Virus record (IMG/VR): IMGVR_UViG_3300020202_000062
Span: 64,001 to 128,000 of that record
From: a virus
Reading direction: 5' to 3' (one strand)
DNA length: 64,000 nt
Position 1 is the first letter of the stretch. Each line of letters begins with the position of its first letter. Both the position numbers and the translations under genes were made by a program. The notes beneath the pieces were generated by a model that did not search any database, was not told the DNA's origin, and worked only from the letters and a program-made list of their open reading frames with translations. This document shows, piece after piece, positions 1-64,000 of the stretch.

Positions 1-2307
1 GTAAGACACCATAGCGTACGATGCTGCGTGAGCACGGTTGAATCCGTATCCACCGAAGTATTCGATGTCTGAATAGATCTTGTCAGATATATTCTGAGCA
101 ACATCGGCCACCGTTTTAGCACCCTTTACGAATGCCTCACGGAACTGACCGATCTTATCCATTTGTTTCTTGCCGATAGCCTTACGAAGATCGTCAGCCT
201 CACCCACCGTGAAGCCTGCTAGTGTCTTGGCTACATTGAGTACATCCTCCTGGTAAAGCATAACTCCATATGATGGATCTAGCACTTCCTTAAGGATTGG
301 ATGAGGATATGAGACCTTTTCTCTGCCGTGCTTACGGTTGATGAACATCTTATCCATGTCTGATCCGAGCGGACCAGGACGATATAGTGAGATGAGTGCC
401 ATGACATCAGAGATGTCTGTAGGCTGTAGCGCAAGCATCATTGATCGCATACCTGGCGACTCTAACTGGAAGATGCCAACACAGTTGCCTTGTTTTAGTT
501 GCATATACGTTGGCTCGTCATCAATCGGAATGTCGTCAACTTCGATATCTATACCACGATACCTCTTAACATTGTTAACGCACATGTCGATGACACCAAG
601 GTTACGTAATCCTAGGAAGTCGATCTTAAGTAGACCGTTCTGCTCTACTCGGTTCATATCCCATTGGCTTACGATGATGTCTTTGTTCTTGCCACCGACC
701 ATTACAGGGACGTAATCTGTGACTGGATCACGAGAGATGATTACTCCCGCAGCGTGAATTCCAGGTTGTCTATATACTCCCTCAAGGCCTTTTGCAACAT
801 CAATGATGTGTCTGGCCTCAGGGTCATCTCTGTAGGCTTTAGCCATGTCTGCGGTTGCAAGTGATTCTTCAATGCTCTTAGTGACTCCAAGTACCGGGTC
901 GGGCACCATCTTGGCCACCTTGTCACCGATTGCATACTCATATCCCAATACCCGTGCTGCGTCTCTAATAGCAGACTTCGCGCCGACTTGGCTGAAGGTG
1001 CAGATATGTGCGACGTGGTCAGCACCATACCGTTCGCGAGCATAGTTGATGACCTTTTCTCGGTGTCGATCATCGAAGTCGAGATCGATATCTGGCATGG
1101 ACTTTCGTCCCTCCACCAAGAAGCGTTCGAACATGAGTCCAAACTTAATAGGATCAAGATTGGTAATGCGTAGTGCGTATGAAAGGATACTTCCAGCAGC
1201 GCTGCCTCGACCCCATCCCACTCGGATACCGTTAGCCTTAGCCCATCCAACCAAGTCTGAAACCACAAGGAAGTAGTCTCCGAATCCCATTCGCCCGACA
1301 ACACCCAACTCATGAAGTGTTCTCTCTCGTACTTCGTCAGGGATGGGATCACCGTACCGTTCTTTGATGCCTTCCCAGACCTTTTCTTCGAGATATTTAG
1401 TTCTATCCACCTCCTTAGGAAGAGGGAATTCGGGGAAGTATAGTTCTCCAAACTTGAGATCGACATTTACCATCTCTCCAATTAAGCAGGTGTTCTCTAG
1501 CCACTCTTCATCGAAGGTTCCTACCATTTCTTCGTAGGACTTCAGATAGAAGTCTGGTCCATTGAACTTGAAGCGGTTCTCTTGGTCTACAGTAGCGCCG
1601 GTAGACACACACAGCATGGCATCGTGCGCCTCTGCGTCGTGCTTGTGGACGTAGTGGCAGTCTCCCGTAGGAACAACCTTAGCGCCAATCATCTTAGCGA
1701 TTCTTAGAGTATCTTCTTTTACTCTATGCTGCTCTTCTAGACCGTGATCCTGGATCTCGATGAAGTAGTTCTCTTTACCTACGATATCCTGCATCTTACT
1801 AGCCACGTCTAGAGCGGCCTCAAAGTCGCCACGAAGCAACGCCTGCTGGACTGCCCCATTGAGGCATCCGGAGAGCACTATGAGGCCCTCAGCGTGCTCT
1901 GAGAGCAAGTCTAGATCAATACGAGGCTTAACGTAGTAGCCTTCTAGGTATGACCTGGACGAGAGTTTGATGAGGTTCTTATAACCATCCATATTCTTAG
2001 CAAGAATGCTGAGATGGTACGGGCCTCTCTGGTCCCATTCGTTACGTGCGGGACCTGCACGTTCTTCTTCGTCACGATCGAACCTCGTCTTACGTGCCTG
2101 GTAAGCCTCTAAACCAAGGATGGGTTTGATATCATGCTTCTTGCACGCATCATAGAAATCGGGCCAACCATGAAGGTTGCCGTGATCAGTGATCGACAGC
2201 GCAGGCTGACCCAACTCTTTTGCTCGCTTGGCATAGGATTCGCACTGACCGTGTCCGTCTAACATACTAAAGACGGAATGGTTATGCAGATTCACCCAAT
2301 TCTTCAA
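1..2307 (-). CDS. dnaE: DNA polymerase III alpha subunit (3' end runs off the window)
   Basis: Missing from the ORF track; translated by hand from TTG at 2307 (GAGGAG upstream), open to base 1. PHP motifs LHNHSVFSMLDG, ITDHGN, TGDCHY; polymerase motifs GRGSAAGS, PDIDLDF, GIHAAG, KIDFLGL, YQED, GYGFNRAHA. Confidence 0.97.
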   Translation of the reverse strand, partial: MKNWVNLHNHSVFSMLDGHGQCESYAKRAKELGQPALSITDHGNLHGWPDFYDACKKHDIKPILGLEAYQARKTRFDRDEEERAGPARNEWDQRGPYHLSILAKNMDGYKNLIKLSSRSYLEGYYVKPRIDLDLLSEHAEGLIVLSGCLNGAVQQALLRGDFEAALDVASKMQDIVGKENYFIEIQDHGLEEQHRVKEDTLRIAKMIGAKVVPTGDCHYVHKHDAEAHDAMLCVSTGATVDQENRFKFNGPDFYLKSYEEMVGTFDEEWLENTCLIGEMVNVDLKFGELYFPEFPLPKEVDRTKYLEEKVWEGIKERYGDPIPDEVRERTLHELGVVGRMGFGDYFLVVSDLVGWAKANGIRVGWGRGSAAGSILSYALRITNLDPIKFGLMFERFLVEGRKSMPDIDLDFDDRHREKVINYARERYGADHVAHICTFSQVGAKSAIRDAARVLGYEYAIGDKVAKMVPDPVLGVTKSIEESLATADMAKAYRDDPEARHIIDVAKGLEGVYRQPGIHAAGVIISRDPVTDYVPVMVGGKNKDIIVSQWDMNRVEQNGLLKIDFLGLRNLGVIDMCVNNVKRYRGIDIEVDDIPIDDEPTYMQLKQGNCVGIFQLESPGMRSMMLALQPTDISDVMALISLYRPGPLGSDMDKMFINRKHGREKVSYPHPILKEVLDPSYGVMLYQEDVLNVAKTLAGFTVGEADDLRKAIGKKQMDKIGQFREAFVKGAKTVADVAQNISDKIYSDIEYFGGYGFNRAHAASYAMVSY

Positions 2308-2962
2308 CGAATACTTCTCTCTCCTCGACTAACTTTGCCCACCATTCTACCACAGCAGGGACTTCTGTTGGGTATGGAATCGTATCGTGCGGCCAGAATT
2401 CTGTCTCGACTCCAGCAACTAGGATTCTAAAGTCGCAGGCAAAGACCTCAGCAGCACTGTTATGCCATCTGCCGGGGCTACCATGTCCATTGTGGGTTCC
2501 TGTGCGTAGTTCTGAGTAAGCATCTTCGAAAGGCTGCTCGTCCATACCGCGGATGATCTCTGCCCACCACTGAATATGATGCCCGTACTCATGAGCAACT
2601 AAATAGCGCGTCATGGCTGGATGAAGTGGGATCCTCTTGGCGCACAAGTAGATGTGGCTAGTTCTTGGGTATGAACCATCTTCACGCTGATTCCTATAAT
2701 CCCAGCACCGCTGAGAGAATCCATTCGTACGCCCAAGTTCGTCCTTGTTGGCGAGCCATAATGTTAATGGATTCAACGGCGGGAACTTCTCCACGCAGAT
2801 ATCTAAGATAGGCTGCGCGTGCTCTCTCTTGTGAGAGTAGCTTGGGATGGGGTCTAGTTCTGCTTTGCCACTCCACCCAGCATAAGCATGGTATGGTACG
2901 CCAGATCTATAGTCCCAGAAGAGATCCTCATCCCGAACTTCTTTAATTTCAACTTCAAACAT
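2282..2962 (-). CDS. HExxH zinc metallopeptidase-like protein
   Basis: AHEYGHH motif followed by a distal AEVFA Glu (gluzincin-like); overlaps the dnaE start. Confidence 0.6.
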   Translation of the reverse strand: MFEVEIKEVRDEDLFWDYRSGVPYHAYAGWSGKAELDPIPSYSHKREHAQPILDICVEKFPPLNPLTLWLANKDELGRTNGFSQRCWDYRNQREDGSYPRTSHIYLCAKRIPLHPAMTRYLVAHEYGHHIQWWAEIIRGMDEQPFEDAYSELRTGTHNGHGSPGRWHNSAAEVFACDFRILVAGVETEFWPHDTIPYPTEVPAVVEWWAKLVEEREVFVEELGESA

Positions 2963-2964
2963 GG

Positions 2965-3231
2965 TTACTTTTCTTGCTCGGTTTCCAGAACTAGCGTCGG
3001 CCAGTCCTTGGACATTTCGGGCATTTCTTGTCCCTCTGGGACTTGAATCTTTGGATCTCTGGTGATGAATCGTATGATCTCTCTACTGGGGTCGATGTAC
3101 ACCCCAATGACCTCATCCTCTAGCCCAAGCCTCTTTGCAACATTCTCCCAAGTGAACGCCCAAGCGCACCTATACTTAGGTTGGCCCTTGTATTCTGGAA
3201 CGGGGTCCCATCCTTCTTCTATCTTTGCCAT
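2965..3231 (-). CDS. hypothetical protein (88 aa)
   Basis: ORF in coupled gene string; TAATG overlap with the upstream gene. Confidence 0.75.
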   Translation of the reverse strand: MAKIEEGWDPVPEYKGQPKYRCAWAFTWENVAKRLGLEDEVIGVYIDPSREIIRFITRDPKIQVPEGQEMPEMSKDWPTLVLETEQEK

Positions 3232-3404
3232 TACTTGTTGTCCGTCCTATAGAATCCGCTACCCTTTAGGATAACTCCACCAAGCGAAAAGACTCTCTTC
3301 AGATCCCCATCACAACCTAGATGCTCACCGAATATGAGATCCGGTTCAGCATGCTCCACTGAAAGACCGCACTCTTTGCACTTGTATTCGTAAACTCTTG
3401 CCAT
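3231..3404 (-). CDS. FmdB-family zinc-ribbon protein (57 aa)
   Basis: Manual translation MARVYEYKCKECG...KRVFSLGGVILKGSGFYRTDNK; YEYxCxxCG and KGSGFYxTD are FmdB hallmarks. Confidence 0.85.
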   Translation of the reverse strand: MARVYEYKCKECGLSVEHAEPDLIFGEHLGCDGDLKRVFSLGGVILKGSGFYRTDNK

Positions 3405-3408
3405 CGCC

Positions 3409-3654
3409 TTAGTCTTCGTCGTCGTAGTTGTTTCTGATGGTTGGATCTACTTTATCATGAGTGATGCCGATTCCACGACGTGAGTCCTGACGATTTAGAT
3501 ACTCATCACGATTTGCACGGGCGTCAATGATATGCACTACCCCACCACAGTACTTGCATGATGGGCGCATGAAGGAACTTCTCTCCATGTAAGACGCTGG
3601 CTGGTCTGACTTACACTCGATACAGATACCGATATATTCTCTTCCGTCTGCCAT
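3409..3654 (-). CDS. zinc-ribbon protein (81 aa)
   Basis: CIEC...CKYCGG double CxxC. Confidence 0.75.
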   Translation of the reverse strand: MADGREYIGICIECKSDQPASYMERSSFMRPSCKYCGGVVHIIDARANRDEYLNRQDSRRGIGITHDKVDPTIRNNYDDED

Positions 3655-3785
3655 TACTTTCTCTTTCCTTTTCTCTTTCCACCTGGCTTTATTGCACTAA
3701 CTGTTTTGGTGCCCTTAGGTGGCTTGACGTATTTAGACTTAGATGGGCCAACACCGAACCCCATACCTCCACTGGACACAGGCAT
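3654..3785 (-). CDS. small basic Gly/Lys-rich protein (43 aa)
   Basis: Manual translation MPVSSGGMGFGVGPSKSK...KRKGKRK; TAATG overlaps at both ends. Confidence 0.65.
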   Translation of the reverse strand: MPVSSGGMGFGVGPSKSKYVKPPKGTKTVSAIKPGGKRKGKRK

Positions 3786-3931
3786 TACTTATTCTTCCTG
3801 TCACTTTTCGTCCCATCCTTGATTTGCTTTAGATGGGTCTTAGCATTACTGTCAGTGGTCTTGGGTGTGTATGATTTGGCGTAACCGTTTGTCTTAAACG
3901 GCTTCCAAGTTGGACTCTTTGCTTTAGCCAT
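3785..3931 (-). CDS. small basic protein (48 aa)
   Basis: Manual translation MAKAKSPTWKPFK...SDRKNK; strong RBS TAAGGAGATATAC-ATG; TAATG overlap. Confidence 0.75.
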   Translation of the reverse strand: MAKAKSPTWKPFKTNGYAKSYTPKTTDSNAKTHLKQIKDGTKSDRKNK

Positions 3932-3969
3932 GTATATCTCCTTAGATAGGTTTATACTAGACTAGTAAC

Positions 3970-5178
3970 CTAGTCCTTACGTTTATACCCGAAACGTATA
4001 GGTGATGGCGAGGCTGTCTCGTCTGTCTCTAACAGTTTACCATTGATCTCTACCCATTTCCTCTTGGCTTCAAGAGAACAGTCTCCACACCCTACGCCTG
4101 CACCGTTGGCACGTTCGCATGAGTATGGTCGCCCACCGATACCTAGTTCGCGCCGCCTAATCCAGTCCTGAATGTGAGCGTTCGAACGCTCCCAACTGTA
4201 GTCGGAGCAGTTCTTTAGGATTTCGTGGAGGTAGAAGAGGGCTTCCTCGTTGTACGAAAGGATTGATAGAAGGAAGAGTCTTGCCTCATGTGGGAGATCC
4301 TTGTTCTCTTCGGCATACTTCCACCAATCGAGAATAGCGTGGCAGCCGTCGAAAAGAGATTTAGGATCGAAGTCCCTATCCTTGTCGACCTTCTTGAGCA
4401 TCTTTGTCCCATGCTTTGCAAACCTCTCTAGTAGGTCTTGGGTTGTGTAACTCTTGCCTTGCTTTTCTTCCTCTAACCGATATGTAAATTCCCTGTACCA
4501 TTCGTTAGACTTATAGTCGAAGGACTGCTCTGGTACAGGTATTGGGTCGGGAAGTCTTGCTCCCTCTTTGATTGCATCCACAGATCCAGAGAGTAAGAGA
4601 TCTTCGGATAACTCAAACTTATATAGTCCTGTGACTTGATGTCGAGTGTAGGGGATTCTCCACATTCTTCTAGAATCGTACACTTGGAAGTCCAGAGTTT
4701 CGAGTCTAATCTCGTCTCTAACCCGCCCTGCAATAAATCTAAACACGCTCGCAAGGTTCGGTCCTGGGGTAATACCCAAGGCGATAGGCTCACACTCAAT
4801 ATGGAATCCCTTATATCCAGTGAAATAAACTCTAATCGCGCTGGATGGAATTGACTCGCGAAGTCTCTCATACAGTCGTATGGCATCGCCCAATGAGGCT
4901 CCAAGGTCAGGTGAATCGAGATCGAAGTAAAGTGGTCCAAGTGGAATACTATTGTCGACGCTGGGTCGGTTGTATTGCCATACACTTGTATAGACTCCCG
5001 TGTGATTATACTGTTCGGAGAATCTAGAAATGTCTCCAATATCCCAGAAGACTGGGGCTTTATCATTCTTCGGTCCTTCCTGGATCCTAACCACACGCTC
5101 AAGATTAGGCATGTATGCCATGACCTCTACGTATTTGAACTGGCTAGTGTACTTACTCTTGTCATTGGGAAGCCTCAT
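3970..5178 (-). CDS. archaeo-eukaryotic-type (AEP) primase with C-terminal PriL-like Cys domain
   Basis: AEP motifs YFDLD, FTGYKGFH, RMWRIP; C-terminal C...LPHEARLFL...YSC...CGDC. Confidence 0.85.
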   Translation of the reverse strand: MRLPNDKSKYTSQFKYVEVMAYMPNLERVVRIQEGPKNDKAPVFWDIGDISRFSEQYNHTGVYTSVWQYNRPSVDNSIPLGPLYFDLDSPDLGASLGDAIRLYERLRESIPSSAIRVYFTGYKGFHIECEPIALGITPGPNLASVFRFIAGRVRDEIRLETLDFQVYDSRRMWRIPYTRHQVTGLYKFELSEDLLLSGSVDAIKEGARLPDPIPVPEQSFDYKSNEWYREFTYRLEEEKQGKSYTTQDLLERFAKHGTKMLKKVDKDRDFDPKSLFDGCHAILDWWKYAEENKDLPHEARLFLLSILSYNEEALFYLHEILKNCSDYSWERSNAHIQDWIRRRELGIGGRPYSCERANGAGVGCGDCSLEAKRKWVEINGKLLETDETASPSPIRFGYKRKD

Positions 5179-5291
5179 TCGACCTCGGCCTTACCTTCTG
5201 TCTCGCCCTCTTTCCAGAGGACTTGTTTCTTCCATCTAAAGTTGTCTTTGTGAAGTTTGGCGTATGTAACTTCCAGAAGGAATTGCTCCAT
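5175..5291 (-). CDS. small hypothetical protein (38 aa)
   Basis: Manual translation MEQFLLEVTYAKLHKDNFRWKK...; GAGGT directly before ATG; ATGA overlap with the primase start. Confidence 0.5.
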   Translation of the reverse strand: MEQFLLEVTYAKLHKDNFRWKKQVLWKEGETEGKAEVE

Positions 5292-5323
5292 ACCTCGGAG
5301 CAATCCCAACCTCTTACTTAGTC

Positions 5324-5512
5324 TTATCTCTTTTTCCACTTATCCACCAATGCCATCGCTAGTGGTCTCCATAGTCCTGTGCGCTTGCACTCAATGCAGA
5401 CGTATGAATACTCCACATACTTATCGCTCAACTCTGAAATGTAGACGTAGATCGGCTCACCGCAGGAGCAGTTTATGCCAACCTTCCATCTTACTTCTTC
5501 TTGAGAAGCCAT
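5324..5512 (-). CDS. small Cys-rich (zinc-binding) protein
   Basis: CSC...CIEC; fills the gap in the gene string. Confidence 0.65.
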   Translation of the reverse strand: MASQEEVRWKVGINCSCGEPIYVYISELSDKYVEYSYVCIECKRTGLWRPLAMALVDKWKKR

Positions 5513-6168
5513 CTCTCTTCCTCTACTTCTTCACCATCTAAGATGTAGTGCAACTTAGAACAAAGGTGATCAGCAATATGGAGGATCATTTCCATATTAT
5601 TGATTGGAACTGTCTCCGGGATTGGTGACCATGGCCCTCGGTGAGTGCGAATAAGTCGGAGGATATTATACGCCAGGTCATCACCAATGTACAAAGTAGA
5701 AGACTGGCTTTCATTGGCAAATGCTTGATCGTCTGCTCGGACTAACCTAACCAACTCATCCACGGTGTATGGATACATGGGATCATATTTGGGAAACTGA
5801 CCCTCTGTGCCATCGTCAATGAACTTTGTCACATCGTGAAGAATGGCAGCCGCAATAAGTACGTCTTTCTCATCTTGAGTAGTGCTGTAAGAATCTGCCA
5901 GCAGAGATACTGCACGTACCACCCTGCGGGTATGAAGAAGGAGTCCGCCATAGTCTCCTTCGTCTGGAGGGAAAGTCCCATCGTATGTTGATGGAGCATC
6001 CCAGAAGCATCCTGCTCGTAGCATGATCGCACGGACGAAATATTTGACTCCTTGATCTTCAATAAGATCAATCTCATCCAACAATGGCATGAGAATGTAG
6101 TTCTCTTTCTCAAAGTCAGATAGTTCTGTTTCGTCCGTGTTAATGATGTCATCTAGCATCTTACTCAT
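5491..6168 (-). CDS. HD-domain phosphohydrolase (YhaM/CBF1-like)
   Basis: GGLLLHT, ILHDVTK, THRG, IADH motifs. Confidence 0.85.
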   Translation of the reverse strand: MSKMLDDIINTDETELSDFEKENYILMPLLDEIDLIEDQGVKYFVRAIMLRAGCFWDAPSTYDGTFPPDEGDYGGLLLHTRRVVRAVSLLADSYSTTQDEKDVLIAAAILHDVTKFIDDGTEGQFPKYDPMYPYTVDELVRLVRADDQAFANESQSSTLYIGDDLAYNILRLIRTHRGPWSPIPETVPINNMEMILHIADHLCSKLHYILDGEEVEEERWLLKKK

Positions 6169-6322
6169 AGTCGCCCTCCTGCGTCTGGCTTAGTTTCTCA
6201 TACGCCCTGTACATAGTGGCTATGGATTGTCTCATGAGGGTGTGTGGCGAAACTCCCTGATACTGTGCTATCAGAATAGCCATTTGGGTAGTCTCTTCGT
6301 CTAACAAAAATCCTAATCGCAT
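6161..6322 (-). CDS. small putative DNA-binding protein (ribbon-helix-helix-like)
   Basis: MRLGFLLDEET...GVSPHTLMRQSI strand-helix-helix pattern; the ORF track extends it to 6370. Confidence 0.45.
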   Translation of the reverse strand: MRLGFLLDEETTQMAILIAQYQGVSPHTLMRQSIATMYRAYEKLSQTQEGDYE

Positions 6323-7140
6323 ACTTCTGGCCATGCCTTCCAGGTAGAACAAGGTTTGTCGAACGGACATCCCTTACAGTACTGAATCAGTCCACGACGC
6401 GAGGCGAATACTTTACGTCCGTGCACTTCTGTCCACGCTTCGTTGGCCCAATAGTTTAGAGCGGCGATATCCTCTGGGTTTACATCCGCTATATTGAACC
6501 CCGGATGAGTAGAGGCTAGATCATATAGACCATACTGGACGTTCAGAGTCTTTCCCTCGTTCCGGTAGTCGAAGGCTACCTTTAGGGCGGCGAAGTCCAG
6601 AATCATTGACCCTGGTGATGGGCGCTTCACCTTAGATGACCATTTAATAACACGGTACTGATCCTTGGTTCGTAAGACTAAATCGAACTCACCAGTAAGG
6701 TGTATGTTCCTGCGTAGTGGCACCGTAAAAGACTCACCAATTAGAAGCGGGATGCTTGGATCGTTGGTGAAGTCTTCGTAGAAGTTAAGCAGTGCTGCGG
6801 CAGCATCAGTGCTGTACGATGCCTGGTTCTTGTAGAACGATTCGTGCTGCTCTACAGCGATGTCATAAGCCGTGGTGTCCTTGTTGAACCACAACTTCTC
6901 CCATCTGTTAAGTAGAGCAGAATATGATGGTACTGAACCGGCCTGCTTCTTGTAGAAGAAGAATGTAACGACCTTCTTTAAGGTATTCTCAAACCTCATC
7001 GCCAAAAGATCACGCCCGTATATAGGTTCGTACTCTTTCTGTAGATGGCGATAGTCGTACAACCTCTCGCATGTCTGGAAGTCCTTGATGCCTTCTACAT
7101 CGACAGTCAAGAGATCTTCAATTACTAACTTTTTGTTCAT
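6313..7140 (-). CDS. Cas4/RecB-like PD-(D/E)xK-fold exonuclease with Fe-S cysteines
   Basis: N-terminal FQTC plus C-terminal CKGCPFDKPC (4-Cys staple); GEFD motif; adjacent to the helicase. Confidence 0.75.
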   Translation of the reverse strand: MNKKLVIEDLLTVDVEGIKDFQTCERLYDYRHLQKEYEPIYGRDLLAMRFENTLKKVVTFFFYKKQAGSVPSYSALLNRWEKLWFNKDTTAYDIAVEQHESFYKNQASYSTDAAAALLNFYEDFTNDPSIPLLIGESFTVPLRRNIHLTGEFDLVLRTKDQYRVIKWSSKVKRPSPGSMILDFAALKVAFDYRNEGKTLNVQYGLYDLASTHPGFNIADVNPEDIAALNYWANEAWTEVHGRKVFASRRGLIQYCKGCPFDKPCSTWKAWPEVCD

Positions 7141-8597
7141 GAATGAAAGCCCCCATCCCCCAGGATGTCTTCAATTGATATTGGCCCGCTCTCATAAGCG
7201 GCGTCGTCAATGTCTGTGTCGAATTCGATGTATGATTTGATGCTATCGTCGTATCTTACTAGTGGCGGATTCAGAACAAACTCCGAACCTGTAATTCGAT
7301 TCTTTGGAACTTGCAATTGCATCACTAGATCGTCCTCTGCTTCGTCATCTGTGACGAGTTTCTTGGGCGTGATCATGATGATGACGGCACACTTCTGTAC
7401 GATGGCGATAGAGCCACCTACATCATACTGTTCGGCCACTTCGCGCTTCTCTTTTGCGGCCATAGTGTTCTGTTGTGCTGTGATAATGATTACACAGTTC
7501 ATGTCCCTAGCCAGGCGCTCAAGACGAATCATCATCATCTCGTAGTCAGCCCAGCGAGGACCATTACCCTTACCAAGCAGTGACTGAATAGTGTCAATAA
7601 CTACTACGTCAGGGATAACTTCGTTGTGTCCAATTATATCACGCAACCATCGCTCAAGGTCGTCAAAGTAGGAACTATCTGGATCGTGACGGACCATGAA
7701 TTTCTTGCCCCATTGAGTGAGGCGATCCTGAAATGTCTTAACCCTGCTCTTCTTCTCTTCTTCTGTCCACGTCTCAGCATTGGCATAGACGTTTTCCTTG
7801 ATTACCTGAGTAAACAGGATGGTTTCCCAATGGGCTTGTGCCTCTTCGTAGTTAACGAATAGCGTGGTGTAGCCAAGATCTGCCCAATGGTTGACCAAGT
7901 TCTTGGCTAACGTAGACTTACCTTTGCCGGATGGGGCCACGATAGCGTGGACAGCACCACGGAAGAAACCTCCGTTGTCTCTATAGCCCATAGCCCTATT
8001 CAACGATTTGAATGGTGTCGGCAGGAAGTCTGGCAACTTAGTCAACTCCCCTGCCCTAGATGCAATATCTATGGCGGTGGTGACAGGAGCCAATGGATCG
8101 TAATCTAAATCGCTCTCTAAGGAGCGAATCTGTTCCGTCAACTGAGAGATAGACTCAGCGTCTTTATCGTTCTTGTTGGCCTTCTTGGCCAGGAGTAGTT
8201 GCAACTCCTGTACAGCGTTTAACTGCTCTCGCTTGTTCGCTCGGTATCTGAGAACCTTAATTACAGATTCTACAGTTGATAACTCTTGCTCTAGAACAAA
8301 GTCCATGAAGGCACGTACTCCCCCGGCACCACCGAGGGAGTCTGTGATCTCTGTCTCTGAGTCCAGCCACGATCGGAAGGCAATAGGATCCACTGGATCC
8401 AGACCAGTCTTGTCGTGGAAGGTTAGCAACGCTTGATAGAACTCTCCTAGACCCGTATTGCCGTGGATCGTTCCCACCATGTGTGCAGGAAGTTGTTCTG
8501 CGAACGTTGAGATAGCCCCTTCTTCCTTAAAGGCCAGAGCGAATGCCTGATACTCCAAGGGGACTTCTTCATCTAAACTAATCGTCGTCTGATTCAT
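7137..8597 (-). CDS. dnaB: DnaB-like replicative helicase
   Basis: Walker A APSGKGKST, NYEE, VVVIDTIQ, TAQQN, KNR. Confidence 0.9.
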   Translation of the reverse strand: MNQTTISLDEEVPLEYQAFALAFKEEGAISTFAEQLPAHMVGTIHGNTGLGEFYQALLTFHDKTGLDPVDPIAFRSWLDSETEITDSLGGAGGVRAFMDFVLEQELSTVESVIKVLRYRANKREQLNAVQELQLLLAKKANKNDKDAESISQLTEQIRSLESDLDYDPLAPVTTAIDIASRAGELTKLPDFLPTPFKSLNRAMGYRDNGGFFRGAVHAIVAPSGKGKSTLAKNLVNHWADLGYTTLFVNYEEAQAHWETILFTQVIKENVYANAETWTEEEKKSRVKTFQDRLTQWGKKFMVRHDPDSSYFDDLERWLRDIIGHNEVIPDVVVIDTIQSLLGKGNGPRWADYEMMMIRLERLARDMNCVIIITAQQNTMAAKEKREVAEQYDVGGSIAIVQKCAVIIMITPKKLVTDDEAEDDLVMQLQVPKNRITGSEFVLNPPLVRYDDSIKSYIEFDTDIDDAAYESGPISIEDILGDGGFHS

Positions 8598-9219
8598 TCT
8601 TCCTTTTATTCTTCATCTTTCGGTAGGTCTGTTTGCGGTAGTCGCTATTGCGCTGCTTCATTTTCTCGTAGAAGGGGTTGCCCTTCATAGTTCTTCTCTC
8701 CATTTTAGGTGCTTCGGGGGCTGACCTAATAGCCTCCAGCATCCTTTCAAAAACTGCATCGTCGGTCAGTTTATCACAGTACCTAAATACGATCAACGCA
8801 ATGCCCTGTTCTTTGCAGAGTTCTATCTTTCTCTCATCTCTTAACTGTCCCTGCTCGAAATCATACTTATCCTTGTGGAACAAGTTAGAGTAAAAGAAGT
8901 GCTGCCTTCCGTGGTATTCTGCTGCCAACTTATATTTAGGGCAATAGATATCCAGCATGAGGCGCTCACCGATATGGTGCTCATTGATGACTTCTTCGCC
9001 TGGAAGAAGTTTCTTCATGATGTCAGTTAGAGCGGCATGACCTCTGGATAACTTGCGGTCCTTCCTTCGTACCCACTCTAAGCCTAGTTGTTTGATTCTT
9101 TGTGATGTTTTGGCGGTGTTCCAATCTAGTTCCTTCGCTATGTCTGAGATTGACATGTTAGTGGTGAATAAAAGGTCTGTAAGGACTGCATCTTCGTCCC
9201 AGAAGTCTCCTGTATCCAT
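8578..9219 (-). CDS. HTH + DUF559/Vsr-like endonuclease
   Basis: N-terminal SISDIAKEL helix-turn-helix; LDIYCP..LAAEYHGRQH...DERK..C..GI.L pattern. Confidence 0.75.
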   Translation of the reverse strand: MDTGDFWDEDAVLTDLLFTTNMSISDIAKELDWNTAKTSQRIKQLGLEWVRRKDRKLSRGHAALTDIMKKLLPGEEVINEHHIGERLMLDIYCPKYKLAAEYHGRQHFFYSNLFHKDKYDFEQGQLRDERKIELCKEQGIALIVFRYCDKLTDDAVFERMLEAIRSAPEAPKMERRTMKGNPFYEKMKQRNSDYRKQTYRKMKNKRKNESDDD

Positions 9220-9246
9220 GACTTCTTCCTTTCGATTAGTCTTAAG

Positions 9247-10326
9247 TTAATCTCCCCAAGCAAAGGGAGTTTTAGGAACCCTACCCTCCATTACTTCTAC
9301 GAACACCCTCTTGTATACGGGGGCGAGTCTTTCCCATGAGATCGATTCTGCTATTTGATTAGACCATTCACTGAGTTCTTCTACTAGTTCTGGTCGCTTG
9401 TAAAGTTCATCTACCTTAGTAGCCATATCCAACTGATTGATTTCATAAACGTCAATCATACTCTTGGTCATTATCTGTTTGGAGTGTGTTGCGTCGACCA
9501 ATAATTCAGGTCTTAGGAACCCGCTCTGCGGAGATACGTTAGACATGACTGTCGGCATACCACAGGACAGAGCCTCGTTCAAGGGTAAACATAGGCCACC
9601 GAACTTCCGGGGCATGATGAAGACATCGCCCGATTCATACAGTTCTGCACTGTCTTGCGTAACCGCACTTACGATATTGATACGGCTATCCATATTACCC
9701 TTAAACCTGCTCTGCGTTCTGATTGTCAATTGAGCATCAGACTGAACGTGTCTCCACGCCTCCATTAAAGCAAGTGTACCATTCCTGTCTTCCCCCGTAG
9801 GGATACCTCCGATATGGAGGAAGTGGTTCGCTTCTGTTCTCTTTTTGAATGGAAACTGAGAACGATCTACAGGCACAGGGAGGAAGGTCTTGTTCGCAAA
9901 GGGAACATCATCAAAGCGCCATAGGCTGGGTGCCATAAACAGATCAGGCTGCGGCAAATTATGATCCCTGACGTGATCCAGGAACTCAAAGTTATATTGC
10001 AACACGGTCCTAATACCACGCTTACGTGCCTCTGTTATGAGGTAGTAGTCATACGGTGTCTCACAAGTAAATACTAGGTCTACACCGTCCAAGAACTCAT
10101 CAATGATTCGTTTAGACTCGGCACACTGGCCTCTGGTGGGTTCTGGGTACGGAGTGTACTTTAGAACCTGCGCCCCAGGGTATCTGTTCCAGTCGTTTTT
10201 CTGATTGTTAAGATGACTAAGATCTACCACCAGAGTCCTGAAAGGATTCATATGCCGGTAGAACGCATGAGTCTGCATCCCTAGCCCTGTGTAGTCCGCA
10301 CGGGCTATAAGTCCTACTCTAACCAT
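9247..10326 (-). CDS. glycosyltransferase, GT-B/GT4-like
   Basis: DVFIMP..GGLCLPLNEALSCGMP signature; start likely MVRVGLIA at 10326 (the ORF track extends to 10377). Confidence 0.9.
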   Translation of the reverse strand: MVRVGLIARADYTGLGMQTHAFYRHMNPFRTLVVDLSHLNNQKNDWNRYPGAQVLKYTPYPEPTRGQCAESKRIIDEFLDGVDLVFTCETPYDYYLITEARKRGIRTVLQYNFEFLDHVRDHNLPQPDLFMAPSLWRFDDVPFANKTFLPVPVDRSQFPFKKRTEANHFLHIGGIPTGEDRNGTLALMEAWRHVQSDAQLTIRTQSRFKGNMDSRINIVSAVTQDSAELYESGDVFIMPRKFGGLCLPLNEALSCGMPTVMSNVSPQSGFLRPELLVDATHSKQIMTKSMIDVYEINQLDMATKVDELYKRPELVEELSEWSNQIAESISWERLAPVYKRVFVEVMEGRVPKTPFAWGD

Positions 10327-12025
10327 TCTCCACCGGCCTAATATCCATATCGTACTTAGGGTCTTCACCGCGACCATCTAAGTGATAACTGCGCTTGATA
10401 TTTCCCTCCGGAGTATACATCCACAACCTATGGATATACCAGCCGTCTAAACCATTATCCTCACAAACACTATGAACCCTACCATGCATTACATCCTCAA
10501 TCATGGTCTTGCTCTCTGGATTGAAATAAGTCTTTAGCATGTGTTTGTAGTAGAAGGTGTTGGATAGGTGCGGCCTCTGACTCCATTGCATAGTGCGGCG
10601 CATAGGTACGTTATTTACGATCTGAGTCTCTTTGTCGAACATCATATGATCATGGTCCGGCAAGACTAATGCCTCGTGATGGAAACGAATAGTATACGCC
10701 TCACCCATTCTAATGGTTGTGATCATGTCGTCCCATGGTAGGGTGAAGTCTGGACACAATGGCGCATCGTGCTCTACGAAAAGAATCGTGTCTGTCTTGA
10801 CTAGATCCAAACACACACGAGTCATCTTAGCCTGGTGCATATGCTCTTCAAAGACAACAGGTAGCACGTTATGCCACTTATGATGCGCCATCCACAGAAC
10901 CCTGCGAACATACTCTTCGTAGTCTGCGACCCTGTTAGCCTGTTCTTCTCTAACTCCATCCAGCATGAGAATGATTTCACTCTCGGGTAGATGCAATCTG
11001 ATGTCTGCGATACATTTCTCTAACATCTCAGTGCTGGGGTGTGCAGGGATGACGCTGCTCGGCATCAGTACAGTTACGGTGCGGCGTTGATCCTTGCAAG
11101 GATCTAAGCCTCTAACGTCCCTGATATCATCGACCAGATCGTGCGCCATCTTACGCTTCATCTTCATCCACCACGCAAAGATTCGATTGGAAAGTTTCTT
11201 CCATTGATCTAACGCATCCATGGTGTACGGGATAAGATCAGAGTAGTTCCTGATGACAGGGAATGGAACTATCTCCCCGAAGAAGAACTGCCAGTAGTCA
11301 TCACCAAAGTCATCATTGTTCTTCGATGATTGAACTCGGGTGTCAGCCATCGGCACACACCCTGCTTCTAGTGCCTCAAATAGGCGAAAACTATCAGGAG
11401 TTTCAGGACCGGATGGAGCATAGGCTATCTTAGCCCTAGCCATTTCACGGTAGTAATCTACTGGATCTAGCCCCTGCGTGAAACCGGGCGTAGGTAAGTA
11501 GTATCCTTCTACCTCATCCTGCTCTAATAGTAACTCCAACTGCTGACCCAATTGCATACGTCGTTCGTGTGTAACTTGACCGGCGAAGTACCAGTCGTTG
11601 TCCCTCTCAGGCATGTCGATCTGTGTTAGGTACTCTCTAGCCTGTGGCGGATAGCCCGTCCCCAGAAAGCGCACGTTGTTGTATCTTTCCTGGCGACGTG
11701 GCGACATGACCCACAACTTCATGTTGGGATGGGACAGTTTCTCAAACGGAAACACTGCCTCTTCGTCTCCAGTCAGCATGAGGATGACCCAATTGAGAGG
11801 CTTGATCAGTTCGTTTAGTTGATCTATATAATGTACCTGTGCCCTAGCGGGGAAGACGATGATTGCACCGTCAGTGATTCCCTCTAGAGACTCAGTGTGT
11901 GTAAATTCTGGAAGATGAGGGGCGTCCCATAGTTCGTGACTGAACAGAGACTCTAACATTCCCTGATCCCAATACCCCCTTCCCGGAGTTGTTGGGTTCA
12001 AACTTAGCCACACAACTGGAATCAT
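10319..12025 (-). CDS. two-domain glycosyltransferase (exostosin/GT47-like + GT-A)
   Basis: APSG..SFRLFEALEAGCVP (exostosin-like) in the N-terminal half; LMLDG and LFVEHD (GT-A DxD-like) in the C-terminal half. Confidence 0.75.
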   Translation of the reverse strand: MIPVVWLSLNPTTPGRGYWDQGMLESLFSHELWDAPHLPEFTHTESLEGITDGAIIVFPARAQVHYIDQLNELIKPLNWVILMLTGDEEAVFPFEKLSHPNMKLWVMSPRRQERYNNVRFLGTGYPPQAREYLTQIDMPERDNDWYFAGQVTHERRMQLGQQLELLLEQDEVEGYYLPTPGFTQGLDPVDYYREMARAKIAYAPSGPETPDSFRLFEALEAGCVPMADTRVQSSKNNDDFGDDYWQFFFGEIVPFPVIRNYSDLIPYTMDALDQWKKLSNRIFAWWMKMKRKMAHDLVDDIRDVRGLDPCKDQRRTVTVLMPSSVIPAHPSTEMLEKCIADIRLHLPESEIILMLDGVREEQANRVADYEEYVRRVLWMAHHKWHNVLPVVFEEHMHQAKMTRVCLDLVKTDTILFVEHDAPLCPDFTLPWDDMITTIRMGEAYTIRFHHEALVLPDHDHMMFDKETQIVNNVPMRRTMQWSQRPHLSNTFYYKHMLKTYFNPESKTMIEDVMHGRVHSVCEDNGLDGWYIHRLWMYTPEGNIKRSYHLDGRGEDPKYDMDIRPVENG

Positions 12026-12711
12026 TATGTCCTCACAAAAAGTAGATTGAACTGCGGCTCTGAGAAGTCATTGTCCCACGGCCTCTTGTCGGCATCTGCA
12101 TAAAACGCCTCATAACCGCAACTAAGAATATAGTTTACCATATCTGGATAGGTGTCGTTGAAGCACGGTGAGATTTCTATCAGAGCATAGTTGATAGACT
12201 GAGTCTCAAACATGAAAGAGCATGTCTCTACGGCGAATCTGTCATTTCCTTCCAGATCGCACTTCATTAACTCAATGCCATGGGTGATAGAAAGGGTGCC
12301 GAGGGAGCCATCTATCCATTTGTGTTGGACAGAAACTAGATCCTCCACTCCGTTCATGCGTGCGTTATCTTCTAAGGTTAGAATATTCTCTTGGTCGCCC
12401 TCGTATCCCCACGCTACATGCCCATGTAGTGCGGCCAGTATACTGAACCACCCAATATGAGTGCCGAAGTCTAAAACAAGACTTTCTTCCCTTGCGTTCT
12501 GTAGAATCTCAAGCACACAACTGGTTTCGGCTGGCTCCCAAATACCATACAGAGACAACGTGTTACTTATGTCATCTTGTCCGGTGCAGTAACCCGCAAA
12601 TCCCTTGTACTTATCGTAGTCGTACACAGACATATCAAAGGATAGATCCCCCGCATGGCAGGGGACTATCTTTCTATCGTGTCTTTCGTGGCCTGCTTGA
12701 CAGGTGTTCAT
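12025..12711 (-). CDS. FkbM-family SAM methyltransferase
   Basis: GIWEP.ET, LDFGTHIGWFS, MKCDLEG motifs. Confidence 0.85.
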   Translation of the reverse strand: MNTCQAGHERHDRKIVPCHAGDLSFDMSVYDYDKYKGFAGYCTGQDDISNTLSLYGIWEPAETSCVLEILQNAREESLVLDFGTHIGWFSILAALHGHVAWGYEGDQENILTLEDNARMNGVEDLVSVQHKWIDGSLGTLSITHGIELMKCDLEGNDRFAVETCSFMFETQSINYALIEISPCFNDTYPDMVNYILSCGYEAFYADADKRPWDNDFSEPQFNLLFVRT

Positions 12712-12712
12712 C

Positions 12713-13450
12713 TTAGACCTCTGGCGTGTATAGAACGTGTAGTTCGTGCTGGTAGTCTAGGATTGTTTCCCTGTAACCGAAGTCCTTGATCCATCTACGG
12801 AACTCTGCTGCGTACTCACCGTACTGATGGAACATAAACTCAGGATGGACCGAGCCAATGATCAGTGGCTTATGCTCTCTGACCGTATTCTCTGCACCCC
12901 TCATAACCTGCCAGTCACTACCTTCGCAATCGAATGTAATGATGGTGGGGACAAGCCCAGTGCGCTTTACGTAATCATCGATCTTGATCTGAGGTACGGC
13001 GCTTGATTCTTGATATAGTTCCCTGAATCCATGATCGCCAATTACTGGACCATAGGCGCACACTGGCCAGCCGTCACGATCGCCAACTTCAAAGTCTAGG
13101 TTTGGTGGATCTTCTTCGGTGCTATTGGAAGCAAAACCTACAAAGTATCCAGCAGGTGGGATTAGGCCATTTGCGTCCCAGATAGCACGAATGTTAGGCC
13201 ATACCTTTGCATTAGGCTCAAAAAGAACAACGTCTGCTCCCCATAGGCTACAGAGTGCTGGCATCTCGCCTTCCTCTGCGCCGACATAGAAAACCATATG
13301 ATCGTCTCTCGCGCTGATGTACTCGTACATCGTGGCTAGTCTCTTCTTTTCCCAGCCTTCTGGAGTGTACCACTCAGGGCGCTGTGCCCTGTGCATGGGC
13401 AGGATGATATCAAACTGTCCATTAAGTGTTGCTAAAACCATCTCTGCCAT
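12713..13450 (-). CDS. FkbM-family SAM methyltransferase
   Basis: YVGAEEG, FEPN, IDD, DCEGSD..V.RG motifs. Confidence 0.8.
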   Translation of the reverse strand: MAEMVLATLNGQFDIILPMHRAQRPEWYTPEGWEKKRLATMYEYISARDDHMVFYVGAEEGEMPALCSLWGADVVLFEPNAKVWPNIRAIWDANGLIPPAGYFVGFASNSTEEDPPNLDFEVGDRDGWPVCAYGPVIGDHGFRELYQESSAVPQIKIDDYVKRTGLVPTIITFDCEGSDWQVMRGAENTVREHKPLIIGSVHPEFMFHQYGEYAAEFRRWIKDFGYRETILDYQHELHVLYTPEV

Positions 13451-14397
13451 TAAAATACTGTCTCCAAAATCTGCTGTGCTCTGTTTACGTAAGTGTGATG
13501 TTCTGCGGTTTTCTTGTGGCAGTAGTCGCGCACCGTCTCTCGTTTTGCGTCATCTTCCAAGAAGTACTTAATTAGGCTTTCGAGACCACCAAAATCACCC
13601 CATCTATACCATGGGATCATATCATCATACATTTCTCGTACTGCGTCAATTTGAGGCATGATGAGAAATCCACCTCTGCCGGTGGCTTCTGGTACCCTGT
13701 CCGACCAGTAATGGGACTTCTCCTTCGGTAAGCACAACGAGTCACCAACTGTGACTTTGGAACTCCGGTAGAAGTCGTTCATGTTGTGGTCGCGGTCGAT
13801 CTTCTCTTGGTCGCCACCGGGATTCTTGAAACTCCATCCATTGCGAGCGCACATGTCTCGTAGGAAGTTTACGAGTTCCTTCCGGTACATCCAAACATCC
13901 TCATGATAACCGACTCCATTAGATCCAACAAACGCCACATCGCACGCGTACTTCTCCTGGAAGGTACCCGGCGTGGTGGCATCGTGTCGTACCGCTGGAG
14001 GTAGCCATATGTGGTTCTTTCCGAATCGTTTCCACTCATCTTGATAATCTCCGTCTGCCGTGAAGATGTATGCGGTGTGGAACATAGGGTTCCTCCACCA
14101 TTGTCTGTTGCCTCTGCTTGTGCCCCAAAATGTATCTAGATGTAGAGTGGCAGTTGGCTTGTTATTCTTGGCGCACCATTGGAACACGTCCACCATGTCC
14201 ACCAGAGGTAGTGCCTCGTCCCACGTTGACGTAATCAACAGTAGATCAGCACTCTTCATAGTCCCCCAAATAGTTGCGGGATCTGTTACGTTCTCCTGTA
14301 GTTGAATGACCTCATGACCTAAGTGTTCAAAGGCTTTACGGACATCATTCTCTGTACTGTATGGAGGGCCGAAATTTCCGACGTATGCTACCCTCAC
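13450..14397 (-). CDS. glycosyltransferase (CgeB/Glyco_trans_1_2-like GT-B)
   Basis: DVAFVGS, YWSDRVPEATGRGGF, HTYVNRA motifs. Confidence 0.85.
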   Translation of the reverse strand: MRVAYVGNFGPPYSTENDVRKAFEHLGHEVIQLQENVTDPATIWGTMKSADLLLITSTWDEALPLVDMVDVFQWCAKNNKPTATLHLDTFWGTSRGNRQWWRNPMFHTAYIFTADGDYQDEWKRFGKNHIWLPPAVRHDATTPGTFQEKYACDVAFVGSNGVGYHEDVWMYRKELVNFLRDMCARNGWSFKNPGGDQEKIDRDHNMNDFYRSSKVTVGDSLCLPKEKSHYWSDRVPEATGRGGFLIMPQIDAVREMYDDMIPWYRWGDFGGLESLIKYFLEDDAKRETVRDYCHKKTAEHHTYVNRAQQILETVF

Positions 14398-14996
14398 ACT
14401 CTTCTCCTGTTTCTTGCGTCGTTCTTGATCTTATGGTACCAGTAATCTTGCTTGTTGAAGGTGCCAGTGTTGCGGCCTTCTTTACCGACCGAGATTCTAT
14501 ACACTGCTTCCGGACACTGTCCAATCGTAGCCCCGGCTTCTTCCATTCTCAGCCACAATGCCCAATCTTCAAACATGGCCTCGGGACCAAAGCCACCCAC
14601 TCGAAAGAAGATATCAGCCCTACACATAGCGCCGATGACAATATAGTTTCCTTCGACTAGTGGCTTAGATGGGATGAGCGCTGGTTCATCATCTTCTGTA
14701 CCATCAGGCCATACACCCAACGTAGAAGGCTGACGAATATCTCCTGTTCCCTCTAGCATCTTCTCGATATATCGAGGGTCAAGAGTATCATCGGCGTCCA
14801 GAAAGATGAACCAGTCCATTTCGCTCATCTGTATGGCTGCTGTATTACGAGCATTCTGAAGGTTGAGGCCGTGATGCCAAATCCAGTTGTCTGGCATTCT
14901 GGTCTGCGCTTCGATTGACGCCCATGCCGGTTCCTTCACCTTCTCCCAATGCTCCTTGTTGCCATAAGTAGCAATGATGACTCCGACCTTATCCAT
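14394..14996 (-). CDS. GT2-family glycosyltransferase
   Basis: VIIATY, ARN, FLDADD, EDWALWLR. Confidence 0.9.
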   Translation of the reverse strand: MDKVGVIIATYGNKEHWEKVKEPAWASIEAQTRMPDNWIWHHGLNLQNARNTAAIQMSEMDWFIFLDADDTLDPRYIEKMLEGTGDIRQPSTLGVWPDGTEDDEPALIPSKPLVEGNYIVIGAMCRADIFFRVGGFGPEAMFEDWALWLRMEEAGATIGQCPEAVYRISVGKEGRNTGTFNKQDYWYHKIKNDARNRRRV

Positions 14997-15685
14997 TACC
15001 AGTTACCCCACGGTTCTAGCACCGGGTCAGGATCTATGATCGACTGGATATGCTGAAGTGAGTGGAAATTACCCTGATCCAAGGTCATGTACCTCTCATA
15101 CTTTGCCTGCTTATCCTCATCCTTCATGTAACCTAAGTGTTGCATAACTAGCGGAGTATCTCGCATGAACTTACCGCGTCGAATCAGAGTCTCTACATAC
15201 ATAGGTTCCGAACCGCATGCCAACTTCTTGTCCTTGAACCTGCCGCCTAGGAAGTATCGGTACAGCCTGAAACTACCTGATGGCTTCCATGCCTTGTCAA
15301 CCCTATAGTGAGTATCGTTCCACATATGGAAGAATGTCACGTTGATTACGTCAAACATGGGCTGGCTCATTAACTTGTTGATGTTGAAGTTTGGTTGCGT
15401 ACACCACAACTTCTCGTCACAGTCAACAGACAGAATCCAATCACCTACGTCAGCGTGCTTCTGTAGGTTCTTCCATGCGGCAGTGCGGAGCAGCCCCTCA
15501 TCCTCAGTGAAGAGTGGGCGCTCGTTCTTGTAGACAGTAGCATACTTGGCGGCAATTTCTGCCGTGTTATCATCAGAAGCATCGTCGGTGAAGACGATGT
15601 GATCTACGATCGACCTCAAGTGATCTAATACTTCTTCTAAGTAACGGTCAGCCTCATTGCGACCAACCATTTGCGCCAGGAGCAT
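14996..15685 (-). CDS. GT2-like glycosyltransferase
   Basis: RNEA..L, DDASDD.T, WILSVDCDE, HLGY. Confidence 0.88.
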   Translation of the reverse strand: MLLAQMVGRNEADRYLEEVLDHLRSIVDHIVFTDDASDDNTAEIAAKYATVYKNERPLFTEDEGLLRTAAWKNLQKHADVGDWILSVDCDEKLWCTQPNFNINKLMSQPMFDVINVTFFHMWNDTHYRVDKAWKPSGSFRLYRYFLGGRFKDKKLACGSEPMYVETLIRRGKFMRDTPLVMQHLGYMKDEDKQAKYERYMTLDQGNFHSLQHIQSIIDPDPVLEPWGNW

Positions 15686-15903
15686 TACCTGTCCTCATTT
15701 TTATCTAGTTCTTGCTTAACCATAGAGTGGAGTCTCTTCGCTTCCTCAAGAGTTTCTTCTATCGTGGCGGCAGGATGTCTCCATTGTCCCTCGGGTACAA
15801 TGGTTTCGATTCGCTCTACCAGGTACGCCGTATAGGCTCGTAGGGCGGCCTCAATTGTCCGTAGTTCGTGCGCCCTAAAGCCATAGTTTGTTTCTACGTG
15901 CAT
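15685..15903 (-). CDS. hypothetical protein (72 aa)
   Basis: Coupled by TAATG overlaps on both sides. Confidence 0.7.
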   Translation of the reverse strand: MHVETNYGFRAHELRTIEAALRAYTAYLVERIETIVPEGQWRHPAATIEETLEEAKRLHSMVKQELDKNEDR

Positions 15904-16715
15904 TACAAATCCTCTTCTTTCAGAAGGTATCTATTCAATTCTAACCTTCTATTAGCAAAGTTGCAATAGGTTGGTACCTTTTCAAAACCAACGTACTGCC
16001 GCTCTGATTGCTTCGCTGCCCAAGCGACTTGTCCAGAACCCATGAATGGATCTAAGATCAAGTCCCCTTTCTCTGAAGAATAAGCTAAACATTTATCTAC
16101 TAATTCCAATGGTAATCTTGTGGGAGTCTTAATTGAATTGGGCCAGTACTCCCGGTTAATGACCCATACATCTTCCATGTCTTTGTATCTCTTCTTCGTC
16201 CCATCTTCATTCGTGTCACCTGCCGAAAAGCGTGCTTCGTTATCGAAGAACCTCTTAGCCTTTGGTTTGGCTACGTACAAGCAGTGATAGTGGGAGGATA
16301 CAAACTTGCGACTAGTGTATACACCAAACTGATATTTCCAGATGATATGGTTGATTGTCTCTAGTCCGCAGTCGTCAATGGCGCAGAGTATATCCTTGAG
16401 GTTATTCCACCCCGAAAAGATATACATTGCGCCATCGTCTTTTAGAACCCGAGTGCACTCCTTGAGCCACTTCATGGTCCATTCGTAATAGTCTTCCTCG
16501 GCCTCTTCGTAACCCTCTAAGACGTTCTCATCGTTGCGGTTATAATTAGCCTTCTTTGCTTCGAACTCGATACCAAACGGCGGATCAGTTACGACTAGAT
16601 CAACGGAGCCAGTCTGGAGTAATTTCAATCCAACATTGACTGAGTCCATGTTGTAGATTCTGTTGGTAGATAAGTTCATGTTGCTCATTCCAAAATGCAC
16701 AGTCTGGGTGACCAC
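15903..16715 (-). CDS. DNA amino-methyltransferase (N6-A/N4-C, beta class)
   Basis: VTDPPF catalytic motif precedes DPFMGSG SAM-binding motif; true start probably 16679 or 16688. Confidence 0.92.
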   Translation of the reverse strand: MVTQTVHFGMSNMNLSTNRIYNMDSVNVGLKLLQTGSVDLVVTDPPFGIEFEAKKANYNRNDENVLEGYEEAEEDYYEWTMKWLKECTRVLKDDGAMYIFSGWNNLKDILCAIDDCGLETINHIIWKYQFGVYTSRKFVSSHYHCLYVAKPKAKRFFDNEARFSAGDTNEDGTKKRYKDMEDVWVINREYWPNSIKTPTRLPLELVDKCLAYSSEKGDLILDPFMGSGQVAWAAKQSERQYVGFEKVPTYCNFANRRLELNRYLLKEEDL

Positions 16716-16756
16716 AATGCGATGGGCCGTAGTCTAGCATATGAATACAGTCAGGC

Positions 16757-17083
16757 CTAATCAAGGTAGCCAAGTCTATCAATGCACTCTATCATAGCCA
16801 CACAGCATGCTGCCACCTGGACTGCTTCGTATCTAAGGTTTTCGTCTTTGACCCCACCGAATCCATGACGATTAACTTCTGTAGCCAGTTCACCTAACTC
16901 TTCAGTGATGATACTTAGCCACTTAAAAACATCGTGATTTTGCTCACCCCACTGCTCGTCTTGTGCCTTGTTTTCTTCTAAGATTTCGCAAGTTATCTTG
17001 TGTCTACGAAGGTGCCTACCAATTTCGTATAACTTCTCTTTTATCTCAGTAAACTCTTCATATTTCTGCTCTAAGTTAGTCAT
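16757..17083 (-). CDS. MazG-like nucleotide pyrophosphohydrolase
   Basis: WGEQNH, EELGELA, EAVQVAA motifs. Confidence 0.8.
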   Translation of the reverse strand: MTNLEQKYEEFTEIKEKLYEIGRHLRRHKITCEILEENKAQDEQWGEQNHDVFKWLSIITEELGELATEVNRHGFGGVKDENLRYEAVQVAACCVAMIECIDRLGYLD

Positions 17084-17882
17084 GTTCGATGCCAAGGGTA
17101 TCACATGCCTCTCTAAATATCTTCTGGCTCTTTAAGAAGAGCGGTCTTAGTTTTGGGTCGGGGCCATTAGTTGAAGCCATCCACGTGTGACCTATTGAAA
17201 TGTTTCCGTCGTACCATACGTTATACCCAAGATGGCGGGCGAAGTATGAACACCACGTTTCCTCAAAGTAATGGGGAGTAGGAAGGAATGCACCCGTTGT
17301 ACCAGGGAACATATTCTGATACCTGGCGTTGTTGGTCATGGCATTCCACACGGAACGCTTGATGAAGTATGCAGATCCTGAGATGGTTACGCACTCAATA
17401 CGATCCTTGTATAGTTTATCTTCTGGATCGTGTTCATTCCATCCACGATGGCGTGGCTTTGTGTTCTCTCCGATTATCCCGGCGTGTCGGATGTAACCGT
17501 TCTCGTCACGTTGTTTGGGTCCTAGGATATGCTGGTTTGGGTATCTCTCGAATGATAGGAAAACCTCAATTAAATCCTGCTCTGTCAACCATACGTCAGC
17601 ATTAAGGAGTCCAATGATCCAACTCTTGCCTTTTGACGCCAACTGATTACATGCTGCCGAGTAGCCAATGTTCTCATTGAGATAAAGGTCTTCCTCATCT
17701 AAACACAAGTAAGTCCTTGTAGCCTCTTGTAGAAACTCTGCTGTTCCATCAGTAGATCCGTTGTCGGCAATACGCAACTTGTACGAGGGCATGCAGGCGG
17801 TGGTTGATTCTAGTGTGTCTAGAAATCTCTCAATTTCATTTCGATTGTTGTGAGAGACTACACACAGATCAATCGCTGTCAT
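17076..17882 (-). CDS. GT2-family glycosyltransferase (rhamnosyltransferase-like)
   Basis: DNGSTDGT, NIGYSAACN, LLNAD, SGSAY, YFEE. Confidence 0.9.
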   Translation of the reverse strand: MTAIDLCVVSHNNRNEIERFLDTLESTTACMPSYKLRIADNGSTDGTAEFLQEATRTYLCLDEEDLYLNENIGYSAACNQLASKGKSWIIGLLNADVWLTEQDLIEVFLSFERYPNQHILGPKQRDENGYIRHAGIIGENTKPRHRGWNEHDPEDKLYKDRIECVTISGSAYFIKRSVWNAMTNNARYQNMFPGTTGAFLPTPHYFEETWCSYFARHLGYNVWYDGNISIGHTWMASTNGPDPKLRPLFLKSQKIFREACDTLGIEHD

Positions 17883-18003
17883 ATTCTAGTTCTTCCTTGC
17901 TGTAGAACTCATTCCAGCCGCAACTCTCTTCGCAATAATATGCGTCGAAGCATACGGCGTACTGTAGCGCATTACTGCATCTTGGGCATAGGCGCTCTAT
18001 CAT
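17869..18003 (-). CDS. small zinc-ribbon protein (44 aa)
   Basis: Manual translation MIERLCPRC...YYCEESCGW; fills the gap, ATGA overlap with the upstream gene. Confidence 0.65.
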   Translation of the reverse strand: MIERLCPRCSNALQYAVCFDAYYCEESCGWNEFYSKEELEYDSD

Positions 18004-18233
18004 GAGTTCACCACCTGATGGAATGCTTTCTCTGGATCCATTCCGCCCAACACCAAAGCACTGAATCGCTTAGTTGCTTCGGCCACCTTATCTCCATCGA
18101 TGTACTCAATAAAACGGTTGTACCACTGCTGAATGGTAGGTTGTGGGGGCTGGGGCTGAACTGCCCACAGGAACCCCACAACTCCACTGAACACTAGTGT
18201 CCCGATAATCAATTTACCAATCATCGTCGTCAT
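18000..18233 (-). CDS. small membrane-anchored protein
   Basis: Hydrophobic LIIGTLVFSGVVGFLWAV; GAGG upstream of ATG at 18233 (the ORF track extends to 18311). Confidence 0.65.
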   Translation of the reverse strand: MTTMIGKLIIGTLVFSGVVGFLWAVQPQPPQPTIQQWYNRFIEYIDGDKVAEATKRFSALVLGGMDPEKAFHQVVNS

Positions 18234-18432
18234 AGACCTCTTCTTCGACAAGGTTCTCTTGTGCGCTTTCCCAGATATACGAAGACCACTGAGCCATAAA
18301 GCCCTCGCCACCTTCGTGCTCTAGGGATAGATCACCCAAGAGTCCCGCTAGCCATTCCCACTGATCTAATGACATGATTACAAAAGACTCGCCCGGCTCT
18401 AACCGGACCACAGCCTTAGTCTTCCTACTCAA
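18214..18432 (-). CDS. hypothetical protein (72 aa)
   Basis: ORF in coupled string with an acidic C-terminus. Confidence 0.7.
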   Translation of the reverse strand: MSRKTKAVVRLEPGESFVIMSLDQWEWLAGLLGDLSLEHEGGEGFMAQWSSYIWESAQENLVEEEVYDDDDW

Positions 18433-18676
18433 CGGACACTTCTTTCACTTTAGGTTCTTTGTATTTGATCTCTGCATTCAGGACTTCTTCTTGCGGCACT
18501 TGGTAGACAGACAGCACTTGGTTGTCTGGCTCAAACGCTAAGAAGAACACACGCTTGTCTTCTAGTTTAGATCCCTCGGGCGGCGGCGAATTGAGCGCCA
18601 CGTCCTTCTTCTGGGCAGCGTAGACCTGACTATCGTTCATATAGAGTACGATATAATTGGTCTTAGTTGCTGGCAT
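18425..18676 (-). CDS. hypothetical protein (83 aa)
   Basis: ORF in coupled string. Confidence 0.75.
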   Translation of the reverse strand: MPATKTNYIVLYMNDSQVYAAQKKDVALNSPPPEGSKLEDKRVFFLAFEPDNQVLSVYQVPQEEVLNAEIKYKEPKVKEVSVE

Positions 18677-19161
18677 TAGACGGTCACCACCTGCTCGTTA
18701 AAGCGTATATCAATGCCGAAGGTACCGGGAATCAAGCGGCGCTTGACACCTGCTTCATCTAGCATAGTGTAGGCGATTGCGATGGAATCTAACCAACTCT
18801 GTGACGCACCGTCGTGAAGTGTAGTCTCGTGTCCTACCACCTCAGTAATACCTGCCTGAATAATAGCACGGGCACAGTCTGTGCAAGCAAACCAAGGACA
18901 GTACATCGTAGCGCCAGCAGTCATTACTCCATTCCTTGCGGCGGCGAAGATAGAATTGCGCTCAGCGTGCTCCACATACGAATACTTCAATGGTCTTACC
19001 CAACGCTCAGATAGATTCTGAACGCCGTATGGGAAATGGTTAGCACCGCGAGCAACGATTAGTCCATTCTGCACCAGGATTGCACCGTTTTGTGTGCTGG
19101 GGTCTGTACTGAAATCGTGCGCTACTTCGTATGCTTCTCTTAAAAACTCTAGTTCACTCAT
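18676..19161 (-). CDS. dCMP deaminase
   Basis: STDPSTQNGA, HAERN, PWFACTDCARAIIQAGI. Confidence 0.93.
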   Translation of the reverse strand: MSELEFLREAYEVAHDFSTDPSTQNGAILVQNGLIVARGANHFPYGVQNLSERWVRPLKYSYVEHAERNSIFAAARNGVMTAGATMYCPWFACTDCARAIIQAGITEVVGHETTLHDGASQSWLDSIAIAYTMLDEAGVKRRLIPGTFGIDIRFNEQVVTV

Positions 19162-19168
19162 TACTTTC

Positions 19169-19333
19169 CTAAATATTGACTACAGCAACTATGCTCCACA
19201 GGAATAAGATTAAACTAAGGACAAATGCTGTAGTCCTTGTTGATCCTTCCGAACCAGTGGAGAGACTTGCTAAACATGCGGCCCAGAAGAATCCGAAGGT
19301 CGCTAAAAACAGTAACAGGGTATTAACTATCAT
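19169..19333 (-). CDS. small two-TM membrane protein (54 aa)
   Basis: Manual translation MIVNTLLLFLATFGFFWAACL...FVLSLILFLWSIVAVVNI; GAGG RBS. Confidence 0.65.
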   Translation of the reverse strand: MIVNTLLLFLATFGFFWAACLASLSTGSEGSTRTTAFVLSLILFLWSIVAVVNI

Positions 19334-20051
19334 TCCTCTTCATCCATGCTTCGATGGCGTTAGGCCAATGTGGCTTGATTAGTTCGTGCACGGCTGCCGC
19401 ATACAACTGAATCTCTTTCTGGGCGTCATGCGCCAATCTCTGATCTAAGAAGTGTAGCACACCTTGTAGCGAACAGGTCCAGCGCCAGCGAACGTATAGA
19501 GCGTAGGCAGGAAGAAATAGGCGTGCTTGCTCTGCGGCCACACCAGCCTCTAGAGCCGCCTCGTAAGCACCTAAGCACGTGCCGTAGATGCTATTAAGCC
19601 AAATGGTCCAGTCAATACCATCTTCGGCAGGGAGGTTCTCACCTGATCCTTGCTTGGAATTTGCTGGTGCGCTGCGCCATTCTGTGACACCAGGAGCATA
19701 GAACTCTGGCTCTTCGGTAATATAGCGGCGACTTGATTCATTCCATGCGAATACTGGATCACGAAATGACAATTCCGCACCGATATCCTGATGGTCGCTA
19801 CCAATGACATACTTGTACCACTGATTCTTTACGATCATCGGAGCGTAGACTTCAAATTCAATTACGGAATGTCGGAACGGAGAGGTATGATCCTCTCTTG
19901 CGAGGAAGTTCAGTAGGCCCTTGTCCCTCTTGTCTAACTCCTCAGACTCCTTATCGTATGAAACGCGAGCAGCGTTAACTACGCTTAAGTCCCGGCCCAT
20001 ATGCTCGACCAATCTTACATAGCCGTGATCTAATACATCTATCTTATTCAT
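19323..20051 (-). CDS. thyX: flavin-dependent thymidylate synthase
   Basis: NAARVSY, HTSPFRH, NESSRRY, EQAR, R...AQKEI; start MNKIDVL at 20051. Confidence 0.95.
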   Translation of the reverse strand: MNKIDVLDHGYVRLVEHMGRDLSVVNAARVSYDKESEELDKRDKGLLNFLAREDHTSPFRHSVIEFEVYAPMIVKNQWYKYVIGSDHQDIGAELSFRDPVFAWNESSRRYITEEPEFYAPGVTEWRSAPANSKQGSGENLPAEDGIDWTIWLNSIYGTCLGAYEAALEAGVAAEQARLFLPAYALYVRWRWTCSLQGVLHFLDQRLAHDAQKEIQLYAAAVHELIKPHWPNAIEAWMKRNDS

Positions 20052-20434
20052 TAAATACCCCTCGTTTCTACCCATCTAGTCCCTAGGGTTTGACGCATTG
20101 CTAAGAGTGCCTCATAAAGGTTACCGTCTACATATTCTGATTCGTCCACAGCAATCATGTCCACGTTTTGCGCATGTGTCGATCGACTATTGCCATTGCT
20201 AATGAACTTGATATAGCCCCCACTATATCGAAGCATGTCGCCGGTAAATGTCAAGCCTGGCAGATCTTTCAGTTCTTCTACTAGCATATCTTTTAGCATC
20301 CTGGTATTGGACATCATGGGAGCAACCACAAGCACACGGGTATCTGAATTGCATCTTACAAACTGAGCAACATGGCTGACCAACATGGTGCTTTTACCTG
20401 TACGACGATCACCCGCAATCTCTAATCTACTCAT
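20051..20434 (-). CDS. stand-alone terminase-like P-loop ATPase domain
   Basis: GDRRTGKST Walker A, VLVVAP, IAVDESE Walker B; about 127 aa. Confidence 0.6.
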   Translation of the reverse strand: MSRLEIAGDRRTGKSTMLVSHVAQFVRCNSDTRVLVVAPMMSNTRMLKDMLVEELKDLPGLTFTGDMLRYSGGYIKFISNGNSRSTHAQNVDMIAVDESEYVDGNLYEALLAMRQTLGTRWVETRGI

Positions 20435-20723
20435 CTTCTTCGTCTTCCTCATCTTCATCGCAGTCATCACAAGTACAGATGTCTGCTGTCAACTCAATGA
20501 ACTGAGTGCCTAGATCGTGGAACATTCGGAAGATGCTGATAGCCTCTTCGGGGAACTTCAACTTGTCGTCTAGGGCGTCCACAATCATTGCGGTAACCTG
20601 TAGTGCCACACTGTTTATGATCTCTAGTGTGTGAGCCATTTCCTCTACTTCTACAGGCTCTACCTTGAAGTCGTTGTTCGCAAGAATGTCTTGGAACTGC
20701 GACTCAAACTCTTCTTCTTCCAT
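20427..20723 (-). CDS. highly acidic hypothetical protein
   Basis: AAGGA RBS; Glu/Asp-rich termini, CTCDDC. Confidence 0.75.
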   Translation of the reverse strand: MEEEEFESQFQDILANNDFKVEPVEVEEMAHTLEIINSVALQVTAMIVDALDDKLKFPEEAISIFRMFHDLGTQFIELTADICTCDDCDEDEEDEEDE

Positions 20724-20741
20724 CTTCTTCCTTAACTAGAA

Positions 20742-20763
20742 GGGGGAGTATTTCAACTCCCCC
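20742..20763 (-). terminator. stem-loop downstream of nrdJ (terminator or processing site)
   Basis: GGGGGAGT-TGAAAT-ACTCCCCC perfect 8-bp stem; only a weak U tract follows. Confidence 0.55.
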
Positions 20764-20778
20764 ATTCTATCTTCTAGG

Positions 20779-22797
20779 TTACTTTACGGGCAACTCACAG
20801 GTGTCATTTGAGCAGAATTTATCTCCGTCTGCGTCCTGTGCGTCAGGATTATCGTAGAGCCTATCCCAATTGATTGGCTTTACTTTCTTGGTTCTGACGT
20901 AGAATTCATCCGTAGGCATTGCTTCGTATGGCATCTGCGGGTAAGCGCCCTCTTCCCTCATAGGAAGGAATGACACTGACTTTAACTGACCCTCTACTGC
21001 ACGCAGTAGTGACTCAATCTGGTCTGCCTCGTGCTCACCAAAGGTTAGTGTAACAGATACTTGGTTGTCGCTCCAATAACGTTGGGCGAGAATGGCAAGA
21101 TGAGCCTTCTCCCAAAGTGAGACTTCCTTCTCGGTTCTGACAGCAGGACCAAGAGTGGGTAGTTCCACTACAGAAGTATACTCGGGTGTCATAACGTCGT
21201 CTTCTACGTGGTAGCCTGCGCGCTTTAATTCCTTGATGATTGGATCTGTGTGGCTTAGGCGCATCCTACGAATGTAGGAGTCGAAGACTGGCCAGTGGAC
21301 ACCGGGGGTAGCGCCTGCGAGGAGGCTTACGGTTCCTGAAGGCTTTACTGAAGTGGTCTTGATTGACTCACGTACAGCGAGCCACTCTGAGTACTGCTTG
21401 TCCCAGCGAGTAATTTCCTGGTAGCCCAGGTTCAACCAAGTACGCAATTCAGTCCATCCACGGCTCTCAGCGAACTGAGCAACGCCAGACACTGAACAAC
21501 CGATACGACGGTTACGCTGCATGATGGCATTAGTCTCGGCCCAATGAGTCGGCAGTAGGGTAACAGTCTTGCCGTAGAGGTAAGCGTACTTTAGGGTGCG
21601 CTGGTAATCCTCTAGGCTCTCATGTCTAAATGGGAAAGTCTCTACGAGAGTGCACATCTCATTTGACTCTAGTGACTGTTCAGAGCATGGGTTGGTTCCG
21701 GCTACTCTGTAATCCTTATAGTTCGGTGGGTCAATCAATCGTCCGTAGTCGCGGCAGATGTCTAAGTAGAATAGACCTGGCTCGCCGTTGTCAGCGATAC
21801 GATCAACTAACCAACCGTAATCCATACCTACCTCTGCGAAGATGGAATTGTTTGAGGTCCATCCCCACTCAGCACGATATGGGTTCTGCTCGTAGTTCTT
21901 TAATTCTAGGAAGTCCTTGTCGTCAGCATCGCCCAGAGCAATCTCTGCTGTCCTGCGGCGACCGCCTGACACTACACAGCGACCGATCATATTCTGCAAG
22001 TCTACGATGTCAGCAGACGTGATCTTCGTACCCTCGCGACCAGTGAACAACTTGCGGATGTTGTTGTGTAGTTCGATCAGAGGATTCGGTCCTGGCGCAA
22101 TGCCACCGAAGGTCTTGATTGGTGCGCCTTCTGGACGGATCTCGGAGTAATCAAAAAGAACAGTTGGTCGACTTGAGAAGAAGTACGACTCAAGTAGGTG
22201 ACCCAATGACTCAGCCCAACCTTCACGGCTGTCTGGAATAACAAAAGTCCACGACTCAGTGGTGGGTTCGTGGATCTCTAACTTACCTGCTCCCTTTGTA
22301 TCGAATCCAACGCCAGTACCGAGCATGGACATCTCCATAAGTCTGGTGAATGGATTGATTGCCTCTGTCACATTGCGAGAAGAAATCTTCTCAGTGCTCA
22401 AGAAACTGCAATTCTGTAGTGGTGATGAATCCTTGTACTTGTTAACCAGGATTGTGCCCATGTGCTCAATGCCACGGCCAGGTGGTAACCACTTGAATTG
22501 GAACATCCTCTCATATGCTTCCTTAGCAGAACGCTGGCCCTGTGCCTCGTTCCATGGTAGACGCATAGACTTGATGTGGTCTTTCTGAATTGAGTACATA
22601 CCCTCAATAACGCGGCGGCATGTCTCGTACCATCTTTCTTTGGTGCCATCTTCCTTCTTGCGGCTGTACTTGGTGAAGAAGGTAAGTTCACCCAGAGTGT
22701 TGCCACCCCCAATGCCGAAACCCCAATCAACCGGACGGGTTCGAAACTCTTCGATAAAGTCTTCGGGTAGTCTAAATGATAAGTAATCATCACTCAT
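20779..22797 (-). CDS. nrdJ: class II (adenosylcobalamin-dependent) monomeric ribonucleotide reductase
   Basis: PPGRG, NC, GVGFD, IPDSREGW, TNPCSE, KPSGTVS, C-terminal CSNDTC. Confidence 0.95.
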   Translation of the reverse strand: MSDDYLSFRLPEDFIEEFRTRPVDWGFGIGGGNTLGELTFFTKYSRKKEDGTKERWYETCRRVIEGMYSIQKDHIKSMRLPWNEAQGQRSAKEAYERMFQFKWLPPGRGIEHMGTILVNKYKDSSPLQNCSFLSTEKISSRNVTEAINPFTRLMEMSMLGTGVGFDTKGAGKLEIHEPTTESWTFVIPDSREGWAESLGHLLESYFFSSRPTVLFDYSEIRPEGAPIKTFGGIAPGPNPLIELHNNIRKLFTGREGTKITSADIVDLQNMIGRCVVSGGRRRTAEIALGDADDKDFLELKNYEQNPYRAEWGWTSNNSIFAEVGMDYGWLVDRIADNGEPGLFYLDICRDYGRLIDPPNYKDYRVAGTNPCSEQSLESNEMCTLVETFPFRHESLEDYQRTLKYAYLYGKTVTLLPTHWAETNAIMQRNRRIGCSVSGVAQFAESRGWTELRTWLNLGYQEITRWDKQYSEWLAVRESIKTTSVKPSGTVSLLAGATPGVHWPVFDSYIRRMRLSHTDPIIKELKRAGYHVEDDVMTPEYTSVVELPTLGPAVRTEKEVSLWEKAHLAILAQRYWSDNQVSVTLTFGEHEADQIESLLRAVEGQLKSVSFLPMREEGAYPQMPYEAMPTDEFYVRTKKVKPINWDRLYDNPDAQDADGDKFCSNDTCELPVK

Positions 22798-22813
22798 AGT
22801 CTGCTGTTTGCTC

Positions 22814-23521
22814 CTAGTCGCTTCGTAGTTGCTTGACCAAACTCTGGTTGGTCTTGGATAGTTCTGCCTTCTTGATCTTCAATACCTGCTCGGCAGTATA
22901 GGTCTCGAAAATAATTCGCTCAAAGAAGTAGCCTGTCCTCCAATTGAGAACTTTCTTCAAACGATGCTTTTCCTTGATAAAGATGCTGCAAATTACGTTA
23001 CCTCCATAAGCAAGGACTAGGTTCTTATACCTGCGCTCCATATCTTGCTTATTGTCTGGCGTGATAACTCCTGCGTGATCCGCCTCAGAGTAAAGCCAGT
23101 TGAAGGCTTGGCGAGTTACAGGAGAGTATTCGATAGGATGGACTACACCGAGGCTCAGGCTCTGATTTCTCCACTTTTCGATCTCTGTATCTCTCTCGAT
23201 AACATCCTGTAACAGGCTGAACCAGTCACGCTCGTTGAACTGCGTGTAACTAGAAACCCAATACAGGAGATTCTCAGGCACCTCTGGTACCTTAGTCTTG
23301 TCGTATGAGGGAAGTAGTATAGCACACGAGAGGATCTTCCTCATCATGGCCTTCCTATCTTCGGGTGAATATTGCTTTGATGATAGGCGGCCCCACAGTT
23401 GTGCGATGTGGTGCTGCCAGTCGGCCTGACCGACATATAGGTTCAGATACTTTACTGCGGTATCTACATCTAGACTGTCTGTCTTCTCTTTTACAAGTAC
23501 CTCTGACACGTTTCTCTCCAT
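22814..23521 (-). CDS. hypothetical protein (235 aa), first gene of the replication/metabolism operon
   Basis: Long ORF with AGAGG RBS directly after the promoter and leader. Confidence 0.85.
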   Translation of the reverse strand: MERNVSEVLVKEKTDSLDVDTAVKYLNLYVGQADWQHHIAQLWGRLSSKQYSPEDRKAMMRKILSCAILLPSYDKTKVPEVPENLLYWVSSYTQFNERDWFSLLQDVIERDTEIEKWRNQSLSLGVVHPIEYSPVTRQAFNWLYSEADHAGVITPDNKQDMERRYKNLVLAYGGNVICSIFIKEKHRLKKVLNWRTGYFFERIIFETYTAEQVLKIKKAELSKTNQSLVKQLRSD

Positions 23522-23565
23522 ATGCCTCTTTGTATCTAAAGATATAAAGATGACCCCTTAGAATC

Positions 23566-23601
23566 GAAGCGGCCCCACCCCGTATGAGGCAGGACCGCTT
23601 C
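23566..23601 (-). other. 16-bp RNA hairpin in the 5' leader
   Basis: GAAGCGGUCCUGCCUC-AUAC-GGGGUGGGGCCGCUUC pairs fully only on the minus strand (4 G-U pairs). Confidence 0.7.
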
Positions 23602-23632
23602 TAGATTTGAAACTCTCTTAAACCATGTGGAG

Positions 23633-23662
23633 AGTATAGCACCCCCGAAGGGGCCAACTCAA
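23633..23662 (-). promoter_or_regulatory. sigma70-type promoter
   Basis: TTGAGT-N18-TATACT with extended -10 TGn; the spacer contains a CCCC-TTCG-GGGG hairpin. Confidence 0.65.
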
Positions 23663-23959
23663 TTAGAGTACCTTGGTATTCTCCAACTTTTCGTTTGCGA
23701 GTAGGTTCTTGAATTTTAGATTGTAGAATGCAGTTGCTGTTGCGAAGACGATTGGGAGAGTCTTTCCGAGGTCTGCCCAAAAGGTCTCATTGAAAGCCAA
23801 CTCGCCCGTTACGGCTAGGCTGGCTACGGCTGCGATAGCCGATGCAACACCACAGATAAGGGTCTTTAGTTCTCTTGACCAAGAAGGGTTCTTGAGAAGA
23901 GACGTGACCGGTGTGACTACTACTGCACCCAGGATGACTGCGAGAATTTCTGGTGTCAT
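23663..23959 (-). CDS. holin-like membrane protein
   Basis: 98 aa with 2-3 hydrophobic segments and a basic C-terminus; SLLKNPSWSRELK resembles actinophage holins. Confidence 0.65.
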   Translation of the reverse strand: MTPEILAVILGAVVVTPVTSLLKNPSWSRELKTLICGVASAIAAVASLAVTGELAFNETFWADLGKTLPIVFATATAFYNLKFKNLLANEKLENTKVL

Positions 23960-23960
23960 A

Positions 23961-24314
23961 TTATCTTCCCCTTGCGTGTGAAATAGTTGCGGCTAGGATC
24001 CCAATTAAGTGGAATGGGTCTAGCCACGGTAGGAACTTACCAAAGAATAGATGCTTAGTCGTCAAGCCCCATGCCAGAACTACCAACCACCGTGACACTG
24101 GGTCTTCCAGGCCACGGCGGAAGGCTTCGGTAAGTAATTCTTTATCGTTCAGCAAGCCGTACAGATCATACCCAACGACGTAAGCCGTCAGTCCAATCCA
24201 TGCTTTAGTGCCTGCTGGTAGTTTATTCCAGTAACTAAGACTAGATGTTAAGGGCCTTAGCAGAAGGGACGCCTCTCCATTCATTAACCCTATTGTGTCC
24301 ACCGACATTGTCAT
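23961..24314 (-). CDS. small membrane protein (actinophage-type)
   Basis: AW..L.AYVVGYD...ELLT..FRR...W...HL pattern; true start probably downstream of 24314. Confidence 0.6.
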   Translation of the reverse strand: MTMSVDTIGLMNGEASLLLRPLTSSLSYWNKLPAGTKAWIGLTAYVVGYDLYGLLNDKELLTEAFRRGLEDPVSRWLVVLAWGLTTKHLFFGKFLPWLDPFHLIGILAATISHARGR

Positions 24315-24855
24315 ATCCCTCCGGCTTCAACTGCCCCGAATCATTTAGAGGACGAGGCGTTACTCCCTTGTAAATGTGTGGAGCAAATGCGCCGAATGAG
24401 TTCGCCGTACCTGCTGCATCGACGTTGCGGTATGTGTGTCCTGGATCATTTAGCGGACGAGTGGTCACGCCTCGGTAGGTCCAAGGATCTAATAGCGAGA
24501 ATGAGTTTACACGATCTACGTGCCCAAATCCATTCTTAAATACTGCCTGGCCATCTTCGCCACGCATTGCCATTAGGGTTGAAAGCTTAGTCCACCATGT
24601 TAATTCAGGTCCATTGCCTGAATTCTCTAGAGGGTAACGTGTATCAAGACCGGTGTAACGGCGTGACATCTGGTACCCATGTGGATGGCGGCCAGTACCG
24701 GGGGTGTGATCAGTATTTGGAGCGCCGTCTAGAACATGGCTAGTGTTGTATAGTGACCAGTTAGAATAGACGCCTACACCCTTGTATGGGTGTACACTAT
24801 CGTTTGAATTACGTCCCTTAGTGACTGGCCTTGAACCCTGGTAAAAAAGTGCCAT
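24241..24855 (-). CDS. Gly/His-rich repeat protein, probable virion component
   Basis: AAGGGAG RBS; internal repeats YRGVTTRPLNDPG, YKGVTPRPLNDSG, YTGLDTRYPLENSG. Confidence 0.75.
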   Translation of the reverse strand: MALFYQGSRPVTKGRNSNDSVHPYKGVGVYSNWSLYNTSHVLDGAPNTDHTPGTGRHPHGYQMSRRYTGLDTRYPLENSGNGPELTWWTKLSTLMAMRGEDGQAVFKNGFGHVDRVNSFSLLDPWTYRGVTTRPLNDPGHTYRNVDAAGTANSFGAFAPHIYKGVTPRPLNDSGQLKPEGYDNVGGHNRVNEWRGVPSAKALNI

Positions 24856-24882
24856 GATTGTCTCCCTTGTGTGTAAAATACT

Positions 24883-24961
24883 GGAGACCGCAGTCGTTCG
24901 TAACTACGGCCCTAAGGTAACCCTAGACTCCAACTGCTCTGCCTCGGGTTCTGCGGTCTCC
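24883..24961 (-). other. structured intergenic element (11-bp closing stem)
   Basis: GGAGACCGCAG...CTGCGGTCTCC inverted repeat enclosing 57 nt that include a CTAGGG-TTA-CCTTAG hairpin. Confidence 0.6.
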
Positions 24962-24986
24962 GCTAGGATAAATAGTAACCTTCGTA

Positions 24987-26243
24987 CTACGTATACTCCA
25001 GAACTAATCCCGACAAAGCCGGTGTACCCTTGCCTACGGTCTTATTGAGGGTAACCTCAACCCAGACTCGATTGGCTGGTGCGCCGGGAGGGGTAGTGAC
25101 ATAGATTCCCGAATTGTAACTTGTCTCATATATCAGCCTATAACTAAACACGTCGTCTAGTTCTGCGGCTGAGACATTCCAGATCTCAGGAGTGATTGAG
25201 TCTACTGACGTAATAGTCTCACCCTGTGGGGCGTCGAAACGGATGATGGTCTTGCCTTCGGCTAGGAACTTCTCATACCTGGCATCGAGTTTAGATAGCC
25301 CATATGAGTAGATTACCTTGCTGGCCTCACGAAAGTAACTCTCCTGCTTCAATGTAATCTTTAAGCCGGTAATGGGCTTGGGATCGAAGTAGAACATCTT
25401 AGGGCCGCAATCTTCGATCGTATCTCCAGACCACGCACCTGGCGCAACCCAACCTACTGCATCTGCTTCTCCATCATACAATTCGTTATTGTTAAGAGGA
25501 AGCCAGTTATCTGTGTCGTTGAGAAGCAAGTCGGTGTCGGTCGTGTAGTATACACCTACGAGTTCTGCGCCCATCATTGGGAAGGGGTTGATATAAACGG
25601 CGTTTGTGTCCTCTGTTACGGCCATATCGGTAGGGAATCTGACGTAAAGATCCACAATAGAGTCTGCGCCATGAGCACTGTTTACGATAACGTTGCGCTC
25701 CCACACCTTGCCAACGTGATTGACAACGGCGAAGTAAGGCTCTGAAGTGTCGATGACGGCGACTGAATCGTCTGCTGTGCCCGAACGCCCTCTAACTACT
25801 GTCTCGAATGTAGAAGGAACTGTAAAGGATCCGTCATTGTTAACAAACTTCAACTTAGACACAGACCCACTAGCCACCTTAGGTAACACAAGAAGTCCTG
25901 CTTGGGACTCATGGTAGCAGCGGTTGACTGATGGAATTGCAAACTGTGTGCCTTCAAATCGTGCGTTATCGATCTGAGATGATGAGTGGAAGGTGAGTTT
26001 GTTTTCGCCCGCCTCAAGCACAGAGATGCGATCCTCTAGGTGGTCTACCATCTCCTGCATACCTACCATATCTTTGAGTAGGCGCTGATATGCACGCGCT
26101 AAGTCTTCGTCGGCTAAGCCGATCTTGTTGTAGAGGTAGATGAGATCCTTGTAGTTCTCCTCGATCCTAGAGTTATAGTCGTCGCTATTGGTAGGACCTC
26201 TACGTTGAGCCGTTCTCTGTTCGGTATATAGACTATCTGGCAT
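24987..26243 (-). CDS. virion structural protein (baseplate/fibre-associated)
   Basis: N-terminal coiled coil, beta-rich body, located in the structural cluster. Confidence 0.7.
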   Translation of the reverse strand: MPDSLYTEQRTAQRRGPTNSDDYNSRIEENYKDLIYLYNKIGLADEDLARAYQRLLKDMVGMQEMVDHLEDRISVLEAGENKLTFHSSSQIDNARFEGTQFAIPSVNRCYHESQAGLLVLPKVASGSVSKLKFVNNDGSFTVPSTFETVVRGRSGTADDSVAVIDTSEPYFAVVNHVGKVWERNVIVNSAHGADSIVDLYVRFPTDMAVTEDTNAVYINPFPMMGAELVGVYYTTDTDLLLNDTDNWLPLNNNELYDGEADAVGWVAPGAWSGDTIEDCGPKMFYFDPKPITGLKITLKQESYFREASKVIYSYGLSKLDARYEKFLAEGKTIIRFDAPQGETITSVDSITPEIWNVSAAELDDVFSYRLIYETSYNSGIYVTTPPGAPANRVWVEVTLNKTVGKGTPALSGLVLEYT

Positions 26244-26635
26244 TACCCCTCCAACTTCCTTACACGTTCACGGAGTGACTCAATGCGTGCACTCAGATTA
26301 TTTAAGCCTTCCAACACAAGATCTTCTTCTCCCGGAGTTGCGTCTAGTTCCCACGCTACTTCCACTCCGGTCATTGCCCCGCCCTCAGTATAGTGGCCCG
26401 TAATATAGTCGAGATTATCTCTTACTATGTCGTACCTTATCTTGAGGGTCTGTATATCATAGTAGAACTGATCCATCTCTAAGTTGATTTTGTAACTCTC
26501 GCGCGGACCACGAAGACGATGACGCCAACGTGTGAAATTCGGCTGATGGACTCGGTTTGTATTGTCTACCGGCTGAAACAGTACACTTTCTGCTGTCTGT
26601 GCATTTACACCCGGACTATAAACTACTAGAGGCAT
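26243..26635 (-). CDS. virion structural protein (coiled coil)
   Basis: RGPRES motif shared with its neighbour; AAGGGAG RBS. Confidence 0.7.
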   Translation of the reverse strand: MPLVVYSPGVNAQTAESVLFQPVDNTNRVHQPNFTRWRHRLRGPRESYKINLEMDQFYYDIQTLKIRYDIVRDNLDYITGHYTEGGAMTGVEVAWELDATPGEEDLVLEGLNNLSARIESLRERVRKLEG

Positions 26636-26648
26636 TTTTGTATCTCCC

Positions 26649-29102
26649 TTACAACTTTATTCTATCATACTTAACCGAGTATGGCGATGCTGCACCGTGG
26701 GTGTACACAAATCCGATACCGTTAGTAATCGGGAAGGCGTTTACATACGCTGGGTTAGTGCTGCCTGTGAATGAATCGAGAATCGTACGCGACCCAATCG
26801 ACAGTGTCGACCCGGATCTTGTGATCTTCCGATAAGCCACATCAACGAATCTGCTCGTATTAGTGAAGTAGGCACTACCGAAGACGTAGACATCTCCCGT
26901 TGCAGCCCAGATTGCTGCCCCAAACCCATAAAGACCCGACTCGTAAGCGGTCGTGAGATAGCTGACGGATGCTCTCTCCGTAAATCCAGTAAACGAGGAG
27001 GAGTCCCATACGATAACGTAGTTATTGGGCGTCCCGGCCGAATCTGTTAAGTGTCCGACAATGACGGCACGCGTTCCGTCCCACAGCATTTTCACACCGT
27101 GATTAGCCGTAGTTGTAATAGCATAACCAATCGATACCTCTACCTCCGATGCCCACGTCCAGGCCCCTCCTGAATAGGAGGCCGTACGATATCGAATCCC
27201 TTTGCCCGAACCAACAGCGCCAGCCGACCAAGAGGCGTGAACCCGTTTCGTACTAGAGTCCAGAGCTACGGACGGGAAAGTGTGAGTACTGGTTGCATAA
27301 TCGCCACCAATGACCACTTGCGAAGCGATAGAAGAAAGGCTACCACCGGCAGAGATAGTTCCAAGGTTATATACAGCGTAACAGTCCGTCGTGCCTTTGT
27401 ACGACCGCACAATATGCGCTCTACCGCCGGTACTTTCGGCGTGAACTACTAAATCTGGATAATCGTATGCCGCGCCAGCCTCGGGCATCGGAGTGGAACC
27501 AAGAGGGTCCCACGTTAACGTCGTACGGTCAGAGCTGAAAGTCCCGACCATACCGTAAGTAACTCCGTCTGTACGACCCCCACCTGTTCCCGATTGTTTC
27601 CATACGGCCACAAGTCTCTCTGTGCTACCGCTATCCACATATGCGGCGATCGATCCGTTAGACCACCCAAGAATGTCAGCGGCGTAATATGACCAAGTTA
27701 CACCGCCATCATAGGATCGATAAAATCGAGCAGTAGTTCCAATATCACCTACGACAACCAACGTTCCATCGGAAAGCTGAACGGCCTTCTTCTGGTTACT
27801 GTACGCGGTCGAGGTAGATAGAATACCGATTGAAGAGTCTGAACGAACAGGGAACACATTCTGTGCACCGTCGCCGATAATTGCGTAGAGGAACTCGTCC
27901 GCTCCCGGCGCAGCGTTCCATGTTGCACTCATACTGCTTGTACCGTAGGACATTGTGGCGGTCTGGGGGCTTGAGCCGAAGCTTGGGTTGATCAACTCGT
28001 AGTCTGAATGCCAAACGCTATCAACACTAGTCGGTGTGACATTATCGTTTTCGGAAATAGCTGAAAGGCGTTTGGTTGTGAGGTCTGTTGCTCCGAGCAT
28101 CCAGATATTGCTCGCAAACGGATTTATCGTTTGGCGTTGCGAGATAGTGCTGAAAATTGCAGCCCTGGGTGTAAGGTCGTGCCTCGACTCAATCGTCTGG
28201 GAGGTTCCCGTTGTCCCAACGAAGGCCCCGAGTTTTGACGAGATCCCATCAAGACATAGCGAGATAACACTGTACTGTGTGCCAGCCGTCTCTGCGAAAT
28301 AGATCGTGAACCCATCAGAGTCCATCGATGAATATGCCCCGCGTTGAGATACGGCCTCTGCATCGGTGGGGAGTGCGATGCAGCAGTCGGTGCGCTGCCA
28401 TCTAGATGCGTCCGAAGATGCCTGATTGTCCTCCGACCAAACACCATTAGCCCACTGCTGACCGAACTTGTTCATGGCTCCAAAGCCAAAGTTCGCATTG
28501 ATGGACGAGGCGGGGAGAGATTCTGAGCTGTTAGCATAAGCGTGCAGGACGAGGTCCGGCGAAAACCCGACACCTGTCGCACTACGGTTTCCGGCCGACA
28601 CTCCAGTCGACCAACGAACCACCTTCGCTCCAGTGAGGCCGGAGATGATCATGTAGTTAATGACCTGACCACCAACAGCGTTGGTCGTCCAGTTCAGCCG
28701 CATCGACGTAGATGACGGAAAGGGAGTCGCCCCCATCTCGGCTTCGAAATAAGCACCCGCCCCTGTATTCAGGTCCATGGTGATCGCTTTAGCCGCTGTC
28801 CGCCGCGCCGTCGCACTTGTCGCCTGGTTGTCATCAGACGTAGCGGAGACAGCGTACTGACTGACCGTACCTCCTCCGTTGGCAGCGAAACCGAGAGACA
28901 CGTAATAGTGCGGGTCCCAGGTGCCGGAAGCACCTTGATCGTTGGACGTCCAAAAGACGACTGCCCAAGATCCCGCTGCGGCTGAAGTCAGATCCGTAGC
29001 AATGGTGATGTCCTGATTGCCCGTGGACGCCTGTTTCGTGAATGAGCCGACCTCGACCTTAACGGCACCGAAGTGTGATGCTGTAGTTCCTAGTGGTTTC
29101 AT
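26649..29102 (-). CDS. tail fibre / receptor-binding protein with Asp-box (BNR) propeller-like C-terminal half
   Basis: Gly/Ser/Thr-rich beta repeats (TGNQDI, TGVGFSPDLV); RSYDGGVTW Asp-box; start MKPLG by TAATG coupling. Confidence 0.75.
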   Translation of the reverse strand: MKPLGTTASHFGAVKVEVGSFTKQASTGNQDITIATDLTSAAAGSWAVVFWTSNDQGASGTWDPHYYVSLGFAANGGGTVSQYAVSATSDDNQATSATARRTAAKAITMDLNTGAGAYFEAEMGATPFPSSTSMRLNWTTNAVGGQVINYMIISGLTGAKVVRWSTGVSAGNRSATGVGFSPDLVLHAYANSSESLPASSINANFGFGAMNKFGQQWANGVWSEDNQASSDASRWQRTDCCIALPTDAEAVSQRGAYSSMDSDGFTIYFAETAGTQYSVISLCLDGISSKLGAFVGTTGTSQTIESRHDLTPRAAIFSTISQRQTINPFASNIWMLGATDLTTKRLSAISENDNVTPTSVDSVWHSDYELINPSFGSSPQTATMSYGTSSMSATWNAAPGADEFLYAIIGDGAQNVFPVRSDSSIGILSTSTAYSNQKKAVQLSDGTLVVVGDIGTTARFYRSYDGGVTWSYYAADILGWSNGSIAAYVDSGSTERLVAVWKQSGTGGGRTDGVTYGMVGTFSSDRTTLTWDPLGSTPMPEAGAAYDYPDLVVHAESTGGRAHIVRSYKGTTDCYAVYNLGTISAGGSLSSIASQVVIGGDYATSTHTFPSVALDSSTKRVHASWSAGAVGSGKGIRYRTASYSGGAWTWASEVEVSIGYAITTTANHGVKMLWDGTRAVIVGHLTDSAGTPNNYVIVWDSSSFTGFTERASVSYLTTAYESGLYGFGAAIWAATGDVYVFGSAYFTNTSRFVDVAYRKITRSGSTLSIGSRTILDSFTGSTNPAYVNAFPITNGIGFVYTHGAASPYSVKYDRIKL

Positions 29103-31348
29103 TATGCGATCAAATCTCCTACCAGTACCCAAGTATCAGTCGAACGCTTGATGAGCGTAGCGGATGACCACTGCGTGCGAAGTTTCAATCCAGGAGTAGC
29201 GTTGATGGTTACGCCTGAACCGGGAGCAACAGTTACCTGACCTGCTCCTGTCTGAAGAATATCGATGACAGTTCCAGTTGGGTACGCTACGGATGAGTTC
29301 GGCGGAACAGTTAAAGTAATTGCCGAGGCATTACTGCACTCGACTAACTTTCCACGATCAGCAAGAACTAGCGTATACGATGTACCGCTCTGCTGATTAA
29401 ACGAGGTTGTTACGGAAGTCTTTCCAGATACTGTTAAATCTGTATCAACGATTAGAGATCCCGCTGTGCGTAGGACAGCAGAAGAATCTACGTAAAGAGT
29501 TGCCTGTGGACTAAAACCAATCTGGATGCCAGCCTTGCTAGATGGCCCCACATCACCCAAAGATACCTCTGTTGAGAGGTTGTACATTGCGTAAGACCTT
29601 CCTACAGCCCTTACTGTCAATGCGCTCGTGAAATGGTCATCTGTATACAAAGAACTGGTTGTAGCGCGATAGAGATTCGTATCTGTTCCGAATGCAATGC
29701 CTTCAGCAGCGGTGGTTCCTGACTTTAGGTTAAGACCCGCAGTGGCAGTTGATGTAGATGTCCCGACACGAACAGCAGTATCAACCTCAAGGGTATTCGG
29801 AGTCCGAACGATGCCCGCCGATGACCGATAGATCCACGTATCGTCTGCTGAACCCAGGGAAATAACCGGCCTAGGACTACCGATGCTACCGATTGTGATT
29901 GCGCCAATCGCAACTGCATTAGTGGCGTCTAGAGCATGCGCCCTAATGATTCCAGTTGTAGTAAATCCCGAGGAAGCCTCAACATGCAGAAGATTGCTGC
30001 CGTTGTAGTACATCGCCACGTTCGTTGCGGCAGATCCTCCACCCCATTCAAGTTTACCATTGGCGTTGATGACGAATCGGTTGTTGGTGTCGCCAGTAAC
30101 ATCAAATGTCAGCCCGTCATCCGTAGTTGCCGAGAAGGTGTTATCCAGAGGGAATGTATTGCCTCCCCCTCCCCCTCCAGCCCCAGCCGCAACCCAACCG
30201 GTATTACCCGAGCCGGATTCCTTGACGTATAGGGTTGTAGTAGTTCCACCATCGGTTCTTAACCATAGTGACCCTACGGGTGCGGTAACTGCATTCTCAG
30301 GAGCACCTGTTCCGGTTGCGATCTTGGTAGTGTTCAGGTAGAGAATCTTGCCTGAAGCGATAACAAAATCATCATCCGTCTTGAGGGTATCCGACGCCGA
30401 ACGATAAATATTCGTATCTTCACCAAAAGCGATACCATTAGCTGCGGTTGTTCCGGCTGCGAGATTTATGCCTGACGATGCGGTCTGGTGAGAGTTCTCA
30501 TGGGTATCTCCAACGAACAACCAACTGTCTGACTGAAGCGAGTTTCCTGACAACAGGGAGTCAGTTTTCCACATGCTGACGCCCGCGTATTCCGCCCACA
30601 GCGAAACTCCATTAACTTCAATTCCAAATCCACTTCCGCCAGCGGATGACGGCGTGCCAACCAAGATACTTACAGCACCAGAACCGGGATAGAAGTTAAG
30701 TCCAGTACTATCGATGTAGAAAATTGGTGTTCCGCCTGAGTTCTGTACTTGGAAGAAGTCGGCAGTTTGCGAAGCATGCCCTTTAACGATCAGCCCCACA
30801 TTGCTGCCTGAGGATGGCTGGAATGTCTTAAGCCCGGTAATCGTCTGAGCACCTGTTTTCAGTACAATATCCGAAGTATCAGCAATGCCATGGACACCTG
30901 TTGTGTCAGATGTGTGTGCATCTAACTCTTCCTGAGTTGCGAGGTCAGTACTTAACTGCCAGTACCTGGAGTCTCCTCTGGTGGTATTTAGATACTGAGT
31001 ATGATCGTCATCCTCCAGGCCATCAAGGTCTCCGTGATCCGTGATGTTGACATCCGCCTCGTCTGGGTCGATCGGCACCTGGATTTTTATGATACTTTGA
31101 GGAGTTCCGTCAATCGTAACGCGAAGATAATAAGTGCCAGGATTGGCGTAGAATGTGAGGTTGCTAAGGCTGTCTGTCAGAACGGGCTGCGTTACGGTTG
31201 CACCCTTGGTCCTGTCCGTGTATAGGGTTGCGAGAGTAGTAGCTCCAGAATCTGTATAGATTCGAACTTCTCTACCTGACCCAATAACAAAACCGTTAGT
31301 CCCGAGAAGTGCCTCAGGACCCCACTGACCGGCAAAATCAAAAGCCAT
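29102..31348 (-). CDS. tail fibre protein
   Basis: HGDLDGLEDDDHTQY, GTGAPE..VTAPVGSLWLRTDG, repeated GIAFG.DTN.YR, C-terminal YTLVLADRGK...Q.GAGQVT domain. Confidence 0.85.
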   Translation of the reverse strand: MAFDFAGQWGPEALLGTNGFVIGSGREVRIYTDSGATTLATLYTDRTKGATVTQPVLTDSLSNLTFYANPGTYYLRVTIDGTPQSIIKIQVPIDPDEADVNITDHGDLDGLEDDDHTQYLNTTRGDSRYWQLSTDLATQEELDAHTSDTTGVHGIADTSDIVLKTGAQTITGLKTFQPSSGSNVGLIVKGHASQTADFFQVQNSGGTPIFYIDSTGLNFYPGSGAVSILVGTPSSAGGSGFGIEVNGVSLWAEYAGVSMWKTDSLLSGNSLQSDSWLFVGDTHENSHQTASSGINLAAGTTAANGIAFGEDTNIYRSASDTLKTDDDFVIASGKILYLNTTKIATGTGAPENAVTAPVGSLWLRTDGGTTTTLYVKESGSGNTGWVAAGAGGGGGGNTFPLDNTFSATTDDGLTFDVTGDTNNRFVINANGKLEWGGGSAATNVAMYYNGSNLLHVEASSGFTTTGIIRAHALDATNAVAIGAITIGSIGSPRPVISLGSADDTWIYRSSAGIVRTPNTLEVDTAVRVGTSTSTATAGLNLKSGTTAAEGIAFGTDTNLYRATTSSLYTDDHFTSALTVRAVGRSYAMYNLSTEVSLGDVGPSSKAGIQIGFSPQATLYVDSSAVLRTAGSLIVDTDLTVSGKTSVTTSFNQQSGTSYTLVLADRGKLVECSNASAITLTVPPNSSVAYPTGTVIDILQTGAGQVTVAPGSGVTINATPGLKLRTQWSSATLIKRSTDTWVLVGDLIA

Positions 31349-31403
31349 AAGTCAACTCCAAGTCACATAGTCATACGACAACTATGTACTTAGTAGTACC
31401 TTT

Positions 31404-33581
31404 TTAGTCGTTCTCCCCGTATAAGAAACGCAAACGATAGGAGTCTAAGGTGGGCGTGACGTTTGGATTGAGGATTGAGCGGCCAAACTCTGCCTTTAAC
31501 CGTACTGCTCCAGGGGCTGAATTTGTAGCCTTGGCATAGCGGAGGCGGAAGTTGTCTGTTGGTTTCCTGCGCGATACAATCTCACCATTGACAATAGTGA
31601 ACGTCTTTGGCTGCCCAGTCTCGTTAAATTCCATATGGAATGGATCGATATACTTCCAATTGGCCAACTTAACGCTACCAAAATCGTATAGATCCGAGGT
31701 GGACATAAGGTCCAATGTTCCATTGTGGGTATATGGGAACTCTCCTGTGTTCGCTGGAATGTTAATCATGAGGCAGACGTGATTAAGCCCCTCATTGAAC
31801 TTCCAAGGCAAAACAAGATTGTCTGTGCCCTGCGGCAAATCGCCAATCTCCCTACCGTTCAAGAATACCTTTACATCCCACTGCTGAGAATTGCTGTCAG
31901 CCTTTCTGAATTCCTTCAGTAGAAGATCCTGCTCTTCTGCGGAGTCAAGATAAGTCTCTACGTATACGCTACGCCCAGCCATACCTACATCTCCACCCCA
32001 GAAGAATTCGTTTCCACTGTCAATGGTTCCGTAGGCTGTGCTTGCTGTAGCAGTACCGTTGATGTAGTTTGTCCAGAATGACAGGCCAGTCTCTAGTGCC
32101 TCGGCATCCAGCGCAACGTGCATGATGCGGGTGGTATTAACGCCCTCTTCTAGGACGAGAGATTCTTTAAGGACATCTTCGTTAAATGCGGCGATTCTAT
32201 AAGCCTCATCTACACCCTGGAATACCGAAGGGCTAGGATTACGCAATCTCAAATCGTTATTTGTCGCATCCAGAGGGATAAGAGGAAGATAACTGCCGTC
32301 CAACTCTCCTTCATCTGGAGTGCGAATAAACTTAGAGAATGACAAGGCACCATCGAAGCGGATGACAGTATTCTCGTTATTCGTTATCCCATTGCTGATA
32401 GGGTCAATGCTTCTCCAGTTGAAGTCAGAAACCTCTGGCTCCTCTTCTTCTACATCTGCGGCTACGTAGTATTTGATGCTAGTATCTGCGGGTACAGACT
32501 CCTGAACTACTAGCGATACGGCATCGATTACATTGTCGTCTACGAGTTCCTCTGGAATATATAGTGGCTGAGAAACCCAGATAGCGTTATTGTCGTACAC
32601 ATGTTCGGTTATGCTGATTTCCTTAGCGCCAAAGATGTACCTGTACTTGATTGTGTTGTTCTGAGTACGGGTGTAATCTGGGGCTGTCTTTCTAAGCGTG
32701 ATGAACATCCTGTGCACTTCGTTGGCGGGATGGACAAAGACCATCTTGTTTGCGCTGGTCTTGATCTGATCACCAAAGTCGAATCTTGTATTAGAAGATG
32801 CCTTAGTTGCCTCTACGAAAACCTGAACTGGAGTCACACCGAACGGGTCGAACTCAAGCCTAGAAACAGTCACGGGTTCCTGTGCTGTACCTAGTTGTAT
32901 AGCGATCTCACCAATTACTTCTACCGGTTCTGATGTCTCTACCTCAACGCTCCAGGCCGTATTAGTTAGGCCATCTAGCGCGCCAGTAAAAGGCGAGATT
33001 ACCTCAGCCCTTACTTCTTTGCCTGCTACAGTTGCCTTGAAACTCGTGCTGGTTACTCTACCTGCGGCCATCTTCTTGGTCATATTACTGACCGTAGGAA
33101 GTGTCACGCTACCAGTCGTAGTATCAACGAACGCGGTAGTCATGGAGATGTCTGTGTAATCTAGGTCATTGAACTGGTCAGAAACACTTAGGTAATATCC
33201 GTCAGTGTTGTAGATACTGAACATGTAGTCATCAATAAGAGTTTCGATAGCCACCCTACGTACACGTAACCTCTCCAAGTAGGCTCGGAGAATAGTCGAT
33301 AGTGTCATAGATTCGTTTAGGTGCTCTCGGCATACCTCGTATAGAATGTCGAGGTTGATCTGAGAATTTGTGAACAGTTCGTTAGCCTTGTCTACATTAG
33401 AACGTAGGCCGTCACCAAAGTATTCAAGTGGCAACTTGAGTGGCTGTCCTGCGGGATTCTTAGCAAAGAAACGAGATACCTCAGTCAGGATGTCGACTAG
33501 GCGTGGCTTCTCGCCCTTCGAGAATAGGATCTTCGAAGTTTCTTCAAATACTCTTTCTGTCTGAATCTTTGAAATGCTCAC
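31404..33581 (-). CDS. baseplate/tail structural protein (725 aa)
   Basis: Helical N-terminus plus beta-sandwich body; structural cluster. Confidence 0.7.
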   Translation of the reverse strand: MSISKIQTERVFEETSKILFSKGEKPRLVDILTEVSRFFAKNPAGQPLKLPLEYFGDGLRSNVDKANELFTNSQINLDILYEVCREHLNESMTLSTILRAYLERLRVRRVAIETLIDDYMFSIYNTDGYYLSVSDQFNDLDYTDISMTTAFVDTTTGSVTLPTVSNMTKKMAAGRVTSTSFKATVAGKEVRAEVISPFTGALDGLTNTAWSVEVETSEPVEVIGEIAIQLGTAQEPVTVSRLEFDPFGVTPVQVFVEATKASSNTRFDFGDQIKTSANKMVFVHPANEVHRMFITLRKTAPDYTRTQNNTIKYRYIFGAKEISITEHVYDNNAIWVSQPLYIPEELVDDNVIDAVSLVVQESVPADTSIKYYVAADVEEEEPEVSDFNWRSIDPISNGITNNENTVIRFDGALSFSKFIRTPDEGELDGSYLPLIPLDATNNDLRLRNPSPSVFQGVDEAYRIAAFNEDVLKESLVLEEGVNTTRIMHVALDAEALETGLSFWTNYINGTATASTAYGTIDSGNEFFWGGDVGMAGRSVYVETYLDSAEEQDLLLKEFRKADSNSQQWDVKVFLNGREIGDLPQGTDNLVLPWKFNEGLNHVCLMINIPANTGEFPYTHNGTLDLMSTSDLYDFGSVKLANWKYIDPFHMEFNETGQPKTFTIVNGEIVSRRKPTDNFRLRYAKATNSAPGAVRLKAEFGRSILNPNVTPTLDSYRLRFLYGEND

Positions 33582-35323
33582 TAGCGCAACCTAACTTTCA
33601 ACTTGTAAGACCTAACAATAGGACTAGACGAAACCTTGTCTGCTGGTCTACTCATTTCAATCTTCAGTCGAAGAGAGTTCACCGTGTTCTTAACCGTCCT
33701 ATAGTCAACGCCATCCTCTCTAAACTCTTCTGGGAGAGGATCATTGAATGAGATGACTTCCTTGATCCCAAAGATATCATCTTGAACTCTTGAGATCGGC
33801 ACCCAAGTAAGACCGTCGTCTGGGCTGATATAGAACTTTACCCAAATCTCATCCGTACCGAAATTACTTGGGATGAAGATGTCTGCCTCAAGAGCAACTC
33901 TGTCAATTATACCATTGACTCGGAAGGGTTTCGTAACAATGTAACTTGTTTCGTTGTATTGAACTTGCTCAACTGAGCAATCACGTATTCCGATAGCCCA
34001 CCTCTGACCATTGAAGTATTCAACCTTCTTAATCAGATTGCCCTGTACAGCCTCACTATTCTCGTGATATCGGGTCGGGTCCGTAATCGGTGGCACTGGC
34101 CCTAATACTCTGCGATTTGAGTTCTCGCCCTCTACATAGTAAACGTGACCGATGTTAGAAGAAATTGAGTTAGGCTGTTCGATGCTTAATCTAATATATC
34201 TGACTTCCTTCTGATCGAAGGGCCAAACTGCTGTGCCGATTACAATCTCGTCGCTAGCCCGAGCAGCCTGGATGTTAGCGTCTGTGCCAATCCACACCGC
34301 CTTACTGGAGATAGATTCCCAGTTGGTGTTGTCGCTAGACGCATGAACTCTAGTCACTTTTACGGGATGATTTTTGTTGTCAGTCAAACCATAAGGCGTA
34401 TAGGAGATATTGTTAATTGTCTTGACGCTACCTAGATCAAACTCTAAGTCTAACTTCAGCACGTTGCCAGATGGCCCAAGTGCCCAATTGATTTCAGATG
34501 AGTCTGTTCCAGTCTCTTCATCTACGTTGGCATAAGTGAAGTTGAGATTCTTGGCACGGTTTCTATCGGCTTCGGATACGAAGTAATGCTCGTACTCAAA
34601 CCATGTGTTAGGTTCGCTATCGATGACAGAGTCTAGGTCCGCACGGCGATCTGTAAGGGCCACAAATCGGTAATCCTTCTCGTTGGTGGTAGGATTGGTA
34701 GTGGCCGTCATTGGGTCTTGGATCTCTTGGTTGTTTCCCGCGAAACCATTGGACGTAGGTAGTATTCGCACTTCGGCATCATCGATGACGTTAATCGATT
34801 CATTCCTTCTGCCCAGGCTTAACACCCCAGCAGAAGTAAGAGAAGCCTTACTCGCGGGATCGATCATATCGCTATCAATAAACTCTTCGTTGATGAAATA
34901 GTCACCGAAGTTGACTAGGTTAATATCACTAGCCGTTGAGTATAATTGAAGTGTCTTCATCTTGCCAGCGACACGGGCATTCTGATGCTCTGCCTTCTGA
35001 ATCTCAGTTGAGATGAAGTTATGGAGAAATACTGTAGAAGCCTTTAGGAGATCAACCTGATTCTGCATGAGGTTGACATCATGCTGGATGGATTCTGTTA
35101 TCTCATTCATACGAGCACTTAACGCAGGCTCGCCCTTTACGAATGGCTTAAAGTTCATGATTGGGGTTTCAACGCCAGAACTGTACTTACTGATCAACTC
35201 GGTAATAGCATGGCCGATCTCTTCCGCGGTCTTAAACTCGCCGGAAGCGTACTTCTTTTTGAACTCCTCAAGAAGAACTATGGCCTGGCCATACAGGAGT
35301 GTGGTAGGGGACAACTGGGTCAT
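33581..35323 (-). CDS. baseplate/tail structural protein with discoidin-like domain (580 aa)
   Basis: LEFDLG...S.DNTNW...VRYIRL F5/8-like pattern; ISPDDGLTW Asp-box. Confidence 0.7.
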   Translation of the reverse strand: MTQLSPTTLLYGQAIVLLEEFKKKYASGEFKTAEEIGHAITELISKYSSGVETPIMNFKPFVKGEPALSARMNEITESIQHDVNLMQNQVDLLKASTVFLHNFISTEIQKAEHQNARVAGKMKTLQLYSTASDINLVNFGDYFINEEFIDSDMIDPASKASLTSAGVLSLGRRNESINVIDDAEVRILPTSNGFAGNNQEIQDPMTATTNPTTNEKDYRFVALTDRRADLDSVIDSEPNTWFEYEHYFVSEADRNRAKNLNFTYANVDEETGTDSSEINWALGPSGNVLKLDLEFDLGSVKTINNISYTPYGLTDNKNHPVKVTRVHASSDNTNWESISSKAVWIGTDANIQAARASDEIVIGTAVWPFDQKEVRYIRLSIEQPNSISSNIGHVYYVEGENSNRRVLGPVPPITDPTRYHENSEAVQGNLIKKVEYFNGQRWAIGIRDCSVEQVQYNETSYIVTKPFRVNGIIDRVALEADIFIPSNFGTDEIWVKFYISPDDGLTWVPISRVQDDIFGIKEVISFNDPLPEEFREDGVDYRTVKNTVNSLRLKIEMSRPADKVSSSPIVRSYKLKVRLR

Positions 35324-35332
35324 GGAAACCTC

Positions 35333-37801
35333 TTAGAAACTATATCTTGCGTCGGGCTTACGAGTCTTTGCCTTGATCTGGAAGGCGTCAACTTGTGGGC
35401 TGACGAAGTTCTTGTCATTTACTCTCAACACGATACGTACCCTAACATTGCTGGGCTGGTATTGATAGTAAACCCTAAACGCCTGAGTTATCTCCTTATT
35501 GAAGATAAGACTGTTGCCGGTGTGTAGGTATTCATACCTCTCTGCTGAACTATCTACTCCAGCCTGGCTTCCTCCCTCATAATTGGTCAGGTTGGTGGCG
35601 ATTGTCCCGTCCTCTAGCCTCACGATGATTGGCTGATATGGTGTCATACCATCTGCGACAGTATATGAACTATCTGCCACTCTGTCCCTGTCCACGTAAG
35701 GAGTGTAATCTAGAGGAATGATAAGTTGTCCATTTGTTCCAGTAAACCCTTCTCCTGCACCGCTCTCGTCAAAAGATGAAACTAGTGGAACATCACGGAA
35801 CCCTGACTCATAGAAGTTAACCACGGTGTGGTCTACCGCTGGAGTGTAATCCACAGTGAATACATCCTGAGAAGTGTAACCAATAGACGTAAAGTTGACA
35901 GACTCAAATGCTGTACGTGAAGAGTTTAGGCTTAGGATGTTTGCTACATCGGTTAGAACATACCCGTTCTTGTAGATGTTGATAGGACTATTGACTCCAG
36001 CCTCAAACCTAAACACAGCCTTACCTTGAGCGTCTAAAAGTAGGCGCTCCCCAATAACTTCAGTCGTACCTACTGGCATAATTGGCAGCCAGTCTGTTTC
36101 CTTCATTGGGTTAGATTTGTTTGTCACTGAATATTCGACAGAGGTGATTCTGGTTGAGTCACGATCGGTGTCTAGTATTGAGTAATTAGAATCCTGTGCC
36201 TTTAGTTTGATCTCGCCTACGTCACCAGGTGCTGGGATGACATTAGATACAAAGACAGCCTTGAATCCCTTGGCACCGCTGCCAATCTCAATTGTGCGGA
36301 TACCGAGATCGTATTCATAATCGAATCCTGGCTCGTCCTTTAAGTACGATGTCTGATAGGTGCTACCAGGAACGACTGGAGAACCTAATGGGTTCGGACC
36401 TGATACTCGATTAAGTAAGTTTTCTAAGTCTTTCAGTACCGAGTCAAATAGTTGCGCCGAGGCTAAACCTGGTGCTGTCCCCATAATCTCTGGGTTATTC
36501 TCAAACAAGTTCCGCCTTATCAACTGAGACATAATCTGCGCTGGGCGACTGTTATTCGTCCACACGCCAAATGAACTCTGTCGGTCCTTACGGAGTCTAG
36601 TCACTAGATCCTGTAGGCTTACTCCACCGTGGCGCTTCTCGAAAGAAGTCCTTGGAATGGAGTTCTTGAACATCTTGGCAAGCGTGCTGCTGTTATTTAT
36701 GGCGTTCAGAAGCATTGTAGCGCGGATCATACCGTTGCGCTGGCTCGTGTAAAAGTGACCATCAAAGTCAGATGCGTTAGAAGCCTCTCTGTGCTCTTCC
36801 TCTGATGAAATGCCCTTCTCTGAAGTGCGAGTATAAACTCCCTGACGGAGATATACCTTGAACTTGTATACAGACTGCATCGTGAAGAAAATGCTAGAGG
36901 CACTATTTAGAGTCATTGGCTCAGATAACAGATCTTCGTATTTGGTCTCTCCAGAGTCTTTAAAGACTCGCACCTGAATTACTTCACAAGGAGTTTCGGT
37001 GAACGGACTTATTGTAATAGTGTCACATGGGGATGGTTGGGCCAGGGTGTACTCGATAACAGCCAATGCTCCTGGGTAGGACACCTTACCGTGATGACCC
37101 TTAAAGTCGTTTAGGGTTGAGTTCAGTGGAGAAGGGGCGCGGACAGCCATACGCCATCCGGTATTAGATGCGGTGGTTACCGAGTTCTTAATTCCCGTGT
37201 CCGACGTAACCAACCCTTGTACATTGGTCGCAAGAATCTTGGCTGTCATTGGGTAGTTGCTACTAAGTTTTCCGCCGATTGACAACGTCCCTTCTGCGCC
37301 GTTTATCTGAGCATAATCTGATGGCCTAAAGGTTAGTCCACCTCGGTCTGGTAGAATCTCAAAGGACTTGTCCATACCACGGCTATCGCTGAATGACTCA
37401 AGAAATGCGTAGTCATATGCCTTAGCATCAGAGAGCAAGAAGGCGTAGTTAGCCACAGCCTTTTCTAAGGAGTCTAGTTCTTTTTCTAGGCTTGCAACAT
37501 CTGACATCAGTACTGACGCATGGCTGTCTAAGAGTAATGAGATCAGGTTTGACTGACGGTACATTTCCTTGATGGCAAGATCGGCACTTCGTAAGTTGCT
37601 TGCAACACGAGCGCCATTAGTGCGACCCTGCGTATCTTCTGGGCTTAGGACAATATTGGCCTGTGAGACAGATCTAGAGATCTTATCTGCCAGAGTGCTT
37701 AACTCTGACTTCTCAACCTTAGCCTCCTCAAGGAGGAAGGCTGCGCGTCTCTTGTTGCCACCGCGCAGTGTCTGAATGTAATCATCAATGAAACGCTTCA
37801 T
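35333..37801 (-). CDS. baseplate/tail structural protein (about 822 aa)
   Basis: Coiled-coil N-terminus plus beta-rich body; start MKRF by TAATG coupling. Confidence 0.7.
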   Translation of the reverse strand: MKRFIDDYIQTLRGGNKRRAAFLLEEAKVEKSELSTLADKISRSVSQANIVLSPEDTQGRTNGARVASNLRSADLAIKEMYRQSNLISLLLDSHASVLMSDVASLEKELDSLEKAVANYAFLLSDAKAYDYAFLESFSDSRGMDKSFEILPDRGGLTFRPSDYAQINGAEGTLSIGGKLSSNYPMTAKILATNVQGLVTSDTGIKNSVTTASNTGWRMAVRAPSPLNSTLNDFKGHHGKVSYPGALAVIEYTLAQPSPCDTITISPFTETPCEVIQVRVFKDSGETKYEDLLSEPMTLNSASSIFFTMQSVYKFKVYLRQGVYTRTSEKGISSEEEHREASNASDFDGHFYTSQRNGMIRATMLLNAINNSSTLAKMFKNSIPRTSFEKRHGGVSLQDLVTRLRKDRQSSFGVWTNNSRPAQIMSQLIRRNLFENNPEIMGTAPGLASAQLFDSVLKDLENLLNRVSGPNPLGSPVVPGSTYQTSYLKDEPGFDYEYDLGIRTIEIGSGAKGFKAVFVSNVIPAPGDVGEIKLKAQDSNYSILDTDRDSTRITSVEYSVTNKSNPMKETDWLPIMPVGTTEVIGERLLLDAQGKAVFRFEAGVNSPINIYKNGYVLTDVANILSLNSSRTAFESVNFTSIGYTSQDVFTVDYTPAVDHTVVNFYESGFRDVPLVSSFDESGAGEGFTGTNGQLIIPLDYTPYVDRDRVADSSYTVADGMTPYQPIIVRLEDGTIATNLTNYEGGSQAGVDSSAERYEYLHTGNSLIFNKEITQAFRVYYQYQPSNVRVRIVLRVNDKNFVSPQVDAFQIKAKTRKPDARYSF

Positions 37802-40800
37802 TAAGTCCAACTCCTACCATGGAGATCTTCCAACTTATATCTTACACCAGCGGTGATGTTACGCTCAATAACGTTGATGATCTCCTGCTCCTTCGGGAAC
37901 TGAGTCTTTAGTTCCTCTGGCAGACGGATGATAACGAAACCACCCTTCTGATAGGAGACCCCTCCACCAAAACCGATATCCCAGTATCCAATTGACTCAG
38001 ACACCATACGACGAATCTCTTCTAGGTTCAGAGAATCCTTTGCTCCACCACCACGGCGGCGAGTATCTAGAATCACCAGATCATTGATATCTAGAGCGGG
38101 TGCGATATATACCACACCCAACTGGACTGCCAACGGATCGTACTCTGGATCTAGAGGATCGAAGATATTAGTATCCATCCTAAAGCGCAAAGTCCTTGTG
38201 TTGACTGAGTCTGTTATCACACTTCCGTTTGAATCCTTCACAAAGGCTGGGACGATGTAGATGTAGACTGGGCGACCAACTAGGTTTCTTGTGTTGCCTG
38301 GGTTGGGGTTCAAGTTGAGGTAGCGCCCGTCGTATTGCTTAAAGTTGTAGACTGAACGCTTAGTCGTGTAATCAACCTTAACGAGATTAGCCTCATCTGA
38401 CGCTAATGGGGAAGCCAAAGTGATCTCGCCGGTCGAAGCATTGTAGTCTGCAATGTCGGGCCAAGATAACTCGGTCCATGGAGATGATGCTGTCGACCTC
38501 GTGTATACCTTTAGGGCCGGACGAACTGGATCAGCATATGAAGAACTGACGTTGCTCGGTTCCTTAACCATCAGCAGCGGTGCCTGACGTAGTTGAATTG
38601 TAGTTTCGTCAATTACCACAGGATGTTCACCCTTGATATCTACGTTTGGTCGACCGTGTAGAGTTGACCATCCACCCAACTCCGACTCTGGAATTGAGTA
38701 AAACGCACGTACATCTGAACCCTGATATGAACCCAAGTATCCATCAAGTGGTCCTTGGTTGCGTGGGCGGATCTTTACCTTACGGTTGAAGCTACCAATG
38801 CGAACTGGCACAGGCCAAACGTCAGCGGCACCTAGGTTCTCTGGAAGCGGCTCAATCTGGATCTGTGCACCAGACTTAACCTTCACACCGTAAACAGGCA
38901 TCGCCCAGCGGAATGGGATCTTGGGGGCATCTGCCGAAACAGGTAGTGTGTTGGTTGTGTTCAGTTCGTAGTTTGAGATAACGCCGACATATACGTTTTC
39001 GGGTCCGCGGTCTAGATATTCCATGTAAGTCATTTCTGGAATACCTGAACTATTGACAATGAATTCCTTCTTGCGCTTGTCGTAGAATCCTACAAACACA
39101 GAAGCATCGTTTGTGGTAAGATCCACACTTAGGCTCATGTAATGACGCTGAGTTTCATTTGTTCCTACCGATGTAGGCATGGCGGGGAATCCGGCTGGTT
39201 TACCGTCCGCATCGCACAGTAACTTGATGCCATCAGTCTTCCTGATCCATCCTGATTCTGGTGCTATGCGACGATTTCCATTCTCGTCCATTGAGTACCA
39301 TGTTTCACTTGAGCCTGGCTCATACTCGGGACCGAATGTGTATCGACTATTGACGTGATTAACCACGATATTGTTACGTAGTCTAATAAGACCACTTGAA
39401 GTTGCACCGACGATAGAAACCTTTGGGTTGTTTACTGTAATGTTTGTCCAGTTTACATCACTTAAGGTTCCCGAAGCGTAATCGTGAGGGTTAGCCTGTA
39501 CCGTGGTGTCGTATCCACTACGCACAACAACGTTACGTCCTGAGGCGTTGATTGGATAATTGTTGATGGTTACTTGCCTAACTACCTCACGGCGCTCTGT
39601 CTTCTTGCCCTTGCCGTAGATCAAGATATCCTTGATACCCAGCATGCGCGAATCGCCCCAGCCCGACTTACCATTCTGACCAACACCAACAATAACAACG
39701 TTGCCTTCATATGGTCCTACGGGGAAGTATGTACCGGGTCCATCTGGGATAGGTAAGCCTAGGCTTGTTACTCTAGCCTTGCCCATATCATAACCACCAA
39801 GATGGAATGGACCGGGAGCAGAATGGGTCTTAACGTCAATAGCGTGGAGAAGCATCTGCTTGCTGTTTCCCTCAAGGTAGGGGGTAATCTTTACTCCGTG
39901 GATCTTGTATCTGTCGTCAAGTTCTACAGAGAATACGTCCCAAATATTGCCTGGGCTATTCTTCAGATCTGATCTCTTGGCATAGTATGTCTGAGCATTC
40001 CAGTCAGAGATGTGCTTCTTCATAATGCGGCCCTTTGGCCAATCGTAAAACTTTGTGTAGTCCCTACTACTAGTCGGACCTACTAGGCTTCCCAGATTGA
40101 TTACTTGATATCCGATAGCAGCCCAAGTCTCGGCGTCTACTACTCCATTGCGGAATCGTAAATGGCATTTAGTTTGGAACTGCTTGATGGCCTCTTCGGT
40201 TTTCTTACCATTGGAACTATTATCGTAGCGACCATTAACCTCTAGGTATTCGGTGTTCTTTAGGAACCCGAAGAACTTCAGTTTGTTCATCGTCATCTGG
40301 ACGAACTTAACCCAATCTGAAATGTTCCCCGAGCCACCTTTCTCTAATCTTACGGTCGCTCCCCAAAATGGCCAACTCAAAAGACCACCTGCTAAGGTGC
40401 CCTTTTCATCGCCGTAATAGTTATCATCCTGCCAAGTACGAAGGTAGTTGGGATGCTTAGTGCCCTGATCGAACGCACGTCCAGAAGTAAAGGTGGTCTT
40501 GTTCTTGCCGTGAGAAGACCATGACATGATGATTTCTGTATCATCATCGACAGTTACATTCTCGTATTCTGTAACCTCACGGGTTAACTTAGCAGTTCCA
40601 GAAGCAGTCCAGTCTACAGTCTCTTCTGTTGAATCTTGAGCAGTTGCGTTGTAGTTTACTCGCACCTGTACGCCATATGGTTTTGGTGGGTATTCGCGGT
40701 AAACGTATTGACCCTCTTCGAAATCGCCAGTTACTAACTCTTCCCTAATTACGTGAGGACCGAGGTCAATCGGTACTTCGAACTTTGGAGTGTATGCTAT

Positions 40801-42978
40801 GGTCCAGGCGGCAGGAATAACGCTGTCACCAAGATCCTCTGGAACTTCTACATTAGGGTTAGTTACCTCAATCTGATAGGTTCTTGTTGCTCCACGAACG
40901 CGCTCTAAATCAGCAGCAGAGATGCTAGAATCAATGATTTGCTTAAGTGTCTGCTCTGAAAGTATGCGCTGCCATACGTTTGTGGGAGTTGCTGATGCAG
41001 TTGTGAGAGATACGAACCTATTGGCGTCCTTCTCGCGCTGTGATAACGCCTCTCCATCAATAACCCATGAAGCCTTCCAAGGCGAAGAGAATGTCCATGA
41101 GGTTGAGTAGTCTGTCTCATCCCTTCCATCTAAGGCGCGATCTTTGACGGCCAGAAGGCAGAGATTGTAGAAGAACTTGTACGCACCCTCTACGGTGCTT
41201 GAATTAACATAACGGTTGTAGTCTGCCCTTGAAACTTCGTGCCCAGCAGTATCGAATCGATTACGTGCAACACGCTTACCGGTTACATGAGAGAACAGCA
41301 TGTTAACTGCCTCAAGTGAACCGATCGTAGAGAAGATCAAATGCCCACCATTTAAGGTTGGCTTGTGTAAGAGACACGGCTTGTACTGACCAGAGTTATT
41401 CTGGGCTTCCATAAGTACGATGTAGTCACCTGGGTAATCTAAGATGTACTGGCAGTAGCCATCCCCGAATGTTCCATATCCACCGTTCTTATATGGTGAT
41501 ATTGAGTTGTATTCATCGTCTGAGCCGTCATTAAAGTTCCATCCACCGTACTCTTGATCTGCGTTCCACAAGAAGTACTCGTCATTCTTTGGTCGGATGG
41601 TACCTCCATCGATCCATCCATAGTCGCCTTCTTCGGAGATACGGCTAGCGTCAGCGGCATTAACGGCACATGTAGTCTCGATACCGAGTCCCTCTGGGAC
41701 GGTGTGGTTGTGCATGTCAATGATAAGAGTCTTTCCTAGTTGTTCGGTGAAGTATCTGATCTTCTGCATGTACGGCTGGAAGTCGAATGAAAGCACCCTT
41801 GGGCACCACAGTAGTATGTCGAATTTCCTTAGGTCGCTGTAACTAATATCATCAAAGTCAACGGTCCAGTAATCTTCGTCTTCCTGGTCATCGACAGATG
41901 CAGTATCTTCCTCGTCGGTGTGTAGAGGATTGATGAACTGAATCTCGGTGGCGTTGTAATCACTACGCATGAGATTGAGGAATGCGTAGGTGGCATCGCT
42001 GTGTCTATTTCCGTCGGTGATGATAACACCGGCTTTGATGGCTGCGGCTTCCTTGGATGGATCTACTGTGTAGTTCTCTGTGAAGCTAGCCTTTACTCTC
42101 CATCTGAACAGTTGGAAGATGCGCGGATCAGCCATAGCCTTCTTGGGCACAAAGATGCGATATCCTTCTACGTCCGGATGAGGCTCACCTAGGATCTGTT
42201 CCTTCAGGGTGGCTGGCTTTGTTGAGTACCACTTCTTGTTGCGGTTGTTTAGATCTACTACGTCAGACTCTTCTGGCCTGTATGAGTAGTATGCCTGAGG
42301 ATTTAGGATCTCTTTGTATGAGAGTTCCTGATTCTTCAACTTGCCGTCAGTGCCTACCTCGACCTTATTGTAGGTTAGGTACAGGTTCTCGTTGTCGTCT
42401 ACATCCACAAAAGCCCAGACACGATAAGCGTCTGTAGTTTGGTCGGTATCTTCAACTGTGGTATTTGCTGGTGTTATGCGGATTTTGTATCGCGCCCTAC
42501 CCTGCTCATCTACATAGTCACGCCCATCGGCGTCTACCACTTTGATGTCTTCAAGTTCGAAAGTCCTTAGTTCTGATCCTAAGGTCAACCCCTGAAAGTC
42601 TACATGGAAGTAACGGCTTACGTGGACGTAAGGCAAGATTGAGTCTGATGTGTACTCAGATCCTGGGGTGGATAAGAAGTCTTCATCTATTGTGAATACG
42701 TCAGCGACAGCAGGGAACTCGTCCTCCACTATCTGATTACCGCTCTCGTCCTCTAGAATGCCCATTCGGTTGGCATACATGATTCGATACTGGTCTGCTA
42801 CTGACACAGTGTTCTCTTCGACCACATTTGATGTGTCGACAATTACCACATTCTTAGATGGGGTCAGTGATGGCGATTGAATCCAGGCAAGATTGACAGC
42901 ATCCTCGGGGACTCTTACGCCTCGCCTAAATGCCTTTTCATTACCTTCGGTACTTCTGTCTTCAAACGCCTTCATCAC
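37801..42978 (-). CDS. large tail/baseplate protein with peptidoglycan-binding domain (1725 aa)
   Basis: L.KG..G...VKFVQ...NG.YD..TEEAIKQFQ...NGVVDAETWAAI (PG_binding_1-like, about 40110-40360); C-terminal DTRRRGGG. Confidence 0.75.
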   Translation of the reverse strand: MMKAFEDRSTEGNEKAFRRGVRVPEDAVNLAWIQSPSLTPSKNVVIVDTSNVVEENTVSVADQYRIMYANRMGILEDESGNQIVEDEFPAVADVFTIDEDFLSTPGSEYTSDSILPYVHVSRYFHVDFQGLTLGSELRTFELEDIKVVDADGRDYVDEQGRARYKIRITPANTTVEDTDQTTDAYRVWAFVDVDDNENLYLTYNKVEVGTDGKLKNQELSYKEILNPQAYYSYRPEESDVVDLNNRNKKWYSTKPATLKEQILGEPHPDVEGYRIFVPKKAMADPRIFQLFRWRVKASFTENYTVDPSKEAAAIKAGVIITDGNRHSDATYAFLNLMRSDYNATEIQFINPLHTDEEDTASVDDQEDEDYWTVDFDDISYSDLRKFDILLWCPRVLSFDFQPYMQKIRYFTEQLGKTLIIDMHNHTVPEGLGIETTCAVNAADASRISEEGDYGWIDGGTIRPKNDEYFLWNADQEYGGWNFNDGSDDEYNSISPYKNGGYGTFGDGYCQYILDYPGDYIVLMEAQNNSGQYKPCLLHKPTLNGGHLIFSTIGSLEAVNMLFSHVTGKRVARNRFDTAGHEVSRADYNRYVNSSTVEGAYKFFYNLCLLAVKDRALDGRDETDYSTSWTFSSPWKASWVIDGEALSQREKDANRFVSLTTASATPTNVWQRILSEQTLKQIIDSSISAADLERVRGATRTYQIEVTNPNVEVPEDLGDSVIPAAWTIAYTPKFEVPIDLGPHVIREELVTGDFEEGQYVYREYPPKPYGVQVRVNYNATAQDSTEETVDWTASGTAKLTREVTEYENVTVDDDTEIIMSWSSHGKNKTTFTSGRAFDQGTKHPNYLRTWQDDNYYGDEKGTLAGGLLSWPFWGATVRLEKGGSGNISDWVKFVQMTMNKLKFFGFLKNTEYLEVNGRYDNSSNGKKTEEAIKQFQTKCHLRFRNGVVDAETWAAIGYQVINLGSLVGPTSSRDYTKFYDWPKGRIMKKHISDWNAQTYYAKRSDLKNSPGNIWDVFSVELDDRYKIHGVKITPYLEGNSKQMLLHAIDVKTHSAPGPFHLGGYDMGKARVTSLGLPIPDGPGTYFPVGPYEGNVVIVGVGQNGKSGWGDSRMLGIKDILIYGKGKKTERREVVRQVTINNYPINASGRNVVVRSGYDTTVQANPHDYASGTLSDVNWTNITVNNPKVSIVGATSSGLIRLRNNIVVNHVNSRYTFGPEYEPGSSETWYSMDENGNRRIAPESGWIRKTDGIKLLCDADGKPAGFPAMPTSVGTNETQRHYMSLSVDLTTNDASVFVGFYDKRKKEFIVNSSGIPEMTYMEYLDRGPENVYVGVISNYELNTTNTLPVSADAPKIPFRWAMPVYGVKVKSGAQIQIEPLPENLGAADVWPVPVRIGSFNRKVKIRPRNQGPLDGYLGSYQGSDVRAFYSIPESELGGWSTLHGRPNVDIKGEHPVVIDETTIQLRQAPLLMVKEPSNVSSSYADPVRPALKVYTRSTASSPWTELSWPDIADYNASTGEITLASPLASDEANLVKVDYTTKRSVYNFKQYDGRYLNLNPNPGNTRNLVGRPVYIYIVPAFVKDSNGSVITDSVNTRTLRFRMDTNIFDPLDPEYDPLAVQLGVVYIAPALDINDLVILDTRRRGGGAKDSLNLEEIRRMVSESIGYWDIGFGGGVSYQKGGFVIIRLPEELKTQFPKEQEIINVIERNITAGVRYKLEDLHGRSWT

Positions 42979-45900
42979 TAAACATCCCTGTAGTCCGGGT
43001 GCATCGACTGCAAACCATCTAACGTAACATCATAAAACCCTGAACCTAAGAAGCCCAACTGGTACTGGTCGTATCGCGGAATTGCGTACCAAGCCGGTGG
43101 CTCCCATTCTATAGTAACAGGTGTCGCTGCGCTATTAGGAGTTGCTTCGTCATAATAAACAGGATATCCGTTTATATCAGAGTAATATGGGTTAGTGTCT
43201 GCTGCGTTTGCCATCTGGACTAGAGGAACCGACAGATTGGTGAAGCCCTCTGAGCCGTATTGGAGATCAGGTGTCTCCAGCCAGAATACAACGTCACCAA
43301 CCATGTCGTATTGAGGGGTTGCCGATGCAGAGACTCTGTCTGTTTCGACCATGACAAACCAGTAACCTGGATCCCATGGCGTTGCAGCCGTGAAGGGACC
43401 CACGGTGAATCGTCCCAATGAATCTGCGGTGACCGACCCATCGTATGGTAGGTCTGTGTTTAGTACTGTGTAGATATCCCTACCCTTACGGTAGTTAACC
43501 TTGGCCGAGGCTACTGGTAGCCGAGATGAATTCTCAACCTTACCGAATACCCTAACCTTGGTCAATCCATCGGCAGGGATGGTGTCTACTTCGGGTAGGG
43601 CAGTCAACCTATAAGATGGGGTGGCTGACTGTTCAATGTCGAAGTTGAATGAGGCAGATACGTCACCGGTGATGGTCACTGTTCCTGTCATACTCGCAGT
43701 AGAACCGCCAGCGGTCAGGAATACAACTGCGCTACCGTTATCGTCTGTCAATACAACGAAGTTGGAACTTGATCCATTTCCGCTTGGGATAGCGAATCCG
43801 TCCGCATCCGTGACAGGGATATCGAACTCTCCCCATGAGGTGCTCATGTTGAAGGTTTGGTTTGGCTTAGGATTGCCATACTCATCAACCGAACGAATAG
43901 TGATAAGCATATAATCCTGGCCGTCTGCCAGAAGTTTAGATGGGCTGTACCTTACTTCGATTCCTGCTAACGAGTACTCTTCAAACGAGATGAAGAGGAA
44001 CCCTTCTTCCACTGTCGTATAGAATGTGTTTAGCGGCACGTCGATTGGTGTAGCCTCATCGTATACTGAGTCCTCATAGGTTACAGTATACCCACTTGCA
44101 CCGAAGTCTACAGGCAACTTATCGAAGACCAACTTAGTTCTTTGGCTGCCGTCAGTATGGATGTAATCGTTGTATGCGTAGAATGAACGGTTGAGTTTGT
44201 ATGTTACTTCGTAGATCTTGTCGCGATCGGTTACACCTACAGTACTGATTTCGTTTGTAAATGTCTCAGTGTCGGCCTCAACAGGTAGACCGGTCTCTAG
44301 ATCTGTCACGGAAACCTCATACAGATCTTCGTAACCCAGGAACAGTTTGTTGGTGCCCGACCCGTAAACATTCTGCTTACCACGGAGAGTTAGTCCTGGC
44401 GTTGCAGTGTCATAGAATGCTACCTGACGCATCAACTGTGGACTGGCTTCGTCGGTATACACAATAATGGGAGCACCCTGGCGAGCGACTGACTCAAGCA
44501 CTGGTGTGGCTGAAGTGACTGTCTCGTCCTTGCGATTGGCATATAGGTAGTATTCGCTCTCTCGGTCATAGAACCACCCAGAGTGAACCTGTGGATGCCA
44601 TGCCGGGTGAATGCCTGGGCGTAGGCGTGCTCGGATTGCTATAGGAGAGTATGCATACACTTCCGAATCGTCATCCCACTCCTCCTCGATAGCATCATCG
44701 GGGTAAGTAACTGATGTTCCATCATCAAAAGCGGGCTTAACTGTGTTGCTATCCATCCATACAATAACGTTGTCGTTATCTAAGACTTCTGCGCCCATCC
44801 AGGTTACAACGAAGTTCTCGGTATTGGGAATGTTGAAGTCATCCCTATTGAGGATAAGGCTAGTCAAGTAGAAGTTCGTGTTGCCAATAGGGGCAGGCAC
44901 TCCGTTTCTCCATGGACCGTTCTCGTCTACGTATCCCTCTACTTCTGTGGTTTGTGTTGCCTCGAAGATATTCCACTGACCACTCGCCACTGGGTAATCT
45001 GTAGCACCAGAGCCTATAGAGAATTCTAGGGTTGTAACAGCCGTTGAGAACTGCCTGACTCCCGCCCCATCCCAGTTGGCACTGCCATTGACTAGTAGAT
45101 ATTCCTTCGAAATGAAGGTTGAGTTAAAGTCGGGGTCAACAACATATGCTCCGTGTGTGCCGTCATCGTCCTGAGTAATGATTTCAACTTCATACTTCTT
45201 ATTTGGAGTTGCTTCCAGATATGGGTTCCATGAAATTTCCGGAATGGTGATTGTCATACTCTGCTGAGTAAGATCAGGCACTGCTCCATTCATGAGGATG
45301 TTGAACATCTGCTTCTCTGACTTCCATCTACCAATAGTGTAGGAAGTTGTTAGCGGTTCAAATACAACACTAGGGGTTCCTGAACCACCGTAGGTTAGTG
45401 CAGTCTGAGCATTGTTTGCTGTCAACTTCGACGCAGAGTTATCTGACCACCATGCTCTGGCATTGCCAGTTGTGGGGAAGTCTGCAAATGCTTGGATATC
45501 TGGATTGAATCTACCGAAGTAAAGAGCAACAGAGTCCACATCGTTAATATGAATAGAAAATGGTGTAGCGGCTGAAGTATCGTATTCGTTACCTGACGCA
45601 TCGTACCAAATCTGCTCATCGTCCAGGTGTCCGTCTTCTGCCCAGATCCTGTAGGTTGCGTAGCAGTTGGCTGTATTTGTGGGGTTGGCTGCGTCTACGT
45701 TGCTCTTGCTTGAGAGTTGGAAACTGTGGTAGTAGACAGATGGTGTCGCTGCTGAGTCGGTGATTCGGACCGTCAGCCAGTCTTCCACTGTCGGATTGTC
45801 GTATACTTTACGGTCAGCAGATCCGTAGATGTAAACGTCTGCTGCAACCTTTGGATATAAGTTGACTGAGTCGCGCTGTCTACCTCGGGCCTTTAGCCTA

Positions 45901-47372
45901 ACAGTAAACTGCTGCGTGCCACCTGGTGCGTCTGGTCGGATAACCAATAGGTCGTCACCATCACCAACACCAGTCTGAATGTATTCTTCCGGAACTGGCG
46001 TAGCATCTAGCCTATATGGCAGGACTGCATATCCCTCGTTCTCTAGGCCACCAACATCCCAGAACGATTGCTGCCACTTGAAGTATCCCCAGGTCGTTGG
46101 GTACTTTTCGGCAAGTTGTTCAACCAATGAATAGAATCTTGGGTTTGGCACATTGTCATATCCCATATACGGGGTTGCGCCGTCTACATCGTCTTCGATG
46201 TCAGACATCTCTAAAACGTACGGTGTAGCCCCTGCATAGTTTGAGTCAGGAGTTGCGCCGAACGCCTGCCACAGATTGAGTTCTCGACGTAGAGCCAACT
46301 TGAATGCTTCGACGCCAACACCTGGCCTATTGATATGCACGTCGAGAATACGGATCTTGTACGTTTCATTATCTTCTAGGAGGTGGCGGTCAAGGTCTAC
46401 CATTAGACCAAAGTCATCGAACCAGTTCCATACATGATGGGGATTCTGATTGTAGATTTCTTCGTTGAGTTCTAGATTCTCATACGACTTGCGAGTGTAG
46501 ACAACCCTCTTGAGTTCATCCCAGAAGAATACATCTTCATCTTCTCCTGCGGCATAAAACTCTTCTAGGCTGGCTGTGCGAGCCAACTGAACGTCATCGC
46601 CAACAATGCTCCACAGAACCTCGGGAGCGTCAGCCGCAGCGTACACCCAGGCAACCTGAGTTACATCTGCCGTATCAATATAACGCTGTAGGTCCAAGTA
46701 GTTAAGACCGTAATCTAGATCATCTAGCCACTGACCGGCTACTGCATTGACTAACTGTGCGCCTACGCTAAGTGGGGTAGCAGACTCGGAGTCTAGATCG
46801 CGAGTCTCCATCCATTCTGGGAATGTATCCAGAACGGTTCTGGTTCGGTCGTAGAGTGGTGCCATGACTGGAGTGTCAATCTCAATACGAATCAGAACCT
46901 CTACGCCAATATCAGCGGTGTCTAGTGTGGTGTTTAACCTCAATACAAACCTAGCGTATCTGTAAGAATCAATGATGAAGATAGGATTATTGGCATAGTT
47001 GTTAGTCTGGCTTGCCCACTCATCTGGATACTCTAAGTCGGGATCGTCAATGGTGTAGATATCAAGTATGGGAGTGATATCACCTGTTCCGGGGAGATTT
47101 GTAAACTCCACCTGATACGACATGATGTCGATGCGGCCACTGTAATCAATGTAGCGGCCAGAAGAGATAATTCCGGAGTCTGTTACGTTTGCAGATATTT
47201 GATTGATACCCGTCCAGGTGCGATCACCCAGAGAGTTTAGACCATAGTTTGACTTGGTAGTCGAGTAGTTCTTGTAAACATCATTATTATACAGGTCTAT
47301 AACCTCAGAAGACCAGACCGCACCGGCCTGGTCAAAATCATCCTGAGTTAGACGTAAGTAGTAAACCTTCAC
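42978..47372 (-). CDS. large baseplate protein with Ig-like domains and 16 Ala-Thr-Pro motifs (1464 aa)
   Basis: FDDFGL..DL.R...EDN..YK.RI wedge-like motif; ADG....I...D.YGNP Big_1-like domains; downstream of baseplate J. Confidence 0.75.
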   Translation of the reverse strand: MKVYYLRLTQDDFDQAGAVWSSEVIDLYNNDVYKNYSTTKSNYGLNSLGDRTWTGINQISANVTDSGIISSGRYIDYSGRIDIMSYQVEFTNLPGTGDITPILDIYTIDDPDLEYPDEWASQTNNYANNPIFIIDSYRYARFVLRLNTTLDTADIGVEVLIRIEIDTPVMAPLYDRTRTVLDTFPEWMETRDLDSESATPLSVGAQLVNAVAGQWLDDLDYGLNYLDLQRYIDTADVTQVAWVYAAADAPEVLWSIVGDDVQLARTASLEEFYAAGEDEDVFFWDELKRVVYTRKSYENLELNEEIYNQNPHHVWNWFDDFGLMVDLDRHLLEDNETYKIRILDVHINRPGVGVEAFKLALRRELNLWQAFGATPDSNYAGATPYVLEMSDIEDDVDGATPYMGYDNVPNPRFYSLVEQLAEKYPTTWGYFKWQQSFWDVGGLENEGYAVLPYRLDATPVPEEYIQTGVGDGDDLLVIRPDAPGGTQQFTVRLKARGRQRDSVNLYPKVAADVYIYGSADRKVYDNPTVEDWLTVRITDSAATPSVYYHSFQLSSKSNVDAANPTNTANCYATYRIWAEDGHLDDEQIWYDASGNEYDTSAATPFSIHINDVDSVALYFGRFNPDIQAFADFPTTGNARAWWSDNSASKLTANNAQTALTYGGSGTPSVVFEPLTTSYTIGRWKSEKQMFNILMNGAVPDLTQQSMTITIPEISWNPYLEATPNKKYEVEIITQDDDGTHGAYVVDPDFNSTFISKEYLLVNGSANWDGAGVRQFSTAVTTLEFSIGSGATDYPVASGQWNIFEATQTTEVEGYVDENGPWRNGVPAPIGNTNFYLTSLILNRDDFNIPNTENFVVTWMGAEVLDNDNVIVWMDSNTVKPAFDDGTSVTYPDDAIEEEWDDDSEVYAYSPIAIRARLRPGIHPAWHPQVHSGWFYDRESEYYLYANRKDETVTSATPVLESVARQGAPIIVYTDEASPQLMRQVAFYDTATPGLTLRGKQNVYGSGTNKLFLGYEDLYEVSVTDLETGLPVEADTETFTNEISTVGVTDRDKIYEVTYKLNRSFYAYNDYIHTDGSQRTKLVFDKLPVDFGASGYTVTYEDSVYDEATPIDVPLNTFYTTVEEGFLFISFEEYSLAGIEVRYSPSKLLADGQDYMLITIRSVDEYGNPKPNQTFNMSTSWGEFDIPVTDADGFAIPSGNGSSSNFVVLTDDNGSAVVFLTAGGSTASMTGTVTITGDVSASFNFDIEQSATPSYRLTALPEVDTIPADGLTKVRVFGKVENSSRLPVASAKVNYRKGRDIYTVLNTDLPYDGSVTADSLGRFTVGPFTAATPWDPGYWFVMVETDRVSASATPQYDMVGDVVFWLETPDLQYGSEGFTNLSVPLVQMANAADTNPYYSDINGYPVYYDEATPNSAATPVTIEWEPPAWYAIPRYDQYQLGFLGSGFYDVTLDGLQSMHPDYRDV

Positions 47373-47390
47373 TTGTAAACTCCCTAGGGC

Positions 47391-48296
47391 TTAACAGGAA
47401 GCTAAGCCTACATAATTAACACCTACAGATCGGTGAGTATCCTTGAACCAACCCTTACATGACTGACATTGGTACTGCTGGAAGATCGCTGTTGTAGTAC
47501 GGGAAACTCCGCGCTTCTGGACATGCTTAGATCCACATCTTGGGCATCCTGCGTCCACGTTGTATAGCCTTCTGTTTGGTAGGTTTGGAATCCATGGCAG
47601 TAGTTCGTGGTACATGTCTTCCATCAGGGTGACATCGCGCCTATTGTAACGCTCCATTGACTTCCACGCCTTAGCATCACCTGCTAGGCACTTCGCCCAT
47701 AGTTCGAAGCCTTCATGCTGAACTTTGCCCTCTAAGCCTAACTGCTTGGATACATGCTCCAACTTCCGGCTCTGAAACTTAAACTTCTTGGATAGGCTAT
47801 AAAGATCAACATTCTTGTACGGTGACGGTGGACCCATCTTTGCTTCTAGAAACTCTCTGTTCAGATGAGGGATGTCGAAAGTGGTGCCGTTGTAGTGCAT
47901 CACTGCGTCTGCCTCATCTAAAAGGTTCCAAGCGGCTTCGATCATTTCCTGATGGCCATCTTGAGTTGAGAAGAACATAGTCTTCTTCTTCTGATCGCCT
48001 AACCATTTTGCCGAGAAACATATGACCTTGGCGGTCTCCACAATCTGGTTGAGTCCTACGTTCTGGTCCCAAAGGCCCCAAGTGTAAACTAGGTTAGGTG
48101 AAGTCTCGATATCTAGGAGAAGTATCTTGGGACCTTGCCCAGTCTCTCTGATAATCTCATCTAACTTCTCTTCGAACTCCAACTGCTTGTTGACCTTGTC
48201 AGCCTCGCGCTTACACTGAGGATTGTGGTACTTCTGGTTATGTGTTCTAGGGGTGAAATATTCACCACACTCAGAACTTGCACACTTGATAGTCAA
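47391..48296 (-). CDS. RNase H-fold (DnaQ-like) 3'-5' exonuclease with zinc ribbons
   Basis: LLDIETSP, YNGTTFDIP, YNRRDV; C-terminal CPRC...CQSC. Confidence 0.88.
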   Translation of the reverse strand: MTIKCASSECGEYFTPRTHNQKYHNPQCKREADKVNKQLEFEEKLDEIIRETGQGPKILLLDIETSPNLVYTWGLWDQNVGLNQIVETAKVICFSAKWLGDQKKKTMFFSTQDGHQEMIEAAWNLLDEADAVMHYNGTTFDIPHLNREFLEAKMGPPSPYKNVDLYSLSKKFKFQSRKLEHVSKQLGLEGKVQHEGFELWAKCLAGDAKAWKSMERYNRRDVTLMEDMYHELLPWIPNLPNRRLYNVDAGCPRCGSKHVQKRGVSRTTTAIFQQYQCQSCKGWFKDTHRSVGVNYVGLASC

Positions 48297-48307
48297 ATCG
48301 ACTCCTC

Positions 48308-49453
48308 TTATTGTGTTACTGCTACTTCAATTCGCCCAGCAACAACTAGTTCGTCTTCGTTAGGCTTGTAGTTCTTCCGCAACGTCTCTGTGCCGTTTTT
48401 GGCGAATGTAGTAATATGTAAGTCACTGATCAGGTCTGAACTCTCTAGAACGATCTGAACAAGTCTATTATACACCAAAGTCTGGCCGGGTAGTAAAGAA
48501 TTCAGATAACGAATTACCGCAATCCTTGCCCTACCTGCCACTACGTCAGCCTGCGCTGACGTTAGACTCGGTGTAATTAGTGATATCGTAATGTCAAATG
48601 GGACCAACTCTGGATCTTTGACAAACATTGTAACACCGACAGGACGTACCGTTTCAAGTGCCGATAGAACTTCTCTTCTAACACGAGCCTGGAAGGTAGT
48701 ATCTTCTGCGGTTAGGATTACCTCGAAGGACCCCAGGCCGTAAGGTGCTGTACGGATTCGGATATCTCTAACACCGTTGATGCTCAATGCTTTGAATCGA
48801 ATAGCCTCCACAGTTCCAGATGCTGCGACCCTTACTGACTTGATGATTCTGGCCCTATACGTAGCATCGTCTTCTGAACTGGCTTGCTGCTGAATAGACT
48901 TGGGATTGGTGCACTTAACTGATGCTCCTGCTGGAGACATAAAATTATGCACAGTTAGGGATCCTGCACCGGCCGTATGTACTGAATCATTGAAGGCTGG
49001 GCGGATACTACCAAATGCTCGCGTCCTACCGGCAGGTATAACAACCTGCTCTGTCAAGACGTAAGTGAACTGAGCACCTACAAATCCATCGATGCTTGAG
49101 TAGACCCTGGTACCAGCAGGGATGGTGATATCTGTATGATAGGGTGAATCTAGATAGAAGTAGAAACTACCACTTCTCTTGTCGATTGCGGTAAGTTCTG
49201 AAACCGTCTTACGCTGGACGTTATACAGGGAGCCAATAAGGTCTAAGGCTCGACCTGTAGCAGTAGACACAACGGACTGTGCCAAGTTGTAGTCAAGAGC
49301 GTCGTAGGCATCACCGATCTCATTGACAATGGCTTCGGTAAACGCCCTGGCGACGGAGCCTGGTCCGATGGCCGTAATCGGTGTTTCATCTTGCAACTTC
49401 TGCAAAGCCTGCCTAAGGATGTCTGACTTCTTCTTCTTCACATATAGCGCCAT
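48308..49453 (-). CDS. baseplate J-like wedge protein
   Basis: ATGRALDLIG..YNVQR, IPAGTRV, EDDATYRARI, GT..AI, RPVGV. Confidence 0.9.
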   Translation of the reverse strand: MALYVKKKKSDILRQALQKLQDETPITAIGPGSVARAFTEAIVNEIGDAYDALDYNLAQSVVSTATGRALDLIGSLYNVQRKTVSELTAIDKRSGSFYFYLDSPYHTDITIPAGTRVYSSIDGFVGAQFTYVLTEQVVIPAGRTRAFGSIRPAFNDSVHTAGAGSLTVHNFMSPAGASVKCTNPKSIQQQASSEDDATYRARIIKSVRVAASGTVEAIRFKALSINGVRDIRIRTAPYGLGSFEVILTAEDTTFQARVRREVLSALETVRPVGVTMFVKDPELVPFDITISLITPSLTSAQADVVAGRARIAVIRYLNSLLPGQTLVYNRLVQIVLESSDLISDLHITTFAKNGTETLRKNYKPNEDELVVAGRIEVAVTQ

Positions 49454-49836
49454 TATACTACCTCTAATTCCTGTTCGATAGATAGAAGCAGTGTATTCTG
49501 GCTGGGCGACCCTACGTATAGATCGAACCTAATGGTCTGCGGACCTGTAGGTACGGCGTTGATCGTGATTTGCTTACCGTTGAATCTACCCTCCCTGTTA
49601 AGGGCGGCGCGGATCAGGGCTTTGCCGAACTCTGCTGTTTCTCTAGTCTGAGGCTCTCCATACAGTTTACTTAACTCTGTACCGAGGCTTGGGTATAGCG
49701 TCCAATCTCCTGGCTCTGTCATAAGACGAATATAGGCCTGCTGTGCATCGTCTCTCCAGTTGGTGCCCGTCAAAGCCAGATCACCATTAGGAGATAGTTT
49801 GATGTCACCTGATTGCGAAAAATAAAAATCTGCCAT
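49453..49836 (-). CDS. gp25/W-like baseplate wedge protein
   Basis: GDLAL...RLMTEPGDW.LYP.LG pattern immediately upstream of baseplate J. Confidence 0.8.
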   Translation of the reverse strand: MADFYFSQSGDIKLSPNGDLALTGTNWRDDAQQAYIRLMTEPGDWTLYPSLGTELSKLYGEPQTRETAEFGKALIRAALNREGRFNGKQITINAVPTGPQTIRFDLYVGSPSQNTLLLSIEQELEVV

Positions 49837-49869
49837 ACTCAGCCCCTGTTCATAATACTAGTAGCGGAC

Positions 49870-50748
49870 CTAGGCCCTAAACGTCGGTCGACCATAACCA
49901 ACAATCTTAGCATCGATTGGCCTATTGCGCCTATATACCCCGCCACCATTGGTCTGGGATCCTGAGTTACCTGATGCAGTATTGCCTTCTATGGTCTGGA
50001 TTTCAGTTGAGGAGATAACCCTCTCTACAATGCCGACATGATTCACGTAATATTCGTTGGTATCAAAATCGTAGAAGACGATATCTCCTGCCTTCGGACC
50101 TGTGGTAAACCACCTATTTGCTTTCTTAAATCCGTCAGCCATCGTAACCGTCCAAGCATCTGGATTGGGAATAGATACTCCTGCCTTCTTGGCCATAGCC
50201 GCAATAAAGGTAGCACACCATGATTGGTTGTTTGGGTGGCCCACCTGGGCAGCATACTTGTTGTCGTTATTGGATCCCTCTATATACCCCACCTCTGCTG
50301 CTGCCACAGCCAAGAACTTCCTAAGAGTTCCTGTGCTACTAACAGTGTTGTCTACGGATTTAGTGGTGGTTTTCTTGGTGGACTGAGTCTTCTTCTTGGA
50401 GTCTTCGAAATCATCTTCTATTCCGCGGTATAGGCTCTTGAAGTCATCATCAACATCGTGACTAGTCAAGGTGGGTTCAGAGAACTTTGTTGCCTTAGAG
50501 TTGAACTTCTTGTCATTCCACTTGAGGCCATCGTCCTCATTTGTTATTACCTTGACTGTATCCCCAACAAAACTGACAGACTTAGTCTCGGGACATATGA
50601 CAATGCCTACACCATCTCCCGCGAAGATTTCAATGTCGCCATTGTCTCTCACCCTGAAGAATGATGGGTTGTCAGGATGGGTTAAGCCTACCTCACGGGG
50701 CTGGAACTTCTTCTGTTCTTTTACGATCTTTGTAGGTCTCTTGATCAT
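49870..50748 (-). CDS. spike-like beta-strand N-terminus fused to a CHAP amidase/peptidase
   Basis: WCATF, HVGIV, IEGNT CHAP motifs after a Lys/Thr linker. Confidence 0.85.
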   Translation of the reverse strand: MIKRPTKIVKEQKKFQPREVGLTHPDNPSFFRVRDNGDIEIFAGDGVGIVICPETKSVSFVGDTVKVITNEDDGLKWNDKKFNSKATKFSEPTLTSHDVDDDFKSLYRGIEDDFEDSKKKTQSTKKTTTKSVDNTVSSTGTLRKFLAVAAAEVGYIEGSNNDNKYAAQVGHPNNQSWCATFIAAMAKKAGVSIPNPDAWTVTMADGFKKANRWFTTGPKAGDIVFYDFDTNEYYVNHVGIVERVISSTEIQTIEGNTASGNSGSQTNGGGVYRRNRPIDAKIVGYGRPTFRA

Positions 50749-50750
50749 GA

Positions 50751-51122
50751 TTACATCCTAAACAAAAATCTTGGCACACCTGTATCGGCATTGGTTTGGC
50801 GATCTAAATCGTACTTAGCATAAGAGTGGTTATAGAAATGAGTGATAACTGGATTGGCTTCGGATGCCCCTCGGAAAGCCACCCAACATAGGCGACCTGG
50901 CTCGGGTGCCACAGGTTGCACACCCAGCATTGTGGGGCATGGTACGTGTTTGATAATGTCTGTCGGAAGATCTGAGTCTGATGCTGCAAGGAGCACAGTG
51001 GCAGTATTTGCCTCTATATTGTAGTCTATGATAACACCTTGCCTACCACGTGGTTTCTCTAGTTCTCTTTGGTCAATCAGTTTTCTGATGTGCTCTGTGA
51101 ACTTAGGATTCATTGGGGCCAT
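50751..51122 (-). CDS. gpV/gp5-like central spike OB-fold protein
   Basis: G.IIDYN....ATV...VPCP...PEPG..CWVAF.G....PVI pattern between hub and wedge genes. Confidence 0.6.
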   Translation of the reverse strand: MAPMNPKFTEHIRKLIDQRELEKPRGRQGVIIDYNIEANTATVLLAASDSDLPTDIIKHVPCPTMLGVQPVAPEPGRLCWVAFRGASEANPVITHFYNHSYAKYDLDRQTNADTGVPRFLFRM

Positions 51123-52033
51123 TAGACATCATCCTCTTCTTCTGGTTCTTCTTCGTCTTCTAGAAGTTTCGCAAAGACAGGACGGCCAAATCCCTGGACT
51201 CCTGAGGTTTGAATGTTTCTTGTCTTCCGCCAAACACCGCCACCGTTATCTTGTGATCCAGATTCAGAAGAACTTGTATTCCCCTCAATGGTGATAATCT
51301 CATTAGCTGAGATTACCTGCTCAACGATACCTACGTGCTGGATGCGATTCTTTGAATCATTTGGGAAGTCAAAAAAGACGATATCACCCGGCTCTGGGGT
51401 TGAAAACCATTGGCCCGCCGCCTTAAACGCCTCGGCCATCGCTGGAGTATAGGCAGAGTCGGCCCCTGGCGGAAGGGTTACATTAGCCTGCTTGCACATG
51501 GCAACGATAAATGTTGCGCACCATGCCTGACCATTAGCATGACCTGCTATCTCTGCGTATGGATTCATGTTTGAGTTTCGTGGATTCTCTGTAGTACCCA
51601 ATTCATCTGTTACATATGTAAGGAATTGACCCACTTCACCAGAGGCTTCAATGTTTACTTTGCCTTCTGTGGTTGTGTTGTCAAAGTATCCATTACCAAA
51701 TCCATCCTTTAGCATGATGTCAAATGGCAATAGGCTTGCGCGACCTTCACCAAGAACAGCGTTTTCCCCCCCGCCCCACTTCAATAACCCTTGCAGATCT
51801 GTCGATAATGTCTGATTGAAAGCGTTAAGGGTTGATTCCTTTGGGCGATATAGGGCAGCACCTTGCATGATGTCAGATATGCTCAAAGTTGTTACGCCCA
51901 CCTGAGGGATGCCCCTGTTTGAAGCAGAAGTCTTCATAGGTGGACGCCCAGAAAGTTGTTGACCAGATGTCTTCTTTACGAAGCGTTCAGGTTTAGAATC
52001 ATCGAAGTCATCAATTGTATATCTGAAATTCAT
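51122..52033 (-). CDS. CHAP-domain peptidoglycan hydrolase
   Basis: WCATF, PGDIVFF, HVGIV, IEGNT. Confidence 0.88.
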   Translation of the reverse strand: MNFRYTIDDFDDSKPERFVKKTSGQQLSGRPPMKTSASNRGIPQVGVTTLSISDIMQGAALYRPKESTLNAFNQTLSTDLQGLLKWGGGENAVLGEGRASLLPFDIMLKDGFGNGYFDNTTTEGKVNIEASGEVGQFLTYVTDELGTTENPRNSNMNPYAEIAGHANGQAWCATFIVAMCKQANVTLPPGADSAYTPAMAEAFKAAGQWFSTPEPGDIVFFDFPNDSKNRIQHVGIVEQVISANEIITIEGNTSSSESGSQDNGGGVWRKTRNIQTSGVQGFGRPVFAKLLEDEEEPEEEDDV

Positions 52034-52035
52034 GG

Positions 52036-55000
52036 CTAGTCCTTATAGGCGTCAGCGCCACGCTCTGTGTCGTTGGTTAGTAGATCCTTGAAGTATATAG
52101 TAGCGAGACCTGACATAACCATAGCCCAGTTTGCGGTGTAAGGACGGGAATCTTCCATATAGGAATCCCATGCGATAAGCGGATGCTTCTCCGCCAAGCC
52201 TCGGAGAACCGTATCCCTATCTCCTGGTGGAGTTCCTTGCGGAACGTTGTGGAATACTACCGCTAGCAAACGAGCACTGTCTGTGCTGTCGTACTTATTA
52301 TACCTGTTGTAGCGAAGGGCGACGGTAGGCTCATAACCTGCTGCTTTTGGATCATCGATAAGAATCTTCTTAAGATAGGCTGTAGCCAAAACCGATCGGG
52401 CACTGTTTCTGTTTGATGAAATTCCCTCGTCCTGAGGATCCTGGAACGGCATGTTCTCGCCGGTAATTGCATCATAATCAAGTTCGTAAACATCCCTATC
52501 GTGGATCTGCAACTCGGCGGTGTTGATACCAGTGAGACGAACCGTAACTCTACCGTGCTCGGTTTCAACGTCGATGGTGTCACCGTCCTCGATATCTACG
52601 ACAGTTCCGATTTCGACTTCTGGCTTGTTTAGCGCAATCTCGTCCGGAGTTCTACCTGCCATTTCCATGATCTTCACCTGAGTCTGAGCATTCCACCAAC
52701 TTACCTCACGAACTAGGCGTGTGATGTCGATTGGCTTCCAACCAAGAGCAGATAGAAGATCATCTGACCGAATAAAACTATTCCCATGTTGGTCTTGTGT
52801 GTTAACTCGCACGCCCAAAATACCAGGCAGTAGGTTGATGCTGTGATGCCTTCCTACCGCTACACCCTGTGCGTATGACAGCCCTGCATCCATAGGCTTA
52901 CCGTCTTTGTTTAGGTACTGGATGTAGCACCCATGCTGATCTAGGAGATTATCCCTAACCCACTTCCAAGCATCCCAAGCTAGGTCACCAGCAGCAAGGC
53001 CGCCGACACCGCCGATGACAGCACCCGCAGGACCGCCACCAAGGAGGAACCCTGCGCCTGCACCCACCACGGGAGCGAGGCCAGTCGCAGCCATAGGAAG
53101 TAGAGCCTCAGCCAATCCGCCACCCTGGTTACCAAGTGCGCCTACATTGACCAATCCCATCTGCGAAGCAGAAGCCAAATCCTTAACTAAAGCACTTGAA
53201 CCCTGAGTGTATTGGAGGTGGCCGTACATCTGAGTCCTCATAACTTCAGCCAGATTTCTAGATGTGATCTTCTCAGACACAAAGTAACTCTCTGCATCTT
53301 GTGTCTTGTCGATTATCTGACGTACATCGTCTCGCATGTTCTTAACTGCCCACCAACTCCAGATCCAAGAGATCATTGACCACCTTGCGGGATCGTTGAT
53401 CGTTACAATAGCGTTAGGGGTAACAGATGTGATGAACCCTTGATCGGGAGTAAAGTGATGTACAACTTGCTCAACTTCGAACATACCGTAGCAACGCTCG
53501 TAAATATCAGCAATGTAAATTAGATCGTGAGGTCTGATATCTGGGTTTCCAAGAAGGATTATTTCTCCACTGTAGATATCCTTCAAATTTTCCTTAAGAT
53601 GCCATAAGGCAACGCGCTTCGACAACATTTCGTCAGCAGATCCTGTAGTTACCTTAGCAATGCTTCGTGCTGTTTCAATTGGATGAAGCAGTGGATGCAA
53701 GAACCCAAGGATACCGCTACCTTTAGCGTTATCCCAGAATAGGCCAGTCTCTACCGCAATTTCAGTCTGCCTTTCTGGCGGCGCACCCTTGTCCATATGG
53801 ACTGTTACTGGATACTTACCGTCAGAGGTAGCCGTAACTACTGTTGCAACATTGCTATTCTCTTCAATTTGATTAGAGATGATGTGCTGGAATGAGTTGA
53901 TGTAGTGCATACGCTGGAATGGCTCACGCACCTCAACTACAGGTTCTCCATATTCGCGAGTGAATGGGTTGTCTGCTAGGCGCAGGATTGAGCCCTCTTC
54001 TCCAGCCTTGAAGTAGATAGAATCGTTGAATACCTTGTTTAGTAGGTTGGCCTGCTTCTGCATTGAACCCACCATGTTTAATCCTTGCCCCATGGTCATC
54101 ATTGACATACGGAACATAGATACTAAACCAGACAATCCTGCGCTTACTGCGGTGAGCAACTTCCCAATAGTTGCGTCAAGTGCCTGATCAATATCCTCAA
54201 GGGCAGCACCAAGTAGAGAATCGGCTTCGTCACCTTCGGAAGCGTTCTGTTCCATCCATGCTTTTAGTTCTTGCTCGAAAGCAGATATTGGCATAGGTTC
54301 GACTGTGGAATGCTTGATCCTCATGTACTCTTTCCACAGCTTTTCAACGCGGTTAAACTTCCAACCTTCGCCCCCAAAGATAGCGTCAGGAGTGAAATCG
54401 AACAATTCTCCGGTATCGCCCAAGGCTTCAATCGAGTTGTCGGTGAAGAGTTGACCCTTATCAACCTTCCTACTGACGACTACCACTACCCAAGCACGAC
54501 GCCATGGATCCTGCCATAGCCACTTCTTGAATTCCTCAATATACTCACCATAAAGATCTTCGTTGTCCTCATGGTTTTCTAGTGTTATCTTCTCCCACTC
54601 TCCTTCTACCGAATCATAATCTTGGAATTCTTTTCTGAACTGATCCCAGATCTCTTCTGCTTCGTCTACAGTTCTCTTGCCTATGAGTCTAGCCGTAGAG
54701 TTTTCGCGCTCCGCAAATTCCTCATCATACAGAAGCCTAGCAAGGTAACCGATGTTCTGGGTTTTGTCATCCTGGTAAAGTCCAGATCCCCTATTTATAT
54801 ATACGGGCACGTTCTCTTCTAGGCCACCCTGCTCAAACTCATACAGGCCAGCGCTATCGGCACGTTCTTCATCGAACCAGTCGAAGGTTCCGTCTGAATA
54901 TGTGTTTCCATCAGACGATTCTTCTAGTTCGATTTCTTCGTCTGAGGAATCTGCAATCGCTTCCTGGCCACCTTCGCGATCTGCGTTTCTCATTCCTGGT

Positions 55001-58000
55001 GATCTACCAGATGAATCAATGCCAGTGATACCTGAAGAAGCAAGGCTTGTTACTGGACCCAATTTAGAGTTGTCGTCAACGAAACCAACCCAAATGTTTG
55101 TGTCGCCGTTCTTGATCCCTAACACTTCAGCAACATCGGGAGATACACCAATGTGGTGACCTGTACTTGGGCTCGGTCCTTTATCTCCAGGAGTACAGAC
55201 ACATGCTCTGCCATTGTTAGCATTGAATACAAGGATTCTTGATCCCTTCAATTCATCACGCTTCACATGTGCACTATCCCAGTACATATTCATGTACCAA
55301 CGCTCTGACTCTGGATCTAGAACGCCAAAGAATCCAGTTCGACCCGGCCAATCCGGATTGTCACCTTCCTTAATCGTGCCGCCCTCTGAGTATTCATTAT
55401 TCCCGTGAACACCACCCACACCACCTTGTTGACCCCTTGCCGAGCCATCGGAAGACCGGTCCATATAGAATGGATGACGCTTCTCTGGAGGTAGTGTCGA
55501 TGATTGCTGATGTTGCTTCATGTCTTCCTCTAGGCTGCTGCTAGTTGGAAGATGCATCTCTTCTACAATGCTTCCTGTTCTATGGGGCAGCAAGACTTTT
55601 TTGGTAGATTCATCTCTATAAAGTGGAAGAGTCTTAAATTCTCTCAGCGCCCAATCCGGAACATCTACTGATCCATTTGGCTGAACCTGCTGCATTGAGA
55701 ACGGATGCGATTTCTCTAGATTCTCATAAAACTGCATTTCATTCTTAAGATCCGCTAGAGGGTTAGCGAGGCCTGCCGCATTTTGCAGCATTCGCTCCAA
55801 CTCTTCATTAGAATCCTCGACCTTTAGGGTTGAACTCTTAGGAATACCTGTAGTCAAAGGGATTACACCCGAGGTATACAGCCAATGTGGCTTGCCATAG
55901 AATACTGTTGAGCGATCTTCAAATGGTCGAACTGCAACTATGTAGTTTGGTAGAAGTGCTGCACAGAGTCTAAATAAGTCCCATACGGACTTCATGTATG
56001 TCTGAGCACGGAATGATACTTCATCAAATCCATTGACATCATCGTCACTATTCGTCAAACCAAGAGCCTTCATGAATGGGTGGTTCTCGCGGCGTGATCG
56101 TACAGCCTCGAAGATTCGAGGATCAGTTGCGGTATTAATGTCCCCTCCGTCTAGGGCGACAGCAACTTCATTCGGATCAAGACCAGAATTACGAAGTGCT
56201 CGCGCATCATCATCCTCACCAGAACTTTGGACATCTGCTATAGTGGCATTCGCTTGTGCTTGTGCGCTTAATCCGTCAAAAACTCTAGTCTCTTGAGGTG
56301 TCTTTGAGTTGCGACCCTCATGCGTAGCGGCCATGGTTAAAGCGCCGTCCATTAGGTCGCCACCCAAGTACTGAGCAACGCCCAATCCGTTTCCTGGATA
56401 GATATTTCTCTTGAATAGTTCGTAGTCTCTGCGATTTACAAAGTTAGCCCACATATTCTGCATCAGATCGATAGCAGGTGAGCGGATCCCCTCTCCAGCG
56501 AGAGATGAGAAAAGTGTCCCGGTTCCATCCCCACCGGATGCAAAGAAGCTTGTTAGGCCACCAAAGGCTTCACCTAGGCTACTTACGGGATCATTGCCTT
56601 CTAAATCTCCTGTAAACTGTTGTAGGTTATTCTTTACAATCTCGTATCTGTCAGCGTGTCGCTTTTCTTCTCCATCTGACATTGGCTCGTAAAGGATGTG
56701 CCCAAAGTGACGGATTCCGAATCGGCTCTCTGAGAAGATCTGACCTTTGAACGCATGAGCGATCTGCTCTTTAACTCCACTTGCTCCCATAGACAGAAGT
56801 CGCACCATAAGATCTCTTGGCTCAGATAGCCACATAGATCCCATGAAGCCTTCGTTCATATCTCCGGAATGCCCCTTCTTATCAGTAGTGTTGATAATAG
56901 GGCTTAGTTCAATAGCGTCTGACTGGCAAGTGATCGTGATGATGTCGCCAGTTTCAACAGTTGTTACGACGCCGTTAAATACGGTTGGTAGTGCGTTTGG
57001 ATTGGCACTATATCCCATACGTAAGTGAACCCTAACACCAGGCTTAAGTCTGATATTTTCAATCTCAACAATATGAGAATCTACTGTACCGCTCATTAGG
57101 TTGCGGCCTGCGTCACGGATGGTGTCGATGACGGCTAGGGCCATATCTGGCTCTTCCTCATCGGTGAGACGCGTGTCAGTCTTCCCGTTGATTACGGCCT
57201 TGTATTCCGAAGATAGTTTGGAGTATAGGTTAGAGACTCTAAGGATCAAAGTATCGCCTAAGATGTCTTCGGACTGAACTATCGAAAAGTCAATAACGGA
57301 CTGTAGCCCGTAGAAATTGTCGAACAACTTAACGCCAGTGAAGTATCCACCCTCATCAATTAGCCACAACATATAAGTTGGGAAGGCTCGAACCATACGA
57401 CCAGACAAGTCACGGTACTGTGCATCCTGCATCATTAGATGGAACTGATGGTTGGGATTAGCTGTACCCTTGTCTTCGTAAGGGTGACCATAAGATGCAA
57501 ATGGTGCTGTATCGGCGGTTGGTGTAGTTGGTTCAACTTGAACTCTTGATGCAATGTCATCATCTACATTGATTCCACGAGCAGCCCATTCGGTCTGTCC
57601 AGTGTCGATATCTTCTTTTCCGAAAGCCCAGCCGTAGTCATCCAACTCAATAATGGAGTTGGACTTCATATCCTTATCATATACACCAAGGTTCAACTTG
57701 TACTTGTGGCTGTAACCTTCTGCTGTGCGATCCTGGATGGTCGCTACTTCTCCCAGACCTAGATCGAGTTCCCTAGTTAAATGGCTGACTGACGGAGTGT
57801 AGTCCTCAATTGGTGTGGTCTTGTTTGAATCCTCGACACCAAGGTAGTTAGCCAAAGCCTCATATCCGGTTGTTGCTTCTTTTCTTTGCAGCGATCCCTG
57901 AACGATATCGTCATCAATGGTCTGAAAAGCGTGGAAGTAATAGTCTGGGTCCAGGTGCCCTACAATCTTTCCATCTTCGTCTTTCACAGACAGAGGGAAA

Positions 58001-60414
58001 TCTGGGTATGCATTAAAGGCACCCCAGAGTTGCTTGATTCTTAGGAATGGGTTTCTCTTGCCGAAAGCCTCAACCAGTTCCTTCTGTTGCTCGCTGGACA
58101 ACTGCTCACGCATCTGCTGCTTTACATCAAAATCTGTAAATGAAAGCCTTACACTGTAGACGCGTGGGAATCCTGGGATTGTATCCACTTCGAATGCTAG
58201 AGGTAGAACATACTTGATTCCTGCAAGTGCAGTTAGAACATTCTTAACGCCCATGAATCCGAGCACTCCGTGTGCGTGCTCTAGTCGGGCTAGGTTATTG
58301 ACGTGGTTGTACGCTTGCTTAAGACGTATAAGTTCTTCCTCACCAAAGACAGTCATGGAGACATCGATACGTGAGTCGCGGCCACCAATATGCTGATGAA
58401 CTGGTTCTTCCTGCATCTGTAACTGGAGCCTTGCAATATTGTTAGCAATAGTTACGCTCACGCCATTGACGATTACCTTAGACCAGTCAATGGGGAGACG
58501 AGCCATAGGAACTTCCCATTCACGGATCGTTAGGTGGGAGTCTTTGAACATTGCATCTTCAAGGTACGCCTGGAAGTAAGGTGTAGTCTTGTAATTATTG
58601 AAGATGTAGTCAAACCAATATAGAGCGGCTTCTAGGTTTAGCTTGTCAATAGCCGCATCTGTCAGTGAACTTCCAGTTCCTAGGACCGAAAGATTCCTAT
58701 AAAAGCCCTGCCACTCGGCCATCTTCTCTAGTGACATTGCAGAAGGGTTGCCATAAAGTGAATTATCACGAAGGTAATTGTGTAGAACACTCCTAGTACT
58801 TGATAACTCAGAAGCGGAGATCCTCTGACTAAATGAAGAGAGGGTATCAAATCCTAATTCCTCCCATACGTAACCAGGGGCGGTGTCTACGTCAATATTC
58901 ATAGCACCTAAGAATGACTCCCACCAAGACTTCTCACGAACGGCATCAAAGTCTTCGTTCTCACCTGGTTGCCTGAAGTTGGCTAAGTCAGGGCCGAAAA
59001 CCTGAAGAGGAGTCTTGATTGGGTAGTAGATGTTGAAGTTTTTACCATCTAGCCATTCTTGCTTCTTGTTAAAACTTGTTGGGATCTCATGTTCATAAGC
59101 AGGCACGGTCTGCATTGCGTCTTCTGGATTGTTTGGGTCGATCTTCTCAACCATACTATCTTGACGCTCACTGAATATGCCGTACTCTCCATAGTATGAG
59201 ACTTCCTTCTCAATAAGGAATCCCTGAGTAGCAGAGGCGGCCAATTGCTTTGCTGCACGACCCATATACTGACGGTACTTACCCCAGTGAATAGCGTTAT
59301 TGAAGTCGTGAATCATAGGCAAATATGCCTTATGGTTAAACTTCAGTAGATTTAGGTTTACGGCGACACAGAATGGGAAGTCTTCAACCGTTGAGATTGT
59401 CATGCTCTGAAGCACGACTCCGGTAATGTCCCATGTCTGGTTGAGGTACTGGTTCTTTATAGGTAGGAATGGAGCATACTTAAACTGAGCAACAAGGCCA
59501 CGCAGTGACGACAGGAACCTATCTACCTCTTCCTCATTGCCATCCGCGTCGAAATTGATGTCAATCTTCTCTCCATCTGAACTATCTAAGAATGAGGTTG
59601 CATCCATGTCCCCACCCCAGATTGATTCTTGGTTTGGGAAGTACAAGGTCATAGTGATCATGGTCTCGCTGTGGCCACTATTGAACTTGGGCGCAATCTG
59701 CTGCCTTAGAGCACCGCCCGTTAAGCTTCCTGCTCGTCCCTGCTGGCTAACATTGATGTTTAGCGGCGGGACCACAAACCTAGACGCACCGATCCTGCAC
59801 TCCCATGGGAAAACTGGTAGTGGTGCTACGTTCTCTCGGATATGCTCATTGAAGATTTCGCCCAGGCGAACCTGAGTATCCAAATATCCAAATGCCATCT
59901 CAAACCCAGAGGCGCTGTCACTACCACGACTGAACGCATCTGCGATTTGGTCTAAGATATATTCGCTACGGTTCTCTCCCTCCGGGACTTCCAGGTGTGT
60001 CTGGTTGTACCATATGGTATACGCGGTCCAGAGTTCTTCGGTTAGGGGGAACCACTTGTATAGCTTTTTCTTGAAGGCGTGTGCGTTCGAGTCAGAGTAA
60101 TTGCCGAGCCTATTCAACCAAACCAAGTGTTGTTGGGTGGGATTCCCGGCTCGCACTGCCGAAAGAACCGTTTCTAGGTTCTTGATAAGATCCTCAAGTC
60201 CATGATCTACAATGACGCGAATGAGTGCTTCTTTTTCTGCTCTCTGGGCGTCGTTATCGAAGTCCACGCCCTGGAAGAGAAGTTCGTCTGAATAGGCTTG
60301 TTCGACGGCTTCGTCAAACTCCTCTGGCGTGGTAGCCGCCCAGAGGTCCTGTTCTTCTTCGTAACTTAAGCCATCTCCGTCACCGTATAGGCTCATTCCG
60401 CCAGATTCAGACAT
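52036..60414 (-). CDS. giant baseplate-hub protein with RlpA-like DPBB, glycine zipper and C-terminal thermonuclease (2792 aa)
   Basis: Hub motifs LRMGY...VFNGVV and GNPDIRP...FEVEQVVHHF...GFIT; NNGRACV...DKGP...VSPDVAEVLG; DGDT...RLTGINTAE...RLLA...N..MVMSGLA. Confidence 0.75.
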   Translation of the reverse strand: MSESGGMSLYGDGDGLSYEEEQDLWAATTPEEFDEAVEQAYSDELLFQGVDFDNDAQRAEKEALIRVIVDHGLEDLIKNLETVLSAVRAGNPTQQHLVWLNRLGNYSDSNAHAFKKKLYKWFPLTEELWTAYTIWYNQTHLEVPEGENRSEYILDQIADAFSRGSDSASGFEMAFGYLDTQVRLGEIFNEHIRENVAPLPVFPWECRIGASRFVVPPLNINVSQQGRAGSLTGGALRQQIAPKFNSGHSETMITMTLYFPNQESIWGGDMDATSFLDSSDGEKIDINFDADGNEEEVDRFLSSLRGLVAQFKYAPFLPIKNQYLNQTWDITGVVLQSMTISTVEDFPFCVAVNLNLLKFNHKAYLPMIHDFNNAIHWGKYRQYMGRAAKQLAASATQGFLIEKEVSYYGEYGIFSERQDSMVEKIDPNNPEDAMQTVPAYEHEIPTSFNKKQEWLDGKNFNIYYPIKTPLQVFGPDLANFRQPGENEDFDAVREKSWWESFLGAMNIDVDTAPGYVWEELGFDTLSSFSQRISASELSSTRSVLHNYLRDNSLYGNPSAMSLEKMAEWQGFYRNLSVLGTGSSLTDAAIDKLNLEAALYWFDYIFNNYKTTPYFQAYLEDAMFKDSHLTIREWEVPMARLPIDWSKVIVNGVSVTIANNIARLQLQMQEEPVHQHIGGRDSRIDVSMTVFGEEELIRLKQAYNHVNNLARLEHAHGVLGFMGVKNVLTALAGIKYVLPLAFEVDTIPGFPRVYSVRLSFTDFDVKQQMREQLSSEQQKELVEAFGKRNPFLRIKQLWGAFNAYPDFPLSVKDEDGKIVGHLDPDYYFHAFQTIDDDIVQGSLQRKEATTGYEALANYLGVEDSNKTTPIEDYTPSVSHLTRELDLGLGEVATIQDRTAEGYSHKYKLNLGVYDKDMKSNSIIELDDYGWAFGKEDIDTGQTEWAARGINVDDDIASRVQVEPTTPTADTAPFASYGHPYEDKGTANPNHQFHLMMQDAQYRDLSGRMVRAFPTYMLWLIDEGGYFTGVKLFDNFYGLQSVIDFSIVQSEDILGDTLILRVSNLYSKLSSEYKAVINGKTDTRLTDEEEPDMALAVIDTIRDAGRNLMSGTVDSHIVEIENIRLKPGVRVHLRMGYSANPNALPTVFNGVVTTVETGDIITITCQSDAIELSPIINTTDKKGHSGDMNEGFMGSMWLSEPRDLMVRLLSMGASGVKEQIAHAFKGQIFSESRFGIRHFGHILYEPMSDGEEKRHADRYEIVKNNLQQFTGDLEGNDPVSSLGEAFGGLTSFFASGGDGTGTLFSSLAGEGIRSPAIDLMQNMWANFVNRRDYELFKRNIYPGNGLGVAQYLGGDLMDGALTMAATHEGRNSKTPQETRVFDGLSAQAQANATIADVQSSGEDDDARALRNSGLDPNEVAVALDGGDINTATDPRIFEAVRSRRENHPFMKALGLTNSDDDVNGFDEVSFRAQTYMKSVWDLFRLCAALLPNYIVAVRPFEDRSTVFYGKPHWLYTSGVIPLTTGIPKSSTLKVEDSNEELERMLQNAAGLANPLADLKNEMQFYENLEKSHPFSMQQVQPNGSVDVPDWALREFKTLPLYRDESTKKVLLPHRTGSIVEEMHLPTSSSLEEDMKQHQQSSTLPPEKRHPFYMDRSSDGSARGQQGGVGGVHGNNEYSEGGTIKEGDNPDWPGRTGFFGVLDPESERWYMNMYWDSAHVKRDELKGSRILVFNANNGRACVCTPGDKGPSPSTGHHIGVSPDVAEVLGIKNGDTNIWVGFVDDNSKLGPVTSLASSGITGIDSSGRSPGMRNADREGGQEAIADSSDEEIELEESSDGNTYSDGTFDWFDEERADSAGLYEFEQGGLEENVPVYINRGSGLYQDDKTQNIGYLARLLYDEEFAERENSTARLIGKRTVDEAEEIWDQFRKEFQDYDSVEGEWEKITLENHEDNEDLYGEYIEEFKKWLWQDPWRRAWVVVVVSRKVDKGQLFTDNSIEALGDTGELFDFTPDAIFGGEGWKFNRVEKLWKEYMRIKHSTVEPMPISAFEQELKAWMEQNASEGDEADSLLGAALEDIDQALDATIGKLLTAVSAGLSGLVSMFRMSMMTMGQGLNMVGSMQKQANLLNKVFNDSIYFKAGEEGSILRLADNPFTREYGEPVVEVREPFQRMHYINSFQHIISNQIEENSNVATVVTATSDGKYPVTVHMDKGAPPERQTEIAVETGLFWDNAKGSGILGFLHPLLHPIETARSIAKVTTGSADEMLSKRVALWHLKENLKDIYSGEIILLGNPDIRPHDLIYIADIYERCYGMFEVEQVVHHFTPDQGFITSVTPNAIVTINDPARWSMISWIWSWWAVKNMRDDVRQIIDKTQDAESYFVSEKITSRNLAEVMRTQMYGHLQYTQGSSALVKDLASASQMGLVNVGALGNQGGGLAEALLPMAATGLAPVVGAGAGFLLGGGPAGAVIGGVGGLAAGDLAWDAWKWVRDNLLDQHGCYIQYLNKDGKPMDAGLSYAQGVAVGRHHSINLLPGILGVRVNTQDQHGNSFIRSDDLLSALGWKPIDITRLVREVSWWNAQTQVKIMEMAGRTPDEIALNKPEVEIGTVVDIEDGDTIDVETEHGRVTVRLTGINTAELQIHDRDVYELDYDAITGENMPFQDPQDEGISSNRNSARSVLATAYLKKILIDDPKAAGYEPTVALRYNRYNKYDSTDSARLLAVVFHNVPQGTPPGDRDTVLRGLAEKHPLIAWDSYMEDSRPYTANWAMVMSGLATIYFKDLLTNDTERGADAYKD

Positions 60415-60428
60415 TTACATCTCCACAC

Positions 60429-60836
60429 TTAAAACAATCTATTGAGGCGCATTGCCTTCTTTAGTCTCATCATAGAACTATTAGGAGTGCTACGATAAGT
60501 GTAATCAAAAACATTCTTACTTATTGTACCTACTCTGTTGACCGGATTGCTAGTCTGAACCCCCAACTTAGTAGGTATTCTCATGCCGCGAGCCTTTTGC
60601 GCTCCTTTGGCCAGATAGCCTGAGTCGTTCATTTGGATGGGTGCTGACGACCCATGCATGTAACCTTCCCAAGAACCGCCTCGCTTACTAGGTGCACTAG
60701 TAACCGAAGATCTCCTATTCTGACCTAAGGAAACTTTGACGGCTTCTCTTCTTTCTGCGACGTTATCATTTGCGACATTTCGCTTACCAACAGCCGCTTT
60801 GTACTTTGAGTGCTGGTCGTTTATTGATCCGCTCAT
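60429..60836 (-). CDS. basic hypothetical protein (135 aa)
   Basis: ATGA overlap with the upstream gene; Arg/Lys/Ser-rich. Confidence 0.7.
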   Translation of the reverse strand: MSGSINDQHSKYKAAVGKRNVANDNVAERREAVKVSLGQNRRSSVTSAPSKRGGSWEGYMHGSSAPIQMNDSGYLAKGAQKARGMRIPTKLGVQTSNPVNRVGTISKNVFDYTYRSTPNSSMMRLKKAMRLNRLF

Positions 60837-63800
60837 GGCCTATAGTCCTGATCGATGATACTGAAGATGTCTTCAAATCCTGGAGACGCATTATACATTG
60901 AGCCTGTTGCTGGTGCACCAGTCAGCATCTCTGCTTGAAGTAGTAAAGTATCTGAGTGAACATTACCGCCACTTCCCCTTACCCTATATGTCACACCCTG
61001 TCCACTAGAAGAACCACGAGAGTATCCCATGTCTGGCATTGGGTCGGTGTACATTCCTTCGTAGAAAGATCCACCAGGAAGGAAGTCTGGCCCAGAAGCA
61101 TCCTCTGGGGTGACATCCTTTTGAGACTGGAACAAGAAACTGAAGCCAATAAGACCAGCCGCTATCATTGCGCCGCGATTTACCGCTTTCACATCCCACA
61201 CTTTCCAAAGTTCATCCTTGCTGATCCTTGTAAGGTCTTTCATCTTTCTTGCAGCACCAGTTGCCATGGACTTAACAGCAGCCTTCTTCGCACCAGGGAC
61301 GTATCCTTCTGGTAAGAAATCTCCAACACTAATCTCTTTAGCGTGCATTCTACGAAGGTGCTTTAGCTGATCTCTTGTGAGTCCTGGGAAATGAGTCTCG
61401 TGAATCTTCTTTAAGTTGCCCCCTGTCAACATTCTGGCTGTAGCGACGTTTGTTAGGTCGGCCATATTTGCAGCCTTCCCTGTGCGCCCCATTAGAACGT
61501 TCCAATCTCTACCCTCATTGTGAGTAATCTGCATAAGCGCACCAATAACGCGGAATGCCTTGTTTCCTGCCTTGCCGTCTTCAAAGTTCTCAGCCATAGC
61601 AATAGCCGCAGCGCGATGTGCCGATCGGAATGGGTCTTGTTTATGAGCCATCAATTCCAACAAGTCGCCAGGGGTATCTGTTATCTGATCTCCCATTGCT
61701 TCGTCAAATGCGCTCAGAACCCTTTGGGCCGATTCTATTTCCTCTGGTGTATAAACACCCTCAATAGCCTCTTTGATCCAAGGTGTCTTTGCTACTTCTT
61801 TCCTTGCGATTTCTTTCGCTGCCTCGATTTGGAGTTGTCGTGCGTGCACTGCTCTAGACCATATTGCTCTTTCATCTTCTCTCCCCAGCAAATACGCACT
61901 AAGGTCATGGTCTTCGGGGCTCAACCCCAACCTTGCAGCAGCATCAGCCAACCCGGCTGCAACGTTTGCCTTGTTCTTTAGCCTTTGCTCTACTAGCAAT
62001 TGATCTAAGCCTATGTCGATACCTTTAGCCCTAGCCACAGCCAACAATTCGCCTAGTGCACGCTCGATCCTTGGCATTTCTGTGTTCTCAAGTTTTGCTA
62101 CTGCTCTTGGATCTGGGTTAATGACAGCGTCAATGATTGACTCAGTGTCTAGTTTCAATAAGGGGTTTGCGTACTTACCCTTCTTCGGTATGGTTGCTAG
62201 TTGATCTCCGAACTGATTGTTAAGGTAATAGACCAACATATGGACGTTCTCAAGCATACCGAGAATAGGCTTCGCTTGAGCCATTCTCTCCGCTACTACC
62301 ATTTGCTGGCGTCCCAACCTAATACCGCTAACATCCATGATTTTCTTTTTCAACTCAAATGGAGCAATTGTAAGAGCGCGATCTAGTTGACTTAACTTGT
62401 CCTCACGTCTAAGACTCATGAACTCATTTATGTCATCTATTCTTCGTATGTGCTCCTTTATAAGGTTGCGCTTCTCTATGCGCGCCTTTTGCCATGCCCT
62501 TTTAGCAGAGGCATCAATGAGATGTATTCCATCCGCTGAATGAAATAGCATGGTTTCATGTAAGTTTTGCAACTGTGCGGCAACTGTGTCCATGCCCTTC
62601 AGTTTGAATACGTGCTTAAGCGTGTCAATATCATCTTCGGCAATATTGAACACTCCAAACTCACCTGCTGCTGTAGGTGAACGGAACGATAGCAGTTTAA
62701 GATTGTATCCGCCTTTACCTTTGTTGTCCCAGACTAATCTACCAGTTAAAGCGTCGTCTAAGTCCCATCCACCGAAGGAGTGGTAAAACTCATTTGGAAT
62801 ATTCTGCTCTAGGATCCATCCAATATTCGGTCGGAAAGTAACTTGATTTTTGGCGAGCCGCAAAGGCTTATCCAGTAATCCAGACTGGTTGACAGTATGC
62901 TGGTCGATAATGTATCCGCGCATAGCATCAGGCACTTCGGCTCTGAATATAGGATTACCGTATCTATCCTTCGACTCCATCCATGCTACGTACGAATCCA
63001 GAATGGCTTTCTTCAGCACTGGGCTGGTTCTCGCGTCCAGTCCCTGATCTACATAATCGATTACAGACCTAGCATATGATTGCTTTTCTAGAAACTCATC
63101 TGTAGACATATTGCTTGGCTTTTCGCGCTCTAGGATTTCACGTAAAGACTCAATAAAGGCTTCAACCTTACCGTGCGTTCCACTGCCATTAAGATCTTCA
63201 ATGAATCTCTGGAACTGCGTATCATTGTACTCAAGGATGTTATTTACATCGTACAAATTACGATGGGCCATCATTGACTGGATGTCTGAGAATACGATTC
63301 CCTTACTAGACTTACGTGCATCTAAAGAGATCCATCCGTTCATGTGGTCAGCAAAGCTTAACTGCTTTGTGATTCCGCTTTCGTGAACAACGATATCGGA
63401 ACCAAAAAACTTACCACCCTTAGCAAAGGCTGCCTTTGATCCAATAAGGACGTTTCCCTTGATTTGACCCTTACCAACATTAAGACCCATTGCACGCATG
63501 TTAAATACGCCGCCCTCGTTGATGGCTTTGTGTAATTGTTTGGCGGCAGCGTGCATCTTCTTTACTTCGCGTCTACCCTTGACGGCAGCAGCAGTTCTTT
63601 TTCCGGCTAACTTAATACCCTCTTCATCGGCTCTCTTCTTTAGGTTCTGAGCCATGGCACGAGCAACCTTAGGGTTGATAATAGCGATACCGTCCTTAGA
63701 CCTTAGAGCGGCTTCTTCTGTCATGCCGGGGAACATACTGCTAAGATCATTCCATGCAGCAGTGTTTACCTTAAGTTTCCTATCAAGAGAAGTGGCGTAG

Positions 63801-64000
63801 CCACGCTCACTGAAAAGTGCCTTAAGTCGCTTAGAAGACCTGGCAAAGTCTTTGGTGTTATCAACATCCATTTCTAGACCTAGGGCCTTCATGGCACTTT
63901 GGGTGTCTAGTTCCTTACCGCCCTTAAATACGCGTACGACAGTATTCACATCTTGATCAGTAACGTGAATACCATAAACCTTGTTGCCCTTAGTGAACCT
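60833..64000 (-). CDS. large protein with two-barrel (YonO/RdRP-like) RNA polymerase core; 5' end outside the window
   Basis: Frame is open to base 64000. Motifs KDGIAIINP, FNMR...QIKG, IVVHESGITK, SFGGWDLDD, SFRSPT..GEF; hydrophobic segment near the C-terminus. Confidence 0.6.
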   Translation of the reverse strand, partial: RFTKGNKVYGIHVTDQDVNTVVRVFKGGKELDTQSAMKALGLEMDVDNTKDFARSSKRLKALFSERGYATSLDRKLKVNTAAWNDLSSMFPGMTEEAALRSKDGIAIINPKVARAMAQNLKKRADEEGIKLAGKRTAAAVKGRREVKKMHAAAKQLHKAINEGGVFNMRAMGLNVGKGQIKGNVLIGSKAAFAKGGKFFGSDIVVHESGITKQLSFADHMNGWISLDARKSSKGIVFSDIQSMMAHRNLYDVNNILEYNDTQFQRFIEDLNGSGTHGKVEAFIESLREILEREKPSNMSTDEFLEKQSYARSVIDYVDQGLDARTSPVLKKAILDSYVAWMESKDRYGNPIFRAEVPDAMRGYIIDQHTVNQSGLLDKPLRLAKNQVTFRPNIGWILEQNIPNEFYHSFGGWDLDDALTGRLVWDNKGKGGYNLKLLSFRSPTAAGEFGVFNIAEDDIDTLKHVFKLKGMDTVAAQLQNLHETMLFHSADGIHLIDASAKRAWQKARIEKRNLIKEHIRRIDDINEFMSLRREDKLSQLDRALTIAPFELKKKIMDVSGIRLGRQQMVVAERMAQAKPILGMLENVHMLVYYLNNQFGDQLATIPKKGKYANPLLKLDTESIIDAVINPDPRAVAKLENTEMPRIERALGELLAVARAKGIDIGLDQLLVEQRLKNKANVAAGLADAAARLGLSPEDHDLSAYLLGREDERAIWSRAVHARQLQIEAAKEIARKEVAKTPWIKEAIEGVYTPEEIESAQRVLSAFDEAMGDQITDTPGDLLELMAHKQDPFRSAHRAAAIAMAENFEDGKAGNKAFRVIGALMQITHNEGRDWNVLMGRTGKAANMADLTNVATARMLTGGNLKKIHETHFPGLTRDQLKHLRRMHAKEISVGDFLPEGYVPGAKKAAVKSMATGAARKMKDLTRISKDELWKVWDVKAVNRGAMIAAGLIGFSFLFQSQKDVTPEDASGPDFLPGGSFYEGMYTDPMPDMGYSRGSSSGQGVTYRVRGSGGNVHSDTLLLQAEMLTGAPATGSMYNASPGFEDIFSIIDQDYRP

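What the first reader, a model, noticed from the sequence alone, without database searches (positions are those of the whole stretch)
42978..47372. Sixteen dispersed Ala-Thr-Pro motifs in one baseplate protein: candidate phage O-glycosylation sequon
Seen: I count 16 A-T-P tripeptides (ESATP, FGATP, AGATP, DGATP, LDATP, SAATP x3, LEATP, TSATP, DTATP, DEATP x2, QSATP, TAATP, ASATP) plus one EASP in 1464 aa. A rough estimate from A/T/P frequencies gives about 0.4 by chance. The flanking sequences are unrelated and the codons vary (GCA ACT CCT, GCT ACA CCG, GCT ACG CCA, GCG ACA CCA, GCC ACA CCA), so this is protein-level selection for a short linear motif, not a DNA repeat. Single copies occur in other virion proteins (LDATP in 26243-26635, ASATP in 37801-42978, MGATP in 26649-29102). 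Established: Thr near Pro/Ala is a typical O-glycosylation context, and some mycobacteriophages (e.g. Che8) glycosylate virion proteins with their own glycosyltransferases. Inference: small/acidic-A-T-P is the acceptor sequon for the phage's glycosyltransferase cluster, giving a glycan-coated baseplate.
Basis: partly seen in the sequence, partly recalled or inferred. Interest (0 to 1): 0.9.

Follow-up and report, generated by a model that had tools for sequence, protein, structure and literature searches.

The report
Ala-Thr-Pro tag on phage baseplate protein
One large outer tail protein of an uncultured 159-kb phage carries 16 scattered copies of the three-residue tag Ala-Thr-Pro (chance gives 0.5); about 220 relatives keep the tag and a few lineages lost it as a block, so some other factor probably reads it, most likely a phage sugar-adding enzyme, though no chemistry has been shown.

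Summary
The 1464-aa ORF lies on the minus strand at 42978-47372 and has 16 Ala-Thr-Pro (ATP) tripeptides against 0.52 expected. All are in frame and use varied codons.

It is a family trait. Of 228 distinct full-length homologues, 222 carry 6-21 ATP, 6 carry 0-1, and none carries 2-5. About 22 sites are positionally conserved. A further 102 alignment columns hold lineage-specific ATP, and these show the same flanks: D/E at -3, small residues at -2, K/R excluded. The block losses arose at least four times; one ATP-poor protein is 55% identical to a sister with 19 sites. The tag also marks unrelated tail fibres and an Ig-like head protein in relatives. Neighbouring baseplate proteins have none or are depleted.

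All 16 sites fall in predicted loops. Three GT-A glycosyltransferases are core genes of the clade. Outgroup Bacillus and Moorella jumbo phages lack both the GT2 genes and the tag.

Best reading: an enzyme-read sequon, most likely for Thr O-glycosylation by phage glycosyltransferases. The chemistry is untested. The genomes of the tag-less lineages could not be fetched. Most of the local GT cluster is not conserved with the tag.

This scan has already noted the same tag in other genomes of this phage group.

The parts
42978..47372 (-). 1464-aa ATP-rich outer baseplate/tail protein. It has an N-terminal jelly-roll (1-170), a helical/mixed middle part, and a C-terminal chain of Ig/macroglobulin-like beta-sandwiches that includes Big_1/Invasin_D3 at 1139-1235.
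   Evidence: homologous to ORF162 of Bacillus phage 0305phi8-36, annotated as a virion protein
46773..46781 (-). ATP site, residues 198-200 (ESATPL). Conserved column, 41 of 71 homologues.
   Evidence: coil, pLDDT about 61
46248..46256 (-). ATP site 373-375 (FGATPD). Conserved, 51 of 71, Thr in 67. The only site kept in P0044 and P0047.
46221..46229 (-). ATP site 382-384 (AGATPY). The most conserved site, 67 of 71. The only site kept in P0243.
46170..46178 (-). ATP site 399-401 (DGATPY). Lineage-specific, unique to this protein among the 72 aligned.
45996..46004 (-). ATP site 457-459 (LDATPV). Conserved, 34 of 71.
45741..45749 (-). ATP site 542-544 (SAATPS). In the hairpin loop between strands 530-539 and 545-554, pLDDT about 86. 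Sporadic column, 6 of 57.
45561..45569 (-). ATP site 602-604 (SAATPF). Conserved, 28 of 56.
45204..45212 (-). ATP site 721-723 (LEATPN). Semi-conserved, 9 of 56.
44502..44510 (-). ATP site 955-957 (TSATPV). Sporadic, 2 of 53. Loop after a strand, pLDDT about 96.
44397..44405 (-). ATP site 990-992 (DTATPG). Conserved, 39 of 61.
44046..44054 (-). ATP site 1107-1109 (DEATPI). Conserved, 52 of 72.
43617..43625 (-). ATP site 1250-1252 (QSATPS). Hairpin loop of an Ig-like domain. Sporadic, 6 of 72.
43377..43385 (-). ATP site 1330-1332 (TAATPW). Conserved, 32 of 72.
43314..43322 (-). ATP site 1351-1353 (ASATPQ). 14 of 46.
43137..43145 (-). ATP site 1410-1412 (DEATPN). Conserved, 28 of 71. In the low-confidence C-terminal tail.
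43119..43127 (-). ATP site 1416-1418 (SAATPV). Conserved, 48 of 72. In the low-confidence C-terminal tail.
17076..17882 (-). Core GT2 glycosyltransferase, 268 aa. It has orthologues in all three complete relatives (44-56% identity) and more than 450 database clusters (top 120 at 54-61% identity). Candidate writer or elongating enzyme.
14996..15685 (-). Core GT2 / Glyco_tranf_2_4 glycosyltransferase, 229 aa. It has orthologues in all three complete relatives (50-53% identity). Candidate writer or elongating enzyme.
9247..14996 (-). Accessory glycan cassette found only in this phage among the four genomes compared: GT4, an Exostosin/RXYLT1-like 568-aa protein, two FkbM-type methyltransferases, a CgeB-like Glyco_trans_1_2 and a short GT2. 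If the tag is glycosylated, this cassette is probably a lineage-specific glycan tailoring set and not the conserved writer.

Best explanation
[D/E]-[G/S/A]-Ala-Thr-Pro, with Ser tolerated at -1 and, less often, at the Thr position, is a sequon: a short linear tag in surface loops of outer virion proteins that a trans-acting phage enzyme reads in the cytoplasm during late infection. The most likely chemistry is O-glycosylation of the Thr hydroxyl. One of the three clade-conserved GT-A glycosyltransferases would start it: the GT2 genes at 17076-17882 and 14996-15685, or the 254-aa GT-A between scaffold/protease and portal at genome C1:151313-152077. The others, together with lineage-specific cassettes such as 9247-14996, would extend and methylate the glycan. 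The result would be a glycan coat on the baseplate periphery, the tail fibres and an Ig-like head protein. Shown here: the enrichment; its protein-level nature; family-wide maintenance with positional turnover; shared flanks at independent sites; loop location; presence in non-homologous outer proteins with absence or depletion in inner ones; all-or-none block losses; and clade-level co-occurrence with GT genes.
For: (1) 16 ATP against 0.52 expected, in frame only, with varied codons.
(2) Of 228 distinct full-length homologues, 222 have 6-21 ATP, 6 have 0-1 and none has 2-5. Family-wide observed/expected ratios: ATP 32, STP 7.9, ASP 3.5, GTP 0.9, TAP 0.4.
(3) Turnover: 22 conserved columns, plus 102 columns with ATP in 3 or fewer of 72 sequences (161 occurrences against 16-32 for the permutations APT, TAP and PTA). 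Pairs at 42-49% identity share only about half of their sites.
(4) Independently gained sites have the same flanks as conserved ones: D/E 32% at -3 (background 13%), small residues 53% at -2, and K/R 1 of 204 at -3/-2 (12.9 expected).
(5) At least four independent block losses sit inside tag-rich clades. P0243 is 55.5% identical to P0046 but keeps 1 of its 19 sites, often by changing Thr alone (LATPT to LAEPT, PATPV to PAKPI, QATPL to QANPI).
(6) The same tag is enriched in non-homologous tail fibres (11 and 8 ATP) and in an Ig-like 256-264-aa protein next to the major capsid protein in complete relatives. In about 100-170 related loci the target family has 2299 [AS]TP against 113 expected. 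The adjacent 1725-aa family has 60 against 78, Baseplate_J 3 against 17.9 and the gp25-like protein 0 against 4.4.
(7) All 16 sites lie in DSSP coil of the AlphaFold models; several are in confident hairpin loops.
(8) 20 of 20 relatives' records have at least 2 GT2 genes. Two GT2 genes and a third GT-A inside the head operon are core genes. Four complete outgroup jumbo phages have no GT2, and their homologues carry 0-1 ATP.
(9) No conserved kinase or prolyl hydroxylase and no ThyA-like hydroxymethylase that would point to DNA glycosylation.
Against: No chemical evidence of any modification exists, and the phage and its host are uncultured. The GT co-occurrence is confounded by phylogeny: one clade with both traits against one outgroup with neither. 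The decisive contrast, GT content of the six tag-less lineages, could not be made because their contigs were unreachable. The two core GT2 genes lie beside DnaB, PD-(D/E)XK and HD genes, not in the tail module, so they could serve DNA, lipid or cell-wall targets. No known bacterial O-glycosylation sequon is A-T-P. Thr-Pro and Asp/Asn-Pro are also common turn formers, and D, N and S often replace the Thr in alignment columns.
Confidence: 0.55

Rival explanations
1. The tag is a sequon for a different post-translational modification of Thr or Pro, such as phosphorylation, AMPylation, ADP-ribosylation, acylation or hydroxylation, or a site for a processing enzyme. A phage or host enzyme other than a glycosyltransferase would read it.
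For: All the evidence for a trans-acting reader says nothing about the chemistry. Acidic residues often occupy the Thr position in homologues and in tag-less lineages, as is seen at evolving phosphosites.
Against: No protein kinase and no 2OG prolyl hydroxylase is conserved across the four genomes. Three GTs are conserved. Sixteen cleavage sites in one structural protein would be implausible.
Confidence: 0.13
2. The tag is a docking code: an unmodified linear motif bound by a partner protein, such as an assembly chaperone, a decoration or cement protein, or a prolyl isomerase. The partner recognises many loops on outer virion proteins.
For: This reading predicts the same signature: trans-dependence, turnover, shared flanks, loop location and block loss when the partner is lost. 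An earlier scan note raised the same alternative.
Against: A three-residue core is short for protein-protein recognition. The strict need for Thr, with Ser 4-fold and Ala/Gly far less frequent, and the surgical loss of Thr alone point to the hydroxyl as the functional group. No candidate binding partner was identified.
Confidence: 0.12
3. The tag is a purely structural or folding motif, a Thr-Pro (ST/Asx-Pro type) turn favoured in the loops of this fold. No reader exists, and lineages lose it through drift in loop composition.
For: All sites are in coil, often at strand ends. D, N and S, the classic turn formers, substitute for Thr in many columns. About 22 sites are positionally conserved, and one (residue 383) is nearly invariant.
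Against: A turn does not explain several observations. Ala is near-obligatory at -1 (xTP: A enriched 10-fold, G 0.27, V 0.18). K/R is excluded at independent sites. The same tag occurs in unrelated fibre and head proteins while Baseplate_J is depleted. The distribution is bimodal at 0-1 against 6-21. One protein lost 18 of 19 sites at 55% identity, keeping A and P but not T.
Confidence: 0.1
4. The tag is real, but the conserved GT2 genes have nothing to do with it. They would glycosylate phage DNA or host envelope components, and the tag would be read by a host enzyme.
For: The GT2 genes sit next to replication genes. Phage GTs that hypermodify DNA are documented (bioRxiv 10.1101/2023.12.21.572611, listed). 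A DNA methylase lies inside the cluster.
Against: No ThyA-type hydroxymethylase was found in four genomes, three of them complete. FkbM sugar methyltransferases and CgeB-, EXT- and GT4-type enzymes fit glycan assembly. A third GT-A is embedded between the portal and scaffold genes.
Confidence: 0.1

Closest known systems
Virion O-glycosylation of mycobacteriophages (Che8 and relatives) by phage-encoded glycosyltransferases. Source: Freeman et al. 2023, Cell Host Microbe 31:1216, as cited in PMC13445384. The paper itself was not held, so details are from memory.
   Same: Phage-encoded cytoplasmic GTs, accompanied by methyltransferases, are proposed to decorate exposed virion proteins. The GT genes lie outside the structural operon.
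   Different: In Che8 the modification was demonstrated chemically, and (from memory) it maps to C-terminal stretches of capsid and tail-tube subunits with no defined tripeptide sequon. Here nothing is demonstrated chemically. There is instead a sharply defined, dispersed A-T-P tag on baseplate, fibre and Ig-like head proteins of jumbo myophages, with all-or-none evolutionary behaviour.
Defined bacterial glycosylation sequons: Bacteroidota O-glycosylation D-(S/T)-(A/I/L/V/M/T) and Campylobacter PglB N-sequon D/E-X-N-X-S/T (from memory); O-OTase glycotags such as WPAAASAP for PglL (PMC12645811).
   Same: A short motif centred on the acceptor residue, an upstream acidic preference, placement in exposed or disordered segments, and many sites per target.
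   Different: Those systems act in the periplasm through lipid-linked glycans and oligosaccharyltransferases. This one would have to be cytoplasmic and sequential. The motif itself, Ala at -1 and Pro at +1, matches none of them. According to the review, cytoplasmic flagellin O-GTs (Maf) have no recognised sequon.
Cytoplasmic multi-site glycosylation of large adhesins: HMW1C N-glycosylating HMW1 at many N-X-S/T sites (PMC3012730, listed).
   Same: A soluble GT modifies one very large surface protein at dozens of copies of a simple sequon before export or assembly.
   Different: That system is N-linked on Asn, uses a GT41 enzyme, and targets a bacterial adhesin, not a phage virion.
ORF162 of Bacillus phage 0305phi8-36 and related baseplate-adjacent structural proteins of Bacillus and Moorella jumbo phages; PHROG 21059.
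   Same: Homologous central module (residues about 160-510; tblastn E 1e-13 to 4e-13, 24-25% identity). Same position just after the Baseplate_J gene and before the FN3 tail fibre. Annotated as a virion protein.
   Different: Those proteins are much shorter (372-590 aa), carry 0-1 ATP, and their genomes have no GT2.

Membership tests
Phage virion glycosylation system (Che8 type) | Phage genome encodes glycosyltransferases | tested here: met
   Pfam Glycos_transf_2, Glyco_tranf_2_4, Glyco_trans_1_4, Glyco_trans_1_2 and an Exostosin-like match, most above their cut-offs. A third core GT-A was identified through the ESM Atlas.
Phage virion glycosylation system (Che8 type) | Glycan covalently attached to virion proteins, shown by mass spectrometry or glycan staining | not testable with these tools
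   The phage is uncultured and no proteomic data are available.
Phage virion glycosylation system (Che8 type) | Modification depends on the phage GT genes | tested here: inconclusive
   Clade level: 20 of 20 tag-rich records have GT2, and 4 of 4 outgroup genomes without the tag have none. The six tag-less in-group lineages could not be examined.
Enzyme-read sequon (short linear modification motif) | Motif far above compositional expectation, at protein level and not DNA level | tested here: met
   16 against 0.52 expected; family observed/expected 32; frame-0 only; synonymous codons vary.
Enzyme-read sequon (short linear modification motif) | Number maintained while positions turn over; independent sites share flanking preferences | tested here: met
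   102 sporadic columns; sharing of about 50% at 42-49% identity; the same D/E(-3), small(-2) and no-K/R rule at sporadic and conserved columns.
Enzyme-read sequon (short linear modification motif) | Occurs in unrelated target proteins and is absent or avoided in non-targets of the same proteome | tested here: met
   Tail fibres and the Ig-like head protein are enriched; the 1725-aa neighbour and the tape-measure-like protein are at chance; Baseplate_J (3 against 17.9) and the gp25-like protein (0 against 4.4) are depleted.
Enzyme-read sequon (short linear modification motif) | Sites are solvent-exposed | tested here: inconclusive
   All 16 sites are in DSSP coil, several in confident hairpin loops. 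No coordinates were available to compute accessibility, and four sites lie in low-confidence segments.
Bacteroidota general O-glycosylation sequon D-(S/T)-(A/I/L/V/M/T) | Asp immediately before the acceptor and an aliphatic, Ala or Thr residue after it | tested here: not met
   Here -1 is Ala (or Ser) and +1 is Pro. Among xTP tripeptides D is 0.17-fold of expectation (DTP is rare), and among ATx tripeptides P is enriched 12-fold.
   The sites are spread over a jelly-roll, a helical region, Ig-like domains and the tail, at irregular spacing. Six full-length homologues keep the fold-defining residues but hold 0-1 sites.
0305phi8-36 ORF162-like baseplate-adjacent virion protein (PHROG 21059) | Sequence homology and synteny after Baseplate_J | tested here: met
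   tblastn E 1e-13 to 4e-13; phrog_21059 E 3e-26; Baseplate_J at 48308-49453; the same gene order in 0305phi8-36, WH1 and KLEB27-3.

The most novel reading that the evidence does not exclude
A large clade of uncultured, mostly freshwater jumbo phages uses a genetically encoded, three-residue O-glycosylation sequon, [D/E]-[G/S/A]-A-T-P. A small soluble phage GT-A enzyme would read it in the cytoplasm and so place a glycan coat on chosen loops of the baseplate, fibres and head decoration. The system behaves as an evolutionary on/off module: when the writer is lost, the sequons are purged. It would be the first defined sequon for a cytoplasmic protein O-glycosyltransferase of a bacterial virus, and a compact, portable tag-plus-enzyme pair for glycoengineering.
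Probability: 0.45. Interest if true: 0.85.

Novelty: new variant of a known kind. Interest (0 to 1): 0.72.

Why it matters
Phage virion glycosylation has been demonstrated only in a few mycobacteriophages, and no acceptor rule is known. Cytoplasmic bacterial O-glycosyltransferases generally lack a recognisable sequon. If A-T-P is a real sequon, it becomes possible to predict from sequence alone which virion surfaces are coated. Hundreds of environmental phage genomes could then be scanned for the trait. It would also give a minimal tag-enzyme pair that can be tested in E. coli. The repeated all-or-none losses offer a ready comparative test for identifying the writer gene. If the tag turns out to mark a different modification or a docking code, it is still an unrecognised layer of information in phage structural proteins.

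Tried and rejected
DNA-level repeat or DNA motif: rejected, because the pattern is in frame 0 only and uses varied codons.

Compositional artefact: rejected by shuffles, permutation tripeptides and expected counts.

Proteome-wide sequon in this phage: not the case. The rest of the window proteome is at chance (5 against 3.8). Genome-wide there are 32 ATP against 10.4 expected, and 16 of them are in this protein.

Whole local GT cluster as the conserved writer: rejected. Only 2 of its 8 glycan-cluster genes are core.

ThyA-type route to DNA glycosylation: no hit.

Reaching the tag-less lineages failed in every way tried:
- IMG/VR scans with P0044, P0047, P0243, P0246, P0248 and P0249 found nothing.
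- Scans with alignment A2 (headed by the tag-less P0044) of IMG/VR and of metagenome contigs, and with A1 (headed by the window protein) of IMG/VR, returned only tag-rich homologues.
- GTDB contigs gave one tag-rich hit.
- GenBank phages gave only distant outgroups.

I tried to match contig lengths between the GT2-268 homologue list and P0044's 84,063-bp contig. The list was cut at 120 of 451 rows and was uninformative.

Fold search of the N-terminal part gave only weak jelly-roll matches, Z at most 7.5.

The Freeman et al. paper was not held.
Full report
**Observation.** The ORF at window 42978-47372 is read on the minus strand (GTG start, 1464 aa). It contains 16 Ala-Thr-Pro (ATP) tripeptides, at residues 198, 373, 382, 399, 457, 542, 602, 721, 955, 990, 1107, 1250, 1330, 1351, 1410 and 1416. 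Its own composition predicts 0.52, and no shuffle out of 20000 exceeded 5. Of 20 TP dipeptides, 16 follow Ala; of 19 AT dipeptides, 16 precede Pro. The DNA pattern GCN-ACN-CCN occurs 16 times in the coding frame, never in the other two frames and never on the antisense strand. Codon choice mirrors the gene's general usage, so the selection acts on the peptide. The other 47 ORFs of the window hold 5 ATP against 3.8 expected. The whole 158,928-bp virus record holds 32 against 10.4, half of them in this one protein.

**What the protein is.** The gene follows a Baseplate_J gene (48308-49453), separated from it only by a 301-aa insert. It precedes a 1725-aa protein with a peptidoglycan-binding domain and further large tail genes.
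- Its central part (residues about 160-510) is homologous to ORF162 of Bacillus phage 0305phi8-36 and to proteins of related Bacillus and Moorella jumbo phages. Those sit in the same place, after Baseplate_J and before the FN3 tail fibre, and are annotated as virion proteins.
- AlphaFold2 models were built on 72-sequence alignments, with mean pLDDT 77 for residues 1-730 and 80 for residues 700-1464.
- They show an N-terminal jelly-roll (weak matches to podophage tail proteins, Z 7.5), a helical/mixed middle part, and a C-terminal chain of Ig/macroglobulin-like beta-sandwiches. The sandwiches match alpha-2-macroglobulin, invasin/intimin and the lambda tail tip.
- 'Outer baseplate protein' is therefore a reasonable label, resting on synteny and fold.

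**The tag is a family trait.** Protein and DNA searches gave 228 distinct full-length homologues at 25-50% identity, mostly from lake and other environmental metagenomes. Of these, 222 carry 6-21 ATP, 6 carry 0-1, and none carries 2-5. Over 213 distinct sequences, ATP is 32-fold over expectation, STP 7.9-fold and ASP 3.5-fold. GTP, VTP, PTP, ATA, ATS and the permutations TAP and PTA are at or below expectation.

**Conserved and moving sites.** In a 72-sequence alignment, 22 columns hold ATP in at least 10 sequences; the site at residue 383 is present in 67 of 71. A further 102 columns hold ATP in three or fewer sequences, 161 occurrences in all. The composition-matched permutations APT, TAP and PTA give only 16-32 occurrences. 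Pairs of tag-rich proteins at 42-49% identity share roughly half of their sites. The number is therefore maintained while positions turn over.

**A shared extended rule.** I took one representative per alignment column, to limit phylogenetic redundancy.
- The 102 sporadic columns show D/E at -3 in 32% (background 13%) and G/S/A/T at -2 in 53% (background 30%).
- K/R occurs once in 204 positions at -3 and -2 (12.9 expected), and K/R is low through +5.
- The 22 conserved columns show the same pattern.

Independent gains converging on the same flanks are what a common reader predicts. A fold-specific turn would not produce them.

**Block losses.** The six tag-poor proteins are not one clade.
- P0044 and P0047 are sisters (support 1.0) nested among proteins with 9-19 ATP.
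- P0243 is the sister (support 1.0) of P0046, which has 19 ATP.
- P0248 is the sister of P0237 and P0242, with 11 each.
- P0246 and P0249 branch separately.

This makes at least four independent losses. P0243 and P0046 are 55.5% identical, yet only 1 of 19 sites survives. Several sites changed at Thr alone within otherwise conserved context (LATPT to LAEPT, DPATPVD to DPAKPID, DEQATPLSEQ to DEQANPISEQ). P0044 and P0047 likewise show GATPE changed to GAYPE and similar. The fold does not need the Thr. The bimodal on/off distribution is the signature of dependence on a trans-acting factor.

**Other carriers and non-carriers.** I fetched three complete relatives (231, 210 and 210 kb, with terminal repeats).
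- The next most enriched proteins are non-homologous tail fibres: 1618 aa with FN3 domains and 11 ATP, and 1247 aa with a collagen-like tract and 8 ATP.
- A 256-264-aa protein is encoded immediately after the major capsid protein gene. It has three positionally conserved sites, and the ESM Atlas gives Ig-like Big_5 as a lead.

Across 100-170 related loci the target family has 2299 [AS]TP against 113 expected. The adjacent 1725-aa family has 60 against 78 and the tape-measure-like giant 35 against 40. Baseplate_J has 3 against 17.9 and the gp25-like protein 0 against 4.4. The tag thus marks peripheral proteins and is avoided in tightly packed inner baseplate proteins.

**Structure mapping.** All 16 Thr lie in DSSP coil of the models, where about 60% of residues are coil. 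Several lie in confident hairpin or strand-end loops: residues 542, 955, 990, 1250 and 1330, with pLDDT 81-96. Four lie in low-confidence flexible segments.

**Candidate writers.** The window holds a GT-rich stretch at 9247-17882.
- Comparison with the three complete relatives shows that only two of its genes are core: GT2/Glyco_tranf_2_4 at 14996-15685 and GT2 at 17076-17882.
- The other six glycan genes have no counterpart in those relatives: GT4, an Exostosin/RXYLT1-like protein, two FkbM methyltransferases, a CgeB-like GT and a short GT2. Nor does the DNA methylase at 15903-16715.
- A third core enzyme lies outside the window, between the scaffold/protease-like gene and the portal gene (genome C1:151313-152077, 254 aa). 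Pfam misses it. The ESM Atlas places it with viral Glyco_tranf_2_4/GT25-N-like GT-A proteins (feature score 0.99; structural TM 0.82-0.92), and phmmer gives a non-significant best hit to procollagen galactosyltransferase.
- All 20 relatives' records searched have at least two GT2 genes.
- Four complete outgroup jumbo phages (0305phi8-36, WH1, KLEB27-3 and Moorella MTATph1) have none, and their homologous proteins carry 0-1 ATP.
- No kinase or 2OG prolyl hydroxylase is conserved. No ThyA-like hydroxymethylase was found, which a classical DNA-glycosylation route would need.

**Limits.**
- The GT link is correlative and amounts to a single phylogenetic contrast.
- The core GT2 genes lie next to DnaB-, PD-(D/E)XK- and HD-type genes.
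- The one comparison that could settle the question could not be made.
I treat that as an untested lead.
- No chemistry is known.

**Comparison with the known.** Phage-encoded virion O-glycosylation is established for mycobacteriophage Che8 (Freeman et al. 2023, cited in PMC13445384; the paper itself was not held). To my knowledge it has no tripeptide sequon. Known bacterial O-sequons and glycotags differ in sequence and act through periplasmic oligosaccharyltransferases, and cytoplasmic flagellin O-GTs have no recognised sequon (PMC12645811). Literature searches found no description of an A-T-P tag in phages. The same tag has, however, been noted several times by this scan in other genomes of this phage group, so it is new to the literature I could search but not new to the scan.

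**Verdict.** The sequon idea is well supported as 'a tag read by a trans-acting factor' (about 0.8). O-glycosylation by the conserved phage GTs is the leading chemistry (about 0.55) but is unproven. The attribution to the whole local GT cluster is wrong in detail.

Noticed in passing
window 47391-48296 (-): A 301-aa gene sits between Baseplate_J and the ATP-rich gene. It matches a DNA polymerase exonuclease subunit (phrog_403, E 1e-86; Pfam RNase_H_2) and carries a C-terminal zinc ribbon. Only 2 of about 160 related loci have a counterpart there, so it looks like a recent insertion, possibly a mobile or homing-type gene, in the tail operon.
   Followed up: partly
window 9247-16715 (-): An accessory glycan cassette (GT4, a 568-aa Exostosin/RXYLT1-like protein, two FkbM methyltransferases, a CgeB-like GT, a short GT2) and an N6/N4 DNA methylase (15903-16715) flank the two core GT2 genes. 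The cassette lies just 3' of the GT2 at 14996-15685, and the methylase lies between the two GT2 genes. Neither is present in three complete relatives.
   Followed up: partly
related loci, homologues of window 48308-49453 and 49453-49836: The Baseplate_J and gp25-like families are depleted in [AS]TP (3 against 17.9 expected; 0 against 4.4). This suggests the tag is avoided in inner baseplate proteins.
   Followed up: partly
G013:C1:158000-170000 and 58020-58313: One complete relative carries eight 2OG-Fe(II) oxygenase (PF13640) genes. Seven are clustered, and one lies directly beside its ATP-rich tail-fibre gene. None was found in the other three genomes.
   Followed up: no
L202 (CAZBTQ010000001.1, 210,765 bp): A whole phage-sized contig of this family is binned in a MAG labelled uncultured Iamiaceae (Acidimicrobiia). 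This is a weak hint at an actinobacterial host, or simply a binning artefact.
   Followed up: no
window 17076-17882 (-): The core GT2 is far better conserved than the structural protein. It has more than 450 database clusters, and the 120 best are 54-61% identical, against 27-48% for the ATP-rich protein.
   Followed up: partly
window 37801-42978 (-): The neighbouring 1725-aa protein has a PG_binding_1 domain (residues 900-955) and [AS]TP at or slightly below chance across 133 homologues (60 against 78 expected). It may be an inner or cell-wall-engaging tail component.
   Followed up: no
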